Source: Pirellulaceae bacterium
Lineage (GTDB): Bacteria; Planctomycetota; Planctomycetia; Pirellulales; Pirellulaceae
DNA: 64,000 nt
Direction of reading: 5' to 3'
Assembly (NCBI GenBank): GCA_041753315.1
Contig: JBGSUV010000142.1
Span: 139-64,138 of the forward strand
The notes under the pieces were generated by a model. The model was not told the origin of the DNA. It saw only the letters and a list, made by a program, of their open reading frames with translations, and ran no database searches. Positions within the stretch are counted from its first letter, which is position 1. Each line of letters begins with the position of its first letter. The position numbers were made by a program, and so were the translations under genes. This document shows positions 1-64,000 of this stretch, one piece after another.

Positions 1-196
1 TCCGCAAGCCAAAAGAGTACAGCCCCTTGCTTGTGAACGGCAGGTTGCGGCCGGAGAAGGCTCCGCCGGAGCGTCGCCATCCGTTGACCGCGTCACAAAG
101 ATGCTTAGAACGTTGGCGTCGCCCTCCGGTGACCACGTCACAAAGTTTTTTCAAGCGGTGGCGTGGCCCGCCCGTAGACCTTCCCCGATGAACAGC

Positions 197-985
197 TTAC
201 GGCTTGAATTTGGCGGCCGGAATCTTGACCTCACCGAGATCATTCATGCCAGCTTTGAGCGTGATTTCCATGCGACCACGTCCCCACTTTTCCTTCTTGC
301 CGCCAACAGTGACTTCGTCGATGGCACGGTCTGCTGATTCGTGCCAGACGCGGAAGGTCACTTCCCCAACGGGTAAATCTTTGATCTCAATCACGCCATC
401 TGCATCGGAGACACCTACATAGGGATGTTCAAGGACAATCACGTGGGCTTTCATCCAGGGATGCACGTTGCACTCAACTGGCATGGCCGATGGCTCCTCG
501 ACACCTTTCTTCAGCTCAATTTTCTTTGAACCACCAATGGCTATAAGCACGTTGACTGGCTGGTGGAAGAAGTTGAAGTTGGCGTTGTGGCCTGTTTGAT
601 CGCTGTTGAATACTTCGATCGTCTGTCCTGGACGAGTGACCAACACTTTGGGTTCAAACATGCAGTTCTTGTTATCCAATTTGTGGATAACCTCAGGGAT
701 CGCTTTGACAGCTTCGATTGGTTTCGCTTTGCTCTTTCCCGCGTCATACATTACGACCAAATTCTTGATGCCACCATCCTTACCGACGATCAAATTGTCC
801 TTCACGATCTCGACAGTAGCGCAAAAAGGATCGCGAGAACTGTCGATCTTTTCTGGCGCTGGCACTTTACCATCGCAGATGACTTTCAGCCGCAGGGTGG
901 CTGTCTCTTCGGCCCGGACATTTTGAACCGCGCCCGCGAAGCCAAACAAGCCAGCCAAACAAACAGACAATATCGTCTTTTTCAT
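197..985 (-). CDS. Secreted cupredoxin-like / carboxypeptidase-regulatory-like domain protein
   Basis: 262 aa ORF with N-terminal signal peptide, CMFEPKV and CNVHPWM (Cys-His-Met) motifs; paralog of 1436-2233. Confidence 0.7.
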   Translation of the reverse strand: MKKTILSVCLAGLFGFAGAVQNVRAEETATLRLKVICDGKVPAPEKIDSSRDPFCATVEIVKDNLIVGKDGGIKNLVVMYDAGKSKAKPIEAVKAIPEVIHKLDNKNCMFEPKVLVTRPGQTIEVFNSDQTGHNANFNFFHQPVNVLIAIGGSKKIELKKGVEEPSAMPVECNVHPWMKAHVIVLEHPYVGVSDADGVIEIKDLPVGEVTFRVWHESADRAIDEVTVGGKKEKWGRGRMEITLKAGMNDLGEVKIPAAKFKP

Positions 986-1435
986 CGATTTCTCCAGGGT
1001 TTAATTAGAAGACGTTCGCCCTATTGAGGTGCGAGCGTTGTGCATTCTCATGTGTTTGAAAGCCACAGCCATGCCGCGCACAGCCACTACTGGACGCGCA
1101 CCGCAAGTGGGGTTTTTGCGATTTGGCCTCCAAATCGCGGCAGGTCCCTCATTATACAAGTAAGCTTGGCAAATGCCAAACCACTCCACAATAGCGGCAA
1201 CGCCTCTCCGTCCGAAAGCAGGCGAAAGCAGCGGTGGACGAGTAGTGATGGCTGGGCAGCCGGGATGTGGTGGACTCGAATCAGACCAAGGGCGAGCCAA
1301 GGACCAACGCTCGTCCACAGCGATCATTGCACCATGTTGGTAGCTGTCAGTCACGCTCCCGTCGGGGTGAACCCGCAGCGGTGAGCGACTGTGGTGGGGG
1401 CCGGCCGAGTGAATTCCCCAAATTCGGAAGCTCGA

Positions 1436-2233
1436 TCAGAGCTTGAATTGATCCGCGGCGAGCTTAACAACCCCCAAGTCGTTGACCCCCGAGTGGAGTT
1501 GGATTTCCAGGCGTCCCCGTCCCCACTTTTGTTTCTTGCCGTCAACTGTTGCTTCATCTACCCAGCGATCCGCTAACTCGTGCCAGACGCGGAAGGATAC
1601 CTCGCCAACCGGCAGATTATTGATCTCTATCACCCCTCCTGCATCAGAGACTCCGACATAGGGATGATCCAGTACAACCACGAAGGACTTCATCCACGGA
1701 TGGATATTGCACACCACTGGCATTGGAGATGGTTCTTCGACTCCCATGCTCAGTTCGATTTTGTTGGTATTCGCCTGGGCAATCAGAGTGCCCAGACGTG
1801 ATGAAGGATGATTCAAGAGCATAAAATTGACACTGTGGCCAGTTGCATCGCTATTGATGACTTCGATGGTTTGCCCAGGCCTTGCCACCAGAATTTTGGG
1901 GGCGAACATACAATCTTTAATCTCCAGCTGATGAACAGCCTCAGGAGCAACTTGAACGGTAGGGCTTGGCTTAGCCTTGCTTCTTTTCTTGTCGTACATC
2001 AACACTAGGTTTTTGATGCCGCCATCGGCAGCCACCAGCAATTGATCTTCAACGAGATTCAGTGAGCCGCAAAAGGGGTCCCGCCCGCAATCGATCGTTT
2101 TAGGAGTAGGAGCTTCGCCGTCATAAACCACCTTGAGCCGCAGGCTTGCGGTCTCTTCGCCTTGGGCAACAGTGGTGCTGTGGGCAAACGCGATCCACAA
2201 GAGGCAATACACACCAGTGAAAAGTCTAATCAC
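1436..2233 (-). CDS. Secreted cupredoxin-like domain protein, tandem paralog
   Basis: 265 aa, signal peptide, CMFAPKI and CNIHPWM motifs; aligns end to end with 197-985. Confidence 0.7.
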   Translation of the reverse strand: MIRLFTGVYCLLWIAFAHSTTVAQGEETASLRLKVVYDGEAPTPKTIDCGRDPFCGSLNLVEDQLLVAADGGIKNLVLMYDKKRSKAKPSPTVQVAPEAVHQLEIKDCMFAPKILVARPGQTIEVINSDATGHSVNFMLLNHPSSRLGTLIAQANTNKIELSMGVEEPSPMPVVCNIHPWMKSFVVVLDHPYVGVSDAGGVIEINNLPVGEVSFRVWHELADRWVDEATVDGKKQKWGRGRLEIQLHSGVNDLGVVKLAADQFKL

Positions 2234-2331
2234 GCGAATCTCTCCGCTTTGAAACTGACAAAGAAGCCTTCCGCTTCTAGTAAGTAATAGTAGCTCACAA
2301 TTTGAAAGCCTTACACCTTACACCTCAAGCC

Positions 2332-4521
2332 TCATGCCTCAAGCCCGGCGATAGTGATGGGCACGGCTTTAAAGGCGGGGGTCTTGGATTGAGGATCCAA
2401 GGTACGAGGCACCAACACATTGGCCTCAGGATAATACATCATCACATTTCCAGGTTTGATCGCATCGTAGGCCCGCGCTAAATAACCACGGATTTCACCA
2501 ACTTGACTGCGAACGACAATGGGTTGATCTTTGCTTAACCCCAATCGCCGAATGTCATCTGAATGCATAAGCACCAAGTCGCGGCGCTCTTGCCCTCGGT
2601 AAAGATCCTCTTCTTCATAAACCACCGTGTTGAATTGGCCTTCACTGCGAATCGTCATCATCCGCAGTTCTCCGGTATCGGTCGCGATCAAGTCCGGCAG
2701 TGTATGGCGGTGCAAAACGGCTTTGCCATCAGTCGTTGCAAACGGGGGTTTGTGGAACGTGCGTCCGGGGATTTGAAACTCTTTCTTCGTCTGACCAATA
2801 TCGTTGACGGGAGAGTAGCCCGGCACGACCTTGCTGATCCAATGCCGAATCGTGTCGGTCTGCTCCATCTCTTTCCACTGAATGGCGTCGGAATCACCCA
2901 CGATTCGTTTGGCGATTTCGGCGATCACATGGATTTCACTGCGTGGCCCGGGAACGCGCGGTTCGCCTCCGTCGCTCAAACGCACAAAGTTGAACATCGA
3001 CTCCTGCGTCGTCGACTGAGGCTCCTCGTCGCGTGCCAGTACTGGCAAAATCAACGTCTCTTCACCTAGTGTTTGCACGTGCCCCGTGTTGAGTGTCGTA
3101 CTGAGCGTGACGAACAATTCAAGCTTGTTGAGTGCATCGCGCGCGTAGGTAGCATCGGGGTTAGAGCCAAACAAATTGCCTCCCAAGCAGATGCCGGCCT
3201 TCAATCGCCCGGTCTGCGCGGCTTCCATACAGGCCATCGTGTCCAAGCCGGGGGTGGTTGGCAACTGAATGCCAAAGTGCGTTTGCAGCCCGTTGAAGAT
3301 CTCGTCCTTGAGTTTTGGCGTGACGCCTACAGAACCGATGCCTTGAACATTCGAGTGCCCTCGAATGGGCATCATCCCGGCTCCTTCCCGTCCAACCATG
3401 CCGCGAAGCAGCGCCAAATTGACGATTGCTTCCACATTTTCGACACCATGCACGTGATGAGTAATCCCCATGGTCCAACTGAAGATCGTCGCTTTGGACT
3501 GCGTGTAGAGGGCGGAGATCTCGCGCATCTCTGCTTCTGACACGCCACTCTTCGCCTCTAACTCACTCCAGTTCGCTGACTTCAACCAATCCATGTAGGC
3601 GTCAACGTCCCGACAGTGGGCATGCACAAACGGTGCATCGACGTGGCCGGTCTCCACGACCGCTTTGGCAATTCCGGTCAGCAGCGCCAAGTCGCCGCCA
3701 ATGTGGGGCTGGATCACATGACTGGCGATGTTTGCTTTAAACAACATACTTCGCACGTCACTTGGAATACGGAATTTCATCAGCCCCAGCTCACGGACTG
3801 GGTTGATTACAACCACGTGACCCCCGCGTCGCCGTAGGTGGGTAAGCGACGTCATCAACCGCGGATGATTGCTCGCCGGATTGCCGCCTATGACAAACAC
3901 CAGATCCGATTTTTCGATATCGTCGAGTGTGACGGTGGCTGTGCCTGTACCCAACGCTTTGTTCAAGCCGACACCACTCGCCTGATGGCAATAGTAACTA
4001 CAGTTATTGACGTTGTTCGTTCCGTAGAGTCGGGCTGCGAGCTGCAGTAAAAACGCAGCTTCATTGCTGCTCCGGCCGCTGAAATACCAAAACGTTTCGT
4101 CCGGAGTCAGGTTGGTAAGCTTCTTGGCGATGCGGTCAAAAGCGTCCGTCCAGGTCGTGGTCTTGAAGTGCGTGCTACCGCGGGACGCCAGCACCGGTTG
4201 AATCAAACGCCCCGCGACCTCAAGTTGTCTCGGCGTCCACTGCTGCAAGTCGGCGATGCTATGTTTGGTCCAAAAGTCAGCGGTGATGGCCGGTTGCATG
4301 TCGGAGACCATGGCCTGGACCGACTTCTTGCAGACCTCGGGGAACGAACCACGTTCGTTGACCATCCCACCCCGTTGGCCACCCATGCCGAGCGCACATG
4401 TCTTGCATGTATTTTTGCTACGCAGCGCTTTGTACAGCTTCCAAGGGCCGCCCGCCTGCTTGGCTTTCTTAAATGTGTAGCGAATTGCCGCCCAGCCACC
4501 ACCGTTATTGACTCGTCGCAT
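2332..4521 (-). CDS. FdhF/YdeP family molybdopterin oxidoreductase
   Basis: CKTCALGM, YCHQAS, RGHSNVQG and TIRSEGQFNT motifs; likely start is the ATG at 4521 (MRRVNNGGGW), not 4662. Confidence 0.9.
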   Translation of the reverse strand: MRRVNNGGGWAAIRYTFKKAKQAGGPWKLYKALRSKNTCKTCALGMGGQRGGMVNERGSFPEVCKKSVQAMVSDMQPAITADFWTKHSIADLQQWTPRQLEVAGRLIQPVLASRGSTHFKTTTWTDAFDRIAKKLTNLTPDETFWYFSGRSSNEAAFLLQLAARLYGTNNVNNCSYYCHQASGVGLNKALGTGTATVTLDDIEKSDLVFVIGGNPASNHPRLMTSLTHLRRRGGHVVVINPVRELGLMKFRIPSDVRSMLFKANIASHVIQPHIGGDLALLTGIAKAVVETGHVDAPFVHAHCRDVDAYMDWLKSANWSELEAKSGVSEAEMREISALYTQSKATIFSWTMGITHHVHGVENVEAIVNLALLRGMVGREGAGMMPIRGHSNVQGIGSVGVTPKLKDEIFNGLQTHFGIQLPTTPGLDTMACMEAAQTGRLKAGICLGGNLFGSNPDATYARDALNKLELFVTLSTTLNTGHVQTLGEETLILPVLARDEEPQSTTQESMFNFVRLSDGGEPRVPGPRSEIHVIAEIAKRIVGDSDAIQWKEMEQTDTIRHWISKVVPGYSPVNDIGQTKKEFQIPGRTFHKPPFATTDGKAVLHRHTLPDLIATDTGELRMMTIRSEGQFNTVVYEEEDLYRGQERRDLVLMHSDDIRRLGLSKDQPIVVRSQVGEIRGYLARAYDAIKPGNVMMYYPEANVLVPRTLDPQSKTPAFKAVPITIAGLEA

Positions 4522-4673
4522 TTCTACATTCTCTTGAGGGGATCGAACGATTGCATTATGGGCCAATGGTCGGGGGGAAGTCAAAGTGGGGTCGTGGGTT
4601 ACGATTTGCCAGATTTCATCTACAATCCTGACAATTCGAAGTAAGTTGTGGTTGGCGAGCAAATACCAAGAAC

Positions 4674-5993
4674 ATGAAAATTTTAATTATCGGCAGCGGC
4701 GGACGCGAACACGCGCTCGCTTGGAAGATTCGGCAATCTCCGCGCGTAACAGACATTTTTGTAGCACCTGGCAATGCGGGAACCGGTCGTGAAGCGATCA
4801 ATGTACCCATTGCGGTTGACGATATCGCGGGTTTGGTGAAGTTCGCTAAGGCCGAGAAAATCGATCTAACGGTGGTCGGTCCTGAGGCATCGTTGGCTCT
4901 TGGCGTGGTCGATGCCTTCGAGTCCGAGAAACTACGGATTTTTGGCCCGACCAAGGCAGCCGCTCAACTCGAAAGCAGCAAAGCGTTTTGCAAGAACTTG
5001 TTGCGTCAAGCGGATGTGCCGACCGCTGACTTTCAAGTCTTTCGCGAGCCGGATGACGCGATGCGTTTCATCAAAGGTCGGTTTCCGGGTGAACACGATC
5101 GCTGCCCGGTGGTCGTCAAAGCCGATGGTTTGGCTTCAGGCAAAGGAGTGATCGTCTGCAAGCGTCGCAACGATGCTCTTGAAGCCATCGACCGCATTGC
5201 GCGCCGCAAAGAATTTGGTGCCGCTGGCATGCAGATGATCATCGAAGAACGGCTCGACGGGCAAGAGGCAAGTGTGCTGGCGATCACCGATGGTCGGACC
5301 ATCCTACCGCTCCCACCAGCCCAGGATCATAAACCAGCCTTTGATGGTGACACCGGACCTAATACTGGTGGCATGGGCGCCTACTGCCCAACCCCAATTG
5401 TCGATGATGCTTTGCTCGCGTGGATCGAAGAACATGTGCTCGTTCCAACCGTACACACAATGAAGCGGAATCGAAAACCGTTTCGCGGTGTTCTGTACGC
5501 GGGACTCATGCTGACCCCTCAGACTGGCCTCAAAGTACTCGAATACAACTGTCGTTTTGGTGATCCAGAGTGCCAGCCGCTATTGATGCGACTAAAGAGT
5601 GACCTCGTCGACATCCTGGAAGCGGTCGTCGACCAGACGTTGGACCAAATCGCGGTCCCTGTATGGGATCCTCGTCCGGCGATTTGCGTCGTCATGGCCA
5701 GTCAGGGATATCCAGGTGAATATGAGAAAGGACGGCCGATCGTCGGTATCGATGCCGCCGATGAAATGGAAGATGTGAAAGTCTTTCACGCAGGCACACG
5801 CTTGGAGGGAGATGCCGTGGTGACCGATGGTGGCCGCGTCCTGGGAGTGACCGCACTAGGTGAAAGCATTTCCAAAGCCAAGTTGGCTGCCTATACGGCC
5901 GTTCAAAAAGTACGCTGGGCAGGCTCTTGGTGCCGCAAGGATATCAGCGATAAAGCACTCGTTTACATGGAACAGCAAGCAGCACAGTTGTAA
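4674..5993 (+). CDS. purD: Phosphoribosylamine-glycine ligase
   Basis: GSGGREHALAW, APGNAG and EYNCRFGDPE signature motifs. Confidence 0.97.
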   Translation: MKILIIGSGGREHALAWKIRQSPRVTDIFVAPGNAGTGREAINVPIAVDDIAGLVKFAKAEKIDLTVVGPEASLALGVVDAFESEKLRIFGPTKAAAQLESSKAFCKNLLRQADVPTADFQVFREPDDAMRFIKGRFPGEHDRCPVVVKADGLASGKGVIVCKRRNDALEAIDRIARRKEFGAAGMQMIIEERLDGQEASVLAITDGRTILPLPPAQDHKPAFDGDTGPNTGGMGAYCPTPIVDDALLAWIEEHVLVPTVHTMKRNRKPFRGVLYAGLMLTPQTGLKVLEYNCRFGDPECQPLLMRLKSDLVDILEAVVDQTLDQIAVPVWDPRPAICVVMASQGYPGEYEKGRPIVGIDAADEMEDVKVFHAGTRLEGDAVVTDGGRVLGVTALGESISKAKLAAYTAVQKVRWAGSWCRKDISDKALVYMEQQAAQL

Positions 5994-6060
5994 TTCGGCT
6001 TGGTGACCCTGATGTTGATTTGGATCGTACTTAGTTGACCTATCCGTCAGACAAGTTCTA

Positions 6061-7890
6061 TTAATCCTTGCCGTAATGCTTGACTTGTTCCCAGTAGGTG
6101 TCGAACGCACCTTCAACGTGGAAATCAGGGCTGTTGTCCAAGTCGTGACATTCGAGGCATTTGTCGCGCGCTCGGGCAAGCGGCAATACCATTTGCTGCT
6201 GAAGTTCTTCTAACAACTCATTGTCTGCATCAATATCGCCCTGTTCTGCGGCCACGTGTTTTGATCCTGGACCATGGCAGTTCTCACAACCGCTTGCCAA
6301 CAGGTGCTCTGATGCATCCAAACTCGCATAACCGGTTTCGTAGGGATAATATTCTTGCGGATTCCAGCCAGTTACGTGGCAACTGACACATTCGGGATCA
6401 AAGTGGCGTTGAATGCCTCCGCGATCATTGGGTGGATTGACAATCGATTCGGTGGCATGGTGGTGGGGCGAGTTCTTCCAAATCTCGTAGGCAGTCGAAT
6501 GGCAATCGGCACACGCCTCGCTTCCCACGTACTCGCGTCCAGTAGGATGTGCGACCGGCGAGGCCCCCAAGCCGTCAAAACCGGCTGCTTTAAGTTGATC
6601 CTGATAAACAGCAAAATCTGCCAACATCCTGGCGGAGTCTTTGAATTGTGACGAGATAGCAATGCGTTGATAGCGGAGGGGTGTCTTGGCATCATCAAAC
6701 AGCCCAATGATCCCGCCGTACATACCCTTTACACCAACTTGCACCATGCGTGCTTCCGTTCCATCGATGGGTTCCGCATTCAGCGTCGGTTCGCCAAAAC
6801 CGCCCGCGGTGACCACCAGGTCGATGCCAGGCACCTGTTGAGCGATGGAGGTCGATTCTTTCATGGAAGCGTGAGCCAACAATACGATGAAGTCGCAGTT
6901 GGCTTCTTTGAGTTTAGCAACCACCGGCGTCAGCTTTTCCACTGGATCGGAAACTTCGACATCGGAGCTCTGTATATCAACAACGTGCTCCTGACCAAGA
7001 ACTGCGGTGATGCCAATTTTGCGTCCTCCCACTTCGATGATGCGCGAAGCGGGGAAAAAGCTCGGATCAAAAAGAACGGTTACGTTGGCAGAAAGAAATT
7101 GAGTTGGACTTTCCGCGTCATACCCAGCCGCTTGCACCAATTCGACACTGGTCAACTTGAGGTCATCGATCCCCAGCGTGGCAGCAGCATATTCCATTTT
7201 CTTGAACGCTTCAACGGTTGCCCGCATCTTTAGTTCTGGCTGTCGACCGATGCGCCGCACCTGATTGCCAACATCAACTGGAACAACATCCCAGCCGCGA
7301 TCTCGCAATGAGGTCAGCAATGTATCGCGTCGGATCAAGCCACCTTTTTGCTGATCCAGTCCGGTACAACCACACGGTTCGAGGTATCCGTGTTGTTGGC
7401 CCGATACAAAAAGCACAGCTTGAGGTTTGGGCCAGTCTTCCGCAATTTTCTGATTGCGTTCTTCATCCGTTGTTACATTTGCTTCTGCGGGCAGTTGTTG
7501 TGTCGAAATTGAGTCAACTGCTGTTGAATTAGCGTCCCCTGGAGTGCTGGGCGTCGCGTCGACTGAGACCGCATTGTCCGCCGTCGACGACAAAGCCACT
7601 TTGTCTTCTGTTTCTATTTCTGAAGAAAGATCGGCTTCACTATGCAGGACGATTTGTCCAGCTTCATTGCGGGCGTCGGCGTCCAGGACCGGTGGTTCGA
7701 TGTGCGGGGAATTTCCGGCGGAAGCCGCCAGTCCAAGGTCCGCCGGTGCTTTTCCTGGGGATTCACTCGTCGCCTTATCTTCCGAGTCCCCTCTGGCGAC
7801 GGGTTTGTCATGGGTGGCGTTTTGGCATCCAACAGTTGATAGCAATGCCAGCGAGCTTACTAACAGGACCAAATTGAGCCGACTGAGCAT
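6061..7890 (-). CDS. Lipoprotein with 5'-nucleotidase/metallophosphatase-like domain and tetraheme cytochrome c (c554-like) domain
   Basis: Lipobox-like TVGC; HGYLEPCGC motif; four CxxCH motifs (CADCH, CVSCH, CENCH, CLECH). Confidence 0.8.
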   Translation of the reverse strand: MLSRLNLVLLVSSLALLSTVGCQNATHDKPVARGDSEDKATSESPGKAPADLGLAASAGNSPHIEPPVLDADARNEAGQIVLHSEADLSSEIETEDKVALSSTADNAVSVDATPSTPGDANSTAVDSISTQQLPAEANVTTDEERNQKIAEDWPKPQAVLFVSGQQHGYLEPCGCTGLDQQKGGLIRRDTLLTSLRDRGWDVVPVDVGNQVRRIGRQPELKMRATVEAFKKMEYAAATLGIDDLKLTSVELVQAAGYDAESPTQFLSANVTVLFDPSFFPASRIIEVGGRKIGITAVLGQEHVVDIQSSDVEVSDPVEKLTPVVAKLKEANCDFIVLLAHASMKESTSIAQQVPGIDLVVTAGGFGEPTLNAEPIDGTEARMVQVGVKGMYGGIIGLFDDAKTPLRYQRIAISSQFKDSARMLADFAVYQDQLKAAGFDGLGASPVAHPTGREYVGSEACADCHSTAYEIWKNSPHHHATESIVNPPNDRGGIQRHFDPECVSCHVTGWNPQEYYPYETGYASLDASEHLLASGCENCHGPGSKHVAAEQGDIDADNELLEELQQQMVLPLARARDKCLECHDLDNSPDFHVEGAFDTYWEQVKHYGKD

Positions 7891-7929
7891 TGTTTTCTCT
7901 CCGCAGAAGCCATTCTCACGAGCGAAAGG

Positions 7930-9141
7930 TCATTTCACGACAACCAATCGAAGATAGATCGGCAATTCCTTCATCGTTTCGTGGTTTGTTTTGATAACGA
8001 TTTTTCCATAAGTTCCCGTTCCAGTTCCGGGATAGGAGACCTCGGGCGCTCCTTTGGGAACTTCGATTTGAATATGATACCGCGTTCGATTGGGTTCTAC
8101 TTTGGGTTCGCCGATCGTGACTTTCAACGCATCTTTGGGTTCCCATGATTCGACCACGGGTTTGATGGTCTCGCGCGCATCACCTTGAACGATCAATGTC
8201 AGCCCCACGGTGGCTCCCTCGGAAGACTTAACGCTTCCAAGCGAAAGTAGGTTCAACTGCATATCGAACATCGTGCCGCCAATGAGCGACAAGTCGCTGT
8301 CGACGCGTCCCACGACGGGCAATTCCAGGATGCCAACTTTGTCTTCTCGATCGGTTTGGAACTGAATTCTGGCACTGAGCGGCCCCAGTGGCAGGCCTGG
8401 CAAGAACTTAACGGTTACTTTATGGGCCAATACAGCGCTCTTGTGCCGTTCGTAAGGCGTTTCCTCCACAGGGACTTGATCAACTTGAAATTTGATCAGG
8501 TGGCGCATGTCTGGCTTCGACCACGCAAACTGGTTCAGCTTTTTTGAGTCTTTGAGGTAACTAAAGACATAAAACGTTCTTTCGGCGGTATCGTTTACCG
8601 AAAGTTCGCCAATATTGAGCGAATTTGGCTCGATCACGAAACTGTTGGCAACCTGCCCCTCGACCGTGAACTTCAATTCGGCCATTTCTGGGTCGTTGGT
8701 CTTGAATGTGGCTGATTGTCCAAACATGGGTACGATCGTCTCTGCCGTCCAGGACAAGGTGACGACGGTCTGCTCGTTGGGTTGCAGCATATTGCTTGCC
8801 ATGTTTCCAACGGTGCATTTGCAGGTCGAACCGGCCTTTTCAAGGACTAATGGCGCCGTACCAATGTTTCGGACCACAAATTCGTGGCTCATCGTTTCAC
8901 CATGCATCATGGTGCCAAACTCATAGCTGGCTCCGCCTTGCACCTCAACTTTGGGCGTGCCGGTCGATGCTATCGAAGCGTCGAACTGCCCGGTCGATTC
9001 AGCTGTCGAAATGAGAGTTCCCTCAAACTTCTCCGTGTAGCGACCAGCGGTTGCCATGTATTGCAACCCACCCAGGGCACCGCCAACCAGCGCTCCAACA
9101 ACAACCGTCAAGATAATTCGAAACATCGAGTCAACCTGCAA
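7930..9141 (-). CDS. DUF1573 (Ig-like) domain membrane-anchored protein
   Basis: N-terminal TM helix; HEFVVRNIGTAPLVL...STCKCT motif typical of DUF1573; start could be 9126. Confidence 0.7.
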   Translation of the reverse strand: MQVDSMFRIILTVVVGALVGGALGGLQYMATAGRYTEKFEGTLISTAESTGQFDASIASTGTPKVEVQGGASYEFGTMMHGETMSHEFVVRNIGTAPLVLEKAGSTCKCTVGNMASNMLQPNEQTVVTLSWTAETIVPMFGQSATFKTNDPEMAELKFTVEGQVANSFVIEPNSLNIGELSVNDTAERTFYVFSYLKDSKKLNQFAWSKPDMRHLIKFQVDQVPVEETPYERHKSAVLAHKVTVKFLPGLPLGPLSARIQFQTDREDKVGILELPVVGRVDSDLSLIGGTMFDMQLNLLSLGSVKSSEGATVGLTLIVQGDARETIKPVVESWEPKDALKVTIGEPKVEPNRTRYHIQIEVPKGAPEVSYPGTGTGTYGKIVIKTNHETMKELPIYLRLVVVK

Positions 9142-9171
9142 GATTAGAAAACTAACGTTGATAGAACAAAT

Positions 9172-11628
9172 TCACGGGGAAGCACCTGCATTACGTATCC
9201 AGTTGGAAACGGGTTCTGCTGGACACCATCCGTCCGTTGGAGGGGGGGCGAGTTCCAGAAAGCGTTGTAGGTCAGACGGTGTGCGTGGCAACCAAATCTG
9301 TTGAGCTTCAAGCTTTTTGTCCTGGTGCGGAGTCTGATCGCTTAATTGTACCGCAATCGCGAGTTCTGTCTGAGCCTCCTCCCACCGTTCTTGAACCGCC
9401 AGAACCGTCGCCAACTGCAGATGCAATTGGCAATTGGTAGGATGACGCGCAATAGCCATCCTGTAAAAGTCGGCGGCACCTCGCAAATATTTTATCTGAG
9501 AAGTCTGGGCAAGCTCTGCTCTGGCAGCCATCTCCAGGGCTCTGTCGCCGGCGAACTGCCAGTTCAAATAGTTGGCAGTATCGCGTTCTAGCCAGTCAAC
9601 AATCGCTTCCCAAGCTGTCGTCGCAGCGCGAGGAAACAGATCAGCCGATTCATTGATTGCTCGCGCAATCAATAGCTGGGCAACAAACTGCGCACGATCG
9701 CTGTCGAGCGGATCTGCCCGTTGTGCCAATCGAGCCAACTCGAGTTGTTCGTTTGGCCCGCGTGCCACAGTTGCCTGTTGAACATAAGCCCAACTTGCTG
9801 TAACCGGCATCCAACTTTGGAAAATAAAAGCCACGACACCCGCCACTGGGAGCGCGACCGTAAGGACTGCATCTCGCACCCCGAGCGGAGCATGCGACGG
9901 CGCTGCGACCGATGTCGGTCGCAGGCATAACAACAAGATCAACAGTGGCACTGCGATGCCAGTGGCTTGCCACGAACCACTGGCTAATAAACAAACTAAC
10001 ATGGCAACTGCCGCTGCACGGAGTGCGCCCGCAGGTTTGCTTTGCAATTCCATCAGTAGTGGTCGCGTCCGCCAACCGAGCGCGACGGCCACCAATGCGG
10101 CAACTAGCAGCGACGCAAGATCGAAGCCAGACAAGAGTACGAGCAACAACAAACAGATCGCTCCACCGAACCCGGCGCCCCAGATAAACCACTTTGCAAG
10201 CTCGGTATCGCGTTTTTCCATTTCGACGTTCGCAAGGCGATCGGAGTGCTCGAGTCCACTACGTAGTATGCTCCCGCTCGCTTCCGAATCAGCATCAGGC
10301 CGACGTGCGGTTATTGCCCTCACTCGAGGTCCTGTGCTCAGAAGTTGCCAAAACAACCAAACGCAAATGATGGTGGCCATCGGAATCGAAAGCGTCGCTG
10401 CAATGTCAAGGAGCCAGTTGTGGGGATCGGCAATCGTTTCACTCGCCGTCGGCAACATGTACGTCGGATAAAAGCTCTGAAAATTCCCCAAGCCGACGCC
10501 TCTCCACCCATGCTCAAGCAACATCCGCCACGTTGCTCGCCAGTAGTCGAGGCGAAACGCAAGGCTTTTCCCTGCTTCACTTAAGACAAATCGATCATTC
10601 AACAACAGCCAAATACCACCAGCGACGACAAAGAATAGTACGGCTATCGCAGCGCGACGAACCGACTTCAATGATCTCTGCCGTACGCTCGGCGCCAATT
10701 CGGACTTTTTAAGTTGAGCACTCCATACTGCTTGAAGTCCCCATAACGCTAATGCAAACAAAACGGCCAAGTAGGCAGTCCGGCTTAGGGTCAGGAACCA
10801 AGTGGAACCGATGAGCGCGATGCCAAACAAAAGAATCGATTTCTGAGGCCAGCGTTCGAATAACAATGTTGTGCGCTGAAAGACGGTTCCGGCGATTCCC
10901 AACGCCAGGATCAACCCGGCACTCAGCACGACCGCCAAGGAGTTGGCCAGCGCAAAGGTGGCGTGCGGCTCTGGACTGGCGAGTCTGTCTTCGAATCGCT
11001 TGCGAAGTGGAGAACCAGGTGGCGCGTCGATCCCAGCGCGTTGCAAGAACTCCTCGGGATCCGCTGCGTATTGTGCGCGAGCTTGAGGGAACTCGATCAT
11101 CACTTGATAGAGGCCCACAACGGCCGTGGCGTAACATCCGATCAAGCAGACCTGCAACGCAGCCGCTCGACATCTTGAGCCTTGTAGCAGCCCGCGTCCG
11201 ACATAATAACAAGTTGCCAAAGCCATGCATTGCCAGAATCCAAACCAGGCGGTACGCGGATTGGTGTCGAAACCAGCTCGCCAGCTAACAAATATCAGCC
11301 ACCCGATACAACTGACCAGCAACCAACGTTCCCAGGACGGCAAACGTATTCCGCTTCCGACGATAGCGGCACCCGTCGCTGCACAAACTCCGGACAGGAG
11401 CCAGAACAAGTTCTGAGCCTGAGCGTCACCCACAAAACAACTGGTCGCATCTTGTGGCGCAAGAAAGGCCCAACTGAGTAACATTCCGAATAACCAGGCA
11501 CTGATCCGCCAAAGGTTCGTACCGATACTATTCAACGGTGCAGTTGCATCCGCTCCTGCCCCTTGGTTCGGTACTTCATGGCCAGAGCGTGAGCCTGACG
11601 AAGTGCGTTTCTTGGTTGCCGCCCTCAA
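9172..11628 (-). CDS. O-antigen ligase family membrane protein with TPR-like C-terminus
   Basis: Many TM helices; TFALANSLA, SRTAYLA, GVGLGNF and DPHNW motifs. Confidence 0.8.
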   Translation of the reverse strand: MRAATKKRTSSGSRSGHEVPNQGAGADATAPLNSIGTNLWRISAWLFGMLLSWAFLAPQDATSCFVGDAQAQNLFWLLSGVCAATGAAIVGSGIRLPSWERWLLVSCIGWLIFVSWRAGFDTNPRTAWFGFWQCMALATCYYVGRGLLQGSRCRAAALQVCLIGCYATAVVGLYQVMIEFPQARAQYAADPEEFLQRAGIDAPPGSPLRKRFEDRLASPEPHATFALANSLAVVLSAGLILALGIAGTVFQRTTLLFERWPQKSILLFGIALIGSTWFLTLSRTAYLAVLFALALWGLQAVWSAQLKKSELAPSVRQRSLKSVRRAAIAVLFFVVAGGIWLLLNDRFVLSEAGKSLAFRLDYWRATWRMLLEHGWRGVGLGNFQSFYPTYMLPTASETIADPHNWLLDIAATLSIPMATIICVWLFWQLLSTGPRVRAITARRPDADSEASGSILRSGLEHSDRLANVEMEKRDTELAKWFIWGAGFGGAICLLLLVLLSGFDLASLLVAALVAVALGWRTRPLLMELQSKPAGALRAAAVAMLVCLLASGSWQATGIAVPLLILLLCLRPTSVAAPSHAPLGVRDAVLTVALPVAGVVAFIFQSWMPVTASWAYVQQATVARGPNEQLELARLAQRADPLDSDRAQFVAQLLIARAINESADLFPRAATTAWEAIVDWLERDTANYLNWQFAGDRALEMAARAELAQTSQIKYLRGAADFYRMAIARHPTNCQLHLQLATVLAVQERWEEAQTELAIAVQLSDQTPHQDKKLEAQQIWLPRTPSDLQRFLELAPPPTDGWCPAEPVSNWIRNAGASP

Positions 11629-12758
11629 TGCTGTTCTGCCTTACGTCCCGCCGATTCAAGCACATGAACCAAGCTAAGAACGAGTAACGTGCCAACTACG
11701 ATGATCCCTGCTCCCACCACATCGACGCGCGGCAGCAGTAAAGCCGAAAGCGAACAGGTGGCCGTTGCCAGGTAGATCGTCAACACAGCTTGCTTCTTGG
11801 ACATCCCCAAGTCAACCAAGCGGTGCGAAAAGTGACGTTTATCCCCTTCAAATGGACTCCTGCCCTCGCGAATCCGAATCGTGATGACACTCACCAAGTC
11901 ATACAAGGGGATCGCCATCACAATCAGTGGAGCGACGATCGCATGCGGTGTTGCCCCTTGGTAGCCAGCATAAGTGGCGAGCAAACTGGCGACGGCGATC
12001 CAAAAACCGATGAAATAGCTCCCCGCATCGCCCATGAAAATCTTGGCGGGCGGCCAGTTGTGGCATAGGAATCCTAAGATGGAACCGACCAAGACGAATA
12101 ACATCGCCGCCACAAAGAGCTGCGGTTGACCACTGTTTGGGCCCGGGCTGGTCAGCAACATCACTGCCAACATGCTGCTCGAAATGGCTGCCACTCCGCC
12201 ACTCAAACCATCCATGTTGTCGAGCATGTTAAACGAGTTGATCAACGCCACAATCCACAGCACACTGAGCAACGACGTCAGCCAAGGCAATTCGATAAAG
12301 GCCGTTAATTGCAGGCCCTGCCAATAGACGCAGAAGCTAGCGACTAAGAACTCGACGCCCAGTCGCAACCACCAGGGGATGCCATGGCGATCGTCCATAA
12401 GTCCTAAGAACATCAAGACCGTGCCACAGCCAACGATAACCCAAATCTCTCCCAGCTTGTCGAGCAATCCGCCAAAGTGCTCGGTGATATCCGCTGGCAA
12501 CCAAGCTGCCACTACGGGCGTTCGAGCGGCAATCAAAACGGCCAGGGTTCCTGCGCCTAACGTCCCCACGACGCCTATCCAAATTCCGATTCCGCCTCCC
12601 AATGGAATGGGCGTGGAATGAACTTTGCGAGCCCCGGGGCGGTCGAGTAATCCCAGTCGCAAGGCGGCGCGACGCACCCCACCGACACTCAGCCAAGATA
12701 TCAGTGCGCTCGGCACAAGTACCGACAACATGAGCAATAACATTGCCGGAAGTGACAA
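11625..12758 (-). CDS. MraY/WecA-like glycosyltransferase family 4 (undecaprenyl-phosphate GlcNAc-1-P transferase)
   Basis: GLMDD, NSFNMLDNMDGL, FMGDAGS and HFSHRL motifs. Confidence 0.9.
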   Translation of the reverse strand: MSLPAMLLLMLSVLVPSALISWLSVGGVRRAALRLGLLDRPGARKVHSTPIPLGGGIGIWIGVVGTLGAGTLAVLIAARTPVVAAWLPADITEHFGGLLDKLGEIWVIVGCGTVLMFLGLMDDRHGIPWWLRLGVEFLVASFCVYWQGLQLTAFIELPWLTSLLSVLWIVALINSFNMLDNMDGLSGGVAAISSSMLAVMLLTSPGPNSGQPQLFVAAMLFVLVGSILGFLCHNWPPAKIFMGDAGSYFIGFWIAVASLLATYAGYQGATPHAIVAPLIVMAIPLYDLVSVITIRIREGRSPFEGDKRHFSHRLVDLGMSKKQAVLTIYLATATCSLSALLLPRVDVVGAGIIVVGTLLVLSLVHVLESAGRKAEQH

Positions 12759-12775
12759 AGTAGTCTCCGATCAAC

Positions 12776-13327
12776 TTAGGCACTTGTCGCGCTGGCCTGG
12801 ATCCGCCGCTTCAACAAGTCGCGTGCCTCGATAAAGAATGCCTGAAAATCCGCCCGCTGATAGTCTGGATAGGTCCAGGGCCGAGACTGCCAGCGATGAT
12901 CAAGATAGTACAAACATTCCTCGGCGTAGATACCATCCGACATATAAATCCGATGGGCTCGGTCCTTTGCGCTGGCCAACACCAGCTTTGTCAGGGTGAG
13001 ATAGCCAGGATCGACGTTCAGTGGACGTGGCTCGGGGTAACAGCTCGTCCCGGCCAATTCCGCTTCCCAAGCATTGCTTTCAAGTTTCGAGCTGGGCAGT
13101 CGCGCTGGGTCATAAAAGCCATCGACTATCAAAAATTGTTTCAGCAGTTCCGGTCCCATCTCGGTTTGGTAATAAGTCGTTTCGCTATGATCAAATCGCG
13201 CACTGGCAATTGCCACTGTTCCCCAGTTCGCATCCACCTGATCCTGTGCCCAATCCAGGGCAGCTTCATAGCGACTAAAGATCGCTACCAACTGAAGCGT
13301 TGGAGGTGGAGGTTTTGGTTCAGCCAT
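12776..13327 (-). CDS. DUF4416-like hypothetical protein
   Basis: TTYYQTEMG, RPLNVDPGYL, HRIY and PWTYPDY motifs recalled for this family; start at MAEPKPP (13327) or 13354. Confidence 0.6.
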   Translation of the reverse strand: MAEPKPPPPTLQLVAIFSRYEAALDWAQDQVDANWGTVAIASARFDHSETTYYQTEMGPELLKQFLIVDGFYDPARLPSSKLESNAWEAELAGTSCYPEPRPLNVDPGYLTLTKLVLASAKDRAHRIYMSDGIYAEECLYYLDHRWQSRPWTYPDYQRADFQAFFIEARDLLKRRIQASATSA

Positions 13328-13361
13328 CGCATTTTCACCCGTGTCTCGTTTCAAACCCTCA

Positions 13362-13703
13362 ATTTATAACCTGTTCCGATCGCAGCAATGTAGAACAATT
13401 GTCCCCAGTTGTTTGTCTGCGTCCGCGCGACACTTGTGTCCGGTTATAAATGGGGGTTAAAAATCCCGGACTCGACCGCGGGCGTCTGCAGAACCACGTT
13501 TTTGCAGGTGACCGGAGGCGTGGGAAATCGCACTAAACTGGCGGCTTGGTATTCATTTTTAACCCCCATTTATAACCTGTTCCGACCGCGGCAATGTAGA
13601 ACAATTGTCTCCAATTGTTTGTCTGCGTCCGCGCGGCACTTGTGTCCGGTTATAAATGGGGGGTTAAAATCCCGGACTCGACCGCAGGCGTCTGCAGAAC
13701 CAC
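13362..13703. repeat. Two tandem copies (period 206 bp) of a ~190-200 bp element with internal 22-bp inverted repeats and a central REP hairpin
   Basis: TTTTTAACCCCCATTTATAACC ... GGTTATAAATGGGGG(G)TTAAAA arms around GTAGAACAATTGTCCCCAATTGTT; first copy truncated on the left, second on the right. Confidence 0.9.
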
Positions 13704-13711
13704 GAATGCAA

Positions 13712-14506
13712 TTAGTGACCGTGGAGCGTCTTGAACGTGACTGAATGTAGACCAATGTTTATCCACTTCACCGCTCGAAGGCTTGTGTGCTCAAGCATGC
13801 TGCGCAAATGAATTTCGTATGCGGACCTTTCCAAATCTAATGCTGTAAGCTGTATGGCGACGCCTTCCGACGTGGTTCTAAAAGTATGGTCACATAGTTG
13901 CTGTCGCCTTCCGAAGACGGGGATCTTTCGCAGCACTTTAGCTTCACCACCTAGATAGTGTGTCAAAGCAGATTCGTACATGGACACTTGAAGGCCTACA
14001 CCCCAATCTCGAATAAGTTCGACCATGAATTCCAAGACATCAGCTGAACGCGGCAGTCGATTGTCCCAGTCAGCGGTGCAGACCTTAAACTGCTGCCGTT
14101 GAATCAGCCTGGAGGTGCAATTCACAAATGGGTGTTCGATAACATCGGAGCCAAAATTCACCAATTTTCCGTGACTTACTTCAAGCATTAATAGGTAGTT
14201 GTAAAGTTGACCGACGTGCCTAGGAGTTAATACGTCAACCGACTTAAACTCAAACGGCCCGCAGCGCGCCACCAGAGTGTCGAGAAATTTTGTGGTCCTA
14301 TAGTCTCCGTGAGCCACTATGATCGGAAACTCATTTTCGACGTCATTTCGACAGGAAGCTAGCTCGCGTTTGTAGACCTTTTCGTCGAATAACTTGCCGA
14401 ATCCGTTTCGAATCGCAAAAACAGTTCGCATTACGTCGTAGGCCAGTTCCGCAAACTCAGCTTGTGATATTTGAATGACAGGATGAATCGAATAGATCGG
14501 CATCAA
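13712..14506 (-). CDS. GxxExxY (PD-(D/E)XK-like) family protein
   Basis: GKLFDEKVY motif, FEFKSV...QLYNYL, duplicated half-domain organisation. Confidence 0.85.
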   Translation of the reverse strand: MMPIYSIHPVIQISQAEFAELAYDVMRTVFAIRNGFGKLFDEKVYKRELASCRNDVENEFPIIVAHGDYRTTKFLDTLVARCGPFEFKSVDVLTPRHVGQLYNYLLMLEVSHGKLVNFGSDVIEHPFVNCTSRLIQRQQFKVCTADWDNRLPRSADVLEFMVELIRDWGVGLQVSMYESALTHYLGGEAKVLRKIPVFGRRQQLCDHTFRTTSEGVAIQLTALDLERSAYEIHLRSMLEHTSLRAVKWINIGLHSVTFKTLHGH

Positions 14507-14527
14507 AGCTCTCCTGTAATCGGAGCA

Positions 14528-14732
14528 AAACTGGCGGCTTGGTATTCATTTTTAACCCCCATTTACAACCTGTTTCGACCTCGGCAATGTAGAACAATTG
14601 TCCCCAATTGTTTGTCTGCGTCCGCGCGGCACTTGTGTCCGGTTATAAATGGGGGGTTAAAAATCCCGGACTCGACCGCGGGCGTCTGCAGAACCAAGTT
14701 TTTGCAGGTGACCGGAGGCGTGGGAAATCGCA
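14528..14732. repeat. Third, complete copy of the ~200 bp element, followed by an inverted REP at 14741-14763
   Basis: Near-identical direct repeat of 13362-13703. Confidence 0.9.
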
Positions 14733-14785
14733 GCAAAAAAACAACTGGGGACAATTGTTATACGTTCGAACTGGCAGCAGGCATG

Positions 14786-16303
<1,518 letters not shown>

Positions 16304-16466
16304 AATTTCGGATACGATTTTTGCATTGCGTTGCTGAGCATTTCTCAGCAGGTGTGTGAATATGTCGAGCCGAAATTCTAAGCCATTGTGGTCAGATCAG
16401 TTAGCCCGGTTGAATTCAAAACGTGCAGGACTTGCAACACTCATAAACCGAGTCATAATACGGCAC

Positions 16467-16541
16467 ATGAACACCCTTGCCTTTGCCTACGATTTTGCTT
16501 TTGGACCCGCGTTTCGCGACGGGGCTGAGCAACGTATGTAA
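16467..16541 (+). CDS. Putative Phe/Tyr-rich attenuation leader peptide MNTLAFAYDFAFGPAFRDGAEQRM
   Basis: 24 codons with F6, Y8, F10, F12 and F16, directly upstream of a terminator and aroF. Confidence 0.75.
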   Translation: MNTLAFAYDFAFGPAFRDGAEQRM

Positions 16542-16568
16542 AGGGTTCGACCTGACTACTGAAAACTC

Positions 16569-16605
16569 AAGCCCCGATGATCAAGCGATCTTCGGGGCTT
16601 TTTTT
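16569..16605 (+). terminator. Rho-independent terminator (attenuator) upstream of aroF
   Basis: AAGCCCCGA-TGATC-AAGC-GATC-TTCGGGGCTT stem followed by a T-run; alternative pairing with 16520-16529. Confidence 0.85.
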
Positions 16606-16662
16606 ATACCCAGCTCTTAATGTTTCAACATTTCAATCAGCCAACTAACAAGTGAGAAAACA

Positions 16663-17685
16663 ATGATCGTTGTCATGGAAAAAAATGCCACCGAAGAACA
16701 AATCACCCATATGACTCAGCGCGTTCACGAACTGGGGCTCAAAGCACATGTGATCCGCGGGACAGAACGCACGGTCATTGCGGCCGTCGGCGACGAACGC
16801 ATTACCAAGGCGGAGTCGCTTGAAAGTGGCCCGGGTGTATCCGAGGTATTGCCCATTTTGGCGCCCTACAAAGTTGCCAGCCGCGAACTCAAGCCGGAGC
16901 CTACACAAATCCAGGTCCTTGGTTTCAAGACTGGAGCGGGCGTCGTGGGCGTCATGGCTGGGCCCTGTTCGGTCGAAAGCGAAGAACAGATCGTTTCTTC
17001 TGCACATGCGGTCAAGAAGGCCGGAGCAACCGCTCTTCGCGGCGGCGCTTTCAAACCACGCACCAGCCCCTATAGCTTTCAAGGCATGAAGGAAGAAGGG
17101 CTCAAACTGCTCGCCCTGGCTCGTCAAGAAACCGGTCTGGCTGTGGTCACCGAAGTTATGAGCACCGAGGAAGTTGAATTGGTGGCAAAGTACTCGGATG
17201 TCCTGCAAATTGGGGCTCGCAATATGCAAAACTACCGATTGCTCGAAGCGGTAGGAAACTCCGACCGAGCAGTGCTGCTCAAACGGGGGGCAAGCGCCAC
17301 CATCGACGAATTCTTGCTCGCTGCCGAGTACATCCTCAATGAGGGCAACTCGAATGTCATGCTCTGTGAACGCGGCATTCGCACCTTTGAATCTCATACT
17401 CGATTCACGCTTCCGCTGGCGACCGTCCCTTATCTGCATCGCAAGACGCACCTTCCAGTGATCATCGACCCCAGCCACGGCACGGGGCACGCGTATTTAG
17501 TTCCCGACATGTCGGTAGCCGCCATCGCTGCGGGAGCCGATGGGCTAATTATCGAAGTGCATCCGACTCCCGAAACGGCTGCGTCGGACGGTTATCAATC
17601 GTTAGATTTTGCCCAGTTCGCGGAGACGATGGCTCGCTGCGCCAGAGTTTCAGTAGCGGTCGACAAACAAATGTGCACGCTTTAA
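16663..17685 (+). CDS. aroF: DAHP synthase, type I-beta with N-terminal regulatory domain
   Basis: [31 protein letters not shown] and DPSHGTG motifs. Confidence 0.95.
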
Positions 17686-17907
17686 TCACCCCGCGACCAC
17701 TCGTCGAGTTCGCTAACCTGCTCCCATGACCTCGCCGCAACTCTCCAAAGTGGGAAGGCTAGGTTGGGCCAGATGGACGCAGCAAGCCTCTATGTGGAAA
17801 TATTGGTAGAATGAACATATTGTCGCATTGACGTGAAACCCCGTCGACGAAGCGCTGGAATTTTGAGGGGTACACTGTACCCGCCGCTCGCAAACAGGAG
17901 TTGAAAC

Positions 17908-18696
17908 ATGCTCAATCGGAACTGGTGGATTGCCGCAGCCCTTATCGGAGCGGTAAGCCTGGCCATTGTTGCTGGCAACGCATCTCCCGAATCCAGCGAA
18001 TCCGTTTTAACCCAAAAGGCTCAGGTGGTCGCCGTTTTTCCACACGATCCCCAGTCGTTCAGCCAAGGATTGGTGGTCGAGGGAGAGACCATTTATGAGG
18101 GAACTGGTAAGTATGGAGCGTCGGCGCTGCGCAAAATCGACTTGACGTCGGGCACGGTGATTGGCGAGGTACCGCTCGACCAACAATTTTTTGGCGAGGG
18201 AATCACCATCTTTGGAAACCGAATCTATCAGTTGACTTGGAAGGAACGCGCCTGTTTGGTGTACGAAAAAGAGACGTTGAAATTTCTTGGTACGTATCAG
18301 TATGCCGGTGAAGGCTGGGGGCTGACCGACGACGAAAAGTATCTGTACATGAGCGACGGCAGCTCGACACTCCAAGTTCTTGACCCACGCACGATGAAAG
18401 TTGTCAAACGGCTGCCGGTAAAAGATGGGCGACGACGGATCGAAAAGCTAAACGAACTCGAATTTGTTGATGGAGAAATCTATGCCAATATTTGGTACGC
18501 CGATGAGATCGCTCGAATCGATCCGAAGACCGGTAAAGTGCTCGGGTGGATAGATTGCAGTTCAATTTTCCCAATTCGCGATCGACCTGACCGCGAGCAT
18601 GTACTCAACGGTATTGCCTACGATCCTGAAACCAAACGTCTATTTGTCACCGGCAAATATTGGCCGAAGCTGTATGAGATTAAAGTGAAGCCGTGA
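17908..18696 (+). CDS. Glutaminyl-peptide cyclotransferase (beta-propeller type)
   Basis: SFSQGL, FGEGIT, EGWGL, LNELE, ANIW and VLNGIA motifs. Confidence 0.9.
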   Translation: MLNRNWWIAAALIGAVSLAIVAGNASPESSESVLTQKAQVVAVFPHDPQSFSQGLVVEGETIYEGTGKYGASALRKIDLTSGTVIGEVPLDQQFFGEGITIFGNRIYQLTWKERACLVYEKETLKFLGTYQYAGEGWGLTDDEKYLYMSDGSSTLQVLDPRTMKVVKRLPVKDGRRRIEKLNELEFVDGEIYANIWYADEIARIDPKTGKVLGWIDCSSIFPIRDRPDREHVLNGIAYDPETKRLFVTGKYWPKLYEIKVKP

Positions 18697-18701
18697 GTAG
18701 A

Positions 18702-18839
18702 GTAGAGCGATTGTCCCCAATCGCTTCCAAGAATGTAATTTGTCCCAATCGCTTTTGGAAACGATTGAGACAATCGTTCGACACTGGTCGCATCCGGCAG
18801 ATACGACCCACCTGGTCGCACCCGGCAGATACGACCTAC
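18702..18839. repeat. REP cluster: inverted family-A doublet plus two family-C copies
   Basis: GTAG-AGCGATTG-TCCC-CAATCGCT (18702-18725), a reverse variant near 18760-18782, and two minus-strand GGTCGTATCTGCCGG(A/G)TGCGACC copies (period 28 bp). Confidence 0.75.
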
Positions 18840-18933
18840 TACACAGTCTCCGCGCACTTGGTAACATCATTCTTAATAACATCGGCGATTTTGACTTCCC
18901 GATTCGAGCTCAACTTTAACGGACCAGACTCCC

Positions 18934-19671
18934 ATGGCGCATCTTGGCGTCAACATTGACCATGTGGCAACGATTCGCCAAGCGCGACGGACTTATGAGC
19001 CGGATCCGGTGCATGCGGCTGCGGTTGCGCTGTTGGGGGGGGCGGAAGTCATCACAATTCACTTGCGGGAGGATAGGCGTCACATCCAGGACAGGGATGT
19101 GCGCATTTTGCGTGAGACGGTTCCCAGCGGTTTGAATCTCGAAATGTCCTGCGAGCCGGAGATTATCCACATCGCTTGTGAAGTTCGACCCGATTTTGCG
19201 ACGTTGGTTCCAGAGCGGCGCGAAGAGGTAACCACCGAAGGGGGACTTGATGTCATCGGTGACCCCCAACGTGTGATGGAAGCAATCGAGCGTTTGCACG
19301 AGGTGGGAATACCGGTCAGTCTATTCATCGACCCTGATTTATCGCAGGTCGAAAAAGCGGCTGAACTGGGAGTTGCTGCTATTGAATTGCACACCGGTTC
19401 CTACGCCTTGGCAAGTGGCGAGGATCAGCAGCGCGAACTAATGCGACTGGTAACTGCCGGGCAACTGTGCACGGAGTTGGGGATGCACCTTCATGCAGGT
19501 CATGGATTAAATTACCTCAACGTAATCCCAGTCGCACGAATTGCTGGCATGCGGGAGCTGAATATTGGTCACAGCATTATCGCCAGGTCGGTATTCACCG
19601 GACTCAAAGAAGCTGTCGCCGACATGAAACGACTGATCGAATCAGCGACCGCCGTCCCTCGCGTTGGGTAA
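18934..19671 (+). CDS. pdxJ: Pyridoxine 5'-phosphate synthase
   Basis: [23 protein letters not shown] and ELNIGHSI motifs. Confidence 0.97.
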
Positions 19672-19856
19672 GCAACCGAGAACTGAGCGCAGATGCGGTT
19701 TGCACTGAACCCAAGTTCCGTTGGACCCCTCTGTGCTAATAAGCCAACTCGACGGAAAGTTGGTTCGCCATTGGATTCATCACCAAGCCAAGCGCTCATT
19801 CAAACCAAGCACTCATAATACGAAGAAATCTCCGACAACTCGAAGACGAAAACAAT

Positions 19857-20753
19857 ATGACACAACGCAAAGGCTCTGCATACGCCGGACTATCCGTAGC
19901 CATCATCACGCCGCTGAAGAACGACGTGTTAGACATCGGTCGACTGCGCGAGCAGATTGAATTTCAGATCGCCGCGGGGACCACGTGCTTGGTCCCCGTT
20001 GGTACCACAGGCGAATCGCCGACACTGTCGCACGAAGAACACGAGCGTGTGATTAGCGAGACGGTGCGCATTGCTGCAGGGCGTGTCAAAGTGATGGCAG
20101 GGACGGGCAGCAATTCAACCGCTGAAGCTCTGCGACTGACTCGCTGGGCTGCCAAAGAGGGCGCGGATGCATCACTGCAAGTTGCACCGTACTATAACAA
20201 GCCAACTCAAGAGGGGTTCTACCAGCACTTCAAAGCCATTGCAGAAGACGTGTCGTTGCCGATCTGCGTCTACAACATCCCAGGCCGCACGGGTAAGAAC
20301 ATTGAACCGGAGACGATTGCGCGGCTGGCCGAAATCCCAAATATTACTATGGTCAAAGAGGCAACCGGTTCCCTCGATCAATGCACTCAGATACTCAACA
20401 CCACGGATCTTACTGTCCTGAGCGGTGACGACAGCCTGACGTTGCCGATGATGAGTGTCGGGGCAGAAGGCGTTATTTCGGTAGCTGGAAACATTGTTCC
20501 TCACGACGTGATTGCGATGGTCAAAGCGGCCGCTTGTGGCGACTTTCAACAAGCCCGAGAGTGGCACCACAAGCTGTTTCCACTTTGTCGCGACATGTTA
20601 GGGCTCAGTACCAATCCCATCCCGGTCAAAACGGCCATGCGTTTACTCGGTCGAGACGCCGGTGAACTGCGGTTGCCGATGACCGCCTTGACTCCTTCGG
20701 AAGAAAATCGCCTGCGCGAGACACTGGCGAATTATGGCCTTCAGAACTTGTAA
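19857..20753 (+). CDS. dapA: 4-hydroxy-tetrahydrodipicolinate synthase
   Basis: GTTGES, PYYNK, YNIPGRT and KEA motifs. Confidence 0.96.
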
Positions 20754-20903
20754 GCGGTTGCAATCCGCATAGTCGGCACAATCTATCGTGATCAACCGTT
20801 TCTCGATGGTTGATCGGCCGCGACGGCGGATTTGATGGTAGATACAACCTAGGTTTGCTCAGCCCCACAATTCAGAGGACTGAGCCAACGAGGATGCCCC
20901 CAC

Positions 20904-21254
20904 GTGAATGCACAGCAACTGACCATGAAACTGGCCAAATTAAGGCCAGACTACGCACCTGCTGAACAGTTGCGTATTGCACTGCTATTAGCATTGCAGA
21001 ATCCAGACCTAAGTGTCTTTGAAAGCGATGCCGACTTAGAGCGGCAGTGCCAAGAAATTGGGCTGCAGTTAAGCGCGACATCCGATCAACATGCTGCCGT
21101 CGCCGACGAACTTGACTCGCTCGCTATGACAGCTCCGTGCGATTTCTCCCCCAACCATTTGTGGACGCTCGTACGCGCCATCAAGGTCCAGAATCAGATT
21201 ATCAATCTCTACTTGGGACCAACTACAAGTTGCGACGAAGTGCTAGAGAAATAG
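20904..21254 (+). CDS. Hypothetical protein
   Basis: 116 aa helical ORF filling the gap between dapA and mgtE. Confidence 0.6.
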   Translation: MNAQQLTMKLAKLRPDYAPAEQLRIALLLALQNPDLSVFESDADLERQCQEIGLQLSATSDQHAAVADELDSLAMTAPCDFSPNHLWTLVRAIKVQNQIINLYLGPTTSCDEVLEK

Positions 21255-22589
21255 TTGGGCGATATTCACATAAACGACAATTCCAAGAATATCGTTGATG
21301 CCTGCAACAAACGGATTGCTCATCAATGCTGGGTCCCACCCAAGCTGTTGAAAGACTAGTGGCAGTACCGATCCAGTCAGCGTCCCACACAAAACCACCA
21401 GCAAAATTGTCAACGGCACGATCAAGGCTGCCGTGAAGGTGGGAGCCAGTGCAATGGCTGGGGCAAATGACAGAGCGGCCAGGAAAATTCCGAGTAAACA
21501 TCCGGTAAGCACCTCACGTGTCACGATCTTCATCCAGTCCTCTACTTTGACGTCACCTGTGGCCATCGCGGCAATGATCAGCGTCGAAGATTGCGCGCCG
21601 GAGTTTCCTCCCGAGCCGATGACAAGTGGTATGAACCAAACCAGCCAAGCGAACTGAGTCAACTCGGGTTCATAGTGTCGCAGGGCCAATGCGGTCAATA
21701 GTCCAGCGAAGAAGAGAATTCCCAGCCACATTCCTCGCTTCCACGCCAGTGTCAGAATCGCGGTGCGAACGTAACTGTCTTCAAGTGGTTCGACAGCCGC
21801 GATCCGTTGGACATCTTCCGCCGCTTCTTCCAAAAACACGTCGATCACGTCGTCGTGTGTGATGATTCCCAACATGTGGCGCTGCGCATCGACCACTGGG
21901 ATCGCCAACAAGTCGTACTTGGCGACGATGCGGGCCACCTCCTGTTGGTCTTCGTCGGCGTTGACGGTGAGAACGTCCGTGTCCATCAACTCGCCGATCG
22001 TTCGATCAGGTTTCCCAAAGGATGACACCAGCATCCGAGTGCTCACCACGCCTCGCAGGTGATTCGTGGCATCGACCACATAGATGTAGTAGATAGTCTC
22101 AAGACGTTCCGCTTGGCGACTGAGTTGCTCGAGGGCCTGTCGAACCGTCAAATGTTCACCCAGGCAGGCCGCCTCTGTGGTCATGATCGAGCCAGCCGTA
22201 CCTTCCGGAAACGTCTGCAGGCGGCGGATATCGCGTCGATCGGGTGCGGGTACCAGCGCCAGAATGTGCTCGACTCGCTCATCGGGTAGTTCGCTGAGCA
22301 GGTCCACCGCATCGTCAGCCGAGACGTGCGCTACCAACTCAGCAACTTGCGGATCCTCCTCCGACGCCAACATTTCCAGCTGTCGATCGTGCTCGAGATG
22401 ACTGAAAATCTCTGCCCGTAAGTTGGGCTCAGCGAACTGGATCACCCGCCAGGCTTCATGGGTCGTAAGCCCTTCCATGAATTCAGCCGTCCGCGCAGGG
22501 TGCAAGGCTGTGCAGAACTCTCGCAATTCACGCGCGTTGCTGTCAGCGAGCATTTCGCGAAGTTCGGGTAGGAAAAGCGTGTTAATCAT
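21243..22589 (-). CDS. mgtE: Magnesium transporter MgtE
   Basis: MgtE N-domain, CBS pair, GSGGNSGAQ and PFVAGINDILG; start likely at 22589 (MINTLFLPEL). Confidence 0.93.
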   Translation of the reverse strand: MINTLFLPELREMLADSNARELREFCTALHPARTAEFMEGLTTHEAWRVIQFAEPNLRAEIFSHLEHDRQLEMLASEEDPQVAELVAHVSADDAVDLLSELPDERVEHILALVPAPDRRDIRRLQTFPEGTAGSIMTTEAACLGEHLTVRQALEQLSRQAERLETIYYIYVVDATNHLRGVVSTRMLVSSFGKPDRTIGELMDTDVLTVNADEDQQEVARIVAKYDLLAIPVVDAQRHMLGIITHDDVIDVFLEEAAEDVQRIAAVEPLEDSYVRTAILTLAWKRGMWLGILFFAGLLTALALRHYEPELTQFAWLVWFIPLVIGSGGNSGAQSSTLIIAAMATGDVKVEDWMKIVTREVLTGCLLGIFLAALSFAPAIALAPTFTAALIVPLTILLVVLCGTLTGSVLPLVFQQLGWDPALMSNPFVAGINDILGIVVYVNIAQLFL

Positions 22590-23181
22590 GGAGTCATTTG
22601 CAATAGTTCGAGGATGCAGCAAGTCAATCTTGGGACCGATTGTAGTCCTCTGGCTTTGCCCAGTCCCCACAAATCGCTCAGACCACATGGAGCCTATACA
22701 GTATGCGGTGGCGACACTGACGCGAAGGGGACTAATCGGTCATCGACGAATTGACCGTGGCTTATTTCATGGAACTTGAATCGGCCAACAAATACACAGC
22801 AAATAGCGTGGCACTGGGTCGGAGTTTGAGTCGAGTTTCAAACGCAAAGTTGCATAGGGCAGACCGGAAAACCCTGAGGTGTGCACGTTTCAACCCCACA
22901 CTGATCGATTTGTTTACTACCTGCGGGTTGCGGGCACTGACCATTGGTGATTTTTTCTAAAATCGATTGTGGCCACGTAAGCCGCGGTAAAGGACTGGCA
23001 GTGTGACTAACGCCACCAATAACGCTCGGGAAAAGCTGGCAATGGAGCTTCCACCGACCAATTGTGGTAGTTGTCACACCGTACTGCGTTGTTAATCCTG
23101 GTTTTCTCATCGCATGTATCAGTTTGCTGACAGCGTGTCGGCGGATGCACGGATTTCTTGTCGGAAAAGGGAGTAGAAAAG

Positions 23182-23526
23182 ATGCGATTGGTGAAGAGCA
23201 TTGTTCTTGGATTGGCGGCAGTGACAGGCTTGGCGGCTTCAGCAGCAGCTCAAGCGCCTTGTCCCCAGTGCGGTCGAATTCACGGTTATTCTCAGTCTTC
23301 AGTTGGTGGTTTCCAGGCGCAAGCCGAAGCGGAAGCTCGAGTAATGGCCTCGCGGCGTTACAAGGGGCACACCCAGGGAACGGTGTCTGGCGTTAGCTTC
23401 TGCGGAGTTGGCTGGAGTTCGCATTCCACGCCGTCCACTTGCACACCTAGCGGCAACATGACGCTGGTGGCCGATGCGACGGTTCGTGGTTCGGATGGCT
23501 TCTACCGCGTCCGCTACTGGCGTTAA
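23182..23526 (+). CDS. Small secreted Cys-containing hypothetical protein
   Basis: Signal peptide MRLVKSIVLGLAAV...; GGAG RBS upstream; CxxC motif; ends in YRVRYWR. Confidence 0.65.
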   Translation: MRLVKSIVLGLAAVTGLAASAAAQAPCPQCGRIHGYSQSSVGGFQAQAEAEARVMASRRYKGHTQGTVSGVSFCGVGWSSHSTPSTCTPSGNMTLVADATVRGSDGFYRVRYWR

Positions 23527-23694
23527 CCCGATTTGGCTTGAGCGTTTGATTTTCCCGCAGCAACTCGTTCCCAGTCAGAAGTGGTAAAAGACCGGGAGCG
23601 AGTTATTTTCTTGGTTTTCCCGCAATCCGCCCCACCGGCAAATTTCTACCGACTTGGGGAGCGGCCCGAAGAGGGATAGAATGTCGAGGAGTTT

Positions 23695-24900
23695 TTGCCC
23701 TCAGTTTTCCCACCGGACCTGCCCATGATCAGAACTCTTCGTTTTACAGCGTCGAAAGTATCGTCCAAGCGTTTGTCGATCACGTTCATGACAATTCTGC
23801 TATTGTCGCTGGGAGGCGCTAGCAGTGGCCAGGAACCTTCAACCTCGCAGGCTGGAAATGCTGAGGCCGCTGTCCCCGCAGCACGCGAGATTCCGCCTCT
23901 GCCCGATCTAACCATTCAACCCAATGCCGACCGCAAAGCGTTGTTGGAATTGATCGCGACGGCAAAAGCCATCAAGCCGCAGTCGGCCGATCAATTCAAA
24001 GCGATGCAAACAGCTATCCGCGATGCATCGCGTCAACTTCTCAAAGTGATCAAAGCGGACACGGGATCGCCCGAATTTCGCCAAGCCGAAATCGACGTGA
24101 TCTCCGCTTCGGTTTCGTTGATGACCTATTTCAGCGAAAAACAACAAGCGGAAGTCGTCGCGCAGGTGCATGACTTTTTAAAAGCGCGCACTGAATTATC
24201 GATGCAGGATGTGCAAACCGGAATGTTCACCGCTGCCATGCTGGAACTTCAACCCAATAAGAAGCCATCTCGAGACACCTACCAGTTGATGGACGATCTG
24301 CTCAAAGAAGATCCACGCGAAGAAATGCAGAGCCTGCGGATAAATTTACAAGCTGCAGTCCGACGTTTGAATCTGCTTGGCAACAAATTTGACCTTAAGG
24401 CCGTAACGGTCGATGATCGAAAGATCGACATCGACGACTACGCAGGCAAGTTTGTGATCGTCGATTTTTTCGCAACGTGGTGTGAACCATGTTTGGCTGA
24501 AGTGCCGCGAATTGCCAAGCACTATGAAAAATACCGCGATAAAGGACTTGAAGTTATCGGCATCAGTTTGGATGGCGAAGCCAAGGACTTGAACAAGTTC
24601 TTGGAACGAGTGGAGCCTGCATGGCCAATCATCCACGACAATGCTGAGACCATTAGCGATCGAATCCAAATGAAATTTGGTGTCTCGTCGCTACCGACCG
24701 TTCTGCTACTTAATAAAGAAGGGACCGTTGTCTCGCTCGAAGCACGCGGCTCTGAACTCGATCGGCTCATGGAGATGCTGTTCGAAGCACCAACGCCTGC
24801 CGCCCCTAATCCCAATGCAGCTCCCACGGTGGCAGCTCCCCAGGTTTCTCCAGCAGCGGAAGCTGGAACTCCAGCCGTTGAAACTCCTCCAAAGAAATAA
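23695..24900 (+). CDS. TlpA/ResA-like thioredoxin-domain protein
   Basis: DFFATWCEPC active site; signal peptide. Confidence 0.85.
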   Translation: MPSVFPPDLPMIRTLRFTASKVSSKRLSITFMTILLLSLGGASSGQEPSTSQAGNAEAAVPAAREIPPLPDLTIQPNADRKALLELIATAKAIKPQSADQFKAMQTAIRDASRQLLKVIKADTGSPEFRQAEIDVISASVSLMTYFSEKQQAEVVAQVHDFLKARTELSMQDVQTGMFTAAMLELQPNKKPSRDTYQLMDDLLKEDPREEMQSLRINLQAAVRRLNLLGNKFDLKAVTVDDRKIDIDDYAGKFVIVDFFATWCEPCLAEVPRIAKHYEKYRDKGLEVIGISLDGEAKDLNKFLERVEPAWPIIHDNAETISDRIQMKFGVSSLPTVLLLNKEGTVVSLEARGSELDRLMEMLFEAPTPAAPNPNAAPTVAAPQVSPAAEAGTPAVETPPKK

Positions 24901-24914
24901 CTGAGCAGAGTCCT

Positions 24915-26675
24915 ATGGCCAAGCCAACCGTTTTCATTCGCCTCCTTGGATGGTGTGTTGCATTGCTGGCAAGCTTGGGGTGCCTAGGATGTGATAGCCT
25001 CAAGCCGGAAAAGCCAGAAAAACCGGCGTCGGGCGAGTTGGAAAATCTCACGTCATCTCCAACTGCGAACCCTGCTCCGTCAAACCCTACTCCGTCAAAC
25101 CCTACTCCGTCAAACGCTGCGGAGGGAATTGAGAGCGAATCTACCGAGGCTAACAATGAGAAAGCACCGGCCGATGGCAGTGTTCCCACAACGACGGCGC
25201 TCATTTTCGGAAACAATTTGCCGCCTGCGGATGATTCAGCGCAAGCACTGGAATTTCCCGATGATTCCGCTTCACCGCAATCGGTGGAACCCAACGAATA
25301 CCAGCAGCAATTGCTCGCCAGCCTGGGGGATCTCAATGCTTCGCTCCCCGCAGAATGGATCCAACAGCTGCAAAAAATTGATGGTGCCATTCAGCTTCTC
25401 ATGTCTGCGTCTGCTAACAACTTGATCGACGAGCCCACATTTCGAAGTACTGGATTGAAATTGGGGCAGATTAAACAAACCGCTGCGCGAAGGCTGGTCG
25501 AGCACCCGAGTGCAACCGCCGAACAACGCAAGTCGGGGCAATTGGCACAACTCATTGCATTGTCGCATCTCAGTGGATTTCGCGATGTGGAAGCGGCTCG
25601 GGAATTGGAGAAATATGCCGCCGAGCTTTCCGCATCAAGTGATCTGGATCTAGCTCACCAGGGTCGCGTCGTATTGATGGGATTCCAGTTGCAATCATTG
25701 CAAAATGGAGTCAGTTCTGATCCAAACGATTTGCTCGCAAGTGCCGAAGGACTATTCACGCGTGCTGCCGATCGCAACTTTCCAGAGCTGATGATCCTGC
25801 TGCAATCGAGCCAAGTGCTGGACCAAATGGGTTTTGACGAAGCCGCCCAACGGATGGATGCAATTATTGTCGAGGAATTTAGGCAAGCGTCCGATCCAAA
25901 GTTGCGCAACGAAGCTTGGAATATCGAAACGCGCGGCAGCCAGGCGTTGGAGAATTACCTCATTGCCTTTCGGAGTTTGTCGAGTGAAGCGTTTGATTCA
26001 ACAACCGCCATCGCTGCCGCTCGACAGTTGTTTACCGAATTCCCCAGCGTGCAAACGTTAGAACAATTGGCTGGAACAGTGGTCAGCATCGAATACGGTG
26101 GCAATGCCGCGCTCAGCCGCCAATTGGTCGATTTTATAGACAATAATCTGAAACAGTTTGCCCCCTCGGAGCAGACGGCGGCCATCTTACAGACGTTGGA
26201 TGGTAGCAAGAAACGTAATGCCATCGTAGCACAGCCACTCACACTAAACGGACTTGTTGGGTTTGACGGACAGCCATTCCAGGCAGCCGACTATGCAGGC
26301 AAAGTCGTGTTGGTTGATTTTTGGGCAAGTTGGTGCACCAATTGCCTCAACGAAATACCCGAAATCCGTCGCGTTTACAAGGAACTGCACGATAGCGGTT
26401 TTGAAGTTATCAGCGTCAACATGGACGAGAATTTGAAGGCGGCGCAGGAGTTTGTCGAAAAGCGAAATTTCCCTTGGCGGTCATATCACGCAGCAGACAC
26501 CGATCGCCTTGGATTTAGATCACAGTTTGCAGAAGAACTTGGCATCGCGGCCATACCCTTCATGCTTTTGGTGAGTGTCGATGGTCAGGTGACGGAACTT
26601 CATGTACGAGGTGAACGGCTCATGCCTAGCGTCCGCGCCTTGTTGGGAAAACCCACGAGCCTGATACCCGACTGA
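24915..26675 (+). CDS. TlpA/ResA-like thioredoxin-domain lipoprotein
   Basis: DFWASWCTNC active site; lipobox-like LGC; PSNPT linker repeats. Confidence 0.85.
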   Translation: MAKPTVFIRLLGWCVALLASLGCLGCDSLKPEKPEKPASGELENLTSSPTANPAPSNPTPSNPTPSNAAEGIESESTEANNEKAPADGSVPTTTALIFGNNLPPADDSAQALEFPDDSASPQSVEPNEYQQQLLASLGDLNASLPAEWIQQLQKIDGAIQLLMSASANNLIDEPTFRSTGLKLGQIKQTAARRLVEHPSATAEQRKSGQLAQLIALSHLSGFRDVEAARELEKYAAELSASSDLDLAHQGRVVLMGFQLQSLQNGVSSDPNDLLASAEGLFTRAADRNFPELMILLQSSQVLDQMGFDEAAQRMDAIIVEEFRQASDPKLRNEAWNIETRGSQALENYLIAFRSLSSEAFDSTTAIAAARQLFTEFPSVQTLEQLAGTVVSIEYGGNAALSRQLVDFIDNNLKQFAPSEQTAAILQTLDGSKKRNAIVAQPLTLNGLVGFDGQPFQAADYAGKVVLVDFWASWCTNCLNEIPEIRRVYKELHDSGFEVISVNMDENLKAAQEFVEKRNFPWRSYHAADTDRLGFRSQFAEELGIAAIPFMLLVSVDGQVTELHVRGERLMPSVRALLGKPTSLIPD

Positions 26676-26676
26676 A

Positions 26677-26848
26677 GTAGGTGACTTCCCGCCGGGAGTC
26701 ACCCTGGAAAAGCAGGTGACTTCCCGCCGGGAGTCACCCTGGAAAAGCAGGTGACTTCCCGCCGGGAGTCACCCTGGAAAAGCAGGCGACTTCCCGCCGG
26801 GAGTCACCCTGGAAAAGTAGGTGGCTTCCCGCCGGGAGTCACCCTGGA
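26677..26848 (+). repeat. Five tandem 35-bp REP units (family B)
   Basis: G(T/C)AG-GTGACTTCCC-GCC-GGGAGTCACC-CTGGAAAA at 26677, 26712, 26747, 26782 and 26817. Confidence 0.92.
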
Positions 26849-26878
26849 CCATTGATACCTTTGAGAGATAAAAAGACA

Positions 26879-27448
26879 ATGTGGCACTCCTCGCGCGTGA
26901 TCTCAATTTTGTTATCTATCGTTGGAATCAACGCTGGCTTGGTGGTCTGGAGTGTTGTCGACCGCCATTCGCTAGCCCAAACGCCAAATGAATCGTCGGG
27001 CGCGAGCCGCCAGGATGAAGACCAACGCCTGCTCGACTCCATACCGAAACCGGACCTGGATCAGTTGACGATCCCAATCGCCCCCGCAGATATCGAATCC
27101 GACATCGGCTTTCAGAAGTTTCGCGAAGAGGCGGCGGAGTTGATTCCATCCCTGAGCAATACGTTGAACCAATCACTGCCGATCGGAACGGATGGGCCCC
27201 AACCGACCTTGTCGAATTCTGCTGCGACGCAATTTCCAGCAGGCGACGAATACTTAACGCGCGACGAATTCGCAACCATGGAGCGGCGGCTTCAAGTGGT
27301 ATCGCACCTTACCGAAGCTGCACTTGGCCTAACGCGCGAGGCCGAGGAGCTTTCGAGTTTAGGGGCTACGGAGCGTGCTACCGAACTCATGCAGAAGACG
27401 AAACTGCTGCGTCAACTATCTGCTGAATTGCTCGTCGATGCCCTGTAG
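26879..27448 (+). CDS. Hypothetical membrane-anchored protein
   Basis: N-terminal TM helix, helical C-terminus; start at 26879 or 26852. Confidence 0.6.
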   Translation: MWHSSRVISILLSIVGINAGLVVWSVVDRHSLAQTPNESSGASRQDEDQRLLDSIPKPDLDQLTIPIAPADIESDIGFQKFREEAAELIPSLSNTLNQSLPIGTDGPQPTLSNSAATQFPAGDEYLTRDEFATMERRLQVVSHLTEAALGLTREAEELSSLGATERATELMQKTKLLRQLSAELLVDAL

Positions 27449-28127
27449 CTGGTTATCGAGTTCAGCAGGCTGTCTGGGCGTTGTGGGCTGATTTGCAGCG
27501 AATTGTCGCCCAGTTCGGCCGAAATCGCTCCGAAGACATAGCCAGCCGGAGGACAGAAGATCGCCAAACTCACTGCCAGGGTGTTATCGATGTCTCCAAG
27601 CAGGACAACGATGGTAGTCACCACTCTCCCAACACGACAACTGTGCCTGATAACAGACGAGCGATGCATCGGCTTCAATTGCACAGTTGGTGATGTGTAT
27701 GGTTCAGAATTAACGCATATCCTGCGAGGCGCTGACCACAAGTTTCCGTTTTTTGCATCGCCCATAAGTTGACGTGTTGTGATCGCCGTGTTCACGGCGG
27801 TGTGGAATCGAAATTTGAATAATTCGGGATTAACAACACCGAATTCTTAGCGAATTCCGCTGCTTAGAAACAACCCTGCTGCATCTGCAGCAAACCGCCA
27901 GAAGGTTGGTTTGCCTCGCGATTCAAAGTTGCAAATACAATTTGTGCGAAAATGACACAAAAAATGGCGGAGTTCGGGCTGCCATGCTACTCCTAGTTGT
28001 AACGGCGGCAATTGAAGTGCCTTGCCGCACACCTATTCGCTTATCTGCTCGTTTAACCACCCGCTGTCGCGTCGAGCTGATAGGTCATTCACTCCTTTTC
28101 TTATTCATTCGAAAGAAAGAATCTCGC

Positions 28128-31100
28128 ATGTCCAAGCGACAAAATCGAAGATCGCGTGTTATTGAACGTCTCGAAGCCCGCAACCTGCTGGCAGGCGTAA
28201 TCCTGCAGTCGGTGACAGCTGATGGCGGCACGCAGCTCTCTTTGACATACGAAGTTCGCGAACTAACAACGGAGCTTAATGTTGGCTTCTATCGAAATTC
28301 AGGCTCCTTTTTGGCTGACGCTGTGCTGTTGGACAACGCGACGCTGAGTGATCCAGCGGACCTTTCAATGGGCGTCCATGTTAAGAATTTTTCGATTGGA
28401 AGCGGAGTTGACCAGATCGCGCTACCCGGTGCAGGGGCGGCAGAGGTTCAGCAAGACTACGCGATTTGGGCTGTGGCAAATCCGACGATACCTGATTTGG
28501 AGAGCGCGGTTGTGTTCGCGGGAGTCTATCATGCTCCGTTGAGCGACATATTTATTCATGGACGCAATATCGCAGACTCCGTAGCCATCGATTCGAACTA
28601 CCGCGTCACACTAAACGGCGCAATGAAGCGCTACACCTCCAGCGATGTAACAGGCTTCCGTGTCCGCGGCCATGATGGCAATGATGTGGTCAATGCCTCA
28701 ACAGCCGCTAAGGTGTTATCCATTTATGGCGGAACTGGAAATGATGTGCTGAAGGGGGGGGGGGCAGCTGACTGGCTCTTGGGTGGCCATGGAGACGATG
28801 AGTTAGTCGGCGGCAGGGGGAACGATACACTCGATGGAGGTGAAGGGAGCGATGTGTATCAGCTCGCCGGTACTAACCAAGGGGCTGACACTTATATAGA
28901 TGGTGGTACCGGTGGCGTGGACCAAATTATCGCTACCGCCAACTTTACGAACATTTCCTTGGGCGCGAGTTTTTCGTCTGCCAGTGGCATCGAATCTATC
29001 TCGGCCAATGGATTCACCAGCGTCAAAATCTTGGGCACCAGCGGTAGCAACACGCTTAACTTTAGCGCGCTGTCGCTAAACGGAGTTTCCATTATTGATG
29101 GCCTAGCGGGCGCTGACAACATTTTAGGTAGCGATGGCGATGATCTTCTGCGGGCGGGTACTGGCAACGACGCTGTCGATGGCGGTGGCGGAACCGACAT
29201 AGCTCACTTCGCGGGGGCCATGACAACTTATTCCATCGTACAGACCGGGGACGTAGTTATAGTCAAAGACTTGGCGAAAACTGTCAATGGTAACGATGGT
29301 ACCGATACATTGCGCGGCATCGAAGTGCTGCGGTTCTTAGATGGCGATTACAATTTAACTGGTCCAACAAATTCCCCACCGCTCGCCTTGCCGGATAGCA
29401 TCACTGTCAGCGACACTTCCGGTGCTACTGTTGTGCAGGTCTTGGCCAACGACACCGATATCGACGTTGGTGATACCAAACGCGTGGTTTCGGTAGATAG
29501 TGTAGGCGTCCGCGGCATCGTACAAATTCCATCTGGTGGCACGGCAGTGCTCTTTTCTCCCAACAATGCGTATGGCTATTTAAGAGCGGGCGAGACAGCG
29601 GTCGAAACGATCACCTACACCATGGCCGATGCGGCGGGAGCACAATCGACGGCCACGTTGGTTGTAACGGTAACTGGAACCAACAGCGCGCCTGTGGCAG
29701 TCGCAGATAATGCATCCGTTTCCGAGAATGCGAGCTCCACCCTTCTAGACGTGTTGGTCAATGACACCGATGTCGATGTCGGAGATACCAAGATCGTGCT
29801 GTCAGTTTATGGAGATGGTTATCCCGCCGACTGGTACGTGGTATGCACTTATGGTGTTTGTGCTCCTATGACGATCCCTGCTGTGCCAGCCATTCAAGGG
29901 TCGGTCACAGTTGCTCCCGATGGTCATGGTGTGATCTATTCACCTGGCAATGCATTCCAATACTTAAGGGCTGGACAATCAGTCACAGAACGCTTTACCT
30001 ACACTATGGCCGATTCGGCTGGCGCCATAGCGACCACTTGGGTCACGGTGACTATAACCGGTGCCAACGATGCGCCCATAGCGGCTCCAGATAGTCCAAT
30101 TGTCGCTAAAAATTCTGCGCCGGTGACGATTAACGTGCTAGCCAACGACAGTGATGCGGATGCGGGCGATACCAAGACAGTGCTTTCTTTGGATACCAGC
30201 ACCCTGTTAGGCACGGCAACGATCTCGGCTGGTGGAACGAGCGTGATTTACTCGGTAGGTACTAGCTTCCTCGACCTGCAACCAGGCCAGGTCGCTATCG
30301 AGACATTCTCGTACACGATGAGTGATGCTGCAGGTGCGCAATCGACAGCATCGGTCACGGTGCGCATTAATGGTACAAATTCGGCTCCCATCGCCATTGC
30401 CGATGTGGGAACAGCCATAGAAAATGGCGAGCCATTGACTATCGACGTCTTAACCAACGATACCGACGAGGATCTAGGAGACTCGAAAACTGTTATCGCC
30501 GTCAATGGAACAGGATTGCTGGGGGCTGTCTCGGTCGCACCGGGGGGCACTGCGGTTATTTATACCGTTGGCAATGCATTCCAGAGTTTGGCTCACGGGG
30601 CGACGGCCAGCGAATCGTTTACTTATACCATGCGAGATTCCCTGGGTGCCCAATCGACCGCCACGGTTCAGGTCACGGTGACCGGAGCGAACGATGCTCC
30701 AGGCGCGGTAGAAAATACAGCCACAGCTTCTGAAGACGGTCCACCGATCACGATTGACGTGCTGGCCAATGACTCCGACCTCGATGCGGGTGACAGCATG
30801 CAGATCGTCTCTATCCTTGGCAACAACCTGCAAGGCTCGATCGCTATTGCTCCAGACGAAGCCAGTATCATTTATTCAGTCGGTGATGCTTTCCAGAGCT
30901 TGAGGGCTGGGGCCACGGCGACAGAAGTTTTCAGCTATACCATGCGCGACGCTGCGGGTGCAACGTCGACGGCCAATGTAACAGTTACCATCACGGGTGT
31001 TAACGACAGTCCAGTGGCCATGGAAAATGTGTTCACGATAACGGAAGACGCGATGGCCACCACGTTGGCTGTACTGGCCAATGACACAGATCCGGACGTG

Positions 31101-33257
31101 GGAGATACCGAACGAGTTATCGCTGTCAACACTCAGGATTTGCTGGGGACGGCTACGATCGCTGCTGGCGGCACGGAAGTCATCTACTCAGCCGGCACTG
31201 CCTTTCAACATCTCATTGCTGGCCAGACAGCCACCGAGACTTTTACTTATACAATGGCAGACGCGTTTGGTGCACTGTCGACGGCTAGCGTTGTAGTTAC
31301 CATCACGGGCATTACCGACGGCCCAACAGCTAACAATGACCTAGTGACCGCCATGGAGGATGGTGGACCAATCGTGATTGACGTTTTGGCCAACGACACT
31401 AGCGATCTCGGTCCAGGCAGTTCACTAACGATCTCGTCAATTGATGGAGCGGGTCAGTACGCTTCCATGACACTGATCTTGATTTATGGGGTCGGTGTCG
31501 GCCAGTACAATCCTGGCTTTCAACGCATGCTCGGTCAGGCTTCTATTGCCCCGGATGGCCGCAGCATCCTGTACACTCCCATGCAAAGCCTGAACGCTGG
31601 TGAAGTTGCTAACGATCTGTTCAAGTACACCATAACTGGAGATGGTGGCGGCACGTCGACCGGTATCGTAACTGTGACTGTCACCGGCGCAAACGATGCT
31701 CCAACCGCAGTGAATGATGTGGTTTCCGTTTCGTCTGCTGCTGCTCCAACGATCATCGATGTCCTCGCCAACGATCTAGACCCAGACAACCGCATTGACC
31801 CACCACTACCGCCATCATCAGAGCTCGGTCCGTGGGACGTAACACCTGTCGACACTCCCGATACCAATATCATTAGTGAAGTGAACGCTGGCGGACTACA
31901 AGGTTCTGTAGCGATTTCGCCGAACGGAGACGATATTGTATACACGGTTGGCGGCGACTTATTGAATTTGCCTTTCGGTGCTACTGCCGCAGAGTCCTTC
32001 ACTTACACGATGAGGGATAGCGCAGGGGCAGAGTCCACAGCGACAGTGACGGTAAACATGAGCGGTACGAATCATGCGCCGATGGCTGCCCCCGATACGG
32101 CAGAGACCTTTGAAGATGGCGCTCCCATCACGATCAACATCTTGGCCAATGATGTCGACTTGGATACGCCTTTTGGAGACATGCTGTCACTGCACAGCGT
32201 CAATAGCAACGGTCTGCAGGGATCTATTCAGGTCGAGGGGACAAACATCGTGTATTCTGTGGGTAGTGCGTTCCAGAATTTACGCGCTGGCAGCATGGCC
32301 ACCGATGTCTTTAGCTACACAGTTATTGATAGTGTTGGTGCGATGTCCACAACTCAAGTCACGGTAACTGTCACCGGAGCCAATGACGCACCAGTAGCCG
32401 TAGCAAACTCGCTATCGCTTTCGGAAGACGCCGCTCCCACAACCATAGCCGTATTGGCCAACGATACGGATGTCGACAGCGGCGATACCACATCCGTGCT
32501 ATCCGTCCAGGGAGTCGATTTGCTAGGCACAGTCGTCGTCGCCCCTGGCGGAACTGGCGTGATCTATACCGTTGGGAGTGCGCTTCAAGCCTTGAATGCT
32601 GATCAGACCGCAACCGAGACCTTTACTTACACGGTGGTTGACAGCGCGGGAGCTCAAGCGACGACAACGGTAACGGTGACCATTATTGGCGCCAACGAGC
32701 CGGTCATCTACGTGAATCCACCAGCTCCACCGGCAGGTGCCATCGTAGGCACTGCGGGTGATGACATTTTAAACGGGACGGCCGCAGCTGACATCATTTA
32801 TGGGCAGCTTGGCGATGACGAGATCGATGGTGGCGGAGGTAACGACACAATCTTTGGTGGTGGAGACCGCGATACCTTAAACGGAGGTGTCGGCAATGAC
32901 ATTCTCAGCGGTGGGGCCGACAGCGATGATTTGATCGGTGGAGCGGGGGCTGATATTTTCAGATACTATTTGGTAAGCGAATCAACGCTGGCCGACTCCG
33001 ATAAGATCAAGGACTTCAAAGGTTCCGAAGGCGACAAGATCGACTTGAGTTTGATAGACGCCAATTACTTGGTCGGCGAGAACAATGCATTTGTCATCAC
33101 CTCTAGCTTTACGATGGTCGCTGGGCAACTAGTTATTTCGTCGACCAGCTCTGGGGTTTACTGGGTTAGGGGAGACGTCAATGGCGACGGCATCGCCGAT
33201 TTGCAAATCGAAGTCAGATCTTCGGTAGCCTTGACGGCTAATGATTTTATTCTATAA
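28128..33257 (+). CDS. Large surface protein/adhesin: planctomycete extracellular motif, RTX Ca-binding repeats, 10 Ig/cadherin-like repeats, serralysin-like C-terminus
   Basis: ERLEARNLLA motif; GGxGxDxL nonapeptides; ten (V/I)LxND units; ends DVNGDGIADLQIEV...DFIL; start at 28128 rather than 27906. Confidence 0.88.
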   Translation: MSKRQNRRSRVIERLEARNLLAGVILQSVTADGGTQLSLTYEVRELTTELNVGFYRNSGSFLADAVLLDNATLSDPADLSMGVHVKNFSIGSGVDQIALPGAGAAEVQQDYAIWAVANPTIPDLESAVVFAGVYHAPLSDIFIHGRNIADSVAIDSNYRVTLNGAMKRYTSSDVTGFRVRGHDGNDVVNASTAAKVLSIYGGTGNDVLKGGGAADWLLGGHGDDELVGGRGNDTLDGGEGSDVYQLAGTNQGADTYIDGGTGGVDQIIATANFTNISLGASFSSASGIESISANGFTSVKILGTSGSNTLNFSALSLNGVSIIDGLAGADNILGSDGDDLLRAGTGNDAVDGGGGTDIAHFAGAMTTYSIVQTGDVVIVKDLAKTVNGNDGTDTLRGIEVLRFLDGDYNLTGPTNSPPLALPDSITVSDTSGATVVQVLANDTDIDVGDTKRVVSVDSVGVRGIVQIPSGGTAVLFSPNNAYGYLRAGETAVETITYTMADAAGAQSTATLVVTVTGTNSAPVAVADNASVSENASSTLLDVLVNDTDVDVGDTKIVLSVYGDGYPADWYVVCTYGVCAPMTIPAVPAIQGSVTVAPDGHGVIYSPGNAFQYLRAGQSVTERFTYTMADSAGAIATTWVTVTITGANDAPIAAPDSPIVAKNSAPVTINVLANDSDADAGDTKTVLSLDTSTLLGTATISAGGTSVIYSVGTSFLDLQPGQVAIETFSYTMSDAAGAQSTASVTVRINGTNSAPIAIADVGTAIENGEPLTIDVLTNDTDEDLGDSKTVIAVNGTGLLGAVSVAPGGTAVIYTVGNAFQSLAHGATASESFTYTMRDSLGAQSTATVQVTVTGANDAPGAVENTATASEDGPPITIDVLANDSDLDAGDSMQIVSILGNNLQGSIAIAPDEASIIYSVGDAFQSLRAGATATEVFSYTMRDAAGATSTANVTVTITGVNDSPVAMENVFTITEDAMATTLAVLANDTDPDVGDTERVIAVNTQDLLGTATIAAGGTEVIYSAGTAFQHLIAGQTATETFTYTMADAFGALSTASVVVTITGITDGPTANNDLVTAMEDGGPIVIDVLANDTSDLGPGSSLTISSIDGAGQYASMTLILIYGVGVGQYNPGFQRMLGQASIAPDGRSILYTPMQSLNAGEVANDLFKYTITGDGGGTSTGIVTVTVTGANDAPTAVNDVVSVSSAAAPTIIDVLANDLDPDNRIDPPLPPSSELGPWDVTPVDTPDTNIISEVNAGGLQGSVAISPNGDDIVYTVGGDLLNLPFGATAAESFTYTMRDSAGAESTATVTVNMSGTNHAPMAAPDTAETFEDGAPITINILANDVDLDTPFGDMLSLHSVNSNGLQGSIQVEGTNIVYSVGSAFQNLRAGSMATDVFSYTVIDSVGAMSTTQVTVTVTGANDAPVAVANSLSLSEDAAPTTIAVLANDTDVDSGDTTSVLSVQGVDLLGTVVVAPGGTGVIYTVGSALQALNADQTATETFTYTVVDSAGAQATTTVTVTIIGANEPVIYVNPPAPPAGAIVGTAGDDILNGTAAADIIYGQLGDDEIDGGGGNDTIFGGGDRDTLNGGVGNDILSGGADSDDLIGGAGADIFRYYLVSESTLADSDKIKDFKGSEGDKIDLSLIDANYLVGENNAFVITSSFTMVAGQLVISSTSSGVYWVRGDVNGDGIADLQIEVRSSVALTANDFIL

Positions 33258-33447
33258 CCGAATTCGCCGAGAATTTACGGAGTTCAGACTACATCACAAT
33301 CCAACTACGAAGCTCAATCGCTGATCCACAACGGCGTAAACTTTTCGCCTAAAGTGACAGTATGGAATCAACAAGTTCGGACCAAGCCAATAGAACGCCA
33401 AGCTGTTTGGTGTTTTGCGTCCCGACGGGAAAGCGGCTAACCGCGTA

Positions 33448-33473
33448 ACATTTGTGGTTCCCAATTGTTCTAC
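33448..33473 (-). repeat. Single family-A REP variant
   Basis: GTAG-AACAATTG-GGAACCA-CAAATGTT on the minus strand. Confidence 0.55.
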
Positions 33474-33481
33474 ATTGCCGT

Positions 33482-35752
33482 CTACAACCGTTCGAGAATT
33501 CGAGCCAAAGATTGCTGTGAAGACGGGTTGGTCAGCAATCGGTCTGCAGCTCGATGTTGCAAATAGAAATCGAGGATTTCCTCGAAGTAGACGATTCCTT
33601 CGGGAGGTGCGGAACCGTGGCTCACTCGTCCTTCATCCCAGTCGCGTTCAAAGGGGCGATCTTCCGGATGGACATAAAGATCTTGCAACTCCAGGCGGTC
33701 CTTTACGCGACCGGTGGAAATCTCCCAACCCTCGACGGTCGACAGGATCGTGCCGGTCTTCTTCCAGGCAAGGATTCTCGCTCGCAAGACAGTTTCAATG
33801 GCGTCAAGCCATTTCGGCTCTGAACCTAGTGCTCGACAGGCTTGGCACAAATGCCAGGCATGTTCCGGCCCAAAATTCGATAGAGTCAAGCTTGATCGTG
33901 GATGAGGGTAACGCCAGCCACCAGCCGGATCGACCGTTTCAGCCAGAAAGTCGGCTACGGCGCGAATGGTTTCCTTCAGTTGTGGCTCATCGGGTGCGAC
34001 GGCCAATAACTCGGGCAGTCCAGCCAATGCGTAGCCAATGATATAGGGCTTGGCATAACCGACCGTCAAGCCGCGGGCGTCGTCATCGATGAACGGTGGA
34101 TGAGGATCGAGTGATTTCCCTCCTTGATCAAAAAGTTTTTCGGTCGAGAGCTTGGATCGCAGCTCTCGAAACAGCCGCAAGGCCTCATCCAAGTAACGCT
34201 GTTCACCCGTCATGCGATACAGTCGCACGAAGTCGCGCACGTCACCCACATTGCGACACTCACCTTGATCACAGTGAATGTTTCCCGCTGCGTAGGCGAC
34301 CTGAGCGTTTAGGGCGGCGAGCATGCGAGGATCGCCGGTTTCCTCCCAGGCAAGCCAAAAAGAATCATACCCTTTGGTGCAAAAATGTACCGAATCGTTG
34401 GAACGCCACATGAATTCTTTGGTCAACGGAGTTTTTTGTTGGGCCACCACGTTGTTGTAGCGGGTACCTCCGAAATTGGGTTGACCCCACCAGATCGATT
34501 GATCGTAGAAGTTGTCGCACCATTGTAAAGCCACCTCCATCAGCTGAGGCTCGCCCGTTCGCCACGCTTGCTCGAAGATGGCGGCATTGTGGTTGAGTCG
34601 ATTCATTCCAAAGTTTCCGCCATGGGGTAATCCATGATTGAAACTGGTCACATTTCCAAAGTCATCACCGACGACAGACGATGCGACTATCGCACGCCGA
34701 TGGTATTCGATAATCTTTGCAAATGGCTGTGAGCTTATTTGGGGAGCTTGCCAATGCGGGTAGAGTGCAGCCAAGTCCTCCGAAGCAAACTGGAATCGAT
34801 GTGGGCTGGATAATGACGCAGGCAACTTGGGTGAATCGGTAGGTGCAATCACCAGTTCAACGCGTTGCCACGCATAGGCCTGCATGGGTACTCGATCGGC
34901 ACCGGCACAGCGCTGATAACGATGCAGTTTGGTGATACCGTCTGTGACTTCGACTTTGCCGCGACGATGCAGTTTGGCCAGTGGGTGATCGATGGACCAT
35001 TGGTCATCCCATGAGCCTTCGACTGTCCAGCCAAAATCGGGTGCAAATCCATCTTCTTGCGCTACTCGTTGCACATGAGCAACAAGGACCACTGTGCCGC
35101 TGCGATCGATACGTACTTCCAGCCAACGGGGCCATTGAGCGTCTGGATAGTAAATGTGTTTCCAGAGGAAGTGAGGATTCATTTCGACGATCTCTTCCGT
35201 GCCCGCTGCGGCAGCGGTGAGGGCAGGGGCCTCCAGACGACATTTCATCCTGGCCCCGCTGGCAAAGACAATTACTACATCTTGGCCCTGCATTTCAGCA
35301 CCAACCGGCCAATTGTTGTCGTCCGTTTGGGACCCTTCGTGTACTGATTCAACGCTGACAAGCTGAAAAACAACCGGCGAAAGATCGTGAAACAGTTGTT
35401 CAAAGGTAAGCATGACTCGTCGCGGAGTGTGGCGAGTCGGTGATTCGGAACTTCGCCAACTGATCACGCGGGCGCTTGCCAATGTCTCGCTTCCGTCGCG
35501 CAAGCAGCGGATTCGCACATTCCGATTTTGTTTGGAAGCAGGCAGTTGCGCAGGCCACTGATTTGCTGAGCTGGAGTTCGCGTCGACCTGCAGGACGGTG
35601 TCGCCGTCGACTGAATTTGGCCAAGGCACGGATAGTCGAACCAACTGTCGACCCGCTGCGGCTGGTGTCACTTCGAACTGGCCCGTATCGAGCGCGCTAC
35701 AAGCGGTTGCAAGAAAGGCTACAATCGCAAGAGCAATCAAGCGGAGCATCAT
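33482..35752 (-). CDS. Secreted hypothetical protein, probable (alpha/alpha)-barrel, possibly a glycan-active enzyme
   Basis: 756 aa with signal peptide; helical-repeat C-terminal half (TGE..YL..A motifs); family not firmly recognised. Confidence 0.55.
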   Translation of the reverse strand: MMLRLIALAIVAFLATACSALDTGQFEVTPAAAGRQLVRLSVPWPNSVDGDTVLQVDANSSSANQWPAQLPASKQNRNVRIRCLRDGSETLASARVISWRSSESPTRHTPRRVMLTFEQLFHDLSPVVFQLVSVESVHEGSQTDDNNWPVGAEMQGQDVVIVFASGARMKCRLEAPALTAAAAGTEEIVEMNPHFLWKHIYYPDAQWPRWLEVRIDRSGTVVLVAHVQRVAQEDGFAPDFGWTVEGSWDDQWSIDHPLAKLHRRGKVEVTDGITKLHRYQRCAGADRVPMQAYAWQRVELVIAPTDSPKLPASLSSPHRFQFASEDLAALYPHWQAPQISSQPFAKIIEYHRRAIVASSVVGDDFGNVTSFNHGLPHGGNFGMNRLNHNAAIFEQAWRTGEPQLMEVALQWCDNFYDQSIWWGQPNFGGTRYNNVVAQQKTPLTKEFMWRSNDSVHFCTKGYDSFWLAWEETGDPRMLAALNAQVAYAAGNIHCDQGECRNVGDVRDFVRLYRMTGEQRYLDEALRLFRELRSKLSTEKLFDQGGKSLDPHPPFIDDDARGLTVGYAKPYIIGYALAGLPELLAVAPDEPQLKETIRAVADFLAETVDPAGGWRYPHPRSSLTLSNFGPEHAWHLCQACRALGSEPKWLDAIETVLRARILAWKKTGTILSTVEGWEISTGRVKDRLELQDLYVHPEDRPFERDWDEGRVSHGSAPPEGIVYFEEILDFYLQHRAADRLLTNPSSQQSLARILERL

Positions 35753-35841
35753 GGACCGTCATTCATAGTAGTAGCCCGCCATTTCGCTGGTTTGCCGCCG
35801 AACAAAAAGTCCAAGAAAAGAGTCAACCGAGCGAGCGGGTA

Positions 35842-36558
35842 TTAATCGGGAGCATCATAGGTTAGCAGACGTCGCACGGGATCATCAAATCGTTGTAGTA
35901 ATTTTGAGTCTGGATTCTTGTGCGGAGAAAACGACAGAAGTGGAGAATCACGCCGGGAAAACGATGCGAAGATTGCCAAACGGGGCGAATCGGAAGCATT
36001 GTGAACCGCCGAGTGGAGGCAGTGTACATTTAGAATGAAAACCGTTCCGGCCTTTCCTGTCAATTGAATCTCGGCCGGATGTGGACGTCGAGGATCGTGA
36101 ATCGACTTCGTCATCCAAGGATTCTTGTGCGAAGTTGGGATCACACGGGTTGCTCCATTCTTCGGAGTGAAATCAACCAACGCACAAATTGCGTGACAGA
36201 TATACCACACACCCTTCTGTCCTTGGCCTCCCCAATCCGAGTGCAACGCCTGCTGACCGTGGCCTGGCTGCAGCCCTCGCGAAGACACTCCCAAAAGTAA
36301 AGGATCTGGCCCAAGCACTGACTCAATTGCTGAAAGGACAAGTGGTTGATTCCAAGCGAGGTCGAAAACGGGATCGGCGATCAGTCCACCCACGATCAAG
36401 GTGCCTGCATGATCTTGTGGTGTACTCTCGATAAGTTGTTCGAGTCTCGTCTTCATAGCCATCACATGCTTGCCTTGAATCGCTCCGGGCAATGCAACGA
36501 ATCCATCTCGGTCAAGCGATTCCCAGTCATTCACAGATTCTGTTTTCTTTGGCTTCAT
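35842..36558 (-). CDS. Phytanoyl-CoA dioxygenase (PhyH) family 2OG-Fe(II) oxygenase
   Basis: HSD...H facial triad, NGATRVIP.SH motif. Confidence 0.88.
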   Translation of the reverse strand: MKPKKTESVNDWESLDRDGFVALPGAIQGKHVMAMKTRLEQLIESTPQDHAGTLIVGGLIADPVFDLAWNQPLVLSAIESVLGPDPLLLGVSSRGLQPGHGQQALHSDWGGQGQKGVWYICHAICALVDFTPKNGATRVIPTSHKNPWMTKSIHDPRRPHPAEIQLTGKAGTVFILNVHCLHSAVHNASDSPRLAIFASFSRRDSPLLSFSPHKNPDSKLLQRFDDPVRRLLTYDAPD

Positions 36559-36627
36559 CTTGTAGACACCTAAGGGTAGGTATTGCCAGACAATGGCGCT
36601 TTGAAATAGTTTCGTGTCACTACGCCA

Positions 36628-37377
36628 TCAATTAGCACTACTAATGACTGCTGTAAATCGTACTTGTGGTTCCATCTCCGCGTCCGTTTTGATCGAAAGT
36701 GGACGTTGCCAACCACCAAATGCTATCCGTACTTCAGACTGCTTACCGAAAAAACTCTCGTCGGCGAAATCGTTTAGAATTAGCGTGCCATTGCTAGTGT
36801 ATGGTCGTAACGAACCGGCGGGAACAAATCCTTCAATCGGCAGCGTTTCGCGAACAGGACTTTCATTTTCGCGGTCTAGTTGCATTTTCAAAGCTGGGTC
36901 TTTCCTTGACTCGGCGACGTCGAAGTAGAACTCTAACTTGCAGGCTGTCCGTGATTGCAGCGGATAGACGAATTCCCAGTTTTTTTGAGGTAACGTGTCT
37001 TCAATCTTGATAGTCAGCTCAAACTGGCCGGTAGGTACCGTGAACCAAGTACAGTCGTCGAAGTAGAGTCTATTTCGTCGGTTGAATGCCGTTAGGAACT
37101 CATTGTCGGGCTTCAGTGGCACGTTGGTTTCGTTTAAGGCGATTTGAATGAGTCCGCTCAGCTTGCTGCGTTTCGCTACAAGTGACGCGAGGGCTTTCGT
37201 GTGAAGTTGCGATTTGGGAAGCGTGTCTGTAATGCGAGCGTCTAGTGATTGAATGGCGAGTCGAGCGCGTTGGCATTTTACCTGATTCCACCCGCTACCG
37301 ATCATCACCAATACAATGAGAACCCACACCTTCGCCGATATCCTCCGCGGAGGAGTCGAAACGATAGTACTACTCAA
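36628..37377 (-). CDS. Hypothetical membrane-anchored protein
   Basis: N-terminal TM helix; 4-nt overlap with the upstream ORF. Confidence 0.6.
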   Translation of the reverse strand: MSSTIVSTPPRRISAKVWVLIVLVMIGSGWNQVKCQRARLAIQSLDARITDTLPKSQLHTKALASLVAKRSKLSGLIQIALNETNVPLKPDNEFLTAFNRRNRLYFDDCTWFTVPTGQFELTIKIEDTLPQKNWEFVYPLQSRTACKLEFYFDVAESRKDPALKMQLDRENESPVRETLPIEGFVPAGSLRPYTSNGTLILNDFADESFFGKQSEVRIAFGGWQRPLSIKTDAEMEPQVRFTAVISSAN

Positions 37378-38210
37378 GGATCAACTCCCGGGGGAAATGG
37401 TTCAAAATCACTATTCAGCTTGGAAAACCATAGCGCAGACTTATAACTTTCATCCCAACAAACCAGGGCCAATCCCGGCAAAGCTGAATTAAGATGATAG
37501 TCGCACTGCGCTGAATTGCTCCGAGTTGGAAGGTTGAATGACCAGCTCCCTCTAGGACGCATTGGTGAAAAAGAATATCTGGCTTGATTGCTCGAATTCA
37601 ATGTTATGCAAAGTTCTCCGTCGCGCGTCATCTCGATACCACACATGCCACTGGGTAGTTTTAATTGATAGGGTCCATTCACTGGTAATCCGAACTCACT
37701 TAGTCGAAGTTCGTTGCTTGTAGCCCGGCTCGCGTCAGACATTTGGTCGAAATCAAGGCCTTTATTCCCAGCGGGTTGATCCAATAATCCAGCACGGAAT
37801 ACATTACTTCCTTGCGCTATCGGGTCCTTGGGGCTCGCTTTAGGTTCAACGGACACAACACCCCACTTCAGATAGACGGGCTGAGCGCTGGGTATATAGA
37901 CCTGAAAGCGAAAGGGAGCCTTCCACCCATCCATATCGGAAGGCAATTGGTGAATGGACAACGTCGTTTCGTCGCGAGGTTTAACCGTTTCGTACTTTTC
38001 TTGCAAAGGAGTGACAATACGATCGATGGCTGTCTCGTATTTCGCATAGACTTCCAATTCTCGCTTACGACCCTCGAGCGTTGCAAGTTCTCTCTCGCGA
38101 GTGATGCGAAGGGCCTCAAATCGCAAGTTCTCTCTAAAGGACAAGATGCCGACTAGCGCAACTGCGATCAGGAGCGTTAGCGCAAAGTAGTCACGAAGTG
38201 AGAGTCGCAT
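37374..38210 (-). CDS. Hypothetical membrane-anchored protein
   Basis: MRLSLRDYFALTLLIAV N-terminus followed by a coiled coil; start at 38210. Confidence 0.6.
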   Translation of the reverse strand: MRLSLRDYFALTLLIAVALVGILSFRENLRFEALRITRERELATLEGRKRELEVYAKYETAIDRIVTPLQEKYETVKPRDETTLSIHQLPSDMDGWKAPFRFQVYIPSAQPVYLKWGVVSVEPKASPKDPIAQGSNVFRAGLLDQPAGNKGLDFDQMSDASRATSNELRLSEFGLPVNGPYQLKLPSGMCGIEMTRDGELCITLNSSNQARYSFSPMRPRGSWSFNLPTRSNSAQCDYHLNSALPGLALVCWDESYKSALWFSKLNSDFEPFPPGVDP

Positions 38211-38244
38211 TGAGGAACTCCATACCAGAGAGCCGCGCCCAAAT

Positions 38245-38323
38245 GTAGAACAATTGTCCCCATTGTAGAACAATTGTTCCCAATTGTTTTGATCTCAATG
38301 TAGAACAATTGTCCCCAATTGTT
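38245..38323 (+). repeat. Three tandem family-A REP units
   Basis: GTAGAACAATTGT(C/T)CCCAATTGTT at 38245 (truncated), 38265 and 38300. Confidence 0.9.
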
Positions 38324-38543
38324 TTGGTCTTTGACAACTTATTTGACTCATGCACCAGAGTCGTTGGGCGTCGCGTACCTGGCGGCTCCGACGACTATTC
38401 AAGAACGTTTCGGCGCTGCTTGCCACTCACCTTCATTCGCTGCTGCAAGCACTTGAGCAAGCGCCATTTGGTCTTCTTTACCTGATGGATAGCCAATGAT
38501 GTTGGCATGATTCAGAGGTCTCGGCGGCCTGGGCTGGCAGATG

Positions 38544-39138
38544 GTTGATATCGCAGAGGACGCATGGCGAGAGTCGAAAGATCGTGAAGTGATGCGGTTG
38601 TGTTCAGCTCAACGCGACGAAGAAGCTAAGTAACGCGAACACTGAAAAACTCACACGCGTCTTGCAATGCCATGGAAGACTCTGGGGGCATCCAAGGGTG
38701 AATGGGGATGGATTGGATTGTCAGGCACATTCGCTAAACTGAACAGCGTATTATAGCTCTCACATCATTCCTACAAGCAATTTGATAGACCAGGGTATTC
38801 TGGTGGGCCGCTGTTGCCGGATTTGTGGAATGTCGAAGGCGAATGAGCAGTTCGGTGGGAAAGGGGCGCGGGCGGTGACCTGTCGTTCGACTTCGATTGT
38901 CGAGATCGATTTGTTGCGAGGCGGGCCTCGACTGCCCATCAACGATCTGCCGACATGCGATTATTGCGTGACCGTCTTTCGAAAAGCCAATGCGCCAAGT
39001 GTGGAAGCGTGGCCGATTGCCTTGCACGATGCCTTGCCGGACGTTCCAATTCCTTTGAAGGGAGGCTTTGCTGACGCCAAGCTTGACTTGAAGGCGCTGC
39101 TGGATCGCGTTTATGATGCGGCGGGTTACGAAGATTAG
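38544..39138 (+). pseudogene. Mosaic relic: cas3 fragment + copy of 50148-50451 + DUF4058-like C-terminal fragment
   Basis: 38544-38608 matches 47657-47721 (63/65); 38608-38886 is homologous to 50148-50451; then VEIDLLRGG...DLKALLDRVYDAAGY. Confidence 0.85.
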
Positions 39139-39160
39139 TTGCGTCCCCGAGGTACTAGTG

Positions 39161-40633
39161 ATGAGTATGTTGCGTGAAATTTTGCTCTTGATGCTGCTGG
39201 TCATGGCACGGCCGATTCTAGCAGGCGAGTTTGACGTGGTCGATTCATTCGTACAGCAACGGATGAAAGAGGTCGGCGTTCCAGGCGTGGCAGTCGCTAT
39301 CGTAAAGGAAGGCAAGATCGTTTATACGAAAGGGTACGGTGAATCATCGCCCGGGGTGCCGATCACTCCACAGACTCCGTTTCTTTTGGCATCGCTTACA
39401 AAGTCCTTCACAGCTTTGTCCGTCATGCAATTGGTCGAGGAGGGGAGGATCGATCTAGACACGCCGATAACGAGATACCTGCCGCAGCTAAACTTCGCCG
39501 ATGAAGCCTCAGGAAAAATCACGGTTCGGCAACTACTAAACCATACAAGCGGCTTCTCGACTTTGTCGGGACGCAAACACTTCTTTTCTCGTGATGTCGG
39601 GCAGGAAGCCCTGGAACGTAGCGTCCGCGATCACTCTGCTGAACGGTTGACAGCCTTACCCGGCAAAAAATTTCAGTATTCGAACGTAAACTTTAACATG
39701 GCCTCTCTGATTGTCGCGAAGGTCTCTGGTCAAACCTTCGAGCAATACATCCGCGAGAGGATATATGCTCCCCTGCAGATGACCAGCAGTTTTACGAACG
39801 AAGCCGACGCTCAGACGCATGGATTGACGATCGGTTATCGCTTTTGGTTCGGCATCCCCATAGCGGCAAACGATATCCCATACTCTCACACAGGCTTGGG
39901 ATCCGGAGGACTTTTGTCTTCAGCGGAAGATTTGGCTCGATACACACTCGCCAATTTGGGCGATGAGAGTGGTCAAGTGCTTTCGCAGACAGGCTTTGCC
40001 GAGATACACAAGCCCGGAGTTCACATCGTCCGGGACATTCATTACGGCCTTGGTTGGCTAGTGAGTAAGAAGCCTGATGGGCTTGTCATATGGCATCGCG
40101 GTGACATGGAGTGTGTTCACACCGACATCATGATGGCGCCAGACGAAAAGATTGGAGTAGATACATTGATGAACGTAAACTCTCCGAGCAAAGGTACTCA
40201 ATTGATTAACATCGCTGAAGGTGTGTTCGGTCTGGCGCGAGGCAAAGATCCGAACATGGTCAGTGACGACCCGGTACCTACGATAGTGATGTTCACGATC
40301 CTAGCGATCTTCATTATTCAAGTCGTGTGGGGATGTCGTTTTATTCTCAAACTTCGCCGTTGGCAGCGTCAGCCCGAGACGAAACCGAGACGCTGGAGGA
40401 TATTGATCGGAGTAATATTCTCGGTCGTTCTCAATCTGACGATAGCCATCGCGATCTTCATGGTGCTACCGGCTGTATTTGAAACTCCATATTCCAGCAT
40501 CTATTTATTCATGCCAGACGCATTTGTGATCACAGCCCTATCCGGCGGCTTCGCCCTGCTGTGGGGCGTAGCAAGAAATTTCCTGGCGTTTCGCCAAGTC
40601 ACCAAGACCGCTCTGACTGGTAAGGGGGCTTAA
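39161..40633 (+). CDS. Serine hydrolase, beta-lactamase/class C PBP family, with C-terminal TM helices
   Basis: SLTK (SxxK), YSN and HRG motifs; signal peptide; three C-terminal TM segments. Confidence 0.9.
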   Translation: MSMLREILLLMLLVMARPILAGEFDVVDSFVQQRMKEVGVPGVAVAIVKEGKIVYTKGYGESSPGVPITPQTPFLLASLTKSFTALSVMQLVEEGRIDLDTPITRYLPQLNFADEASGKITVRQLLNHTSGFSTLSGRKHFFSRDVGQEALERSVRDHSAERLTALPGKKFQYSNVNFNMASLIVAKVSGQTFEQYIRERIYAPLQMTSSFTNEADAQTHGLTIGYRFWFGIPIAANDIPYSHTGLGSGGLLSSAEDLARYTLANLGDESGQVLSQTGFAEIHKPGVHIVRDIHYGLGWLVSKKPDGLVIWHRGDMECVHTDIMMAPDEKIGVDTLMNVNSPSKGTQLINIAEGVFGLARGKDPNMVSDDPVPTIVMFTILAIFIIQVVWGCRFILKLRRWQRQPETKPRRWRILIGVIFSVVLNLTIAIAIFMVLPAVFETPYSSIYLFMPDAFVITALSGGFALLWGVARNFLAFRQVTKTALTGKGA

Positions 40634-40965
40634 GGGCAGAGCGACCACAAATCTCCTGGATGAAAAAGTCGCCATCAAAAATAGTCACGATCCGGTCAAT
40701 ATCGGCATCACCGTATTCGATGACAAAATCGATATCATGGGTTGATCGCGGGATACCCCAATAGTTGCTTGCCATTGAACCAACCAACATGTATTCAACC
40801 GACGATTGATTCAATCGTCGCAAGCAATCTACCAGCAATTCCTGTTCAGTCATTGCGTATCCCAGCGTTGACTTGAGACGTGTACGCCAAGCGTATTCGT
40901 TGATGGAGCTGTTCTTCGACAAAGGCCTTGTCTGCGTCCGGGTAGCGTCCGCGAATGCCGTCGCG
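40616..40965 (-). pseudogene. Internal fragment of the nucleotidyltransferase/antitoxin pair, duplicate of 56766-57115
   Basis: 350-bp direct repeat with about 11 substitutions (~97%), truncated at both ends. Confidence 0.92.
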
Positions 40966-41268
40966 ACTTATTTAACTCATGTACCAGAGCCGTTCAAAGT
41001 GGCAAGTGAGGCACTCAACCCTGAAGAATCATGGAAGAGCTGTATACGAAAATGCTCGGCATGGGTTCCGTACGAAATCAATTTGTCTCCACTGGGAACT
41101 AGAATATGATTCAAGGGCGGCTGCGTAGCGTTGCAGGGAGCCGGCTTTTGCACGCGCGCTTCTCGAGAGTTTGATCCCTCTCCGCCTCCGTCTCCGCTCG
41201 TGCGACATGATGACCGATGTACTTGATCAGTCGTCATTCGAAACGCTCCCGGCCTTTAACGCTCTGTG

Positions 41269-41655
41269 CTATATGTCAGGCTTGTCAGTTCTCGGTTCGA
41301 GCGCAATCACGATTTGGCTCCCGATCGCAGAAGCGTAGCGTTGCAAGTAGGCGAGAGTCGGGTTCGGAGCCTTGCTATTCTCCAGTCTCGACAGCGCCGA
41401 CTTGAGAATTCCCGTTCGGACCGCCAGTTCTGCAAGCGAAACTCCCGCGGCCTCTCGAGCTTCGCGAAGTTTCTGAACGATGGCCACAGCTTCCTCGCAG
41501 GCCTCGACAACCTTTGGTGCCATCATCTTTGCCGCCGCGATATTGTCCTCTTTTGCTGCCGCTTCCTCCGCCAAAGCGAGCTGAAACTGCTTACGTTCTT
41601 CATCGGTCATGGATGGGTATGCATTACGATCTGGCTTGAGCATGTTTTCATCCAT
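41269..41655 (-). CDS. XRE-family HTH protein (HigA-like antitoxin)
   Basis: REAAGVSLAELAVRTGILKSALSRLEN...NPTLAYLQRYASAIG HTH_3 pattern. Confidence 0.85.
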   Translation of the reverse strand: MDENMLKPDRNAYPSMTDEERKQFQLALAEEAAAKEDNIAAAKMMAPKVVEACEEAVAIVQKLREAREAAGVSLAELAVRTGILKSALSRLENSKAPNPTLAYLQRYASAIGSQIVIALEPRTDKPDI

Positions 41656-41707
41656 TTAATTAGTCTGCGATCCAGCGAGCGCGATCAGTCGATTCCAAGA
41701 TAGGTAG

Positions 41708-41953
41708 TTAGTCAATTTCGTAAGCTGTTCGAGGTTCGATCTGCGTATGCTCATGATCCAGCCAGTCAAATACGCAGAACAGGACTCGGCCATCGTCAGT
41801 GACACCAACGACTGCGGGACGTCCTGTACTCCGACTCTTAGTTCGTTCGCTCCGTGCGTCCTGCACAACAGCTTCAAAATCCTCGGGAGCTACACCGTTA
41901 TCCGCTAAATGCTCGACGATTTCGTCCGTCCAGTGAAAGAAATAGTAGGGCAA
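41708..41953 (-). CDS. BrnT/RelE-fold-like toxin
   Basis: 81 aa from a TTG start with AAGGTG RBS; FHWTDEIVEHLADNGVAPEDFEAV...GRVLFCVF...RTAY pattern; directly upstream of the HTH gene. Confidence 0.7.
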   Translation of the reverse strand: MPYYFFHWTDEIVEHLADNGVAPEDFEAVVQDARSERTKSRSTGRPAVVGVTDDGRVLFCVFDWLDHEHTQIEPRTAYEID

Positions 41954-41994
41954 GGTGTTCACCTTAATGTTAACTCGCTGCGTGAGAAAAATCC

Positions 41995-42030
41995 AGTTCA
42001 ATGAGGCCGCGTTCTTTCGAACGCGGAAAG
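41995..42030 (-). CRISPR. Solitary CRISPR repeat variant (candidate crRNA-like RNA with spacer-like flank 41954-41994)
   Basis: CTTTCCGCGTTC-GAAA-GAACGCGGCCTCATTGAACT, 31/36 identical to the array repeat; 8-bp stem intact; all changes in the loop and the last 2 nt. Confidence 0.92.
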
Positions 42031-42031
42031 G

Positions 42032-42371
42032 GTGTCAACCAAGTTGGTTTCACAGCGGCGATGCCGCGGTATCCACATCAATCGACGCGGCCTAAAAGTT
42101 GAAGCACAACTGCATGACGAATCTGAATTGGCTTTGCAGGTCGACCGTGCTCTCAGGAAGTCAGCGACTTGGAAGAGTCTATCGGCGCATCAACGTCATG
42201 TCATCGTGCAATGCGTGATGCTCGACTGCTCTCCAGCAAGCGTAGCGCTCAAGCTTGGTCTAAAGGCGTCAAACGGTTGCAAGCTGGGCAGTTCGAATTC
42301 CCAAGCGACTGGCAACAGAGCCAGCCTTTCAAAAATTGAAGCGGCAGTTGGAGGTAAAAGATGGACAATGA
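42032..42371 (+). pseudogene. Sigma70 region-4-like HTH gene with an apparent +1 frameshift near 42272
   Basis: LSAHQRHVIVQCVMLDCSPASVALKLGLKAS continues in the shifted frame as TVASWAVRIPKRL...KDGQ-stop, which overlaps the next ATG; start uncertain. Confidence 0.5.
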
Positions 42372-42549
42372 GTCCCTACTTGATTGCTGGACGATGTTCA
42401 GTCGAGAACACGACAACATTTCTGTGGACCGAATGCTCTGCGCTCCCGAACTCCGCTCAAAGTTCCTTGTGTCGGTGGCAGGCAACGATCCGACCGCAAC
42501 CGCTCCAACGGCAACTAGTGGGACTGAGGAAGAACAAAAAAAATACTAA
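42361..42549 (+). CDS. Short hypothetical ORF, possibly truncated at an A8 tract
   Basis: MDNESLL...SVDRMLCAPELRSKF; stop follows the A8 run at 42536-42543. Confidence 0.35.
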   Translation: MDNESLLDCWTMFSREHDNISVDRMLCAPELRSKFLVSVAGNDPTATAPTATSGTEEEQKKY

Positions 42550-42553
42550 AAAA

Positions 42554-42569
42554 GCTAGAGAAATCCTAA
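42554..42569 (-). promoter_or_regulatory. Candidate PAM + partial protospacer (TTA-GGATTTCTCTAGC) for the solitary-repeat guide, in the cas7 upstream region
   Basis: Matches guide positions 1-6, 8-10 and 13; next to an A-tract and a weak GTGACC-N16-TACTGT promoter candidate (42574-42601). Confidence 0.55.
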
Positions 42570-42648
42570 CCCAGTGACCTAACGTGTCACACGGATACTG
42601 TAGTCTGCGTCTTAAACCAATTAACACCTTCAAGCTTCGGAGATTCAA

Positions 42649-43926
42649 ATGGCAAGTTCGTTCGATTTGTCTGCAGTACAAGAGGCCGTCAAAAGTGCGG
42701 CGGCATTGCGCCGTCGGAGTAAACTTCAATCGGCTGGTGGCGAAGGAGACAAAGTGTTTCCGCCGACGTATGCGAACGCGGTTTATGCGACAGAGAAACG
42801 TCGCGTCGAAGGATATGACAATCCTGTTGATTGTGTATTGCTTGATTCCGTGCAATCTCAAGCAAATCGAATGGAGGAAGCCTTGCAGCAAGCGGTCGAC
42901 GGTGGACGATTGACAATTCCAGTCATCGAAGTCGATTTCACGAAGTTCTTCCCCGGTGATGACCAACCGGAAGATTTGAGGCTGATTGATCCGGTCGGCA
43001 AGGTAACTTCGTTGCAAGCTCCGCACCGCATTGCTGACGCGATCCTGCGTGACAGCATTGTGATTGAGGATGGTAAGCAGTTTCGGGCGTCGAAAGAATG
43101 CGATGAATCGAGCTATGGTCAACGCCTGCGCCGCGTCTCGAACCAAGATGCGACAGTATTGTTTGAGTTGTGTCCCACGGCACTTATTTTTGGAATGTGG
43201 GATTCGACTGGACCAAAAGGTGGCTTGGGAGCAAAGTTTGAACGGGCATTGGTTAGCGAAATTATTGGTATCGATGCAACTCGCGGAGTTCGGTCTAGTA
43301 GCCGTATTGATCCGCTGGGAATACAAAAAGAAGCTGCCCTACTTTACGCGAGCAAAGAAGGCGGTTGGACACTAGATAAAGCTGATGCGAAAACTGAAAA
43401 AAGCAAACCAATGCTATTGGGCAAAGACGGGAAGCCTTCAGAAGCCAATCATGGCAATGTGACGCCGGACTTGAAGGACAAGAAGGGACAAGCTTACCAT
43501 GGTGGCGTAACGATTCATCATGCATTGCAAACGACCGTCATTTCGCTCGCTGCCCTTCGTCGATTGCGGTTTCCAATTGATGGGGAGTGGAGTGATGAAG
43601 CAGATCAGGCGGCTCGGACGGTATTGGTTGCAGTGGCGTTGTGTGCCGCGGCGCTGGCTGATGAATCGGGGCTGGACTTGCGTTCTCGATGTGTGCTCTA
43701 CGGCAATGAACCGCTGACTTGGTCATTGCTTGATCGCAAGCAACCCAAAGAACTCAGCTTGTCTGGAGACGAAGCAATTGAACTGCTGGATGCAGCAGTC
43801 GCCGCCGCTAAGAAGCTCGGACTTCCGTGGCGTGAAGAACCGTTGCAACTTCGTCCAAGTGAAAAACTGGTCAAACTCGTCGCCAAGAGTCAGCTACTCG
43901 CAGTGCAAAAGGGAGCAGAGGAATGA
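42649..43926 (+). CDS. cas7: Type I-G CRISPR-associated Cas7 (Csb1/GSU0053 family)
   Basis: KVFPPTY, LLDSVQSQANRMEEAL, PHRIADA, LIFGMWDS and SSRIDPLGI motifs. Confidence 0.95.
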   Translation: MASSFDLSAVQEAVKSAAALRRRSKLQSAGGEGDKVFPPTYANAVYATEKRRVEGYDNPVDCVLLDSVQSQANRMEEALQQAVDGGRLTIPVIEVDFTKFFPGDDQPEDLRLIDPVGKVTSLQAPHRIADAILRDSIVIEDGKQFRASKECDESSYGQRLRRVSNQDATVLFELCPTALIFGMWDSTGPKGGLGAKFERALVSEIIGIDATRGVRSSSRIDPLGIQKEAALLYASKEGGWTLDKADAKTEKSKPMLLGKDGKPSEANHGNVTPDLKDKKGQAYHGGVTIHHALQTTVISLAALRRLRFPIDGEWSDEADQAARTVLVAVALCAAALADESGLDLRSRCVLYGNEPLTWSLLDRKQPKELSLSGDEAIELLDAAVAAAKKLGLPWREEPLQLRPSEKLVKLVAKSQLLAVQKGAEE

Positions 43927-45656
43927 GCGATCTGACAATTGCTTGGGAGTATCTCACAGGCTACTGTGTCGCCAGCCATCCGAGCCGTCGCGATCGGGCA
44001 GAATGGCCACCGCATCCGGCCCGCGTTTACATGGCGCTCGCCGCCGCATGGTTTGAATCGGAACCGATTGCTGAAGATAAAGCGGCGCGAAAAGATCATG
44101 AAGCCGAAGGTGGGGCGTTGCGTTGGCTTGAGGGTTTGGGCGATCCGGAAATTTCCTTGCCACGAGTAGATCGAGAATTCGAGCGGACGAACGTTGACGT
44201 GTTTGTTCCAATCAACGATTCAGCAGGACCATCGGCTGCTATCCTGCAATCCGCACCTACGCTGACCCGCGACAAGCAACCTCGTTGCTTTCCACGAGTC
44301 TATGTTGGCGACGATCCATGCGTGCTATTGTGGCGTGATGTGAATGATTTAGAAACGCATCAAAATGCGTTATCACAGTTATGTAGCAAAGTCACTCGTA
44401 TTGGTCATTCTTCCTCGATGGTATCGATGTGGGTCGCGACTAATGACGAGCATCCACGAACCGAATCGGATTCGTTGATTCCAGATGTCACGTCCTCGGA
44501 CATGCGCGCGAGAACGATTCCAAACGGGTTTCTCGACATTTTGACCGACCGATTCGGCAAGGAGTGTCGCGATCAGCACGAGCTAATTGGCGAACAAATA
44601 GAACAACTGAAAACCCAGAAAAACAACGTCAAAGGCAAAGGAGCTAAGGAAGCCAAGGCCGAGATTGATTCACAGGTAGAAACACTGGAAGTTGAGCTTG
44701 CGAAAATATCGTTTCAGCCCGCCGTTCGCCCCACGACTTCTAGCTGGAGCGGCTATCGAAAACAGACTCTCATTGCGCACAAAACACTCGCGCACAGTGG
44801 TTTTGACACGGACGTTCTCGTACTCGTCGGCCAGCGGGATTTACGACTGTCTGCTGAAAGCACTTTGTTAGCTACAGAAACACTGCGCCGAACCATTATG
44901 AGCGTCATCCCAGACCCAGTGCCGAATTGGATCACCGGTCATCGAACGAGTGGTGAACCATTGCAAGATGGAGTAGGGCATATTGCGTGTTTTCCATTGC
45001 TGTCATCGGGATTTCCGTATTCGGACGGCCATCTTTTGGGCGTCGGAATTGTTTTCCCTCGCACGGTGAGTCGACAAGATCGCGGCTTGGCCATGCGTTC
45101 GCTGTTGGTTGAGCCACATGGAAGCCAAAAAGAAGTTCGATTGAAGTTTGGGCGACTTGGCGAGTGGAGTTTGGTTCCTCGCGATTGGACTGAAGAAAGA
45201 GTTGCACTTAAACCCGAAACTTGGACAGCGGCCCCGAATGGAAGGATGACGTGGGCTAGTGTCACGCCAGTCGTGTTGGATCGGTTCCCCAAAGCAGATC
45301 GGATCAAGCAACGAACACAATGGACCGATGAGGTAATTGGATTGGTCGCCAAAGCTTGTGAAAACGTTGGGCTCCCACGCCCAGCGGACATTGATGTGGA
45401 CACAACCTCGTGGCAATCAGGTTCCCCGCGAGCGTTACAAAAGCGTCGCCCATTGCGCGGACAAGATTCAAGTTCAACGAATCAAGCTGCGCTGGGTAAC
45501 GGGTTCCCTGCTTACCCAGCCAAGAGCGGAAACGGCTCGAAGCCGCAAGTTCATGTGTGGCTTAGATTCTCGGAAGCAGTCGTAGGACCAGTGATTCTTG
45601 GAGCTGGGCGTTACTTGGGTTACGGACTTTGCATGCCTTGGAGCGAACCACGATAA
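43923..45656 (+). CDS. csb2: Type I-G Csb2 (Cas5-Cas6 fusion, GSU0054 family)
   Basis: EWPPHPARVYMALAA N-terminus; WASVTPVVLDRFP; C-terminal GPVILGAGRYLGYGLC G-rich loop. Confidence 0.95.
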   Translation: MSDLTIAWEYLTGYCVASHPSRRDRAEWPPHPARVYMALAAAWFESEPIAEDKAARKDHEAEGGALRWLEGLGDPEISLPRVDREFERTNVDVFVPINDSAGPSAAILQSAPTLTRDKQPRCFPRVYVGDDPCVLLWRDVNDLETHQNALSQLCSKVTRIGHSSSMVSMWVATNDEHPRTESDSLIPDVTSSDMRARTIPNGFLDILTDRFGKECRDQHELIGEQIEQLKTQKNNVKGKGAKEAKAEIDSQVETLEVELAKISFQPAVRPTTSSWSGYRKQTLIAHKTLAHSGFDTDVLVLVGQRDLRLSAESTLLATETLRRTIMSVIPDPVPNWITGHRTSGEPLQDGVGHIACFPLLSSGFPYSDGHLLGVGIVFPRTVSRQDRGLAMRSLLVEPHGSQKEVRLKFGRLGEWSLVPRDWTEERVALKPETWTAAPNGRMTWASVTPVVLDRFPKADRIKQRTQWTDEVIGLVAKACENVGLPRPADIDVDTTSWQSGSPRALQKRRPLRGQDSSSTNQAALGNGFPAYPAKSGNGSKPQVHVWLRFSEAVVGPVILGAGRYLGYGLCMPWSEPR

Positions 45657-48600
45657 TGGACGTCAAAGCAGAACACTTTGCCAATTTTTTCCGCGAACTG
45701 CATTCAACGAGCCAAAGGCAGGCAGAGCCCTATCCGTGGCAATGCCGACTGGCTGAGCGTGCAACGTGCGGAGATTGGCCCGGCGCTATTGACTTGCCAA
45801 CCGGTAGCGGAAAGTCTGCGTGCATTGACATCGCTGTGTTTGCATTGGCCTGTCAAGCATCGTTGCCTGTTGAAGAGCGTAACGCGCCACGTCGTATTGT
45901 TTTCTGCGTGAACCGTCGTGTAATTGTTGATGAAGCGTACCAACGATCCCACAAGATTGCGGAATCGCTTTGGCGTGCTGAGCGGGACAATGATCCAGAG
46001 AAACCGACGCTGGTTGCTGTTGCAAAATGCCTTCGAAATATGGCGGGATATAGTGAAACCATCGCGGATGTTCCTCCGCTGGATGCATTGGAGCTGCGGG
46101 GCGGTATCTATCGAGACAATCGCTGGGCGAGATCTGCGGTGCAGCCAACCATCATTTGTTCGACCATTGACCAAATTGGTTCACGATTGCTGTTTCGCGG
46201 TTATGGTGTATCGTCCAGCGCAGCTCCGATTCAAGCGGCATTGTTGGCTTACGATAGCCTGATTCTGTTGGATGAAGCGCACATTAGCCAACCACTTCTA
46301 CAAACGGTCCAATGGACGCAGAGATATCTCGATCCAACGCGATGGGCGCGCGAGAAGTTTGGCCCCAAGCCGATGTTGTTTGTCCCGATGACTGCCACAC
46401 CAACGACGGAAATGCAAAATCGTGGTGTGATCCATCTTCAGGAGGATGATCGCTCCGACAAATACCCACTTATTGCTCGCCTCAAAGCGAAAAAACCGAC
46501 GCTGCTTCAGTCCGATAAAGATATTGTTCATGCTGCGATAAAAGCAGCCAAGGATCGTCTGATCGACGAGCCGAAATCAATTGGCATCATCGTAAATCGC
46601 GTTGCGTCGGCGAGAACTATCTATGCCGAGTTGCAAATGCTAACAAGCAAAACTCCTGAGCTAGTCGTTGAATTGGTCATTGGCTCGATGCGTCCTGTTG
46701 ACCGCGATAAACAGCAGGAGCGACTTCGAGAAACAATCGGACCGGAGCGGCCAAGAAAGACTGAAACGAACAGCGTTACGATTTCGACACAGTGCTTAGA
46801 AGTAGGTGCGGATTATGACTTCGACTTCCTCATCACCGAATGTGCGTCGCTTGATGCGCTGAGACAACGATTCGGAAGATTGAATCGTAAGGGGCGCGAC
46901 ATCGACGCCGAGGGGCTGATATTGATCAACGAGAAACAAGTTCAGGAAGAGGAAAAGCTTGATGATACAAAACTTGTTGATGCAATCTATGGCAACGCAC
47001 TCTCGCGAACCTGGAATTGGCTTAACGAAGTTGCGGAAGAAGGTCGCGTAGATTTTGGTCTGGATGCATTTGCAAAATTGCTTGTAGATCGCGGCGAGAA
47101 TGGCCGACCACCTTGTGAGTTGTTATCACCAGCAGCGAGCTTGAACTCTCCAGTGATGATGCCCGCATACGTTGACCTTTGGAGCCAAACGTCACCGAGA
47201 CCAGAGGTCGACCCCGATGTGTCGTTGTTTATTCATGGCCCTCAAGAGGCGATGCACGATGTGCGAGTCTGCTGGAGAACCGATCTGGAAAATAATGAGT
47301 CAACTGAAGCTTGGATCGACATCGTGTCCATGTTGCCACCAACTTCTGCTGAATGCATGAGCGTTCCGATATCGAGGTTTCGCAAATGGGTTCTTAGTGA
47401 AAGTGAATTCGGTGAGACTCAATCAGACATGCTTGCAGCTCAAGAAAATACTGGGTCGCAGAAAAAGGGAAATAAGAAGGAACAAGATTCACTTCACTCG
47501 ACGTTCATTATCTGGCGCGGAAATGAGAAATCGGTCAATGTAAATAGCGTGAAAAAACTCGGGCGATTGCGTCCCGGCGATACTTTGGTGTTGCCTGTTT
47601 CGGCAGGGGGATGGAGTGAGCTTGGACACGTTGTGGTCGAGGAGGGTGAAGTAGAAGTTGATATCGCAGAGGACGCATGGCGCGCGTCGAAAGATCGTGA
47701 AGTGATGCGGTTGTGTTCAGCGACGCGAAAGCTATATCCAGAAGGTGAGTCCGTCAATGACCTATTCGCTGCTGCGGCTGAAATTGACGAACCATTGCGA
47801 ATTGAGCAGTGGCGGGAGTTGCTCATTCGTGTCAGCACCGAACTATCGGAATCAGATCCGGAACTGAGCAATCGTTTTGAACGACTAGCAGACCGAAAAA
47901 CGGGTTTAGTCGTCGAGCGTTATCCCGACGGTTGCGGTGTGGTGTTGCTGAGCTGTCGACGCTTGGGGTCACACATTTGGTTCTTGCCACCTTTAGATGA
48001 AGGTGACGACGAACAATCACACATCAGCGGGCAAAGAGAATTGTCGTTGACTGAGCATACGCAAGATGTTGTGACATTCGCGAAACGATCATGTGAATTA
48101 TTGTTGCCAGAAGAGTTGTTGGAATTGTTTGCGCTCGCTTCCGAGTTGCACGACTTGGGCAAAGCTGATGAGCGGTTCCAAGCGATGCTGCGGCGAACGA
48201 GCTGCACAGATGCATGGCTGCACTGGCAAAATGACGGCTCGCTGTTGGCGAAATCAGAGGGTAAGGCCTTGTCACGAAAGGACGCGAATGCCGCGCGTAT
48301 ACGAGCGGGATTGCCGAAGGGTTTTCGTCACGAAATGCTATCGTTGCAACTCGCTCAGCGGTGCGAACAACTGCCGTCAGATGATCTGCAACGCGACTTG
48401 GTTCTTCATTTGGTCGGCTCGCATCACAAGCACTGTCGTCCCTTAGCACCAGTCGTAGACGATCCATGTCCGCCGGACGTTCAAGTTGGTAATCTGTACA
48501 TCAGCGGTGAAGATCGACAGCTCAATCTGTTACACGGCTTCGATTCAGGAATACCAGGGCGGTTTTGGAAGTTGACTCGACACTTCGGATGGTGGGCTTT

Positions 48601-48700
48601 GGCATATTTGGAATCAGTCCTTCGATTGGCGGATCAACAAGCAAGTGCATTGGCAGAATCGCGAACGAAAACAGAACCAGAAGCAGAGGGTAATTCGTAA
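45656..48700 (+). CDS. cas3: Type I-G Cas3 (N-terminal SF2 helicase, C-terminal HD nuclease)
   Basis: LPTGSGKS, DEAH and QRFGRLNR helicase motifs; C-terminal LTEH, LHDLGK, FRHE and SHH; ATG overlaps the csb2 stop. Confidence 0.95.
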   Translation: MDVKAEHFANFFRELHSTSQRQAEPYPWQCRLAERATCGDWPGAIDLPTGSGKSACIDIAVFALACQASLPVEERNAPRRIVFCVNRRVIVDEAYQRSHKIAESLWRAERDNDPEKPTLVAVAKCLRNMAGYSETIADVPPLDALELRGGIYRDNRWARSAVQPTIICSTIDQIGSRLLFRGYGVSSSAAPIQAALLAYDSLILLDEAHISQPLLQTVQWTQRYLDPTRWAREKFGPKPMLFVPMTATPTTEMQNRGVIHLQEDDRSDKYPLIARLKAKKPTLLQSDKDIVHAAIKAAKDRLIDEPKSIGIIVNRVASARTIYAELQMLTSKTPELVVELVIGSMRPVDRDKQQERLRETIGPERPRKTETNSVTISTQCLEVGADYDFDFLITECASLDALRQRFGRLNRKGRDIDAEGLILINEKQVQEEEKLDDTKLVDAIYGNALSRTWNWLNEVAEEGRVDFGLDAFAKLLVDRGENGRPPCELLSPAASLNSPVMMPAYVDLWSQTSPRPEVDPDVSLFIHGPQEAMHDVRVCWRTDLENNESTEAWIDIVSMLPPTSAECMSVPISRFRKWVLSESEFGETQSDMLAAQENTGSQKKGNKKEQDSLHSTFIIWRGNEKSVNVNSVKKLGRLRPGDTLVLPVSAGGWSELGHVVVEEGEVEVDIAEDAWRASKDREVMRLCSATRKLYPEGESVNDLFAAAAEIDEPLRIEQWRELLIRVSTELSESDPELSNRFERLADRKTGLVVERYPDGCGVVLLSCRRLGSHIWFLPPLDEGDDEQSHISGQRELSLTEHTQDVVTFAKRSCELLLPEELLELFALASELHDLGKADERFQAMLRRTSCTDAWLHWQNDGSLLAKSEGKALSRKDANAARIRAGLPKGFRHEMLSLQLAQRCEQLPSDDLQRDLVLHLVGSHHKHCRPLAPVVDDPCPPDVQVGNLYISGEDRQLNLLHGFDSGIPGRFWKLTRHFGWWALAYLESVLRLADQQASALAESRTKTEPEAEGNS

Positions 48701-49848
48701 TGTCCCAATACGTTCGATCAACTAATGATCTGAAACCGCTTAAGCTGGAAGGTATTGATGGCAGCAATCCCGCTGGTTTCCTGGCCACTTTAGGCGTTCT
48801 GGGAACGATCTGCCGTGATGCAGCAAATAACCAATCGCAACTTTCGTGGCATGAAAAGGCAGGCGTTTGGAATCCCGTTTTTCATTCTGAATGCGAAAGT
48901 GTCGCCGAACTATCACACCTTTTGGCCCAAGTGCTGCGGTGTCCATTTTCGCCTGACGCCACCTCAGAGGTTCGGCGTGAACAACGACAAAAGGCGTTCG
49001 ACACCAAGCGGACAGGATTGAAAAACTTGCAGGCCGAACTCAAGAAAAAAAAACTACGCGGCAAAGAACGTGACGCAGAATACGCGATCTCCGTTGCGCC
49101 AGTCGAAGCCGAGGTTGTCAAGCTGCGTTCAGATTGGCTTGCCGCCTTAAAAGCGTGTGTACCCTCTTCGGAACTCGCTCTTGGCAAACACCTCAATGCA
49201 GAGCAACCGGAATTGCGGGATGCGTTGCGTGACGCTGCAGAGATAGCAACCGTCGATTCGAGACAAACCGCTGATATGCTAGCGTCCTTTGGATCTGATG
49301 TGTGTTTGAAACCGAAGAGCGACAAAATGGACCCCACGCCCTTTTGCTTTACTTCCGGTTCGGGAAATCAGTATTTTCTTGATACCGCGCGCCGCCTGAG
49401 TGAAAGAATTACTGCCGCCTTATTGGAAAAATCACTTTCAACAAATGAGCCAGCACAAGATGAGAAGCTTTCCATGCGATGGGATCCGAACGAAGATCGA
49501 CGTTATGCTTTGATGTGGGAAAATCCAACTGCCAACGGCAACGAAGCCTTGACGAATTGGCCAATCAATCTTCTCGCGTATCACGGACTGCAACTGCTGC
49601 CGTCAGTGCCGACTGCGGCTGGGCTTAAGTCGGCAGGGTGGTCGAAGCACGAGCAAGAGAACTTCACTTGGCCCATTTGGACCGCTTTGCTAGGAATTGA
49701 TTGCGTCCGAACAATCATGTTGCAAAATTCTCAGAGGCTGTTCCAGCATCAGTGTGAAGTTGCTGCCATCTTCCAGTCAACGCGATTACAAGTCGGCAAT
49801 CCGCCCCTTCACAAGATCAATTTCTCACCCGCACGCAACGTGTATTAG
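48700..49848 (+). CDS. cas8g: Type I-G large subunit Cas8g (short Csb3-like form)
   Basis: GIDGSNPAGFLATLG, SGNQYF, MRWDP.EDRRYA and FTWPIW motifs; position after cas3 with a 1-nt overlap. Confidence 0.8.
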   Translation: MSQYVRSTNDLKPLKLEGIDGSNPAGFLATLGVLGTICRDAANNQSQLSWHEKAGVWNPVFHSECESVAELSHLLAQVLRCPFSPDATSEVRREQRQKAFDTKRTGLKNLQAELKKKKLRGKERDAEYAISVAPVEAEVVKLRSDWLAALKACVPSSELALGKHLNAEQPELRDALRDAAEIATVDSRQTADMLASFGSDVCLKPKSDKMDPTPFCFTSGSGNQYFLDTARRLSERITAALLEKSLSTNEPAQDEKLSMRWDPNEDRRYALMWENPTANGNEALTNWPINLLAYHGLQLLPSVPTAAGLKSAGWSKHEQENFTWPIWTALLGIDCVRTIMLQNSQRLFQHQCEVAAIFQSTRLQVGNPPLHKINFSPARNVY

Positions 49849-49910
49849 GCATGCGCATCGATTGAATAGGAGTTATGTAGTCAATTGGTATTAAGAAAGT
49901 ATCTGCATAG

Positions 49911-50174
49911 ATTAGGGAAGAGCTGGTTCAGCGAGGGTTCGACGAGCCAATCCAAGTCCGTCTCTGGTCCGCCGAAACCATGGTAGCAAGAAAGCTCAAG
50001 GGTTTCGTTTTACGCCGCAGCGCACCAAAACAACAACTTCCGTCCGCAAGTTCATGGGGAGCCACAATCACATTCAAAGAACCGCAAACTGGACCGATAA
50101 TGTTAGGTTACGGCAGTCATTTCGGCCTGGGCTTGTTTTCCCATCCACTCCAATGCGACGAAGAAACCAAGTAA
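49911..50174 (+). pseudogene. 3' fragment of a second, divergent csb2
   Basis: REELVQRGFDEP...ITFKEPQTGPIMLGYGSHFGLGLF; no start, stop codon immediately upstream. Confidence 0.8.
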
Positions 50175-50367
50175 CGCGAACACTGAATAACTCACACGCG
50201 TCTTGCAATGGCATCGAAAACTCTGGGGCCGATCCAAGGTTGAATGGGGATGGATTGGATTGTCAGCCACATTCGCTAAACTGATCCAGTGTAGAGCAGT
50301 TGTCCTCAACTGCTTTAGTGTTCCTCACAGCATTCATTCAGACATTCCGATAAACCAAGGTAAGCTA

Positions 50368-50766
50368 ATGGGCCGTTGTTGCCGGATTTGTGGAATGTCG
50401 AAGGCGAATGAGCAGTTCGGTGGAAAAGGGGCGCGGGCGGTGACCTGTCGTAGTTGCCGACAAATGCCCAAGGAAGAACTGCTGCGGATCGTGGTAACCG
50501 ATGAGGTGTACGGCTTTCTCGATCAACGCAATATCTCTCCAAGAAATATCGCTCGACTCTGCGAACTCACCGAAATCAATGATCCGCCCTTTCAAACGTT
50601 GAGGAACATCGTGCTCGAAATCGCCACGGTGACTCCACGTAAACGAAGACGGTGGAAAATCTTGCCGGATAAACACCCAGATCTGTTCCAACGAATCGTT
50701 GAGTCCGAATTGTTCGATGACATCCTCGATGAACAGTTCGATCCGATGGAGTGTGAGGAAGAGTGA
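50368..50766 (+). CDS. Hypothetical protein with an N-terminal CxxC...CxxC zinc ribbon
   Basis: MGRCCRICG...TCRSC; 132 aa. Confidence 0.7.
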   Translation: MGRCCRICGMSKANEQFGGKGARAVTCRSCRQMPKEELLRIVVTDEVYGFLDQRNISPRNIARLCELTEINDPPFQTLRNIVLEIATVTPRKRRRWKILPDKHPDLFQRIVESELFDDILDEQFDPMECEEE

Positions 50767-50797
50767 CAAGGCTAGCGGTTGATGCTTTGTCACAGAC

Positions 50798-51170
50798 TTA
50801 TGAATCGAGGTCGAATAGTTGCGCCCGCGATAGCGTTGCGGGTGGCTGGCAGAGCGGACTGATCATGGAGGATTTGTCATGCGACTGGATCGGCTGGTAC
50901 GTTCCGAGGCGAGGAGTCTGGTAGACGTGGACTTGTTCGGCCTGGACATAGACGACCCAATACTCGGGTATGTCATGCTCGGCGTATAGCCTGGCCTTTT
51001 CGCCTAAATCCTGTTGAGAGCTGGAATCGGAGAACTCGATCAATAACAGAACGTCCGAGTGCGTCGGACGAACTCGCTTGGCTGGCATCCTGCGAGACCA
51101 TACGAGGTCTGGCTCAGGACGGTGGTCGCTGCAGTTGATGAACACTCCGACATGAATATCGGTATGACGC
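50798..51170 (-). pseudogene. Uma2-family (PD-(D/E)XK) endonuclease, N-terminally truncated
   Basis: PEPDL, LLIEFSDSS, KARLYAEHDIPEYWVV motifs; frame runs up to the array end. Confidence 0.8.
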
Positions 51171-53613
51171 GCTTCAATGAGGCCGCGTTCAATTGAACGC
51201 GGAAAGGCAATGTGCCCCGGCGTCTTGTCCTCCTCCCCGTCGCTTCAATGAGGCCGCGTTCAATTGAACGCGGAAAGTGAGACGCGGCCGAGAAGCTGGT
51301 TGCTGTCGTGGTTGCTTCAATGAGGCCGCGTTCAATTGAACGCGGAAAGTTCTTTGAAGTCCACTATCGAGTGCGACGGCTAAGAGGCTTCAATGAGGCC
51401 GCGTTCAATTGAACGCGGAAAGCTCGACCTGGCCAGCGAAATGCGAGCGGCGCAGGTGCTTCAATGAGGCCGCGTTCAATTGAACGCGGAAAGGCGGTCG
51501 CTACGGACTGATCGACACGAACTACTGGCTTCAATGAGGCCGCGTTCAATTGAACGCGGAAAGATGTCCATTTGAGCATTCGTGGCCACAAACCAATTTG
51601 AGCATTCGTGGCCACAAACCTGACGCTTCAATGAGGCCGCGTTCAATTGAACGCGGAAAGTTGTTCGCTGATTTCGCAGACGCTCAAATATTCCGCCGCT
51701 TCAATGAGGCCGCGTTCAATTGAACGCGGAAAGACGAAAAGATGAACGCAAAGTTAATCACAACGCGAGCTTCAATGAGGCCGCGTTCAATTGAACGCGG
51801 AAAGGTCGACTCGGATTCGCAAAAGTTCAATCTTGTAGACATGCTTCAATGAGGCCGCGTTCAATTGAACGCGGAAAGAATCTCCGTACTGACCTGGATG
51901 CCGTAGCCCGATTCGCTTCAATGAGGCCGCGTTCAATTGAACGCGGAAAGGACAAGGGCAGCTATAAAACGTCGGCTATCATCCTTGCTTCAATGAGGCC
52001 GCGTTCAATTGAACGCGGAAAGCCGGTATCGAGTAAGAAGGTTTTGAATTGAACATCACGCTTCAATGAGGCCGCGTTCAATTGAACGCGGAAAGCCCAC
52101 CAACGCAGAAAGAGAAAACGAAGGGCGAGACGCTTCAATGAGGCCGCGTTCAATTGAACGCGGAAAGTGGTTGAATGCCGTGGTCATTGCTTTCAAACCA
52201 TAGCTTCAATGAGGCCGCGTTCAATTGAACGCGGAAAGATCCTTTCCGCGTATAAAGCATCTTCTCTTTCGAGCGCTTCAATGAGGCCGCGTTCAATTGA
52301 ACGCGGAAAGGACACAACGCAGGTGGCCGCAAAGCTAACCAAGATCGCTTCAATGAGGCCGCGTTCAATTGAACGCGGAAAGGCAGCGTACTCGACCGCT
52401 TCGAAGTTGAACGACACGCTTCAATGAGGCCGCGTTCAATTGAACGCGGAAAGTGCGGTACTGCGGACACCGCTATCGTGCCGACTACGAGCTTCAATGA
52501 GGCCGCGTTCAATTGAACGCGGAAAGGTAGCTTGTTGTTCGGCACATGCGATCAATCCAGTCGCTTCAATGAGGCCGCGTTCAATTGAACGCGGAAAGCA
52601 CCTCCGGGAACGCATCGTGAACAACTTGATCAAGGGCTTCAATGAGGCCGCGTTCAATTGAACGCGGAAAGGCGCAGCAGTTGTACCAGGGAGCGGATAT
52701 CCGTGTTGCTTCAATGAGGCCGCGTTCAATTGAACGCGGAAAGCGAACGGCGCAAGGCCAATCTTGATCCATGGCCCGACGGCTTCAATGAGGCCGCGTT
52801 CAATTGAACGCGGAAAGCATGATCTCATCCGACAGTACGTCCAATTCCTTTTCGCTTCAATGAGGCCGCGTTCAATTGAACGCGGAAAGCGTAGCGGCTG
52901 ATCCCGATTCAGCCGACGGCGTCTTGCTTCAATGAGGCCGCGTTCAATTGAACGCGGAAAGCGCGCCGTCAACCGACAATCGTCCCGCCTTCACGTTGCT
53001 TCAATGAGGCCGCGTTCAATTGAACGCGGAAAGATGGCAGACGTACCGCAAGCTTTCACTGTGGCTGGAAGCTTCAATGAGGCCGCGTTCAATTGAACGC
53101 GGAAAGATCGACACCGTCTATCGCTGCCCATGCTGCGGATGCAGCTTCAATGAGGCCGCGTTCAATTGAACGCGGAAAGAATGGTGGCTTGTGGTGAGGG
53201 ACCATTACCACAAGAGCTTCAATGAGGCCGCGTTCAATTGAACGCGGAAAGATGGATTGAAGGGGAGATTTTAGGCCGAGTTAGCTGCTTCAATGAGGCC
53301 GCGTTCAATTGAACGCGGAAAGGCCTTCGCATTTCGCTGGTTGAGCGATGGGAACAATTGGCTTCAATGAGGCCGCGTTCAATTGAACGCGGAAAGTTCG
53401 CTTGCCACAACACGGTTTCCAGGAACTGCGCCGCTTCAATGAGGCCGCGTTCAATTGAACGCGGAAAGAGATCGACGGTTCGGGGTTGTCCGGATCGAAT
53501 ACGCGGCTTCAATGAGGCCGCGTTCAATTGAACGCGGAAAGTCAGCGGACAGCCAAGCAACGACGAGCGTACCAATGGCTTCAATGAGGCCGCGTTCAAT
53601 TGAACGCGGAAAG
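51171..53613 (-). CRISPR. Type I-G CRISPR array: 34 repeats, 33 spacers
   Basis: 36-bp repeat CTTTCCGCGTTCAATTGAACGCGGCCTCATTGAAGC (minus strand; ATTGAAGC 3' end); spacers 34-38 bp except one of 61 bp; counted by hand. Confidence 0.98.
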
Positions 53614-53819
53614 GGCGGTGCTCGCAAGTGACTATAGACAAACGATTTACGATGAGCAATGCGAGCACCTGGCTCGTTCGACCTGACTTGCTTGATTCTG
53701 CCAACGGAATCCTCCCAGTAAAAACGCTATTTGCCTTAGAAAACGTGACTTGCGAGCACCCGCCGGGGGTTTCTCGGTGCCTGGCCGCTCGCACAAGAAT
53801 TTCAGACTTCAGCGCCTGG
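53614..53819 (-). promoter_or_regulatory. CRISPR leader
   Basis: Non-coding gap between cas4/1 and the first repeat; 16-bp inverted repeat at 53617-53632 / 53745-53760. Confidence 0.8.
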
Positions 53820-55634
53820 TCAACGTGTTACAAATACCGGGTAATCACGAAGCTCTCCCAATAATACTCGCGCCAATAACCGCGTCTGCAATTCTAACAA
53901 ACGACGGTAACTGACACGATAGCCAAATAGCGGATGCGTGACCAATTGATCCATCCGCTGTTCATATGAACGGAAAAAGCCCTTGCGACCCGCCGGTGTT
54001 AAGGCAACCGATTCTCCCACCCGTATGAAATCAGTTGGCGTTACCATCCGTTGATTAATCGCACTCAGCACCGCCGAATCAACCACCAACGGTCGAAACG
54101 GTTCCATCAAATCAAGCGCCAGGGCAGGGCGGCCAAATCGAGGTTGATGGTAAAAGCCAAGATACGGATCCAAGCCAACCGCCGCCGCTGCAATCGTCAA
54201 ATCCTTCGCCAACAAACTATACCCCAGCGATAACAACGCATTGACCGGATCACGTGGTGGACGACGATTGCGATGCCGAAATGCAAATGTAAACGGACTT
54301 CCCGTTTCCAACCGTTCGCTGGCCGCTTCTCCAACTTTCAACATTCCCGAAAAATGCTGAAAATAAACGCGTGCCGCCAGACCCTCAAAGCCTAAGAGCG
54401 CTGCCAAGTCCTCGGCACGCTCAGCATCAAACGAAATCGACTTGAGAAACCGCAGCGCCTCGGCGGGAGGCTCCACATGATTCCGCATTAACAACGTCCG
54501 CTGGTTGCGAATCTTGCCCACTACCAACTGCCGGGCCAGCGCCAGACAGAAACTCGACCGATCCGCCTGCCGAAACTGCTCGCGCCGCCACATGATATTT
54601 TTCAAGCCAACCGGTTGGGTCATCCCATGAAACCAGCCTCCAAAGCTGAAGTAAATCAACGGAATCTCCGCCGCCAATAACGCTTGCACCGCCTGCGTGG
54701 AAACTTGAACATTGCCAAACAAATTGACCTGATTGATCTCGTTCAAACGCACCTCTTGAACGAGCTTGGCCTTGTCCTTCACCTTCAAAACCTGATCCGA
54801 TATGCCTACTGAATAGCCTTGCGTATTCAAATACAGCGGTCGCTTCTCGTCACGCGGTGTAATGAGTTGACGGATGGCTATACTCGATTCACCCATTTCA
54901 ACGCGTCGCACACCGAACTGCGGGCCAATGTCAAAGAGCAATGGCTGAACCGCCCCAACGTCGCTGCGAGCATCGGTCTGGGCACAACGCGTTGTTTCAT
55001 CAGGCAAGCAAATCGTAACCAGAGAACAACGCGGACACTTGGGGCTGTCGACCAATGGCGGTGGCAGCGTTTGAGAATCAATGGTCTGCAGCGCTGCGGT
55101 GATCGCTGCCGTCGTCGTTTGAATCAGTTCGTCATCAATGGCAATTCGCACTCGTTGCCGCGTCTCCCAGAAGAACAAAATGCCTTCAGTGCAACGATAG
55201 CCGTTCTCTCGCAATACGAGCGCTTGCACACATAATTGCACGCGCTCAGGATCCCAGGCGCCAAGCGTCCCGTCTTCAAGCTTCTTAGGCGAGCCGCGTT
55301 TGTAGTCGATGGGCGTTGCCTGTTCCCCATCCGCTTCGACCAAATCCAACTTTGCTATAATCCCATACCGTTCGCTCGATAACGTCACGCTCCGCGCGTG
55401 AATCACATCGCGCTCAGTTGCCACACCGGCGGCGGCAGGAAGAGGATCACTTTTTGCATCCACGCGTTGGTGTCTTACCGACCCCTCTACGGTATCCGCA
55501 TTGTGGGCAAACAAGCCTTCGACATACTCGAGGTAAAACAGCCGCGGGCAATAGACGAATTCGTTAATCATCCGAGCTGGCAATAACTGTTCTTCGCGGT
55601 CCATCGCGTCAGCTTCTGGACGCGCGGTTATCAT
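53820..55634 (-). CDS. cas4/cas1: Cas4-Cas1 fusion
   Basis: YCPR, KLDLVE, DYKRG and CPRCSLVTIC (Cas4 Fe-S); GFEG, NALLS, FYH and DLMEPFR (Cas1); start could be 55604. Confidence 0.96.
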   Translation of the reverse strand: MITARPEADAMDREEQLLPARMINEFVYCPRLFYLEYVEGLFAHNADTVEGSVRHQRVDAKSDPLPAAAGVATERDVIHARSVTLSSERYGIIAKLDLVEADGEQATPIDYKRGSPKKLEDGTLGAWDPERVQLCVQALVLRENGYRCTEGILFFWETRQRVRIAIDDELIQTTTAAITAALQTIDSQTLPPPLVDSPKCPRCSLVTICLPDETTRCAQTDARSDVGAVQPLLFDIGPQFGVRRVEMGESSIAIRQLITPRDEKRPLYLNTQGYSVGISDQVLKVKDKAKLVQEVRLNEINQVNLFGNVQVSTQAVQALLAAEIPLIYFSFGGWFHGMTQPVGLKNIMWRREQFRQADRSSFCLALARQLVVGKIRNQRTLLMRNHVEPPAEALRFLKSISFDAERAEDLAALLGFEGLAARVYFQHFSGMLKVGEAASERLETGSPFTFAFRHRNRRPPRDPVNALLSLGYSLLAKDLTIAAAAVGLDPYLGFYHQPRFGRPALALDLMEPFRPLVVDSAVLSAINQRMVTPTDFIRVGESVALTPAGRKGFFRSYEQRMDQLVTHPLFGYRVSYRRLLELQTRLLARVLLGELRDYPVFVTR

Positions 55635-55647
55635 GAGTCGATACCAT

Positions 55648-55938
55648 TTAGAGGATTAAACAGGGTGAGTCGATGTTGATGTAAGGCTGCCCCAAGGACT
55701 CAATGACCCGTTCACCGCGACCGTCGCTTGGCCCCAGATTCACGAAGAGGACTTGGTCTTCTCCTTCATGGATCACTTGCTTTAATTCGTTCTTCAACGT
55801 GATTAGCTCCGTGGCGGACAATTGGCATTCGAACACCGAGTACTGCAGATGGTCGCCCCAGTTGCGCATCGTTTTAAAGACGCGTTTCAGCCGCTTGGGC
55901 TCGCAGATATCGTAAGTGATGATGTACGAATGACGCAT
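55648..55938 (-). CDS. cas2: Cas2
   Basis: YIITYDICEPKRL, HLQYSVFEC and EDQVLFV motifs; start at 55938. Confidence 0.95.
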   Translation of the reverse strand: MRHSYIITYDICEPKRLKRVFKTMRNWGDHLQYSVFECQLSATELITLKNELKQVIHEGEDQVLFVNLGPSDGRGERVIESLGQPYINIDSPCLIL

Positions 55939-56125
55939 GCACGTGTACCTGAGCGAATGAATGGCGGCGACTTCTAGCATAGTTGGCGACACGTCCCTCG
56001 ACTGCATCCGTGCACTGAGTTGCTCAAGAAAAAGCAAAATGCTGGGGGGAGACGCGCGATGTTACAGGACGCGCATCGGTTGGGGTGGGGTGATTCGAGT
56101 TGGCTAGCGGGGGGAAGGGTGCGGG

Positions 56126-56185
56126 GGCGACTCTCGGCGAGAGTCCGGAGCGAGAAGAAGGTGACTCTCGGCGAGAGTCACCTAC
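56126..56185 (-). repeat. Family-B REP copies
   Basis: GTAG-GTGACTCTC-GCC-GAGAGTCACC (56160-56185) plus a degenerate copy at 56126-56146. Confidence 0.8.
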
Positions 56186-56433
56186 TTGGTCTACCAATTT
56201 TTCAAAGAGCACGATTGAAGTCCGGACGGCATGATCTCGACAACGTTATCAGTATACCGAACTAACGAGGAGCTAACTGATAAGAGGGGAAAAAGAACGT
56301 GCGCGTCGATTGTTAAGCAGAACGTCGCGGCTATCGGGGACAACTGCTAAGCCCCTGCCCGGCGGGCACTACTCCAATCATGCGGAAGTTGCGCTGCGAT
56401 TTGCGAAGAGTGGGAAATTTGGAGATATTCAAA

Positions 56434-57003
56434 TCAAGTTGACTTGGGTTGAAATTTGCCTTCGCGAATTTGCTTCAACAAATCGTCTACACCGATCGTA
56501 TTGGCCCAATGTTCTAAATAAGTGTTGTCGATGATGTCCCGAGAGACTAACAATATTCCTGCGGAATCGGTAAGCTGACGATCTGAGGGGCTGATCATGT
56601 ACCAACGCAGCTTATGCAAGACAATGTCCTCCGGCGTCGCGAGAAATGCAGTTTGACCTAAGATAGTGACGCGACGGCGGCGCTCGAAGCGTTTCAGTTC
56701 ATAAGCGTCACCGGCCAGCCGAAAAAAGTCGACTTTGAGTGCCGAGCGGTTATCGAGTGCATTGAACTGGTAAGGGGGCTTTAGGGCAGAGCGAACACTA
56801 ATCTCCTGGATGAAAAAGTCGCCATCAAAAATAGTCACGATTCGGTCAATATCGGCATCACCGTATTCGATGACGAAATCGATATCATGGGTTGATCGCG
56901 GGATACCCCAATAGTTGCTTGCCATCGAACCAACCAGCATGTATTCAACCGACAATTGATTCAAGCGTTGCAAGCAATCTACCAGCAATTCCTGTTCAGT
57001 CAT
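56434..57003 (-). CDS. Minimal nucleotidyltransferase-like protein (DUF6036-like)
   Basis: LVGSMASNYWGIPRSTHDIDF (GS...DxD), KVDFF and PEDIVLHKL motifs; start at 57003. Confidence 0.8.
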   Translation of the reverse strand: MTEQELLVDCLQRLNQLSVEYMLVGSMASNYWGIPRSTHDIDFVIEYGDADIDRIVTIFDGDFFIQEISVRSALKPPYQFNALDNRSALKVDFFRLAGDAYELKRFERRRRVTILGQTAFLATPEDIVLHKLRWYMISPSDRQLTDSAGILLVSRDIIDNTYLEHWANTIGVDDLLKQIREGKFQPKST

Positions 57004-57226
57004 TGCGTATCCCAGCGTTGACTTGAGACGTGTACGCCAAGCGTATTCGTTGATGGAGCTGTTCTTCGACAAAGGCCTTGTCTGCCTCCGGGTAGCGTCC
57101 GCGAATGCCGTCGCGCGCAATTTCACAAGACAATTCGTGCAACTCGAGACCGATCAGTAATCGCTTTTCGCCACTCATCTGACGATACTTTTCGATTTGA
57201 TTCTGTGTAAATGTTGCAGGCGTCAT
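56996..57226 (-). CDS. Small partner protein (putative antitoxin) of the nucleotidyltransferase
   Basis: 76 aa, QIEKYRQMSGEKRL...GIRGRYPEA; 8-nt overlap with the NTase start. Confidence 0.65.
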   Translation of the reverse strand: MTPATFTQNQIEKYRQMSGEKRLLIGLELHELSCEIARDGIRGRYPEADKAFVEEQLHQRIRLAYTSQVNAGIRND

Positions 57227-57304
57227 CGGTGAGCTTAAAGAATGCGTTAGTGAATGGCTCGATGAAGTCAGCCAAACGAAGGCTGCAGTACCGCAGGAGA
57301 CAAT

Positions 57305-57388
57305 GTAGAACAACGGTCCCCAATTATTTTGGTTCCAGTTTAAGGTAACGATACCAAGGAATAAAACAATTGGGGACAATTGTTCTGC
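57305..57388. repeat. Inverted family-A REP doublet (REPIN-like)
   Basis: Forward degenerate copy at 57305 and reverse GCAG-AACAATTG-TCCC-CAATTGTT at 57365-57388. Confidence 0.75.
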
Positions 57389-57459
57389 ACATAGCCGGGA
57401 GGGGAGGTTGCGCGGCCTCAGACGCAACACAACCGCTGGCAAGGCATCGCACGTCCTGC

Positions 57460-58155
57460 TTAGGTCTCGGGTTCTGGAGCAGCTTGCAATGCGGAGCGTA
57501 GTTGGACGAGTAAGATGCCGTAGTTGACCAGCATGCGTATGGCTACCACTAAAAGTACAATTGCCAGTGGTACAACCACAAGGCTTCCGACGAATAATAC
57601 GAATAGGTAGCCGAGGTGTAGAAAGAACATCGCGCCGAAAAAGCTTAGTACAAATACAATCGGTATGAAGGTCGCCAAGGTAGTTGTGATGAAGGTCCCT
57701 TTGACCAAGGATGCCATTACACGATCGGAAGCGATCGTCAATTCCGGCCTGTGAATATGTCCTGCCAAAGCTCGTAAATAAATGGTGAAGGTCATCGCAG
57801 CAAGGAGTTGCCCGAGCACCAGCAGGAGAAACAAAAAAGTGCCCATCGCCGGGTTGCGTGGAACTTCGCTGCTAAAACCAAGTGCCACTAAAATGACCGA
57901 CACTTGAATTGCCGTGGAAACTAACAACGATTTGCTGGGAATGATCTGCCCCATCCAACAGAGCACGCGACCGATACTGTCGATCATCAATGCAACTGCC
58001 AAGCAGCAGCAGATTGTCCACCACACATTGATCTCCAGTGAATGTGCCAATAGCGCGACAAATGGTGTGGCCAGCAATACCCACATGGCCCAGTACTTAA
58101 GTCGCAGTCCATATGCGACTTGCAACCAACGACTGTTTGTAATGTGAGTGTGCAT
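57460..58155 (-). CDS. Hypothetical integral membrane protein
   Basis: 231 aa, about six hydrophobic segments. Confidence 0.65.
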   Translation of the reverse strand: MHTHITNSRWLQVAYGLRLKYWAMWVLLATPFVALLAHSLEINVWWTICCCLAVALMIDSIGRVLCWMGQIIPSKSLLVSTAIQVSVILVALGFSSEVPRNPAMGTFLFLLLVLGQLLAAMTFTIYLRALAGHIHRPELTIASDRVMASLVKGTFITTTLATFIPIVFVLSFFGAMFFLHLGYLFVLFVGSLVVVPLAIVLLVVAIRMLVNYGILLVQLRSALQAAPEPET

Positions 58156-58469
58156 GGTGGTGGTTCTTTGACGAGAGACATTAGTGCTGATCTTGAGTAA
58201 TCTGTTCTTTGCGCTCTAACGGCCTCATTCCGCAGGGATTCAAGCGAAAAGCTCGCATTCAAGTGGTTGAGTACGCTCCGCGCTGGGCCTCAGCGATGCC
58301 GTGGCGACCTGCTTAATAACCGCTTTCATTCAGCGATTGTAACGACCTTATCCCCCCACAATCAGCAGCGGAACGGTGACCTGGGAAAGTTGGGGGGCCG
58401 ATGTTATTCTTACGTCTCCGGTTCGCTCGGACTCTGTTTCGATTCACACTTTGAACGTTAAGTATTGGT

Positions 58470-59429
58470 ATGCCTGCTATTGACTCGTTTCTCGGAAAAA
58501 TCCACCAAGGAGATTGCTTGGAGGGACTGCGCGGTATGCCGGATGAATGCGTCGACTTGGCCTTTGCCGATCCGCCTTTTAACATTGGCTACAAATATGA
58601 CGAGTACGACGATCGACTCGACTCGGTGAGATACCTTGAATGGTCGGCCTTATGGATGCAAGAGATTAAGCGAGTGCTCAAAAAAACGGGGACGTTTTGG
58701 TTGGCGATTGGTGATGAGTACGCGGCGGAGCTCAAAGTCGAGGCAACAAAACTGGGCTTTCACACGCGGAATTGGGTCATATGGTATTACACGTTTGGCG
58801 TTCATTGCAAAGCCAAGTTCACTCGTTCGCATGCGCATCTGTTCTACTTCGTAAAGGATCCAGAGACATTTACGTTTAACGTTGATGCCATTGCGGTTCC
58901 CTCCGCGCGGCAATTGGTGTACAGCGATAAACGCGCTAATCCGAAAGGACGCATACCGGATGATACATGGATCTTGCGTCCCCAGGATTGCGATGGCTTC
59001 TTGTCCGAAGAGGATACTTGGTATTTTCCGCGCGTGGCCGGCACGTTCAAAGAGCGCGCCGGCTTCCATGGTTGTCAGATGCCAGAACAATTGCTTGGAC
59101 GGATCGTTCGCGCTTGTTCGCTCGAAGGTGATCTAGTTATCGACCCGTTTTCTGGTAGTTCGACAACATTGACTGTTGCCAAAAAGCTTGGCCGGAATTA
59201 TTTCGGTTTTGAATTGTCGAAGGAGTATGTCAAGCTTGGTACCCAGCGTTTAGAGGCTGCCCAAGTGGGAGATCGGCTCGAAGGTGGAGAGGAGCCAAAA
59301 GTCTCCGCGCCGTCCACGGCTACGGCCAAAAACCTTCAGTCAACCAGGAAGAAACGCAAGGCTGCGAAGAAACAAGGAATAGTTTTGAAAGCTCAATTGC
59401 CGCTGGATTACGGCGATGCTTCGACATAG
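58470..59429 (+). CDS. N4/N6 DNA methyltransferase, beta class, no cognate endonuclease visible
   Basis: DPPF (motif IV) precedes DPFSGS (motif I); GDCL N-terminus. Confidence 0.9.
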
Positions 59430-59676
59430 CCTAAGCCTTTGATGCTGCAAGGATCAATTGCGCAAACAAACATCTGGACTTGATGATTAAATGGGCAGCG
59501 ACGATAGAAGCTCCGCTTTGGGCTTTGACCAGTGGATGCAGCGAGTCGTGGCGTCCGCCGGGACAAGCCCGGAGCGGAGGCCCCCCCGAGGACAAGCTTT
59601 TATTCTTGATGCAGCCGCTGTAGCCGCCAGTTGTTCGCTCCGACCGGGACGAGCCCGGCGGAAGCGAATTTTAATT

Positions 59677-59942
59677 GCCCTAAGCCCTAAGCCCTAAGCC
59701 CTAAGCCCTAAGCCCTAAGCCCTAAGCCCTAAGCCCTAAGCACTAAGCACTAAGAACTAAGCACTAAGCACTAAGCACTAAGAACTAAGAACTAAGAACT
59801 AAGAACTAAGAACTAAGAACTAAGAACTTACCGCTTACCGCTTACCGCTTACCGCTTACCGCTTACCGCTTACAGCTTACAGCTTACCGCTTACCACTTA
59901 CCACTTACCACTTACCACTTACCGCTTACCGCTTACAACTTA
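59677..59942. repeat. 38-unit heptamer tandem repeat
   Basis: GCCCTAA x9, mixed GCACTAA/GAACTAA x12, GAACTTA x1, C(C/A)(G/A)CTTA x16; 266 bp = 38 x 7. Confidence 0.95.
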
Positions 59943-60907
59943 CTGGCTGAGGGTTTGAAGAGCTTGCGCCCGATGGCTGGGTTGAAGGAGGTCCACTCGC
60001 TGTCGGAGTTGCGGTCGGATTCGATGAGCTCGGAAGCTTGATTGACTTTGGCATCCATGTCGTCAATATAGGCCAGCACGATGGCTTCGATGGTCATCGG
60101 GATCTTTGGGCTGCCATGCTCGAGCTGGCCGTGATGGCTGGCGATCATGTGTTGCAAACGCCACAAGAGATGCTCGGGCAAGGCTTGTCCGGTCTCTTTT
60201 TCAATGCGTGCAGCGCGGCGATCCAGTTCGACGATGCCTTGCACCAGGTGACCGAGAAGCTGGCCTGGATCGGAGTACGATAGCTCGCCATCGAAGCAGA
60301 GTTCTTCCAGTTTGCCGAGATCGTGGAGGAAGACACCGACGAGCAGCATTTCGCGATCGAGTTGCGGGTAATGCGGTGCGACGGCATCCGCAATCCGGAG
60401 TAGATCCAGCACGTGCCGGAGCAGACCGCCTTCATAAGCATGGTGCGTTTTAATTCCCGCAGGGGCTCGACGCAACTTGTCCATCAAACGTTCGTCGGAC
60501 AGATACGACGCAACAATGCGTTTGAGGTGGGGGTTGGTGACGCTGCCCAACTTGGCCTTCAATTCGTCGACCAATTGCATGGCTTCGACTGGACTGGTCT
60601 TGGCAAAATCTTCGACGTTCACTTTGGCGGCTGGGACGGTCTCAAAATCCTGGACGATGATCTGCAGCGTGCCATTGTGGAGCTGGGTGGTCCCCACAAC
60701 TCTCAGGTAGTCCCCCTTTTGAAATGTTTCGTATTCGGACTGGCCCGAGTTCCAGCGTAGTCCACTGATTTGCCCAGAACGATCCATCAATTGAAGAAGC
60801 AGGTAGTCGTTTCCTTGGCGATTCGCACGCACTTGTTTGTCAATTGCCCTATAGATCTCGTCAACGGAATCACGAGCTTGCAAATCTGCGATAAACTGAC
60901 GATGCAT
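59933..60907 (-). CDS. yhaM: OB-fold + HD domain 3'-5' exoribonuclease, YhaM/Cbf1 family
   Basis: N-terminal OB fold; HHAY, HDLGK and SHHG motifs; start at 60907 (MHRQF). Confidence 0.88.
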   Translation of the reverse strand: MHRQFIADLQARDSVDEIYRAIDKQVRANRQGNDYLLLQLMDRSGQISGLRWNSGQSEYETFQKGDYLRVVGTTQLHNGTLQIIVQDFETVPAAKVNVEDFAKTSPVEAMQLVDELKAKLGSVTNPHLKRIVASYLSDERLMDKLRRAPAGIKTHHAYEGGLLRHVLDLLRIADAVAPHYPQLDREMLLVGVFLHDLGKLEELCFDGELSYSDPGQLLGHLVQGIVELDRRAARIEKETGQALPEHLLWRLQHMIASHHGQLEHGSPKIPMTIEAIVLAYIDDMDAKVNQASELIESDRNSDSEWTSFNPAIGRKLFKPSASKL

Positions 60908-61173
60908 GGAGAGCCTAACTTGGATCGAGTCGAACATGAAAAAGTGGTTTCGGTAGATTCTAACGGTTGTAGCGTCAGAAGTTCAGCCCTGGCGGTTTAA
61001 AGTCGAAGTTCGAGACTTTGGTCAATTTGTCGTAAGAATTTTGGCTGGACGTGCATCTATGGAACAGCCTTGAGCAATTTCCTGATTACTGAGTGACGCT
61101 CCATTAGAAGGAGAGTCATGGCGTGTTGGTGTCAATCGACGTACTGTTGCATTTTTCGTAAGGGCCTTGTTCC

Positions 61174-63846
61174 GTGAAAAATTGGATGAATCGACTTTTC
61201 TGGGCAATTTGCCGCCTACTCCTGAGCTTTCGATACCAGACGACTGTCAGCGGACTTGAACAACTGAAGACACTTACCGGGCCAACGCTGGTGTTACCCA
61301 ATCACCCAGCGTACATCGACCCGCCACTGATCTCGAGTCACATTCGGTTGCATAAGCCATTGCGTCCGCTGGTCTTTTCCGGAACCTATCGCATGCCTGG
61401 CGTACGTCCGCTGATGAGTTTGGTGGATGCCTTCGAGGTCCCCGACATGTCGGCGCATAGCCGCGATGCGCAGGCTAAAGTGCTGGCTATGATCGACTCG
61501 GTGGTTGAGCGATTGAACGCAGGCGATTGCATGTTGATCTATCCTTCCGGCCGATTGCAGCGCGGCAATCAAGAAGTTGTAGGAGCTGCGCGGGCGGTAC
61601 ACGAGATCGTGGCACGCTGTCCGCAAGTCAACGTCGTCTTGGTGCGCACGCGTGGGGTCTGGGGGAGCATGTTCAGTTGCGCCGAAACCGGTGCACCTCC
61701 CAAACTTGGTGGTCGAGTGCGCAGTGCAATTGGTTGGGTATGTGCAAGCTTATTCTTTTTCTTACCAAGACGCCCGGTGACCATGGTGGTTGAAGTGATC
61801 AACCGCAGCGACCTGCCACTCGATAGTCGAGAAGAGTTCAATTCATTCTTGGAGCGTTGGTACAACGCCGATGGTGGCCAAGAGCCGCTGTTTGTTCGCT
61901 ACCATCATTTCATGGGGCCAACCGAAGGAAAGTATGGCACTGGCCCCACTGCAACGGAAATCGATCTGGTAAAGATTAAGCCTAAGACGATTCACCTGGT
62001 GAATGAGTTGGTGCAATCGCATCTCGGTCGCCACTTAAATGCCGACGAGTTGGGGCCTGAAACGAAGCTGGAAGCAATTGGACTCGATAGTCTCGATCGA
62101 ATGGATTTGGCGCTGAAGATTGAACAACAGTTTGGTTTTCGCAGCAATTCAATCTCCGCTAACTTGGGTGGGCTTTGGGCCCTGGCCGATGGTCAGCTTG
62201 ATCCAGCAGACGATACGATTGCATTGGCACCACCGGCATGGTTGGACGAGCAAGCGAAGCTGACAACGGAGAGTTCGGGTGAAAGACCGTCTGTTTTGGC
62301 GGAGACAATTGCTGAAGCCTTTGTGCGTCGAGTGCTGAAGCAACCGAACCGAGTGGCTGCGGCGGATGCCGTGTCGGGAGTCTTAACCTATCGTCGGATG
62401 TACGTGGCGGCCAAGTTGATGTCGTTGCGTTTCGCGAAGTTGAAGGAGTCGCATGTCGGGCTCATGTTGCCTGCTTCGGTAGCCGCGGATATCGCTTTTT
62501 TTGCACTGCAACTTGCGGGCAAAACACCGGTAATGATGAACTGGACGACCGGTCCTGCCAACTTGGCCCACGGTGCGGCTCATACTGGGACCAAACATGT
62601 GGTCACCTCGCGGAAAATGATTGATCGGTTGGGCATCGAGGTTCCTGGTACCGAGTATGTCTACTTGGAAGACATCAAGTCGGGGATCAAGAAAATGGAG
62701 GCGATTTTCGGCCTGCTAGAAACCTACGTATTCCCATCGCGGTTGTTAAAGCGACTTCCGGTGCAACAGCCCGATGAACCGGCTGTGTTCCTATTCACTT
62801 CGGGATCGGAGAATGTGCCTAAGACCGTTCCACTCACTCATCGGAATCTGATCGTCAATATCGGTGATGGACTCGACGTATTACAAGTCGATGGACATGA
62901 TTCATTGTTGGGGTTCCTGCCGCCGTTTCACAGCTTTGGAATGACAGGCAACCTGTTGTTGGCCCACTTGGCTGGTATTCCATGCGTGCGTTATGCAGAT
63001 CCAACCGATGCGGCAGGCCTTGCTCGCACGATCGCCGCTTATCAGCCCACCATGTTGTTCACGACACCGACGTTTTTGGGATACATTCTGTCGGCTTGCC
63101 GAGGAGAAGAGCTAAAGAGTCTGCGTAAAATCATCACGGGAGCTGAAAAATGTCCCGAAGCCGTCTTCCGCCAGTGCGCAGAACTGGCACCGCAGGCAAC
63201 CATTCTGGAAGGATATGGTATTACCGAATGTTCACCCGTCGTCTCAGCCAACCGCATCGGTAATACCAAGTTGGGAACTGTGGGGAAACCGGTGAAGAGT
63301 GTCGAAGTTTGTATCGTCGACATGGATACCGATGGACTGGTCGAGCAGGGTGGGACGGGGATGTTGTTGGTCAAAGGGCCATCGATTTTTAACGGCTATT
63401 TTAATCACGCCGGTGATTCGCCTTTTGTTGAACGCGATGGAACGCATTGGTACAAAACGGGTGACCTGGTGGCTATGGATGAAGATGGCTTCTTACATTT
63501 CAAGGGGCGGCTCAAGCGATTCTTAAAAGCGGGTGGTGAAATGATTTCGTTGCCAGCGCTCGAGGAACCGTTTGCCCGGGCCTACCCACCGGATGAGCAA
63601 GGCCCACGCGTCGCCGTCGAAGGTGTAGAAACGGAAGATGGCAGGCACATCGTGTTGTTCACCCGAGAAGAGTTGACATTGCGCCAGGCAGGCGAATTGT
63701 TGTTGAATGCCGGACTTCGAGGTGTCATGCGGTTGGATGAGGTGCGACGAGTTGAAGCGATTCCCGTGTTGGGGACTGGAAAGACGGACTACAAGGAGTT
63801 GAGAAAGCAAGTAGAAGCAGCCATCAAACTAGAAGCTAAGGGCTAA
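61174..63846 (+). CDS. Aas-like fusion: PlsC acyltransferase + acyl carrier domain + AMP-binding acyl-ACP synthetase
   Basis: NHPAYID, GLDSLDRM, FTSGSENVPK, YGITE and TGD motifs. Confidence 0.88.
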   Translation: MKNWMNRLFWAICRLLLSFRYQTTVSGLEQLKTLTGPTLVLPNHPAYIDPPLISSHIRLHKPLRPLVFSGTYRMPGVRPLMSLVDAFEVPDMSAHSRDAQAKVLAMIDSVVERLNAGDCMLIYPSGRLQRGNQEVVGAARAVHEIVARCPQVNVVLVRTRGVWGSMFSCAETGAPPKLGGRVRSAIGWVCASLFFFLPRRPVTMVVEVINRSDLPLDSREEFNSFLERWYNADGGQEPLFVRYHHFMGPTEGKYGTGPTATEIDLVKIKPKTIHLVNELVQSHLGRHLNADELGPETKLEAIGLDSLDRMDLALKIEQQFGFRSNSISANLGGLWALADGQLDPADDTIALAPPAWLDEQAKLTTESSGERPSVLAETIAEAFVRRVLKQPNRVAAADAVSGVLTYRRMYVAAKLMSLRFAKLKESHVGLMLPASVAADIAFFALQLAGKTPVMMNWTTGPANLAHGAAHTGTKHVVTSRKMIDRLGIEVPGTEYVYLEDIKSGIKKMEAIFGLLETYVFPSRLLKRLPVQQPDEPAVFLFTSGSENVPKTVPLTHRNLIVNIGDGLDVLQVDGHDSLLGFLPPFHSFGMTGNLLLAHLAGIPCVRYADPTDAAGLARTIAAYQPTMLFTTPTFLGYILSACRGEELKSLRKIITGAEKCPEAVFRQCAELAPQATILEGYGITECSPVVSANRIGNTKLGTVGKPVKSVEVCIVDMDTDGLVEQGGTGMLLVKGPSIFNGYFNHAGDSPFVERDGTHWYKTGDLVAMDEDGFLHFKGRLKRFLKAGGEMISLPALEEPFARAYPPDEQGPRVAVEGVETEDGRHIVLFTREELTLRQAGELLLNAGLRGVMRLDEVRRVEAIPVLGTGKTDYKELRKQVEAAIKLEAKG

Positions 63847-63851
63847 GGTCA

Positions 63852-64000
63852 ATGATCGATTTGATCAATATTTCGAAATCGTTCAACAAATCGCCAGTAT
63901 TGCAGCCGATGTCGCTGTCGATCGAAACGGGTAAGACAGCTGTGCTGATTGGCCCGAGCGGTTGTGGCAAATCGACCCTGTTGCGAGTGTTGATCGGCTT
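63852..64000 (+). CDS. ABC transporter ATP-binding protein (5' part, cut by the window end)
   Basis: MIDLINISKSF...GPSGCGKSTLL Walker A. Confidence 0.85.
   Translation, partial: MIDLINISKSFNKSPVLQPMSLSIETGKTAVLIGPSGCGKSTLLRVLIG

Follow-up and report, generated by a model that had tools for sequence, protein, structure and literature searches.

We estimate a probability of about 0.6 that the CRISPR repeat upstream of a small toxin-antitoxin (TA) operon in this Pirellulaceae genome represents the 3' hairpin repeat (psiR2) of a two-repeat mini-CRISPR encoding a crRNA-like RNA, and that the family of loci to which it belongs is a type I-G form of the CRISPR-repressed toxin modules, with a type II TA pair as cargo and with the window (the whole 64,000-nt stretch of contig JBGSUV010000142.1 that we analyzed) as a partly degenerate member. 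The TA genes lie on the minus strand and diverge from a type I-G effector operon on the plus strand (42649-49848), which Pfam, NCBIfam, and PADLOC resolve into cas7g/csb1 (42649-43926), csb2 (43923-45656), cas3g (45629-48700), and cas8g (48700-49848). The minus strand also carries a CRISPR array of 34 identical repeats (51171-53613), the array leader (53614-53819) beside cas4g/cas1g (53820-55634), and cas2 (55648-56037). The neighborhood has been rearranged, and a collapsed ghost copy of the island is present at 38544-40915.

The repeat psiR2 (41995-42030) reads CTTTCCGCGTTCGAAAGAACGCGGCCTCATTGAACT on the minus strand from 42030 to 41995. It is a variant of the 36-nt type I-G repeat and matches the array repeat, CTTTCCGCGTTCAATTGAACGCGGCCTCATTGAAGC, at 31 of 36 positions. 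The stem is unchanged relative to the array repeat, whereas the loop has gone from AATT to GAAA and the final two bases from GC to CT, giving a hairpin CCGCGTTC-GAAA-GAACGCGG followed by CCTC and the 8-nt handle ATTGAACT (41995-42002). Its covariance-model score of 54.3 bits (E = 8e-14 in 13 kb searched) is the highest among all pseudo-repeats examined, and the pseudo-repeat hairpin covaries over 16 loci (97.7% paired, 15 double-change cells, equaled by 0 of 500 shuffles). The orientation of the array is minus, as shown by cas2 and cas4/cas1 (minus) preceding the 206-nt leader and by the ATTGAAGC handle in which the repeat ends, so that psiR2 and the TA genes are co-oriented. Exactly 41 nt (41994-41954) separate psiR2 from the toxin TTG codon at 41953, so that the placement of the repeat in the initial annotation, on the toxin strand and ending 41 nt before the TTG, is correct. 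Its description of the repeat as solitary needs correction: only one strong copy is present, but alignment with relatives identifies a handle remnant (42075-42082) and a 44-nt pseudo-spacer upstream as what is left of a two-repeat mini-array. We also considered psiR2 as the terminal repeat of a canonical array, and rejected this idea on the grounds that it is a single strong copy located 9.1 kb from the array, beyond the effector operon.

The association between repeat and TA operon recurs in other genomes, nearly all of the comparative sequences being metagenome-assembled. In a toxin tree of 79 rows, the 19 CRISPR-associated rows form two clades (100/97 and 100/99) that are confined to Planctomycetota, and every member of these clades except L031 retains a pseudo-repeat or a remnant of one, compared to 0 of the 60 other rows. 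A pseudo-repeat lies directly upstream of the toxin gene, on its strand, in 14 of 80 GTDB loci, whereas the background density of matches predicts about 0.3. Divergent type I-G cas genes are found at 9 of the 14 mini-array loci and at none of the loci that have no pseudo-repeat. The link between the repeat and the TA genes asserted in the initial annotation is thus real rather than a chance adjacency. The module is ordered as promoter P1, psiR1, a pseudo-spacer of 34-38 nt, psiR2, usually about 41 nt, and toxin; 14 of 15 relatives contain the complete psiR1-spacer-psiR2 unit with a spacer of this length, and the layouts of G057 and G031 were read base by base. Intact modules are found in L029, L054, and L057, among others. 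Decay is also evident among close relatives, psiR2 having been lost in L108 and L109, in which the toxin is 81% identical, and L031 carrying a repeat-element insertion. Taken together, these comparisons make a CRISPR-coupled toxin module in the family well supported at the sequence level. That the repeat might instead be a leftover without meaning (for instance the final repeat of an array that decayed or was rearranged) and adjoin TA genes by chance is suggested by the rearranged surroundings with their ghost island and by the degenerate guide half in the window (see below), but the same junction, with the same spacing and the same palindromic box, recurs across Planctomycetota families at toxin identities of 45-78%, and this explanation is effectively refuted.

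The relatives reveal what the mini-CRISPR is likely to recognize. Type I-G systems use a TTN PAM, Csb2 leaves an 8-nt handle and remains on the 3' hairpin, and every sixth base of the guide is unpaired (PMC9638904). In 17 of 21 mini-arrays (12 of 14 in a first set and 5 of 7 in a second), the 5' end of the pseudo-spacer matches a site 20-320 nt upstream of psiR1. The promoter-proximal target in L065 was read by eye, and each pair detected by a scan has p <= 0.02 against 200 shuffled spacers. The matched stretch comprises the first 8-17 nt of the pseudo-spacer, the PAM is TTA, TTC, or TTT at 16 of 17 targets, and most targets abut the predicted -35 element of P1. Mismatches inside the matched stretch occur only at positions 6, 12, and 18, with position 6 being mismatched in about three-quarters of the pairs, as expected for a flipped-out base. 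Spacer and target both vary from locus to locus, and so co-vary. In the type I-C CRISIS modules, targets likewise lie beside the -35 element, pair over 16 bp, are mismatched at position 6, and carry a TTC or TTA PAM (bioRxiv 10.1101/2024.12.27.630466). No target was found for the mini-arrays of L030, L045, and L110, a further sign of decay among close relatives. The one cultured carrier identified, Stieleria marina K23_9 (NZ_CP036526.1, about 7.505-7.513 Mb), shares the cas7g-first layout and likewise has no detectable target. The initial annotation had set this locus apart from CreTA; the family, however, shows the CreA/CrePA logic of a repeat-spacer-repeat guide aimed at the promoter region from which it is made, with a TTN PAM and with the mismatches of the matched stretch at positions 6, 12, and 18.

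The guide and its target are retained even at loci whose mini-array is cut off from the TA genes by a terminator, implying that the guide has some function that is independent of read-through into these genes, and the guide could instead, or additionally, regulate the divergent cas promoter, which in L118-L120 is only about 70-160 nt from the target. Taken further, this argument would give the mini-array only a CreR-type role, in the control of the divergent cas operon and of its own expression, with the TA genes co-traveling and having no CRISPR coupling. Mini-arrays with self-proximal targets do exist upstream of type I-G cas genes in the absence of this TA pair (contig C65 of the same genome, L114, L118, and L120); the target is about 70-160 nt from the cas7g ATG in compact intergenic regions; and the palindromic box described below occurs once in the window, with no second copy found near the cas promoter. 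Co-travel alone is hard to reconcile, however, with two toxin clades and an unrelated VapBC pair being placed in the same orientation 21-45 nt behind psiR2. At several loci, moreover, 700-1100 nt separate the target from the first cas gene, and clade B has pseudo-repeats embedded between and after the TA cistrons. We regard a purely CreR-type role as quite unlikely. The VapBC-like pairs, which encode a PIN/VapC protein, lie 21-35 nt behind mini-arrays in the type I-G loci L119 and L121, and so a second type of TA pair appears to have been recruited independently behind such mini-arrays.

Within the window itself, the degenerate repeats that characterize crlRNA toxin modules are present, in the form of psiR2 and, 44 nt farther upstream, what remains of a handle, the whole being divergent from cas7g; the partial pairing of PAM and seed with a promoter, which such modules require and which is seen in 17 of the 21 related mini-arrays, is absent. 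The remnant of the psiR1 5' handle (42075-42082, minus strand) reads ATTGATGT rather than the ATTGAAGC/T of the relatives; it aligns to the psiR1 handle column, which is invariant in 10 relatives, and scores only 5.8 bits with the covariance model. The 44-nt pseudo-spacer remnant (42031-42074, minus strand) contains the palindrome AACCAACTTGGTT and is longer than the 34-38 nt of the relatives. Searches with upstream pseudo-spacers of 36-44 nt, which included alternative handles, frame shifts, and 12-mers and 18-mers with mismatches at every sixth base, gave no anchored match for the 44-nt segment in the intergenic region or within +/-4 kb, and nothing above chance in the whole genome. Nor is there a recognizable promoter upstream of the window repeat, other than a weak 9/12 match at 42176-42204. 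Given the mutated psiR1 handle, the 44-nt pseudo-spacer, and the missing target, the guide of the window appears to have decayed, while psiR2, P2, the operator, the toxin, and the antitoxin seem intact. A plus-strand pseudo-repeat candidate at 42326-42342, in which ATTGAAGC stands behind a short hairpin, was discarded, as its score was only 6.6 bits and no target was seen for it. The 33 array spacers do not match the TA and intergenic region, and none has a match above chance in the genome; similarly, the spacer of the C65 mini-array has no match in the intergenic region of the window. That psiR2 is so well preserved is unexpected if the guide is dead; the repeat may still matter, for example in binding Csb2, or may have undergone recent conversion by the array.

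The 41 nt between psiR2 and the toxin (41954-41994, minus strand) contain a predicted promoter, P2, with a -35-like TGGATT (41990-41995) that shares the last base of the handle, a 17-nt spacer, and a -10-like TAACAT (41967-41972). Overlapping this -10 element is a palindromic box, GTTAACATTAAGGTGAAC (41957-41974, minus strand), which is likely the operator of the XRE antitoxin. In both CRISPR-associated clades the box has the form GTT(A/T)nCAT-N4-GT(G/A)AAC; these clades have no Shine-Dalgarno sequence, whereas the remaining toxin homologues have Shine-Dalgarno sequences in place of the box. The AAGGTG that had been taken for the ribosome-binding site of the toxin belongs to this conserved palindrome, and relatives have ATATGTG, which does not resemble a Shine-Dalgarno sequence. 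An RNA hairpin masking the start codon was also considered for the box, but its variable positions 4 and 5 do not covary with their would-be partners, and we therefore read it as a DNA operator or -10 element.

These features bear directly on whether the repeat resides in the 5' leader of the toxin mRNA, as proposed in the initial annotation, such that Csb2 cleavage or loading of Cas7/Cascade would alter message stability or hide the start codon, and loss of these proteins would free the toxin. Repeat and toxin share an orientation and, as originally stated, no terminator is detected between them in the window; ten relatives also have no terminator at this position, permitting read-through. 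Moreover, the spacing is 35-45 nt in 10 relatives and exactly 41 nt in six of them, which is close to the footprint of seven Cas7 subunits, approximately 42 nt (PMC9638904), and the window, L038, L043, L045, and L065 all preserve the psiR2 handle well, as ATTGAACT. In clade B, 8 of 12 loci have an intact pseudo-repeat between the toxin and antitoxin cistrons, and L057 has another after the antitoxin, from which it would follow that Csb2 must cut the clade B TA mRNA. In six relatives (L028, L036, L039, L057, L110, and L111), on the other hand, psiR2 and the toxin are separated by an intrinsic terminator, and all six retain a T(T/G)Gnnn-N16-18-TAnCAT unit on its 3' side. This conservation of the last ~40 nt downstream of the terminators points to a TA promoter downstream of the repeat, within the 41 nt, and predicts a toxin transcription start site (that of P2) between repeat and start codon. 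The fixed spacing is equally well explained by the overlap of the P2 -35 element with the last base of the handle. In addition, the psiR2 handle, which leader-based regulation would need, has degenerated in most relatives from clade A (CATTGCGCC, CGTTGATAT, CTTTGATCT), the window's clade has no pseudo-repeat between cistrons, and the only promoter-like sequence upstream of the window repeat is the weak match noted above. The terminators and P2-like units thus argue against the leader proposal, which we consider unlikely.

The same 41 nt had been called spacer-like, and might in principle serve, together with the handle, as a guide to a PAM-flanked site upstream of cas7g (approximately 42531-42566), thereby autoregulating the operon. 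There is a TTA-flanked 6-nt match (GGATTT) on the minus strand at 42566, with scattered further identities, but the match fails at seed position 7 and is at chance level (p = 0.5 against shuffles for the window, and p >= 0.05 in 14 of 14 relatives). Searches of the window with up to 3 mismatches, of anchored seeds within +/-1 kb, and of the whole 8.36-Mb genome gave only chance-level matches, and no target above chance is seen in any of 15 loci. There is also no downstream hairpin repeat to cap such a guide. A guide function for the 41-nt segment is accordingly very improbable.

The toxin gene (41708-41953, minus strand) encodes 81 residues, has 40 homologues, retains all residues that are invariant in the family, and begins at a TTG that aligns with the MPxYFFxW start in 22 of 22 homologues. 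The protein itself has no match in Pfam, NCBIfam, or PADLOC, and a sequence-profile search of the PDB was also empty; PF04365 (BrnT_toxin) gives no match to it even at E <= 10, below the curated threshold, but matches 11 of 23 family members weakly (best E 1.4e-4), and weak PF14076 matches are present in relatives as well. An AlphaFold2 model of the toxin (pLDDT 91.3) nevertheless matches, in Foldseek, a Salmonella TA toxin (7vd7_A; TM 0.74, probability 1.0) and Brucella BrnT (3u97; TM 0.67-0.70, probability 1.0). On the basis of this model, the protein has a BrnT (RelE-like) fold, in agreement with the original description of the toxin as BrnT-like, and we assign it as a putative BrnT-type toxin by fold. 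The downstream gene (41269-41655, minus strand; 128 residues), a putative antitoxin or regulator gene, encodes a C-terminal XRE-type HTH domain (HTH_31, 1.8e-10; HTH_3, 1.7e-9), as had been noted, and the gene pair is conserved in relatives. The small toxin, its fold, the toxin-first order, and the downstream DNA-binding antitoxin are all shared with BrnT/BrnA of Brucella abortus (PDB 3u97). The window toxin falls below every Pfam threshold, however, and the XRE-type HTH protein replaces the ribbon-helix-helix BrnA.

We propose the following mechanism for the family, in which P1, P2, RNA processing, and repression are all predictions from sequence. Csb2 would cut psiR1 and psiR2, freeing a guide RNA, and guide-loaded Cascade would occupy P1 without Cas3 cleavage because the pairing is only partial. 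Bound at P1, Cascade would repress the transcript that produces the guide and runs into the TA genes, so that loss or inhibition of Cascade would alter TA expression and might give rise to addiction or to an anti-anti-CRISPR response, as for CreTA, CrePA, and CRISIS. The TA operon would have an additional promoter of its own, P2, with a palindromic operator, within the ~41 nt before the start codon. A joint rise in toxin and antitoxin transcription offers no obvious route to toxicity. As for the window, its TA pair is most likely now an ordinary self-regulated type II module beside a cas operon, with, at most, residual action of Csb2 on read-through RNA.

On a more tentative and rather unlikely reading, the TA genes might themselves act as the spacers of a mini-CRISPR in which Csb2 cuts at psiR2, psiR3 (between the cistrons in clade B), and psiR4, coupling TA expression at both the RNA and the transcriptional layers. 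If this were true, Csb2 remaining on the 3' hairpins would set the relative stability or translation of the toxin and antitoxin mRNAs, and the well-kept psiR2 of the window would be the surviving RNA-level layer. The cell would then depend both on DNA binding by Cascade and on RNA processing of the Cas6 type, a two-layer addiction that is undescribed for CreTA, CrePA, and CRISIS.

The closest precedents are CreTA (Li et al. 2021; PMC8501985, PMC9458426) and CrePA of Acinetobacter type I-F with its CreA RNA (bioRxiv 10.1101/2024.01.05.574328). As in the present family, these have a two-repeat degenerate mini-CRISPR beside cas genes, partial seed and PAM pairing with a promoter at which Cascade represses (or, in the family, is predicted to repress) without cleavage, and an attached toxin gene, with Cascade addiction or an anti-anti-CRISPR response as the expected outcome. 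The family differs in its subtype (I-G, with Csb2 and a TTN PAM) and its Planctomycetota hosts, and in having a full type II TA pair (BrnT-fold plus XRE, or VapBC) as cargo in place of an RNA toxin or a lone KilA-N protein. Its guide is upstream of and co-oriented with the cargo and is aimed at the guide's own promoter, the cargo apparently has a second promoter and operator of its own, and clade B has extra pseudo-repeats between and after the TA cistrons; the window, in turn, has no guide-target pairing. The crlRNA-supervised defense genes of type I-C (CRISIS; bioRxiv 10.1101/2024.12.27.630466) also have a target beside the -35 element, pairing of ~16 bp, mismatches at positions 6 and 12, a TTC or TTA PAM, and a guide gene that forms one block with its cargo beside cas. 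Their solitary repeat unit follows the cargo inside the cas operon, however, whereas here the mini-array precedes the cargo, which is a small TA pair, and diverges from cas. CreR (bioRxiv 10.1101/2023.03.10.532045) and the mini-arrays of Shmakov et al. 2023 (PMC10120712) resemble the family in that a degenerate mini-CRISPR precedes the effector operon in divergent orientation and has its target inside the intergenic region that the two share. Unlike theirs, the targets of the family abut the predicted -35 element of the mini-array itself rather than a mapped cas promoter and lie approximately 70-1100 nt from the first cas gene, and a TA operon is fused downstream. No type I-G example of crlRNA-supervised modules was found in the literature searched.

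CRISPR-repressed toxins such as CreTA, CrePA, and CRISIS account for the ability of costly CRISPR systems to withstand both loss and anti-CRISPR attack, and have been documented so far for types I-B, I-C, I-E, I-F, and V-A. The family described here would bring under this principle a little-studied subtype (I-G) and the phylum Planctomycetota, and would widen its cargo to ordinary protein-protein type II TA pairs, which have apparently been recruited repeatedly (two BrnT-fold clades and VapBC). The guide-target pairs provide an independent, in-genome read-out of the type I-G TTN PAM and 6-nt pairing periodicity, and the repeats interleaved with TA cistrons would make it possible to test whether a toxin is controlled through Cas6-dependent processing of its mRNA. 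Finally, the family offers a decay series that runs from intact modules through those in which the guide is lost, as in the window, to those in which the repeat is lost.

A family of CRISPR-coupled toxin-antitoxin (TA) modules is represented in the window by a partly degenerate copy. Its lone repeat (psiR2, the 3' pseudo-repeat of a mini-array; 42030..41995, minus strand, reading CTTTCCGCGTTCGAAAGAACGCGGCCTCATTGAACT) matches at 31 of 36 positions the repeat of the minus-strand CRISPR array at 51171-53613, in which 34 identical copies read CTTTCCGCGTTCAATTGAACGCGGCCTCATTGAAGC; the stem is unchanged, the loop goes from AATT to GAAA, and the final two bases differ. A covariance model of such repeats scores it at 54.3 bits (E = 8e-14). 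The minus-strand reading of the array (shown by cas2 and cas4g/cas1g, also minus, which precede a 206-nt leader, and by the handle-type 3' end ATTGAAGC of the array repeat) makes the lone repeat co-oriented with the two genes downstream. It ends 41 nt before TTG 41953, a start supported by the fact that all homologues begin MPxYFFxW, and the initial annotation's placement of the repeat on the toxin strand at this distance is confirmed. One array spacer (51564-51624) reaches 61 nt through tandem duplication of a 25-nt segment (ATTTGAGCATTCGTGGCCACAAACC).

The type I-G system of the window combines plus-strand effector genes (cas7g/csb1, csb2, cas3g and cas8g, 42649-49848) with the minus-strand cas4g/cas1g and cas2. 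Profile searches of the window's 81-aa ORF, which has 40 homologues, give no match of its own. Its AlphaFold2 model (pLDDT 91.3) matches the Salmonella TA toxin 7vd7_A (TM 0.74) and Brucella BrnT (3u97, TM 0.67-0.70), and we count this modelled fold among the established features. Weak matches to PF04365 occur in 11 of 23 toxin homologues, and the downstream 128-aa protein carries an XRE-type HTH. Together with the fold, this makes "BrnT-like toxin plus XRE antitoxin" a reasonable label, but the toxin does not qualify as BrnT at the Pfam level, nor does the antitoxin resemble BrnA.

We compared 80 toxin-family loci from species-representative genomes, nearly all of them metagenome-assembled; the family is nearly confined to Planctomycetota and present in 10 of 61 relatives examined. 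Covariance searches place a pseudo-repeat directly upstream of the toxin and on its strand in 14 of the 80 loci. In 10 of these it ends 35-45 nt from the ATG, six of them sharing the window's distance of exactly 41 nt, and in the other four it ends 75-81 nt from the ATG. Together with the window, three partial cases and L031, which has lost its array, these loci form two clades of the maximum-likelihood tree, clade A (7 rows, support 100/97, including the window) and clade B (12 rows, 100/99), and none of the 60 rows outside them has a pseudo-repeat. Because the toxin is short, deep branches of the tree are poorly resolved, and a single capture of the TA by the mini-array fits as well as two. 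I-G cas genes lie divergently upstream in 9 of the 14 pseudo-repeat loci and in none of the loci lacking the repeat; the junction for which a synteny search had been proposed thus recurs. Covariation is also seen in the hairpin of psiR2, which is 97.7% paired and shows 15 double changes, a result equalled in 0 of 500 shuffles.

Two relatives, G057:C44 and G031:C9, were read base by base. The cas operon runs one way, and the opposite way an AT-rich or consensus promoter is followed by psiR1 (the 5' pseudo-repeat, ending ATTGAAGC/T), a 34-38-nt spacer, psiR2 and the toxin; an extra pseudo-repeat lies between toxin and antitoxin, and G031 has yet another after the antitoxin. At the level of sequence, this mini-array architecture and its fusion to a TA operon are established. 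In G057:C44 (L025; 2120-2144, minus), an in-frame TGA replaces the invariant Trp8 codon of the toxin homologue behind the intact mini-array, and this toxin therefore looks inactivated; the same spacer is present twice in this mini-array.

The psiR1-psiR2 spacer was compared with the 300-400 nt upstream, each match having to start at the spacer's 5' end and to be free of mismatches except at every sixth base. Eleven of the 14 mini-arrays have 8-17 paired bases (each p <= 0.01 against 200 shuffled spacers), the target of a twelfth (L065) was read by eye, and five of seven further mini-arrays have a like match. The PAM is TTA, TTC or TTT in 16 of 17 targets, the published I-G PAM being TTN (PMC9638904), and mismatches are frequent at positions 6, 12 and 18, as expected for Cas7-flipped bases. 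Spacer and target vary between loci, and hence co-vary, and the target mostly adjoins the TTGACA-like -35 of P1, the predicted promoter reading into psiR1. Judged by this I-G-PAM pairing with its 6-nt periodicity, the mini-array of the relatives is a self-aimed guide. The experimentally shown I-C crlRNAs have the same geometry, with a target beside the -35, 16 paired bases, a position-6 mismatch and a TTC or TTA PAM.

When the sequence downstream of psiR2 (in the window, the 41 nt that the initial annotation called spacer-like) was searched as a guide, none of the 15 loci gave a target above chance level, and a guide role for this segment is very unlikely. In six relatives (L028, L036, L039, L057, L110 and L111) a GC-rich hairpin and T-run directly follow psiR2, and the last ~40 nt are kept as T(T/G)Gnnn, 16-18 nt, TA(A/G/T/C)CAT, ~13 nt and ATG; where the spacing is 41 nt, the -35-like hexamer overlaps the end of the psiR2 handle by one base, its first T. 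TAnCAT sits within a palindromic box, GTT(A/T)nCAT-N4-GT(G/A)AAC, which occurs once in the window and is specific to the two CRISPR-associated clades, both without a Shine-Dalgarno sequence, other toxin homologues having GGAGG-like sequences in its place. From the conserved unit and the clade-specific box we infer that the TA has its own promoter, P2, overlapped by an operator to which the XRE protein would bind; the leader would then be very short. With P2 inside the 41 nt, the repeat would lie upstream of the toxin TSS predicted from conservation. A less likely rival, the initial annotation's gating of the toxin by Csb2 at the RNA level, draws mainly on how well psiR2 is preserved in the window and on the pseudo-repeats that clade B carries among its TA cistrons.

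Among the order's 401 genomes, only 11 have this cas7g. In five of the 10 others, the gene is preceded by a mini-array or pseudo-repeat in divergent orientation, four of these five with significant TTN-flanked targets. In L119 (G168:C173) and L121 (G097:C208) a different, VapBC-like TA (a 79-81-aa antitoxin-like ORF and a 130-aa PIN/VapC protein) starts 21-35 nt after psiR2. The handle junction of L121 forms TTGACC-N17-GATAAT, a near-consensus promoter whose mRNA would be leaderless. On contig C65 (L009) the genome of the window carries another, divergent type I-G effector module (cas3g 3869-6409, minus; Cas proteins 26-34% identical) with an intact two-repeat mini-array at 7154-7260. The spacer of this mini-array matches TTA|CTGTTACAGAGGGGGAAAGTTT, a site ~50-85 nt before psiR1, and positions 6, 12, 15 and 18 are mismatched. 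No TA of the BrnT-fold toxin family lies behind the mini-array; it is followed by a T-run and an ORF of 19 codons, and a RelE/ParE-like pair faces it in convergent orientation. Mini-arrays without a TA, and guides retained behind terminators, favour a pure CreR role in which the TA is a passenger, whereas the repeated, immediate and co-oriented recruitment of three TA lineages argues against it.

The window retains psiR2, the 41 nt, the antitoxin and the toxin (every invariant residue kept) intact. A psiR1 handle remnant, aligned with relatives, reads ATTGATGT (42075-42082, minus), the pseudo-spacer (42031-42074, minus) is 44 nt long versus 34-38 nt in all others, and target searches for it gave nothing in the intergenic region or the surrounding +/-4 kb, and genome-wide no match above chance. 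Upstream is only a weak promoter-like site (9/12, 42176-42204). The best reading is that this copy has lost guide function. Comparable decay is seen among close relatives, in L108/L109 (toxin 81% identical), which lack psiR2, and in the same-genus relative L031, where a REP/MITE-like element (TGTAGAACAATTGTCCCCAATTGTTT) occupies the mini-array's place before the toxin; L030, L045 and L110 have no detectable target. The element occurs in the window at 13373, 13579, 14572, 18685, 38248, 38283 and 57288. An exact ATTGAAGC after a short hairpin (CTGGC-AACAGA-GCCAG; 42305-42342, plus) points to cas7g and could be a further decayed pseudo-repeat; its covariance score is low (6.6 bits), and a search for its target gave nothing.

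The neighbourhood is rearranged, with a collapsed second copy of the CRISPR island at 38544-40915. This ghost includes 65 nt of cas3g (97% identical to 47657-47721), a stretch of ~340 nt that corresponds to 50151-50451, and a 300-nt piece of the nucleotidyltransferase gene (97% identical to 56766-57065), and a serine hydrolase/beta-lactamase-like gene lies between its segments. Elsewhere, three abutting heptamer arrays (GCCCTAA x15, resembling a telomere-type repeat, CTAAG(C/A)A x13 and CTTACCG x16) fill an intergenic gap of ~260 nt at 59677-59936; five tandem 35-nt units (AAGCAGGTGACTTCCCGCCGGGAGTCACCCTGGAA), each with a perfect GTGACTCCCGGCGGGAAGTCAC-type hairpin, lie at 26675-26848; and a 1783-aa ORF (27906-33257) contains a unit of ~100-230 aa repeated six times or more, assigned to DNA repeat family D11.

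The best reading of the family is a CreTA/CrePA/CRISIS-type circuit with type II TA cargo, and the guide-target pairs in the mini-arrays of relatives do not support the contrast with CreTA as drawn earlier. Csb2 would process the mini-array transcript, and Cascade would bind the target without cleavage, this binding repressing P1; the P1 transcript would read through into the TA, which would also have its own P2 and operator. The papers searched on CreTA, CreR, CrePA and CRISIS and the mini-array survey make no mention of type I-G, Planctomycetota or BrnT/VapBC-type cargo. The principle of a CRISPR-repressed toxin is already known; what would be new here is its occurrence with type I-G, in Planctomycetota, and with type II TA cargo.

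Follow-up and report, generated by a model that had tools for sequence, protein, structure and literature searches.

The 36-bp CRISPR repeat that stands alone beside the type I-G cas genes of the analysed stretch of DNA (64,000 nucleotides; hereafter the window) is probably the distal repeat, psiR2, of a degenerated mini-array of the CreR/CreA type, and the likeness of its 3' flank to a site ahead of cas7 would then be a coincidence. A preliminary description had read the repeat as the gene of a crRNA-like guide. Its anatomical part could be confirmed throughout, i.e., a lone minus-strand repeat of 36 bp at 41995-42030 with 31/36 identities, a preserved stem and a GAAA loop, about 9 kb away from the array:

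42030 to 41995, minus strand: solitary repeat CTTTCCGCGTTCGAAAGAACGCGGCCTCATTGAACT, 31/36 identical to the array repeat
51171..53613, minus strand: CRISPR array of 34 identical 36-bp repeats CTTTCCGCGTTCAATTGAACGCGGCCTCATTGAAGC, with the leader on the cas4/1 side

Repeats were searched for by Hamming-distance scans. Since the array is read on the minus strand, its repeats end in ATTGAAGC, an orientation with which the psiR1 handles in the 21 guide-target pairs described below agree. The solitary repeat ends in ATTGAACT instead, while its 8-bp stem (CCGCGTTC/GAACGCGG) is intact and closed by the GAAA loop. All five differences between the two repeats are located outside the stem, three of them in the loop and two at the final two bases. 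By our own calculation, five randomly placed differences would all avoid the stem and its flanks with P ~1.6e-5. This distribution, combined with the perfect hairpin, implies that the element was either orphaned recently or is still under selection. The repeat lies outside the array and adjoins the cas genes, at a distance of 619 bp to the cas7 ATG and of 9.1 kb to the array, and its 3' flank reads GGATTTTTCTCACG. An Rfam scan of 41200-42700 yielded no family at E <= 1.

The neighboring cas genes carry the signature of type I-G, formerly known as I-U:

42649..49848, plus strand: type I-G effector genes, comprising the following four
42649-43926, plus strand: Cas7g/Csb1, the first of the effector genes
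43923-45656, plus strand: Csb2, a Cas5-Cas6 fusion
45629-48700, plus strand: Cas3g with a C-terminal HD domain
48700-49848, plus strand: Cas3-extension protein (NF049934)
53820-55634, minus strand: Cas4g/Cas1g fusion, an adaptation gene
55648-56037, minus strand: Cas2-like ORF, an adaptation gene

The signature genes were assigned through NCBIfam matches to TIGR02570, TIGR02165 (3e-75), TIGR02621 (1.2e-208) and NF049935 (2.2e-226). Among the window ORFs that were scanned, none encodes a large subunit Cas8g of the Csx17/GSU0052 type; a Cas8g2 is encoded on another contig of the same genome, C65 (TIGR04106, 1.6e-76).

What the solitary repeat represents can be judged from related loci. We found a two-repeat mini-array in 21 type I-G loci, one of them the second I-G module of the same genome on contig C65. 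Here, psiR1 ends in the 8-nt handle ATTGAAGN and is followed by a spacer of 35-37 nt and by psiR2, a hairpin whose 3' end is degenerate. The handle is ATTGAAGN in all 21 real pairs, each of which thus has a G at position -2. Over ~17-18 PAM-proximal nucleotides, mostly up to position 18, each spacer is complementary to a promoter-adjacent site flanked by TTN. Every pair scores at least 9/10 (positions 1-5 and 7-11) and at least 12/15 (the non-6th positions among 1-17); position 6 is mismatched in 18/21 of them and position 12 in 17/21. Published I-G systems use a TTN PAM, as the preliminary description had also stated. Our search for the 21 pairs required TT in the PAM, and all 21 regulatory targets carry TTN; when the 16 dinucleotides were compared, TT gave 18 pairs, each of the other 15 gave 0-7 (mean ~2), and TT alone was enriched. 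Promoter boxes abut the targets, e.g., TTGACA-N17-TAAGAT in L011, TTGACG-N17-TAATAT in L136 and TTGATC-N17-TATAAA in C65. The 21 pairs all differ from each other: both guides and targets vary between the relatives, and their complementarity is kept.

Mini-arrays of this kind occur, as judged from record titles, in Planctomycetota, Verrucomicrobiota, Acidobacteriota, Chloroflexota and others. In the intact relatives they have the I-G cas operon on one side and, on the other, a gene pair for a BrnT/DUF4258-like toxin and an XRE protein or else other small genes. Judging from these sequence pairs beside promoters, RNA-guided autoregulation of cas genes of the CreR/CreA type is real in the I-G family. 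By analogy to type I biology, Csb2 would cut both repeats of an intact mini-array and Cascade would load the product, a crRNA-like RNA whose first ~17-18 nt would pair with the TTN-flanked site abutting the promoter, leaving positions 6 and 12 free. Such short pairing would permit binding and promoter occlusion without cleavage by Cas3.

In an alignment with L134, L136 and L137, the solitary repeat corresponds to psiR2 and not to psiR1. Conservation in this alignment extends 3' of the repeat into the leader of a small operon:

41967..41995, minus strand: promoter-like element of the toxin operon, with the -35 box TGGATT (41995-41990), 17 nt and the -10 box TAACAT (41972-41967)
41708..41953, minus strand: BrnT/DUF4258-like toxin gene, 81 aa, TTG start at 41953
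41269..41655, minus strand: XRE-family HTH gene, the presumed antitoxin (PF13560, E 1.8e-10)

The promoter-like element recurs in seven loci as T[T/G]GNNN, 17 nt (16 in one) and TA[A/G]CAT, placed 12-15 nt before the start codon. Homologs of the toxin share 42-81% identity, and some of them were named DUF497 by JGI. Six of 14 family members match PF14076 or PF04365, with best E-values of 6.5e-5 and 1.4e-4, and the family is distantly similar to both; the window protein itself has no Pfam match and no sequence match in the PDB. The toxin gene is followed by an XRE HTH gene in the loci (L132-L134, L137, L139, L140, L143, L144) retrieved with 7/8 homologs that were looked up, and the window HTH protein is 39% identical to the one that follows the mini-array in L011. 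The sequence of L136 ends just past the toxin gene. Overall, the two genes are co-oriented, conserved as a unit and repeatedly found adjoining I-G cas genes and mini-arrays. In L132-L137 the toxin homologs are preceded by a mini-array, which is decayed in L137, where the hairpin has been lost.

The sequence of the repeat agrees with a psiR2 origin. Hairpins of psiR2 covary within the I-G family (6/8 pairs), with variability in the loop and at the 3' end, and the 3' ends are typically degenerate. The solitary repeat differs from the array repeat in these same places, although it retains ATTGAA (6/8 of the handle) at its 3' end and thereby more than most psiR2 repeats. Its end, GGCCTCATTGAACT followed by GGATTT, resembles GGCCTCATTAAACT followed by TGATTT in L137. 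These features also bear on a different origin, in which a stray copy of an array repeat was recently deposited by ectopic recombination or aborted adaptation during rearrangements, with no mini-array in its history and no function. Stem and flanks are indeed identical to the genome's own array repeat, and the region at 38544-40965 bears rearrangement scars in the form of duplicated fragments of cas3, of the post-cas3 region and of an NTase pair. However, a stray copy would have to match the psiR2 of L134, L136 and L137 in position, orientation and downstream leader, to share the 3' end of L137 and to differ from the array in the pattern of psiR2, which makes this origin very improbable. We also asked whether the 'ghost' island copy at 38544-40965 had an array that collapsed into the solitary repeat; the two are not collinear.

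With the repeat assigned to psiR2, we turn to the DNA between it and cas7:

42176..42338, plus strand: remnant of a sigma-70 region-4-like gene, matching residues ~119-172 of the 178-aa L010 protein
42361..42549, plus strand: small conserved ORF directly upstream of cas7, 62 aa, with a GGAGG RBS and 52% identity to L010 3705-3914
42569 to 42554, minus strand: PAM and target of the preliminary description, TTA-GGATTTCTCTAGC, 80 bp before the cas7 ATG (42649) in a T-rich spacer region
42574..42590, plus strand: inverted repeat GTGAC-N7-GTCAC, 59 bp before the cas7 ATG, a candidate operator

In partly degenerate form, the inverted repeat is common to L010, L011, L047 and L137 upstream of the first cas gene; its minus strand was also scored as promoter-like (GTGACA-16-TAGGAT). 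The sigma-like gene heads the cas operon in relatives, the L136 homolog weakly matching PF08281, and its remnant in the window is frameshifted near 42260, as tblastn matches fall into two frames.

The preliminary description held that the single repeat acts as psiR1 and that its transcript, cut by Csb2 and carried by Cascade, tunes cas expression beside the cas7 promoter. The RNA would consist of the handle AUUGAACU (first base 42002) followed by GGAUUUUUCUC... (GGAUUUUU) and would recognize the TTA-flanked site through a short seed match. This sequence exists where it was described, 80 bp before the cas7 ATG, and represents the best combined PAM-plus-seed match in the window, in the right intergenic region and only 4 nt from the conserved inverted repeat. 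Moreover, the hairpin is intact, the I-G family clearly employs regulation of this type and single-repeat creA genes have been reported (PMC9458426). Yet the pair scores only 8/10 and 9/15, is broken at positions 7 and 11, and its paired block stops at position 10. With six non-6th mismatches within positions 1-17 it contrasts with the 0-3 of the 21 real pairs. When random, shuffled or T-rich 17-mers were compared with the 90 TTN sites of the 618-bp interval between repeat and cas7, a best score of at least 8/10 occurred with P 0.03-0.065 and one of at least 9/15 with P 0.35-0.45. In 15 related loci, the 3' flanks of psiR2 reach best scores of 6-8/10 and 7-11/15 and thus the same level; these loci keep the repeat, and the flank has no matching target, an outcome that the preliminary description had itself named as refuting. 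A second TTN site in the window (44520) even scores 8/10 and 11/15. The match is therefore at chance level, and the earlier estimate of 4e-4 for its location had been made post hoc with respect to both pattern and location.

The nature of the supposed guide speaks against it as well. Real guides are situated between psiR1 and psiR2, whereas this one would follow an element that is positionally homologous to psiR2 and ends in ATTGAACT, leaving C at position -2 of the handle where every real I-G pair has G. Furthermore, its sequence is the conserved -35 box, spacer, -10 box and leader of the toxin operon, and the seed GGAT is partly common to L137 and L139. A guide that doubles as a conserved promoter cannot change freely in step with a target. 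We thus regard a guide function of the single repeat as very improbable. The broader idea of crRNA-like regulation of I-G cas operons is borne out by the 21 pairs, including the one in the same genome on C65, but not by the window's own pair; as far as the sequences tell, the specific guide-target assignment is not supported and the likeness to the cas7-upstream site is coincidental. Before a solitary repeat beside cas genes is called a guide gene, its spacer side, its 5' handle and the strength of the match relative to chance should be checked. The window repeat fails on all three, i.e., on spacer side, on an intact 5' handle and on a match above chance.

If the repeat is a former psiR2, its partner should have been located on the cas7-proximal side:

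42031..42102, minus strand: site of psiR1 and spacer in relatives; doubtful remnant only, CCGCG-17 nt-CGCGG and then CATCGCC

A similarly decayed CATCGCC tail is present in L137, and we assign these letters to a psiR1 remnant only tentatively. Upstream of the solitary repeat, no GGCCTCATTGAAGC-like motif was found at 10/14 or better, and 42031-42102 contains no ATTGAAG handle. Neither did any register of this interval give a guide-target pair of at least 9/10 with a TTN-flanked target. Several further candidates were rejected. Reading ATTGATGT at 42082-42075 as a handle implies a 44-nt spacer, and no target exists for either this or a 36-nt register. On the plus strand, an exact ATTGAAGC at 42335-42342, located after a 5-bp hairpin and before the RBS of the small ORF, lacks repeat similarity and has a best target of only 8/10; we regard it as a chance occurrence. 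A second repeat 30-60 nt downstream was represented only by a weak CTTTCAC...GACGAAATCGTC, 54 nt away inside the toxin CDS, which we likewise ascribe to chance. Finally, regulation of the window operon in trans by the C65 mini-array was considered; the sole genome-wide TTN-flanked match of its spacer at 13/15 or better is its own local target.

Relative to L010, ~540 bp are absent from the window. We infer that spacer and target were lost from the window as well as the psiR1 handle, and that the adjacent sigma-like gene lost its 5' two-thirds. The canonical route to a guide is closed. Single-repeat creA genes have been described (PMC9458426), so that the missing visible psiR1 alone does not exclude function. 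The loci behind the deletion share only 73-83% Cas7 identity with the window, and DNA alignments of the region upstream of cas7 with L010, L011 and L047 recovered solely the repeat itself and the cas7 CDS. As the upstream DNA is unalignable, homology was traced through proteins and motifs. Close relatives in the pre-deletion state were not found; genome collections offered at best 83% Cas7 identity and metagenomes 62%. One genome holds two I-G modules that lend themselves to comparison, C65 with an intact regulator and the window without one, although its array and adaptation genes are kept.

The intact stem raises the question of whether the hairpin has been retained for another purpose. It might serve as a binding or cleavage site for Csb2, through its Cas6 domain, in transcripts entering the toxin-antitoxin operon, and thereby couple expression of the pair or the fate of its mRNA to the abundance of Csb2 or Cascade. 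Such an arrangement would be a reduced analog of protein-toxin CreTA/CrePA systems that works without a DNA-targeting guide. The perfect stem, with every substitution outside it, and the structural selection on psiR2 hairpins in the I-G family are consistent with this idea, as is the recurrence of the toxin-HTH pair beside I-G cas genes and mini-arrays. The predicted Cascade target of L134 and L136 is placed at a promoter whose transcripts traverse the mini-array and enter the toxin gene; in the window, a minus-strand promoter-like site at 42204 to 42176 could read through the repeat in the same way; and L011 has a third hairpin directly at the start codon of its HTH gene. However, a conserved promoter belonging to the toxin operon itself lies downstream of the repeat, and the operon's main transcript would therefore not contain the hairpin. 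In L133, a terminator-like hairpin separates psiR2 from the toxin promoter, and in L139 the pair adjoins cas3 without any repeat at all. We consider a retained Csb2 site unlikely on balance.

A broader version would combine the mini-array, the BrnT/DUF4258-like toxin and the XRE protein into a composite guard module, in which Cascade-repressed read-through and Csb2 acting at the hairpin set the dosage and the window hairpin is a guide-less version that responds to Csb2. If so, loss or inhibition of Cascade or Csb2 would trigger the toxin; we think it quite unlikely that such a module operates. Our preferred reading remains that of a psiR2 relic whose mini-array has decayed.

CreR mini-CRISPRs are known from types I-B, I-E and V-A (Liu et al., bioRxiv 10.1101/2023.03.10.532045), and the same preprint mentions creA-like elements that manual inspection revealed in I-D, I-C, I-E, I-F and I-U (bioRxiv 10.1101/2023.03.10.532045). 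The mini-arrays of the relatives and of C65 share with them a degenerate two-repeat layout beside the cas operon and a spacer partly complementary to a PAM-flanked site at the effector promoter. They differ in that several I-G relatives have the mini-array fused to a protein toxin-antitoxin pair and in that regulation in the I-G cases is predicted from sequence; the window element differs further, as psiR1, spacer and target are gone and the psiR2 remnant alone is left. Shmakov and coworkers reported mini-arrays in cas intergenic regions with an often degenerate distal repeat, tolerated mismatches at positions 6 and 12, and targets at effector promoters (bioRxiv 10.1101/2023.03.03.530964). Their mini-arrays are common in I-B, I-E and I-F1, while I-G/I-U has 0 occurrences in the text (bioRxiv 10.1101/2023.03.03.530964). 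The concept is the same, and the 21 I-G loci extend its range. They come from several phyla and follow a very regular rule of TTN PAM, ~17-18 nt of pairing with positions 6 and 12 free, and a promoter-abutting target.

The toxin-antitoxin pair resembles BrnT/BrnA and DUF4258 type II pairs in gene order, with the small toxin gene first and the gene of a DNA-binding antitoxin second; here, the antitoxin is an XRE-family HTH protein instead of a BrnA-type one, and the toxin is putative. In CreTA, psiR1 is more diverged than psiR2 and some creA genes show one repeat only (PMC9458426), and in CrePA, found with an I-F system, a protein toxin is the repressed partner (bioRxiv 10.1101/2024.01.05.574328). 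Like them, the I-G loci join a toxin gene beside cas genes to a crRNA-like CreA whose repeats are degenerate. In contrast, the I-G toxin is BrnT/DUF4258-like, comes with an XRE antitoxin and has its own conserved promoter downstream of psiR2; the predicted Cascade target lies at an upstream or cas promoter and not at the proximal promoter of the toxin; and no guide remains in the window. Taken together, the repeated linkage of mini-arrays to the BrnT/DUF4258-like pair suggests an I-G counterpart of the CreTA/CrePA guard systems.

The locus in the window is a type I-G CRISPR-Cas system of a Pirellulaceae-like genome, located on one of the 196 contigs (contig C142) of an 8.36-Mb assembly. It is organized as follows:

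42649-43926, plus strand, Cas7g/Csb1
43923-45656, plus strand, Csb2
45629-48700, plus strand, Cas3g
48700-49848, plus strand, Cas3-extension family protein, 3' of cas3
51171-53613, CRISPR array with 34 identical repeats
beyond the array, minus strand, Cas4g/Cas1g and a Cas2-like ORF

No cas8g was found in the window. One array spacer (51564-51624) is 61 nt long, compared with the usual 34-38 nt, and holds a 26-nt unit duplicated perfectly in tandem (51570-51620). The array repeat reads CTTTCCGCGTTCAATTGAACGCGGCCTCATTGAAGC on the minus strand. The solitary repeat, a lone copy at 42030->41995, lies on the same strand as this reading and is 31/36 identical, its five differences being confined to the loop (AATT->GAAA) or the last two bases (GC->CT). 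Across the whole genome, exactly one more copy of the repeat stem exists outside the array, on contig C65.

The preliminary description had taken the solitary repeat for a crRNA-like guide gene directed at a TTA-flanked target (42569->42554, minus strand) about 80 bp before cas7. All features that it quoted are present where it placed them; the problem is the quality of the match. Guide GGATTTTTCTCACGCAG agrees with target GGATTTCTCTAGCTTTT at 8/10 of positions 1-5 and 7-11 and at 9/15 of the non-6th positions within 1-17, with the paired block stopping at position 10, and both sequences are T-rich. Within the 618-bp interval from repeat to cas7, which offers 90 TTN sites, the probability of at least 8/10 was 0.042 for random 17-mers of the window, 0.032 for shuffles of the guide and 0.065 for T-rich 17-mers; for at least 9/15 the values were 0.35, 0.34 and 0.45, respectively.

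For comparison, type I-G loci were fetched through Cas7 homologues from relatives' genomes (one per species) and from metagenomes, neither of which yielded a close sister genome. In the closest relatives, cas7 has upstream of it a mini-array with two repeats, and the repeat-like hairpin is the second of these. Such a mini-array is composed of a handle-bearing repeat (psiR1), a 35-37-nt spacer and a hairpin repeat (psiR2). The psiR1 hairpin is often poor while its end is the canonical ATTGAAG(C/A/G/T); psiR2 has a good hairpin and degenerate last few bases. Strong TTN-flanked matches nearby belong to the mini-array spacers and not to the psiR2 flanks, as seen in the following loci (PAM and mismatched positions in the PAM-proximal block):

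L010, PAM TTT, positions 6 and 12
L011, PAM TTC, positions 6 and 8
L003, PAM TTA, positions 6, 12 and 14
L047 (contig C65, same genome as the window), PAM TTA, positions 6, 12, 15 and 18

Pseudo-guides taken from the sequence 3' of psiR2 in 15 relatives had best TTN-flanked matches of only 6-8/10 and 7-11/15, which is the level of the window. The preliminary description had named beforehand, as grounds for its rejection, homologous loci keeping the repeat without the guide-target match, and the psiR2 flanks of these relatives indeed carry no such match. We regard the proposed guide mechanism as highly improbable.

Contig C65 harbors, at 454-7260, a second and canonical type I-G effector module (Cas3g-Cas8g2-Cas7g-Csb2, with an HNH gene in front); no array or adaptation genes were found on this 8.8-kb contig. 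Its mini-array is intact; the parts and the target lie at:

~7152-7189, psiR1
7190-7224, spacer, beginning CTGTTTCAGAGAGG
7225-7260, psiR2, with a stem identical to that of the window's array
7113->7075, minus strand, TTA-flanked target of the spacer

The target lies just upstream of a promoter-like TTGATC-N17-TATAAA that reads toward the cas genes, and it is the only TTN-flanked match of at least 13/15 to this spacer genome-wide.

A blind pair-finder (handle ATTG[AG]A[AG]N, TT PAM, at least 9/10 and at least 12/15), applied to 117 fetched loci (102 non-redundant), recovered pairs in 16 non-redundant loci plus L003 and L047. The TT dinucleotide thus gave 18 pairs versus 0-7 for each control dinucleotide (mean ~2), and it is on these counts that the TTN preference rests here. 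TTN is also the PAM in published I-G systems. In a handle-agnostic search, real pairs bore ATTGAAGN handles only. Toxin-linked loci added three pairs, giving 21. In these, mismatches concentrate at position 6 (18 pairs) and position 12 (17 pairs); no other position within 1-17 is mismatched in more than 5 pairs, and the paired block mostly stops at position 18. This pattern is the guide signature of type I Cascade, in which every sixth base is flipped out and pairing is deliberately partial. The targets adjoin or overlap promoter boxes matching the consensus, such as the TTGACA-N17-TAAGAT directly after the spacer match in L011, and the psiR2 hairpins covary, with compensatory changes at 6/8 pairs. 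Pairs, mismatch signature, promoter-adjacent targets and covariation together make RNA-guided autoregulation of the CreR/CreA type well supported for the type I-G family, where Cascade would bind and repress by analogy with other subtypes.

Locus L011 contains a third repeat-like hairpin, TTCCACGTTCAATGAAACGTGGC (2415-2460, minus strand), immediately after psiR2. Of the three repeat-like elements there, this one most resembles the array repeat; one of its G-C pairs has become A-T by compensatory change, and its 3' end overlaps the ATG of the XRE HTH gene. Moreover, a small kinase-like gene paired with a ~85-aa gene recurs beside the mini-arrays of L010, L011, L047 and L132.

Downstream of the solitary repeat, we found a toxin-like ORF preceded by promoter-like boxes that match the consensus:

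41995-41990, -35 box TGGATT
41972-41967, -10 box TAACAT
from a TTG start at 41953, toxin-like ORF of 81 aa

Homologues of the ORF are 42-81% identical, and 6 of 14 match PF14076 (DUF4258) or PF04365 (BrnT). An XRE-family HTH gene follows it. This toxin-HTH pair is common to the loci of seven of the eight homologues examined by locus (L132-L134, L137, L139, L140, L143, L144); the L136 sequence stops just after the toxin gene. Five of the eight (L132, L134, L136, L137, L139) have as direct neighbor a cas3 of I-G type or a sigma-like gene, in each case divergent. A full mini-array precedes the toxin gene in L132/L143, L133, L134 and L136, is decayed in L137 and is absent from L139. In a multiple alignment, the solitary repeat occupies the psiR2 position of L134, L136 and L137, and a conserved leader, GTTA(A/G)CAT...GTGAAC...ATGCC, follows. 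That it is instead a stray repeat derived from the array appears very unlikely. Seven loci share the layout T(T/G)GNNN, 17 nt (16 in one), TA(A/G)CAT and 12-15 nt to the start codon. Judged from this layout and the alignment with its leader, the supposed guide is a putative toxin-antitoxin promoter, with its two boxes (-35 and -10) and the spacer between them; the guide's seed GGAT is partly common to L137 (TGAT) and L139 (GGAT).

In several I-G-linked loci (L132, L134, L139, L140, L143, L144), a gene for a WYL/WCX-domain regulator lies near and downstream of the toxin-HTH pair. In L133, a terminator-like hairpin (CCCCGCGCTTCGGCGCGGGG, then TTTT; ~700-730) would keep transcription of the mini-array from running into the toxin-antitoxin operon.

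The solitary repeat is likely a psiR2 relic without guide function, next to an ordinary toxin-antitoxin promoter. That its stem is still perfect points either to a partner lost recently or to a lingering function as a Csb2 site in read-through transcripts. We consider the latter rather unlikely, as the toxin's own promoter-like element lies downstream of the hairpin, the L133 hairpin separates psiR2 from the toxin promoter, and L139 lacks any repeat.

Consistent with a relic, neither a psiR1-like motif nor, in any register, a guide with a TTN-flanked partner was found in the repeat-to-cas7 interval or in the cas region at large. CCGCG...CGCGG CATCGCC may be a faint remnant of psiR1, being similar to the decayed tail of that repeat in L137, but the assignment is weak. 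In L010 and L136, the cas operon starts with a sigma-70-region-4-like gene. In the window, only a frameshifted C-terminal piece of it (residues ~119-172, two frames) is recognizable within 42032-42577, and the 683 bp that separate the psiR2 edge from the codon for residue 119 in L010 correspond to 146 bp. We infer a single deletion that took out psiR1 and the bulk of the spacer, together with target and promoter region, and that truncated the sigma-like gene by its 5' two-thirds. Further features of the region are:

42361-42549, conserved 62-aa ORF between sigma-like remnant and cas7, 52% identical to its L010 counterpart
38544-38608, duplicate of cas3 47657-47721, 97%
38610-38886, duplicate of 50151-50451, 82%
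39113-40633, beta-lactamase-family gene between duplicated fragments
40616-40965, duplicate of 56766-57115, 97%

The duplicates of island fragments upstream of the island itself (38544-40965) indicate that the neighborhood has been rearranged. A ~35-bp repeat unit (38238-38330), beginning TGTAGAACAATTGTCCCCAATTGTT, recurs dozens of times on many contigs of the genome and is probably a REP/MITE-like element. Furthermore, the first cas gene of five loci is preceded, at a distance of roughly 55-75 bp, by the inverted repeat GTGAC-N7-GTCAC. Its consensus is GTGACCAAAGGTGTCAC; L011, L047 and L137 have partly degenerate copies. The positions are:

window, 42574-42590
L010, ~3933-3949
L011, ~3921-3937
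L047, ~6474-6490
L137, ~140 nt upstream of the toxin gene

This motif may act as an operator, perhaps for the XRE, WYL or sigma-like protein.

Degenerate mini-CRISPRs autorepress in I-B, I-E and V-A systems, and the same preprint states that inspection by hand also revealed creA-like elements in I-U, as I-G was formerly called (10.1101/2023.03.10.532045). In the mini-arrays of Shmakov et al., mismatches fall at positions 6 and 12 and the distal repeat is degenerate (10.1101/2023.03.03.530964), properties that the I-G mini-arrays share; I-G itself is not mentioned in that text. In CreTA, psiR1 is reported to have diverged further than psiR2, and one or two repeats may be visible (PMC9458426), while in CrePA a protein toxin is repressed by Cascade of an I-F system (10.1101/2024.01.05.574328). 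A limited literature search found no paper joining CreTA or mini-arrays with BrnT or DUF497. Judging from the comparison with CreR, the mini-arrays of Shmakov et al., CreTA and CrePA, the I-G mini-arrays join an already known kind of regulator, of which the element in the window is a degenerate example.
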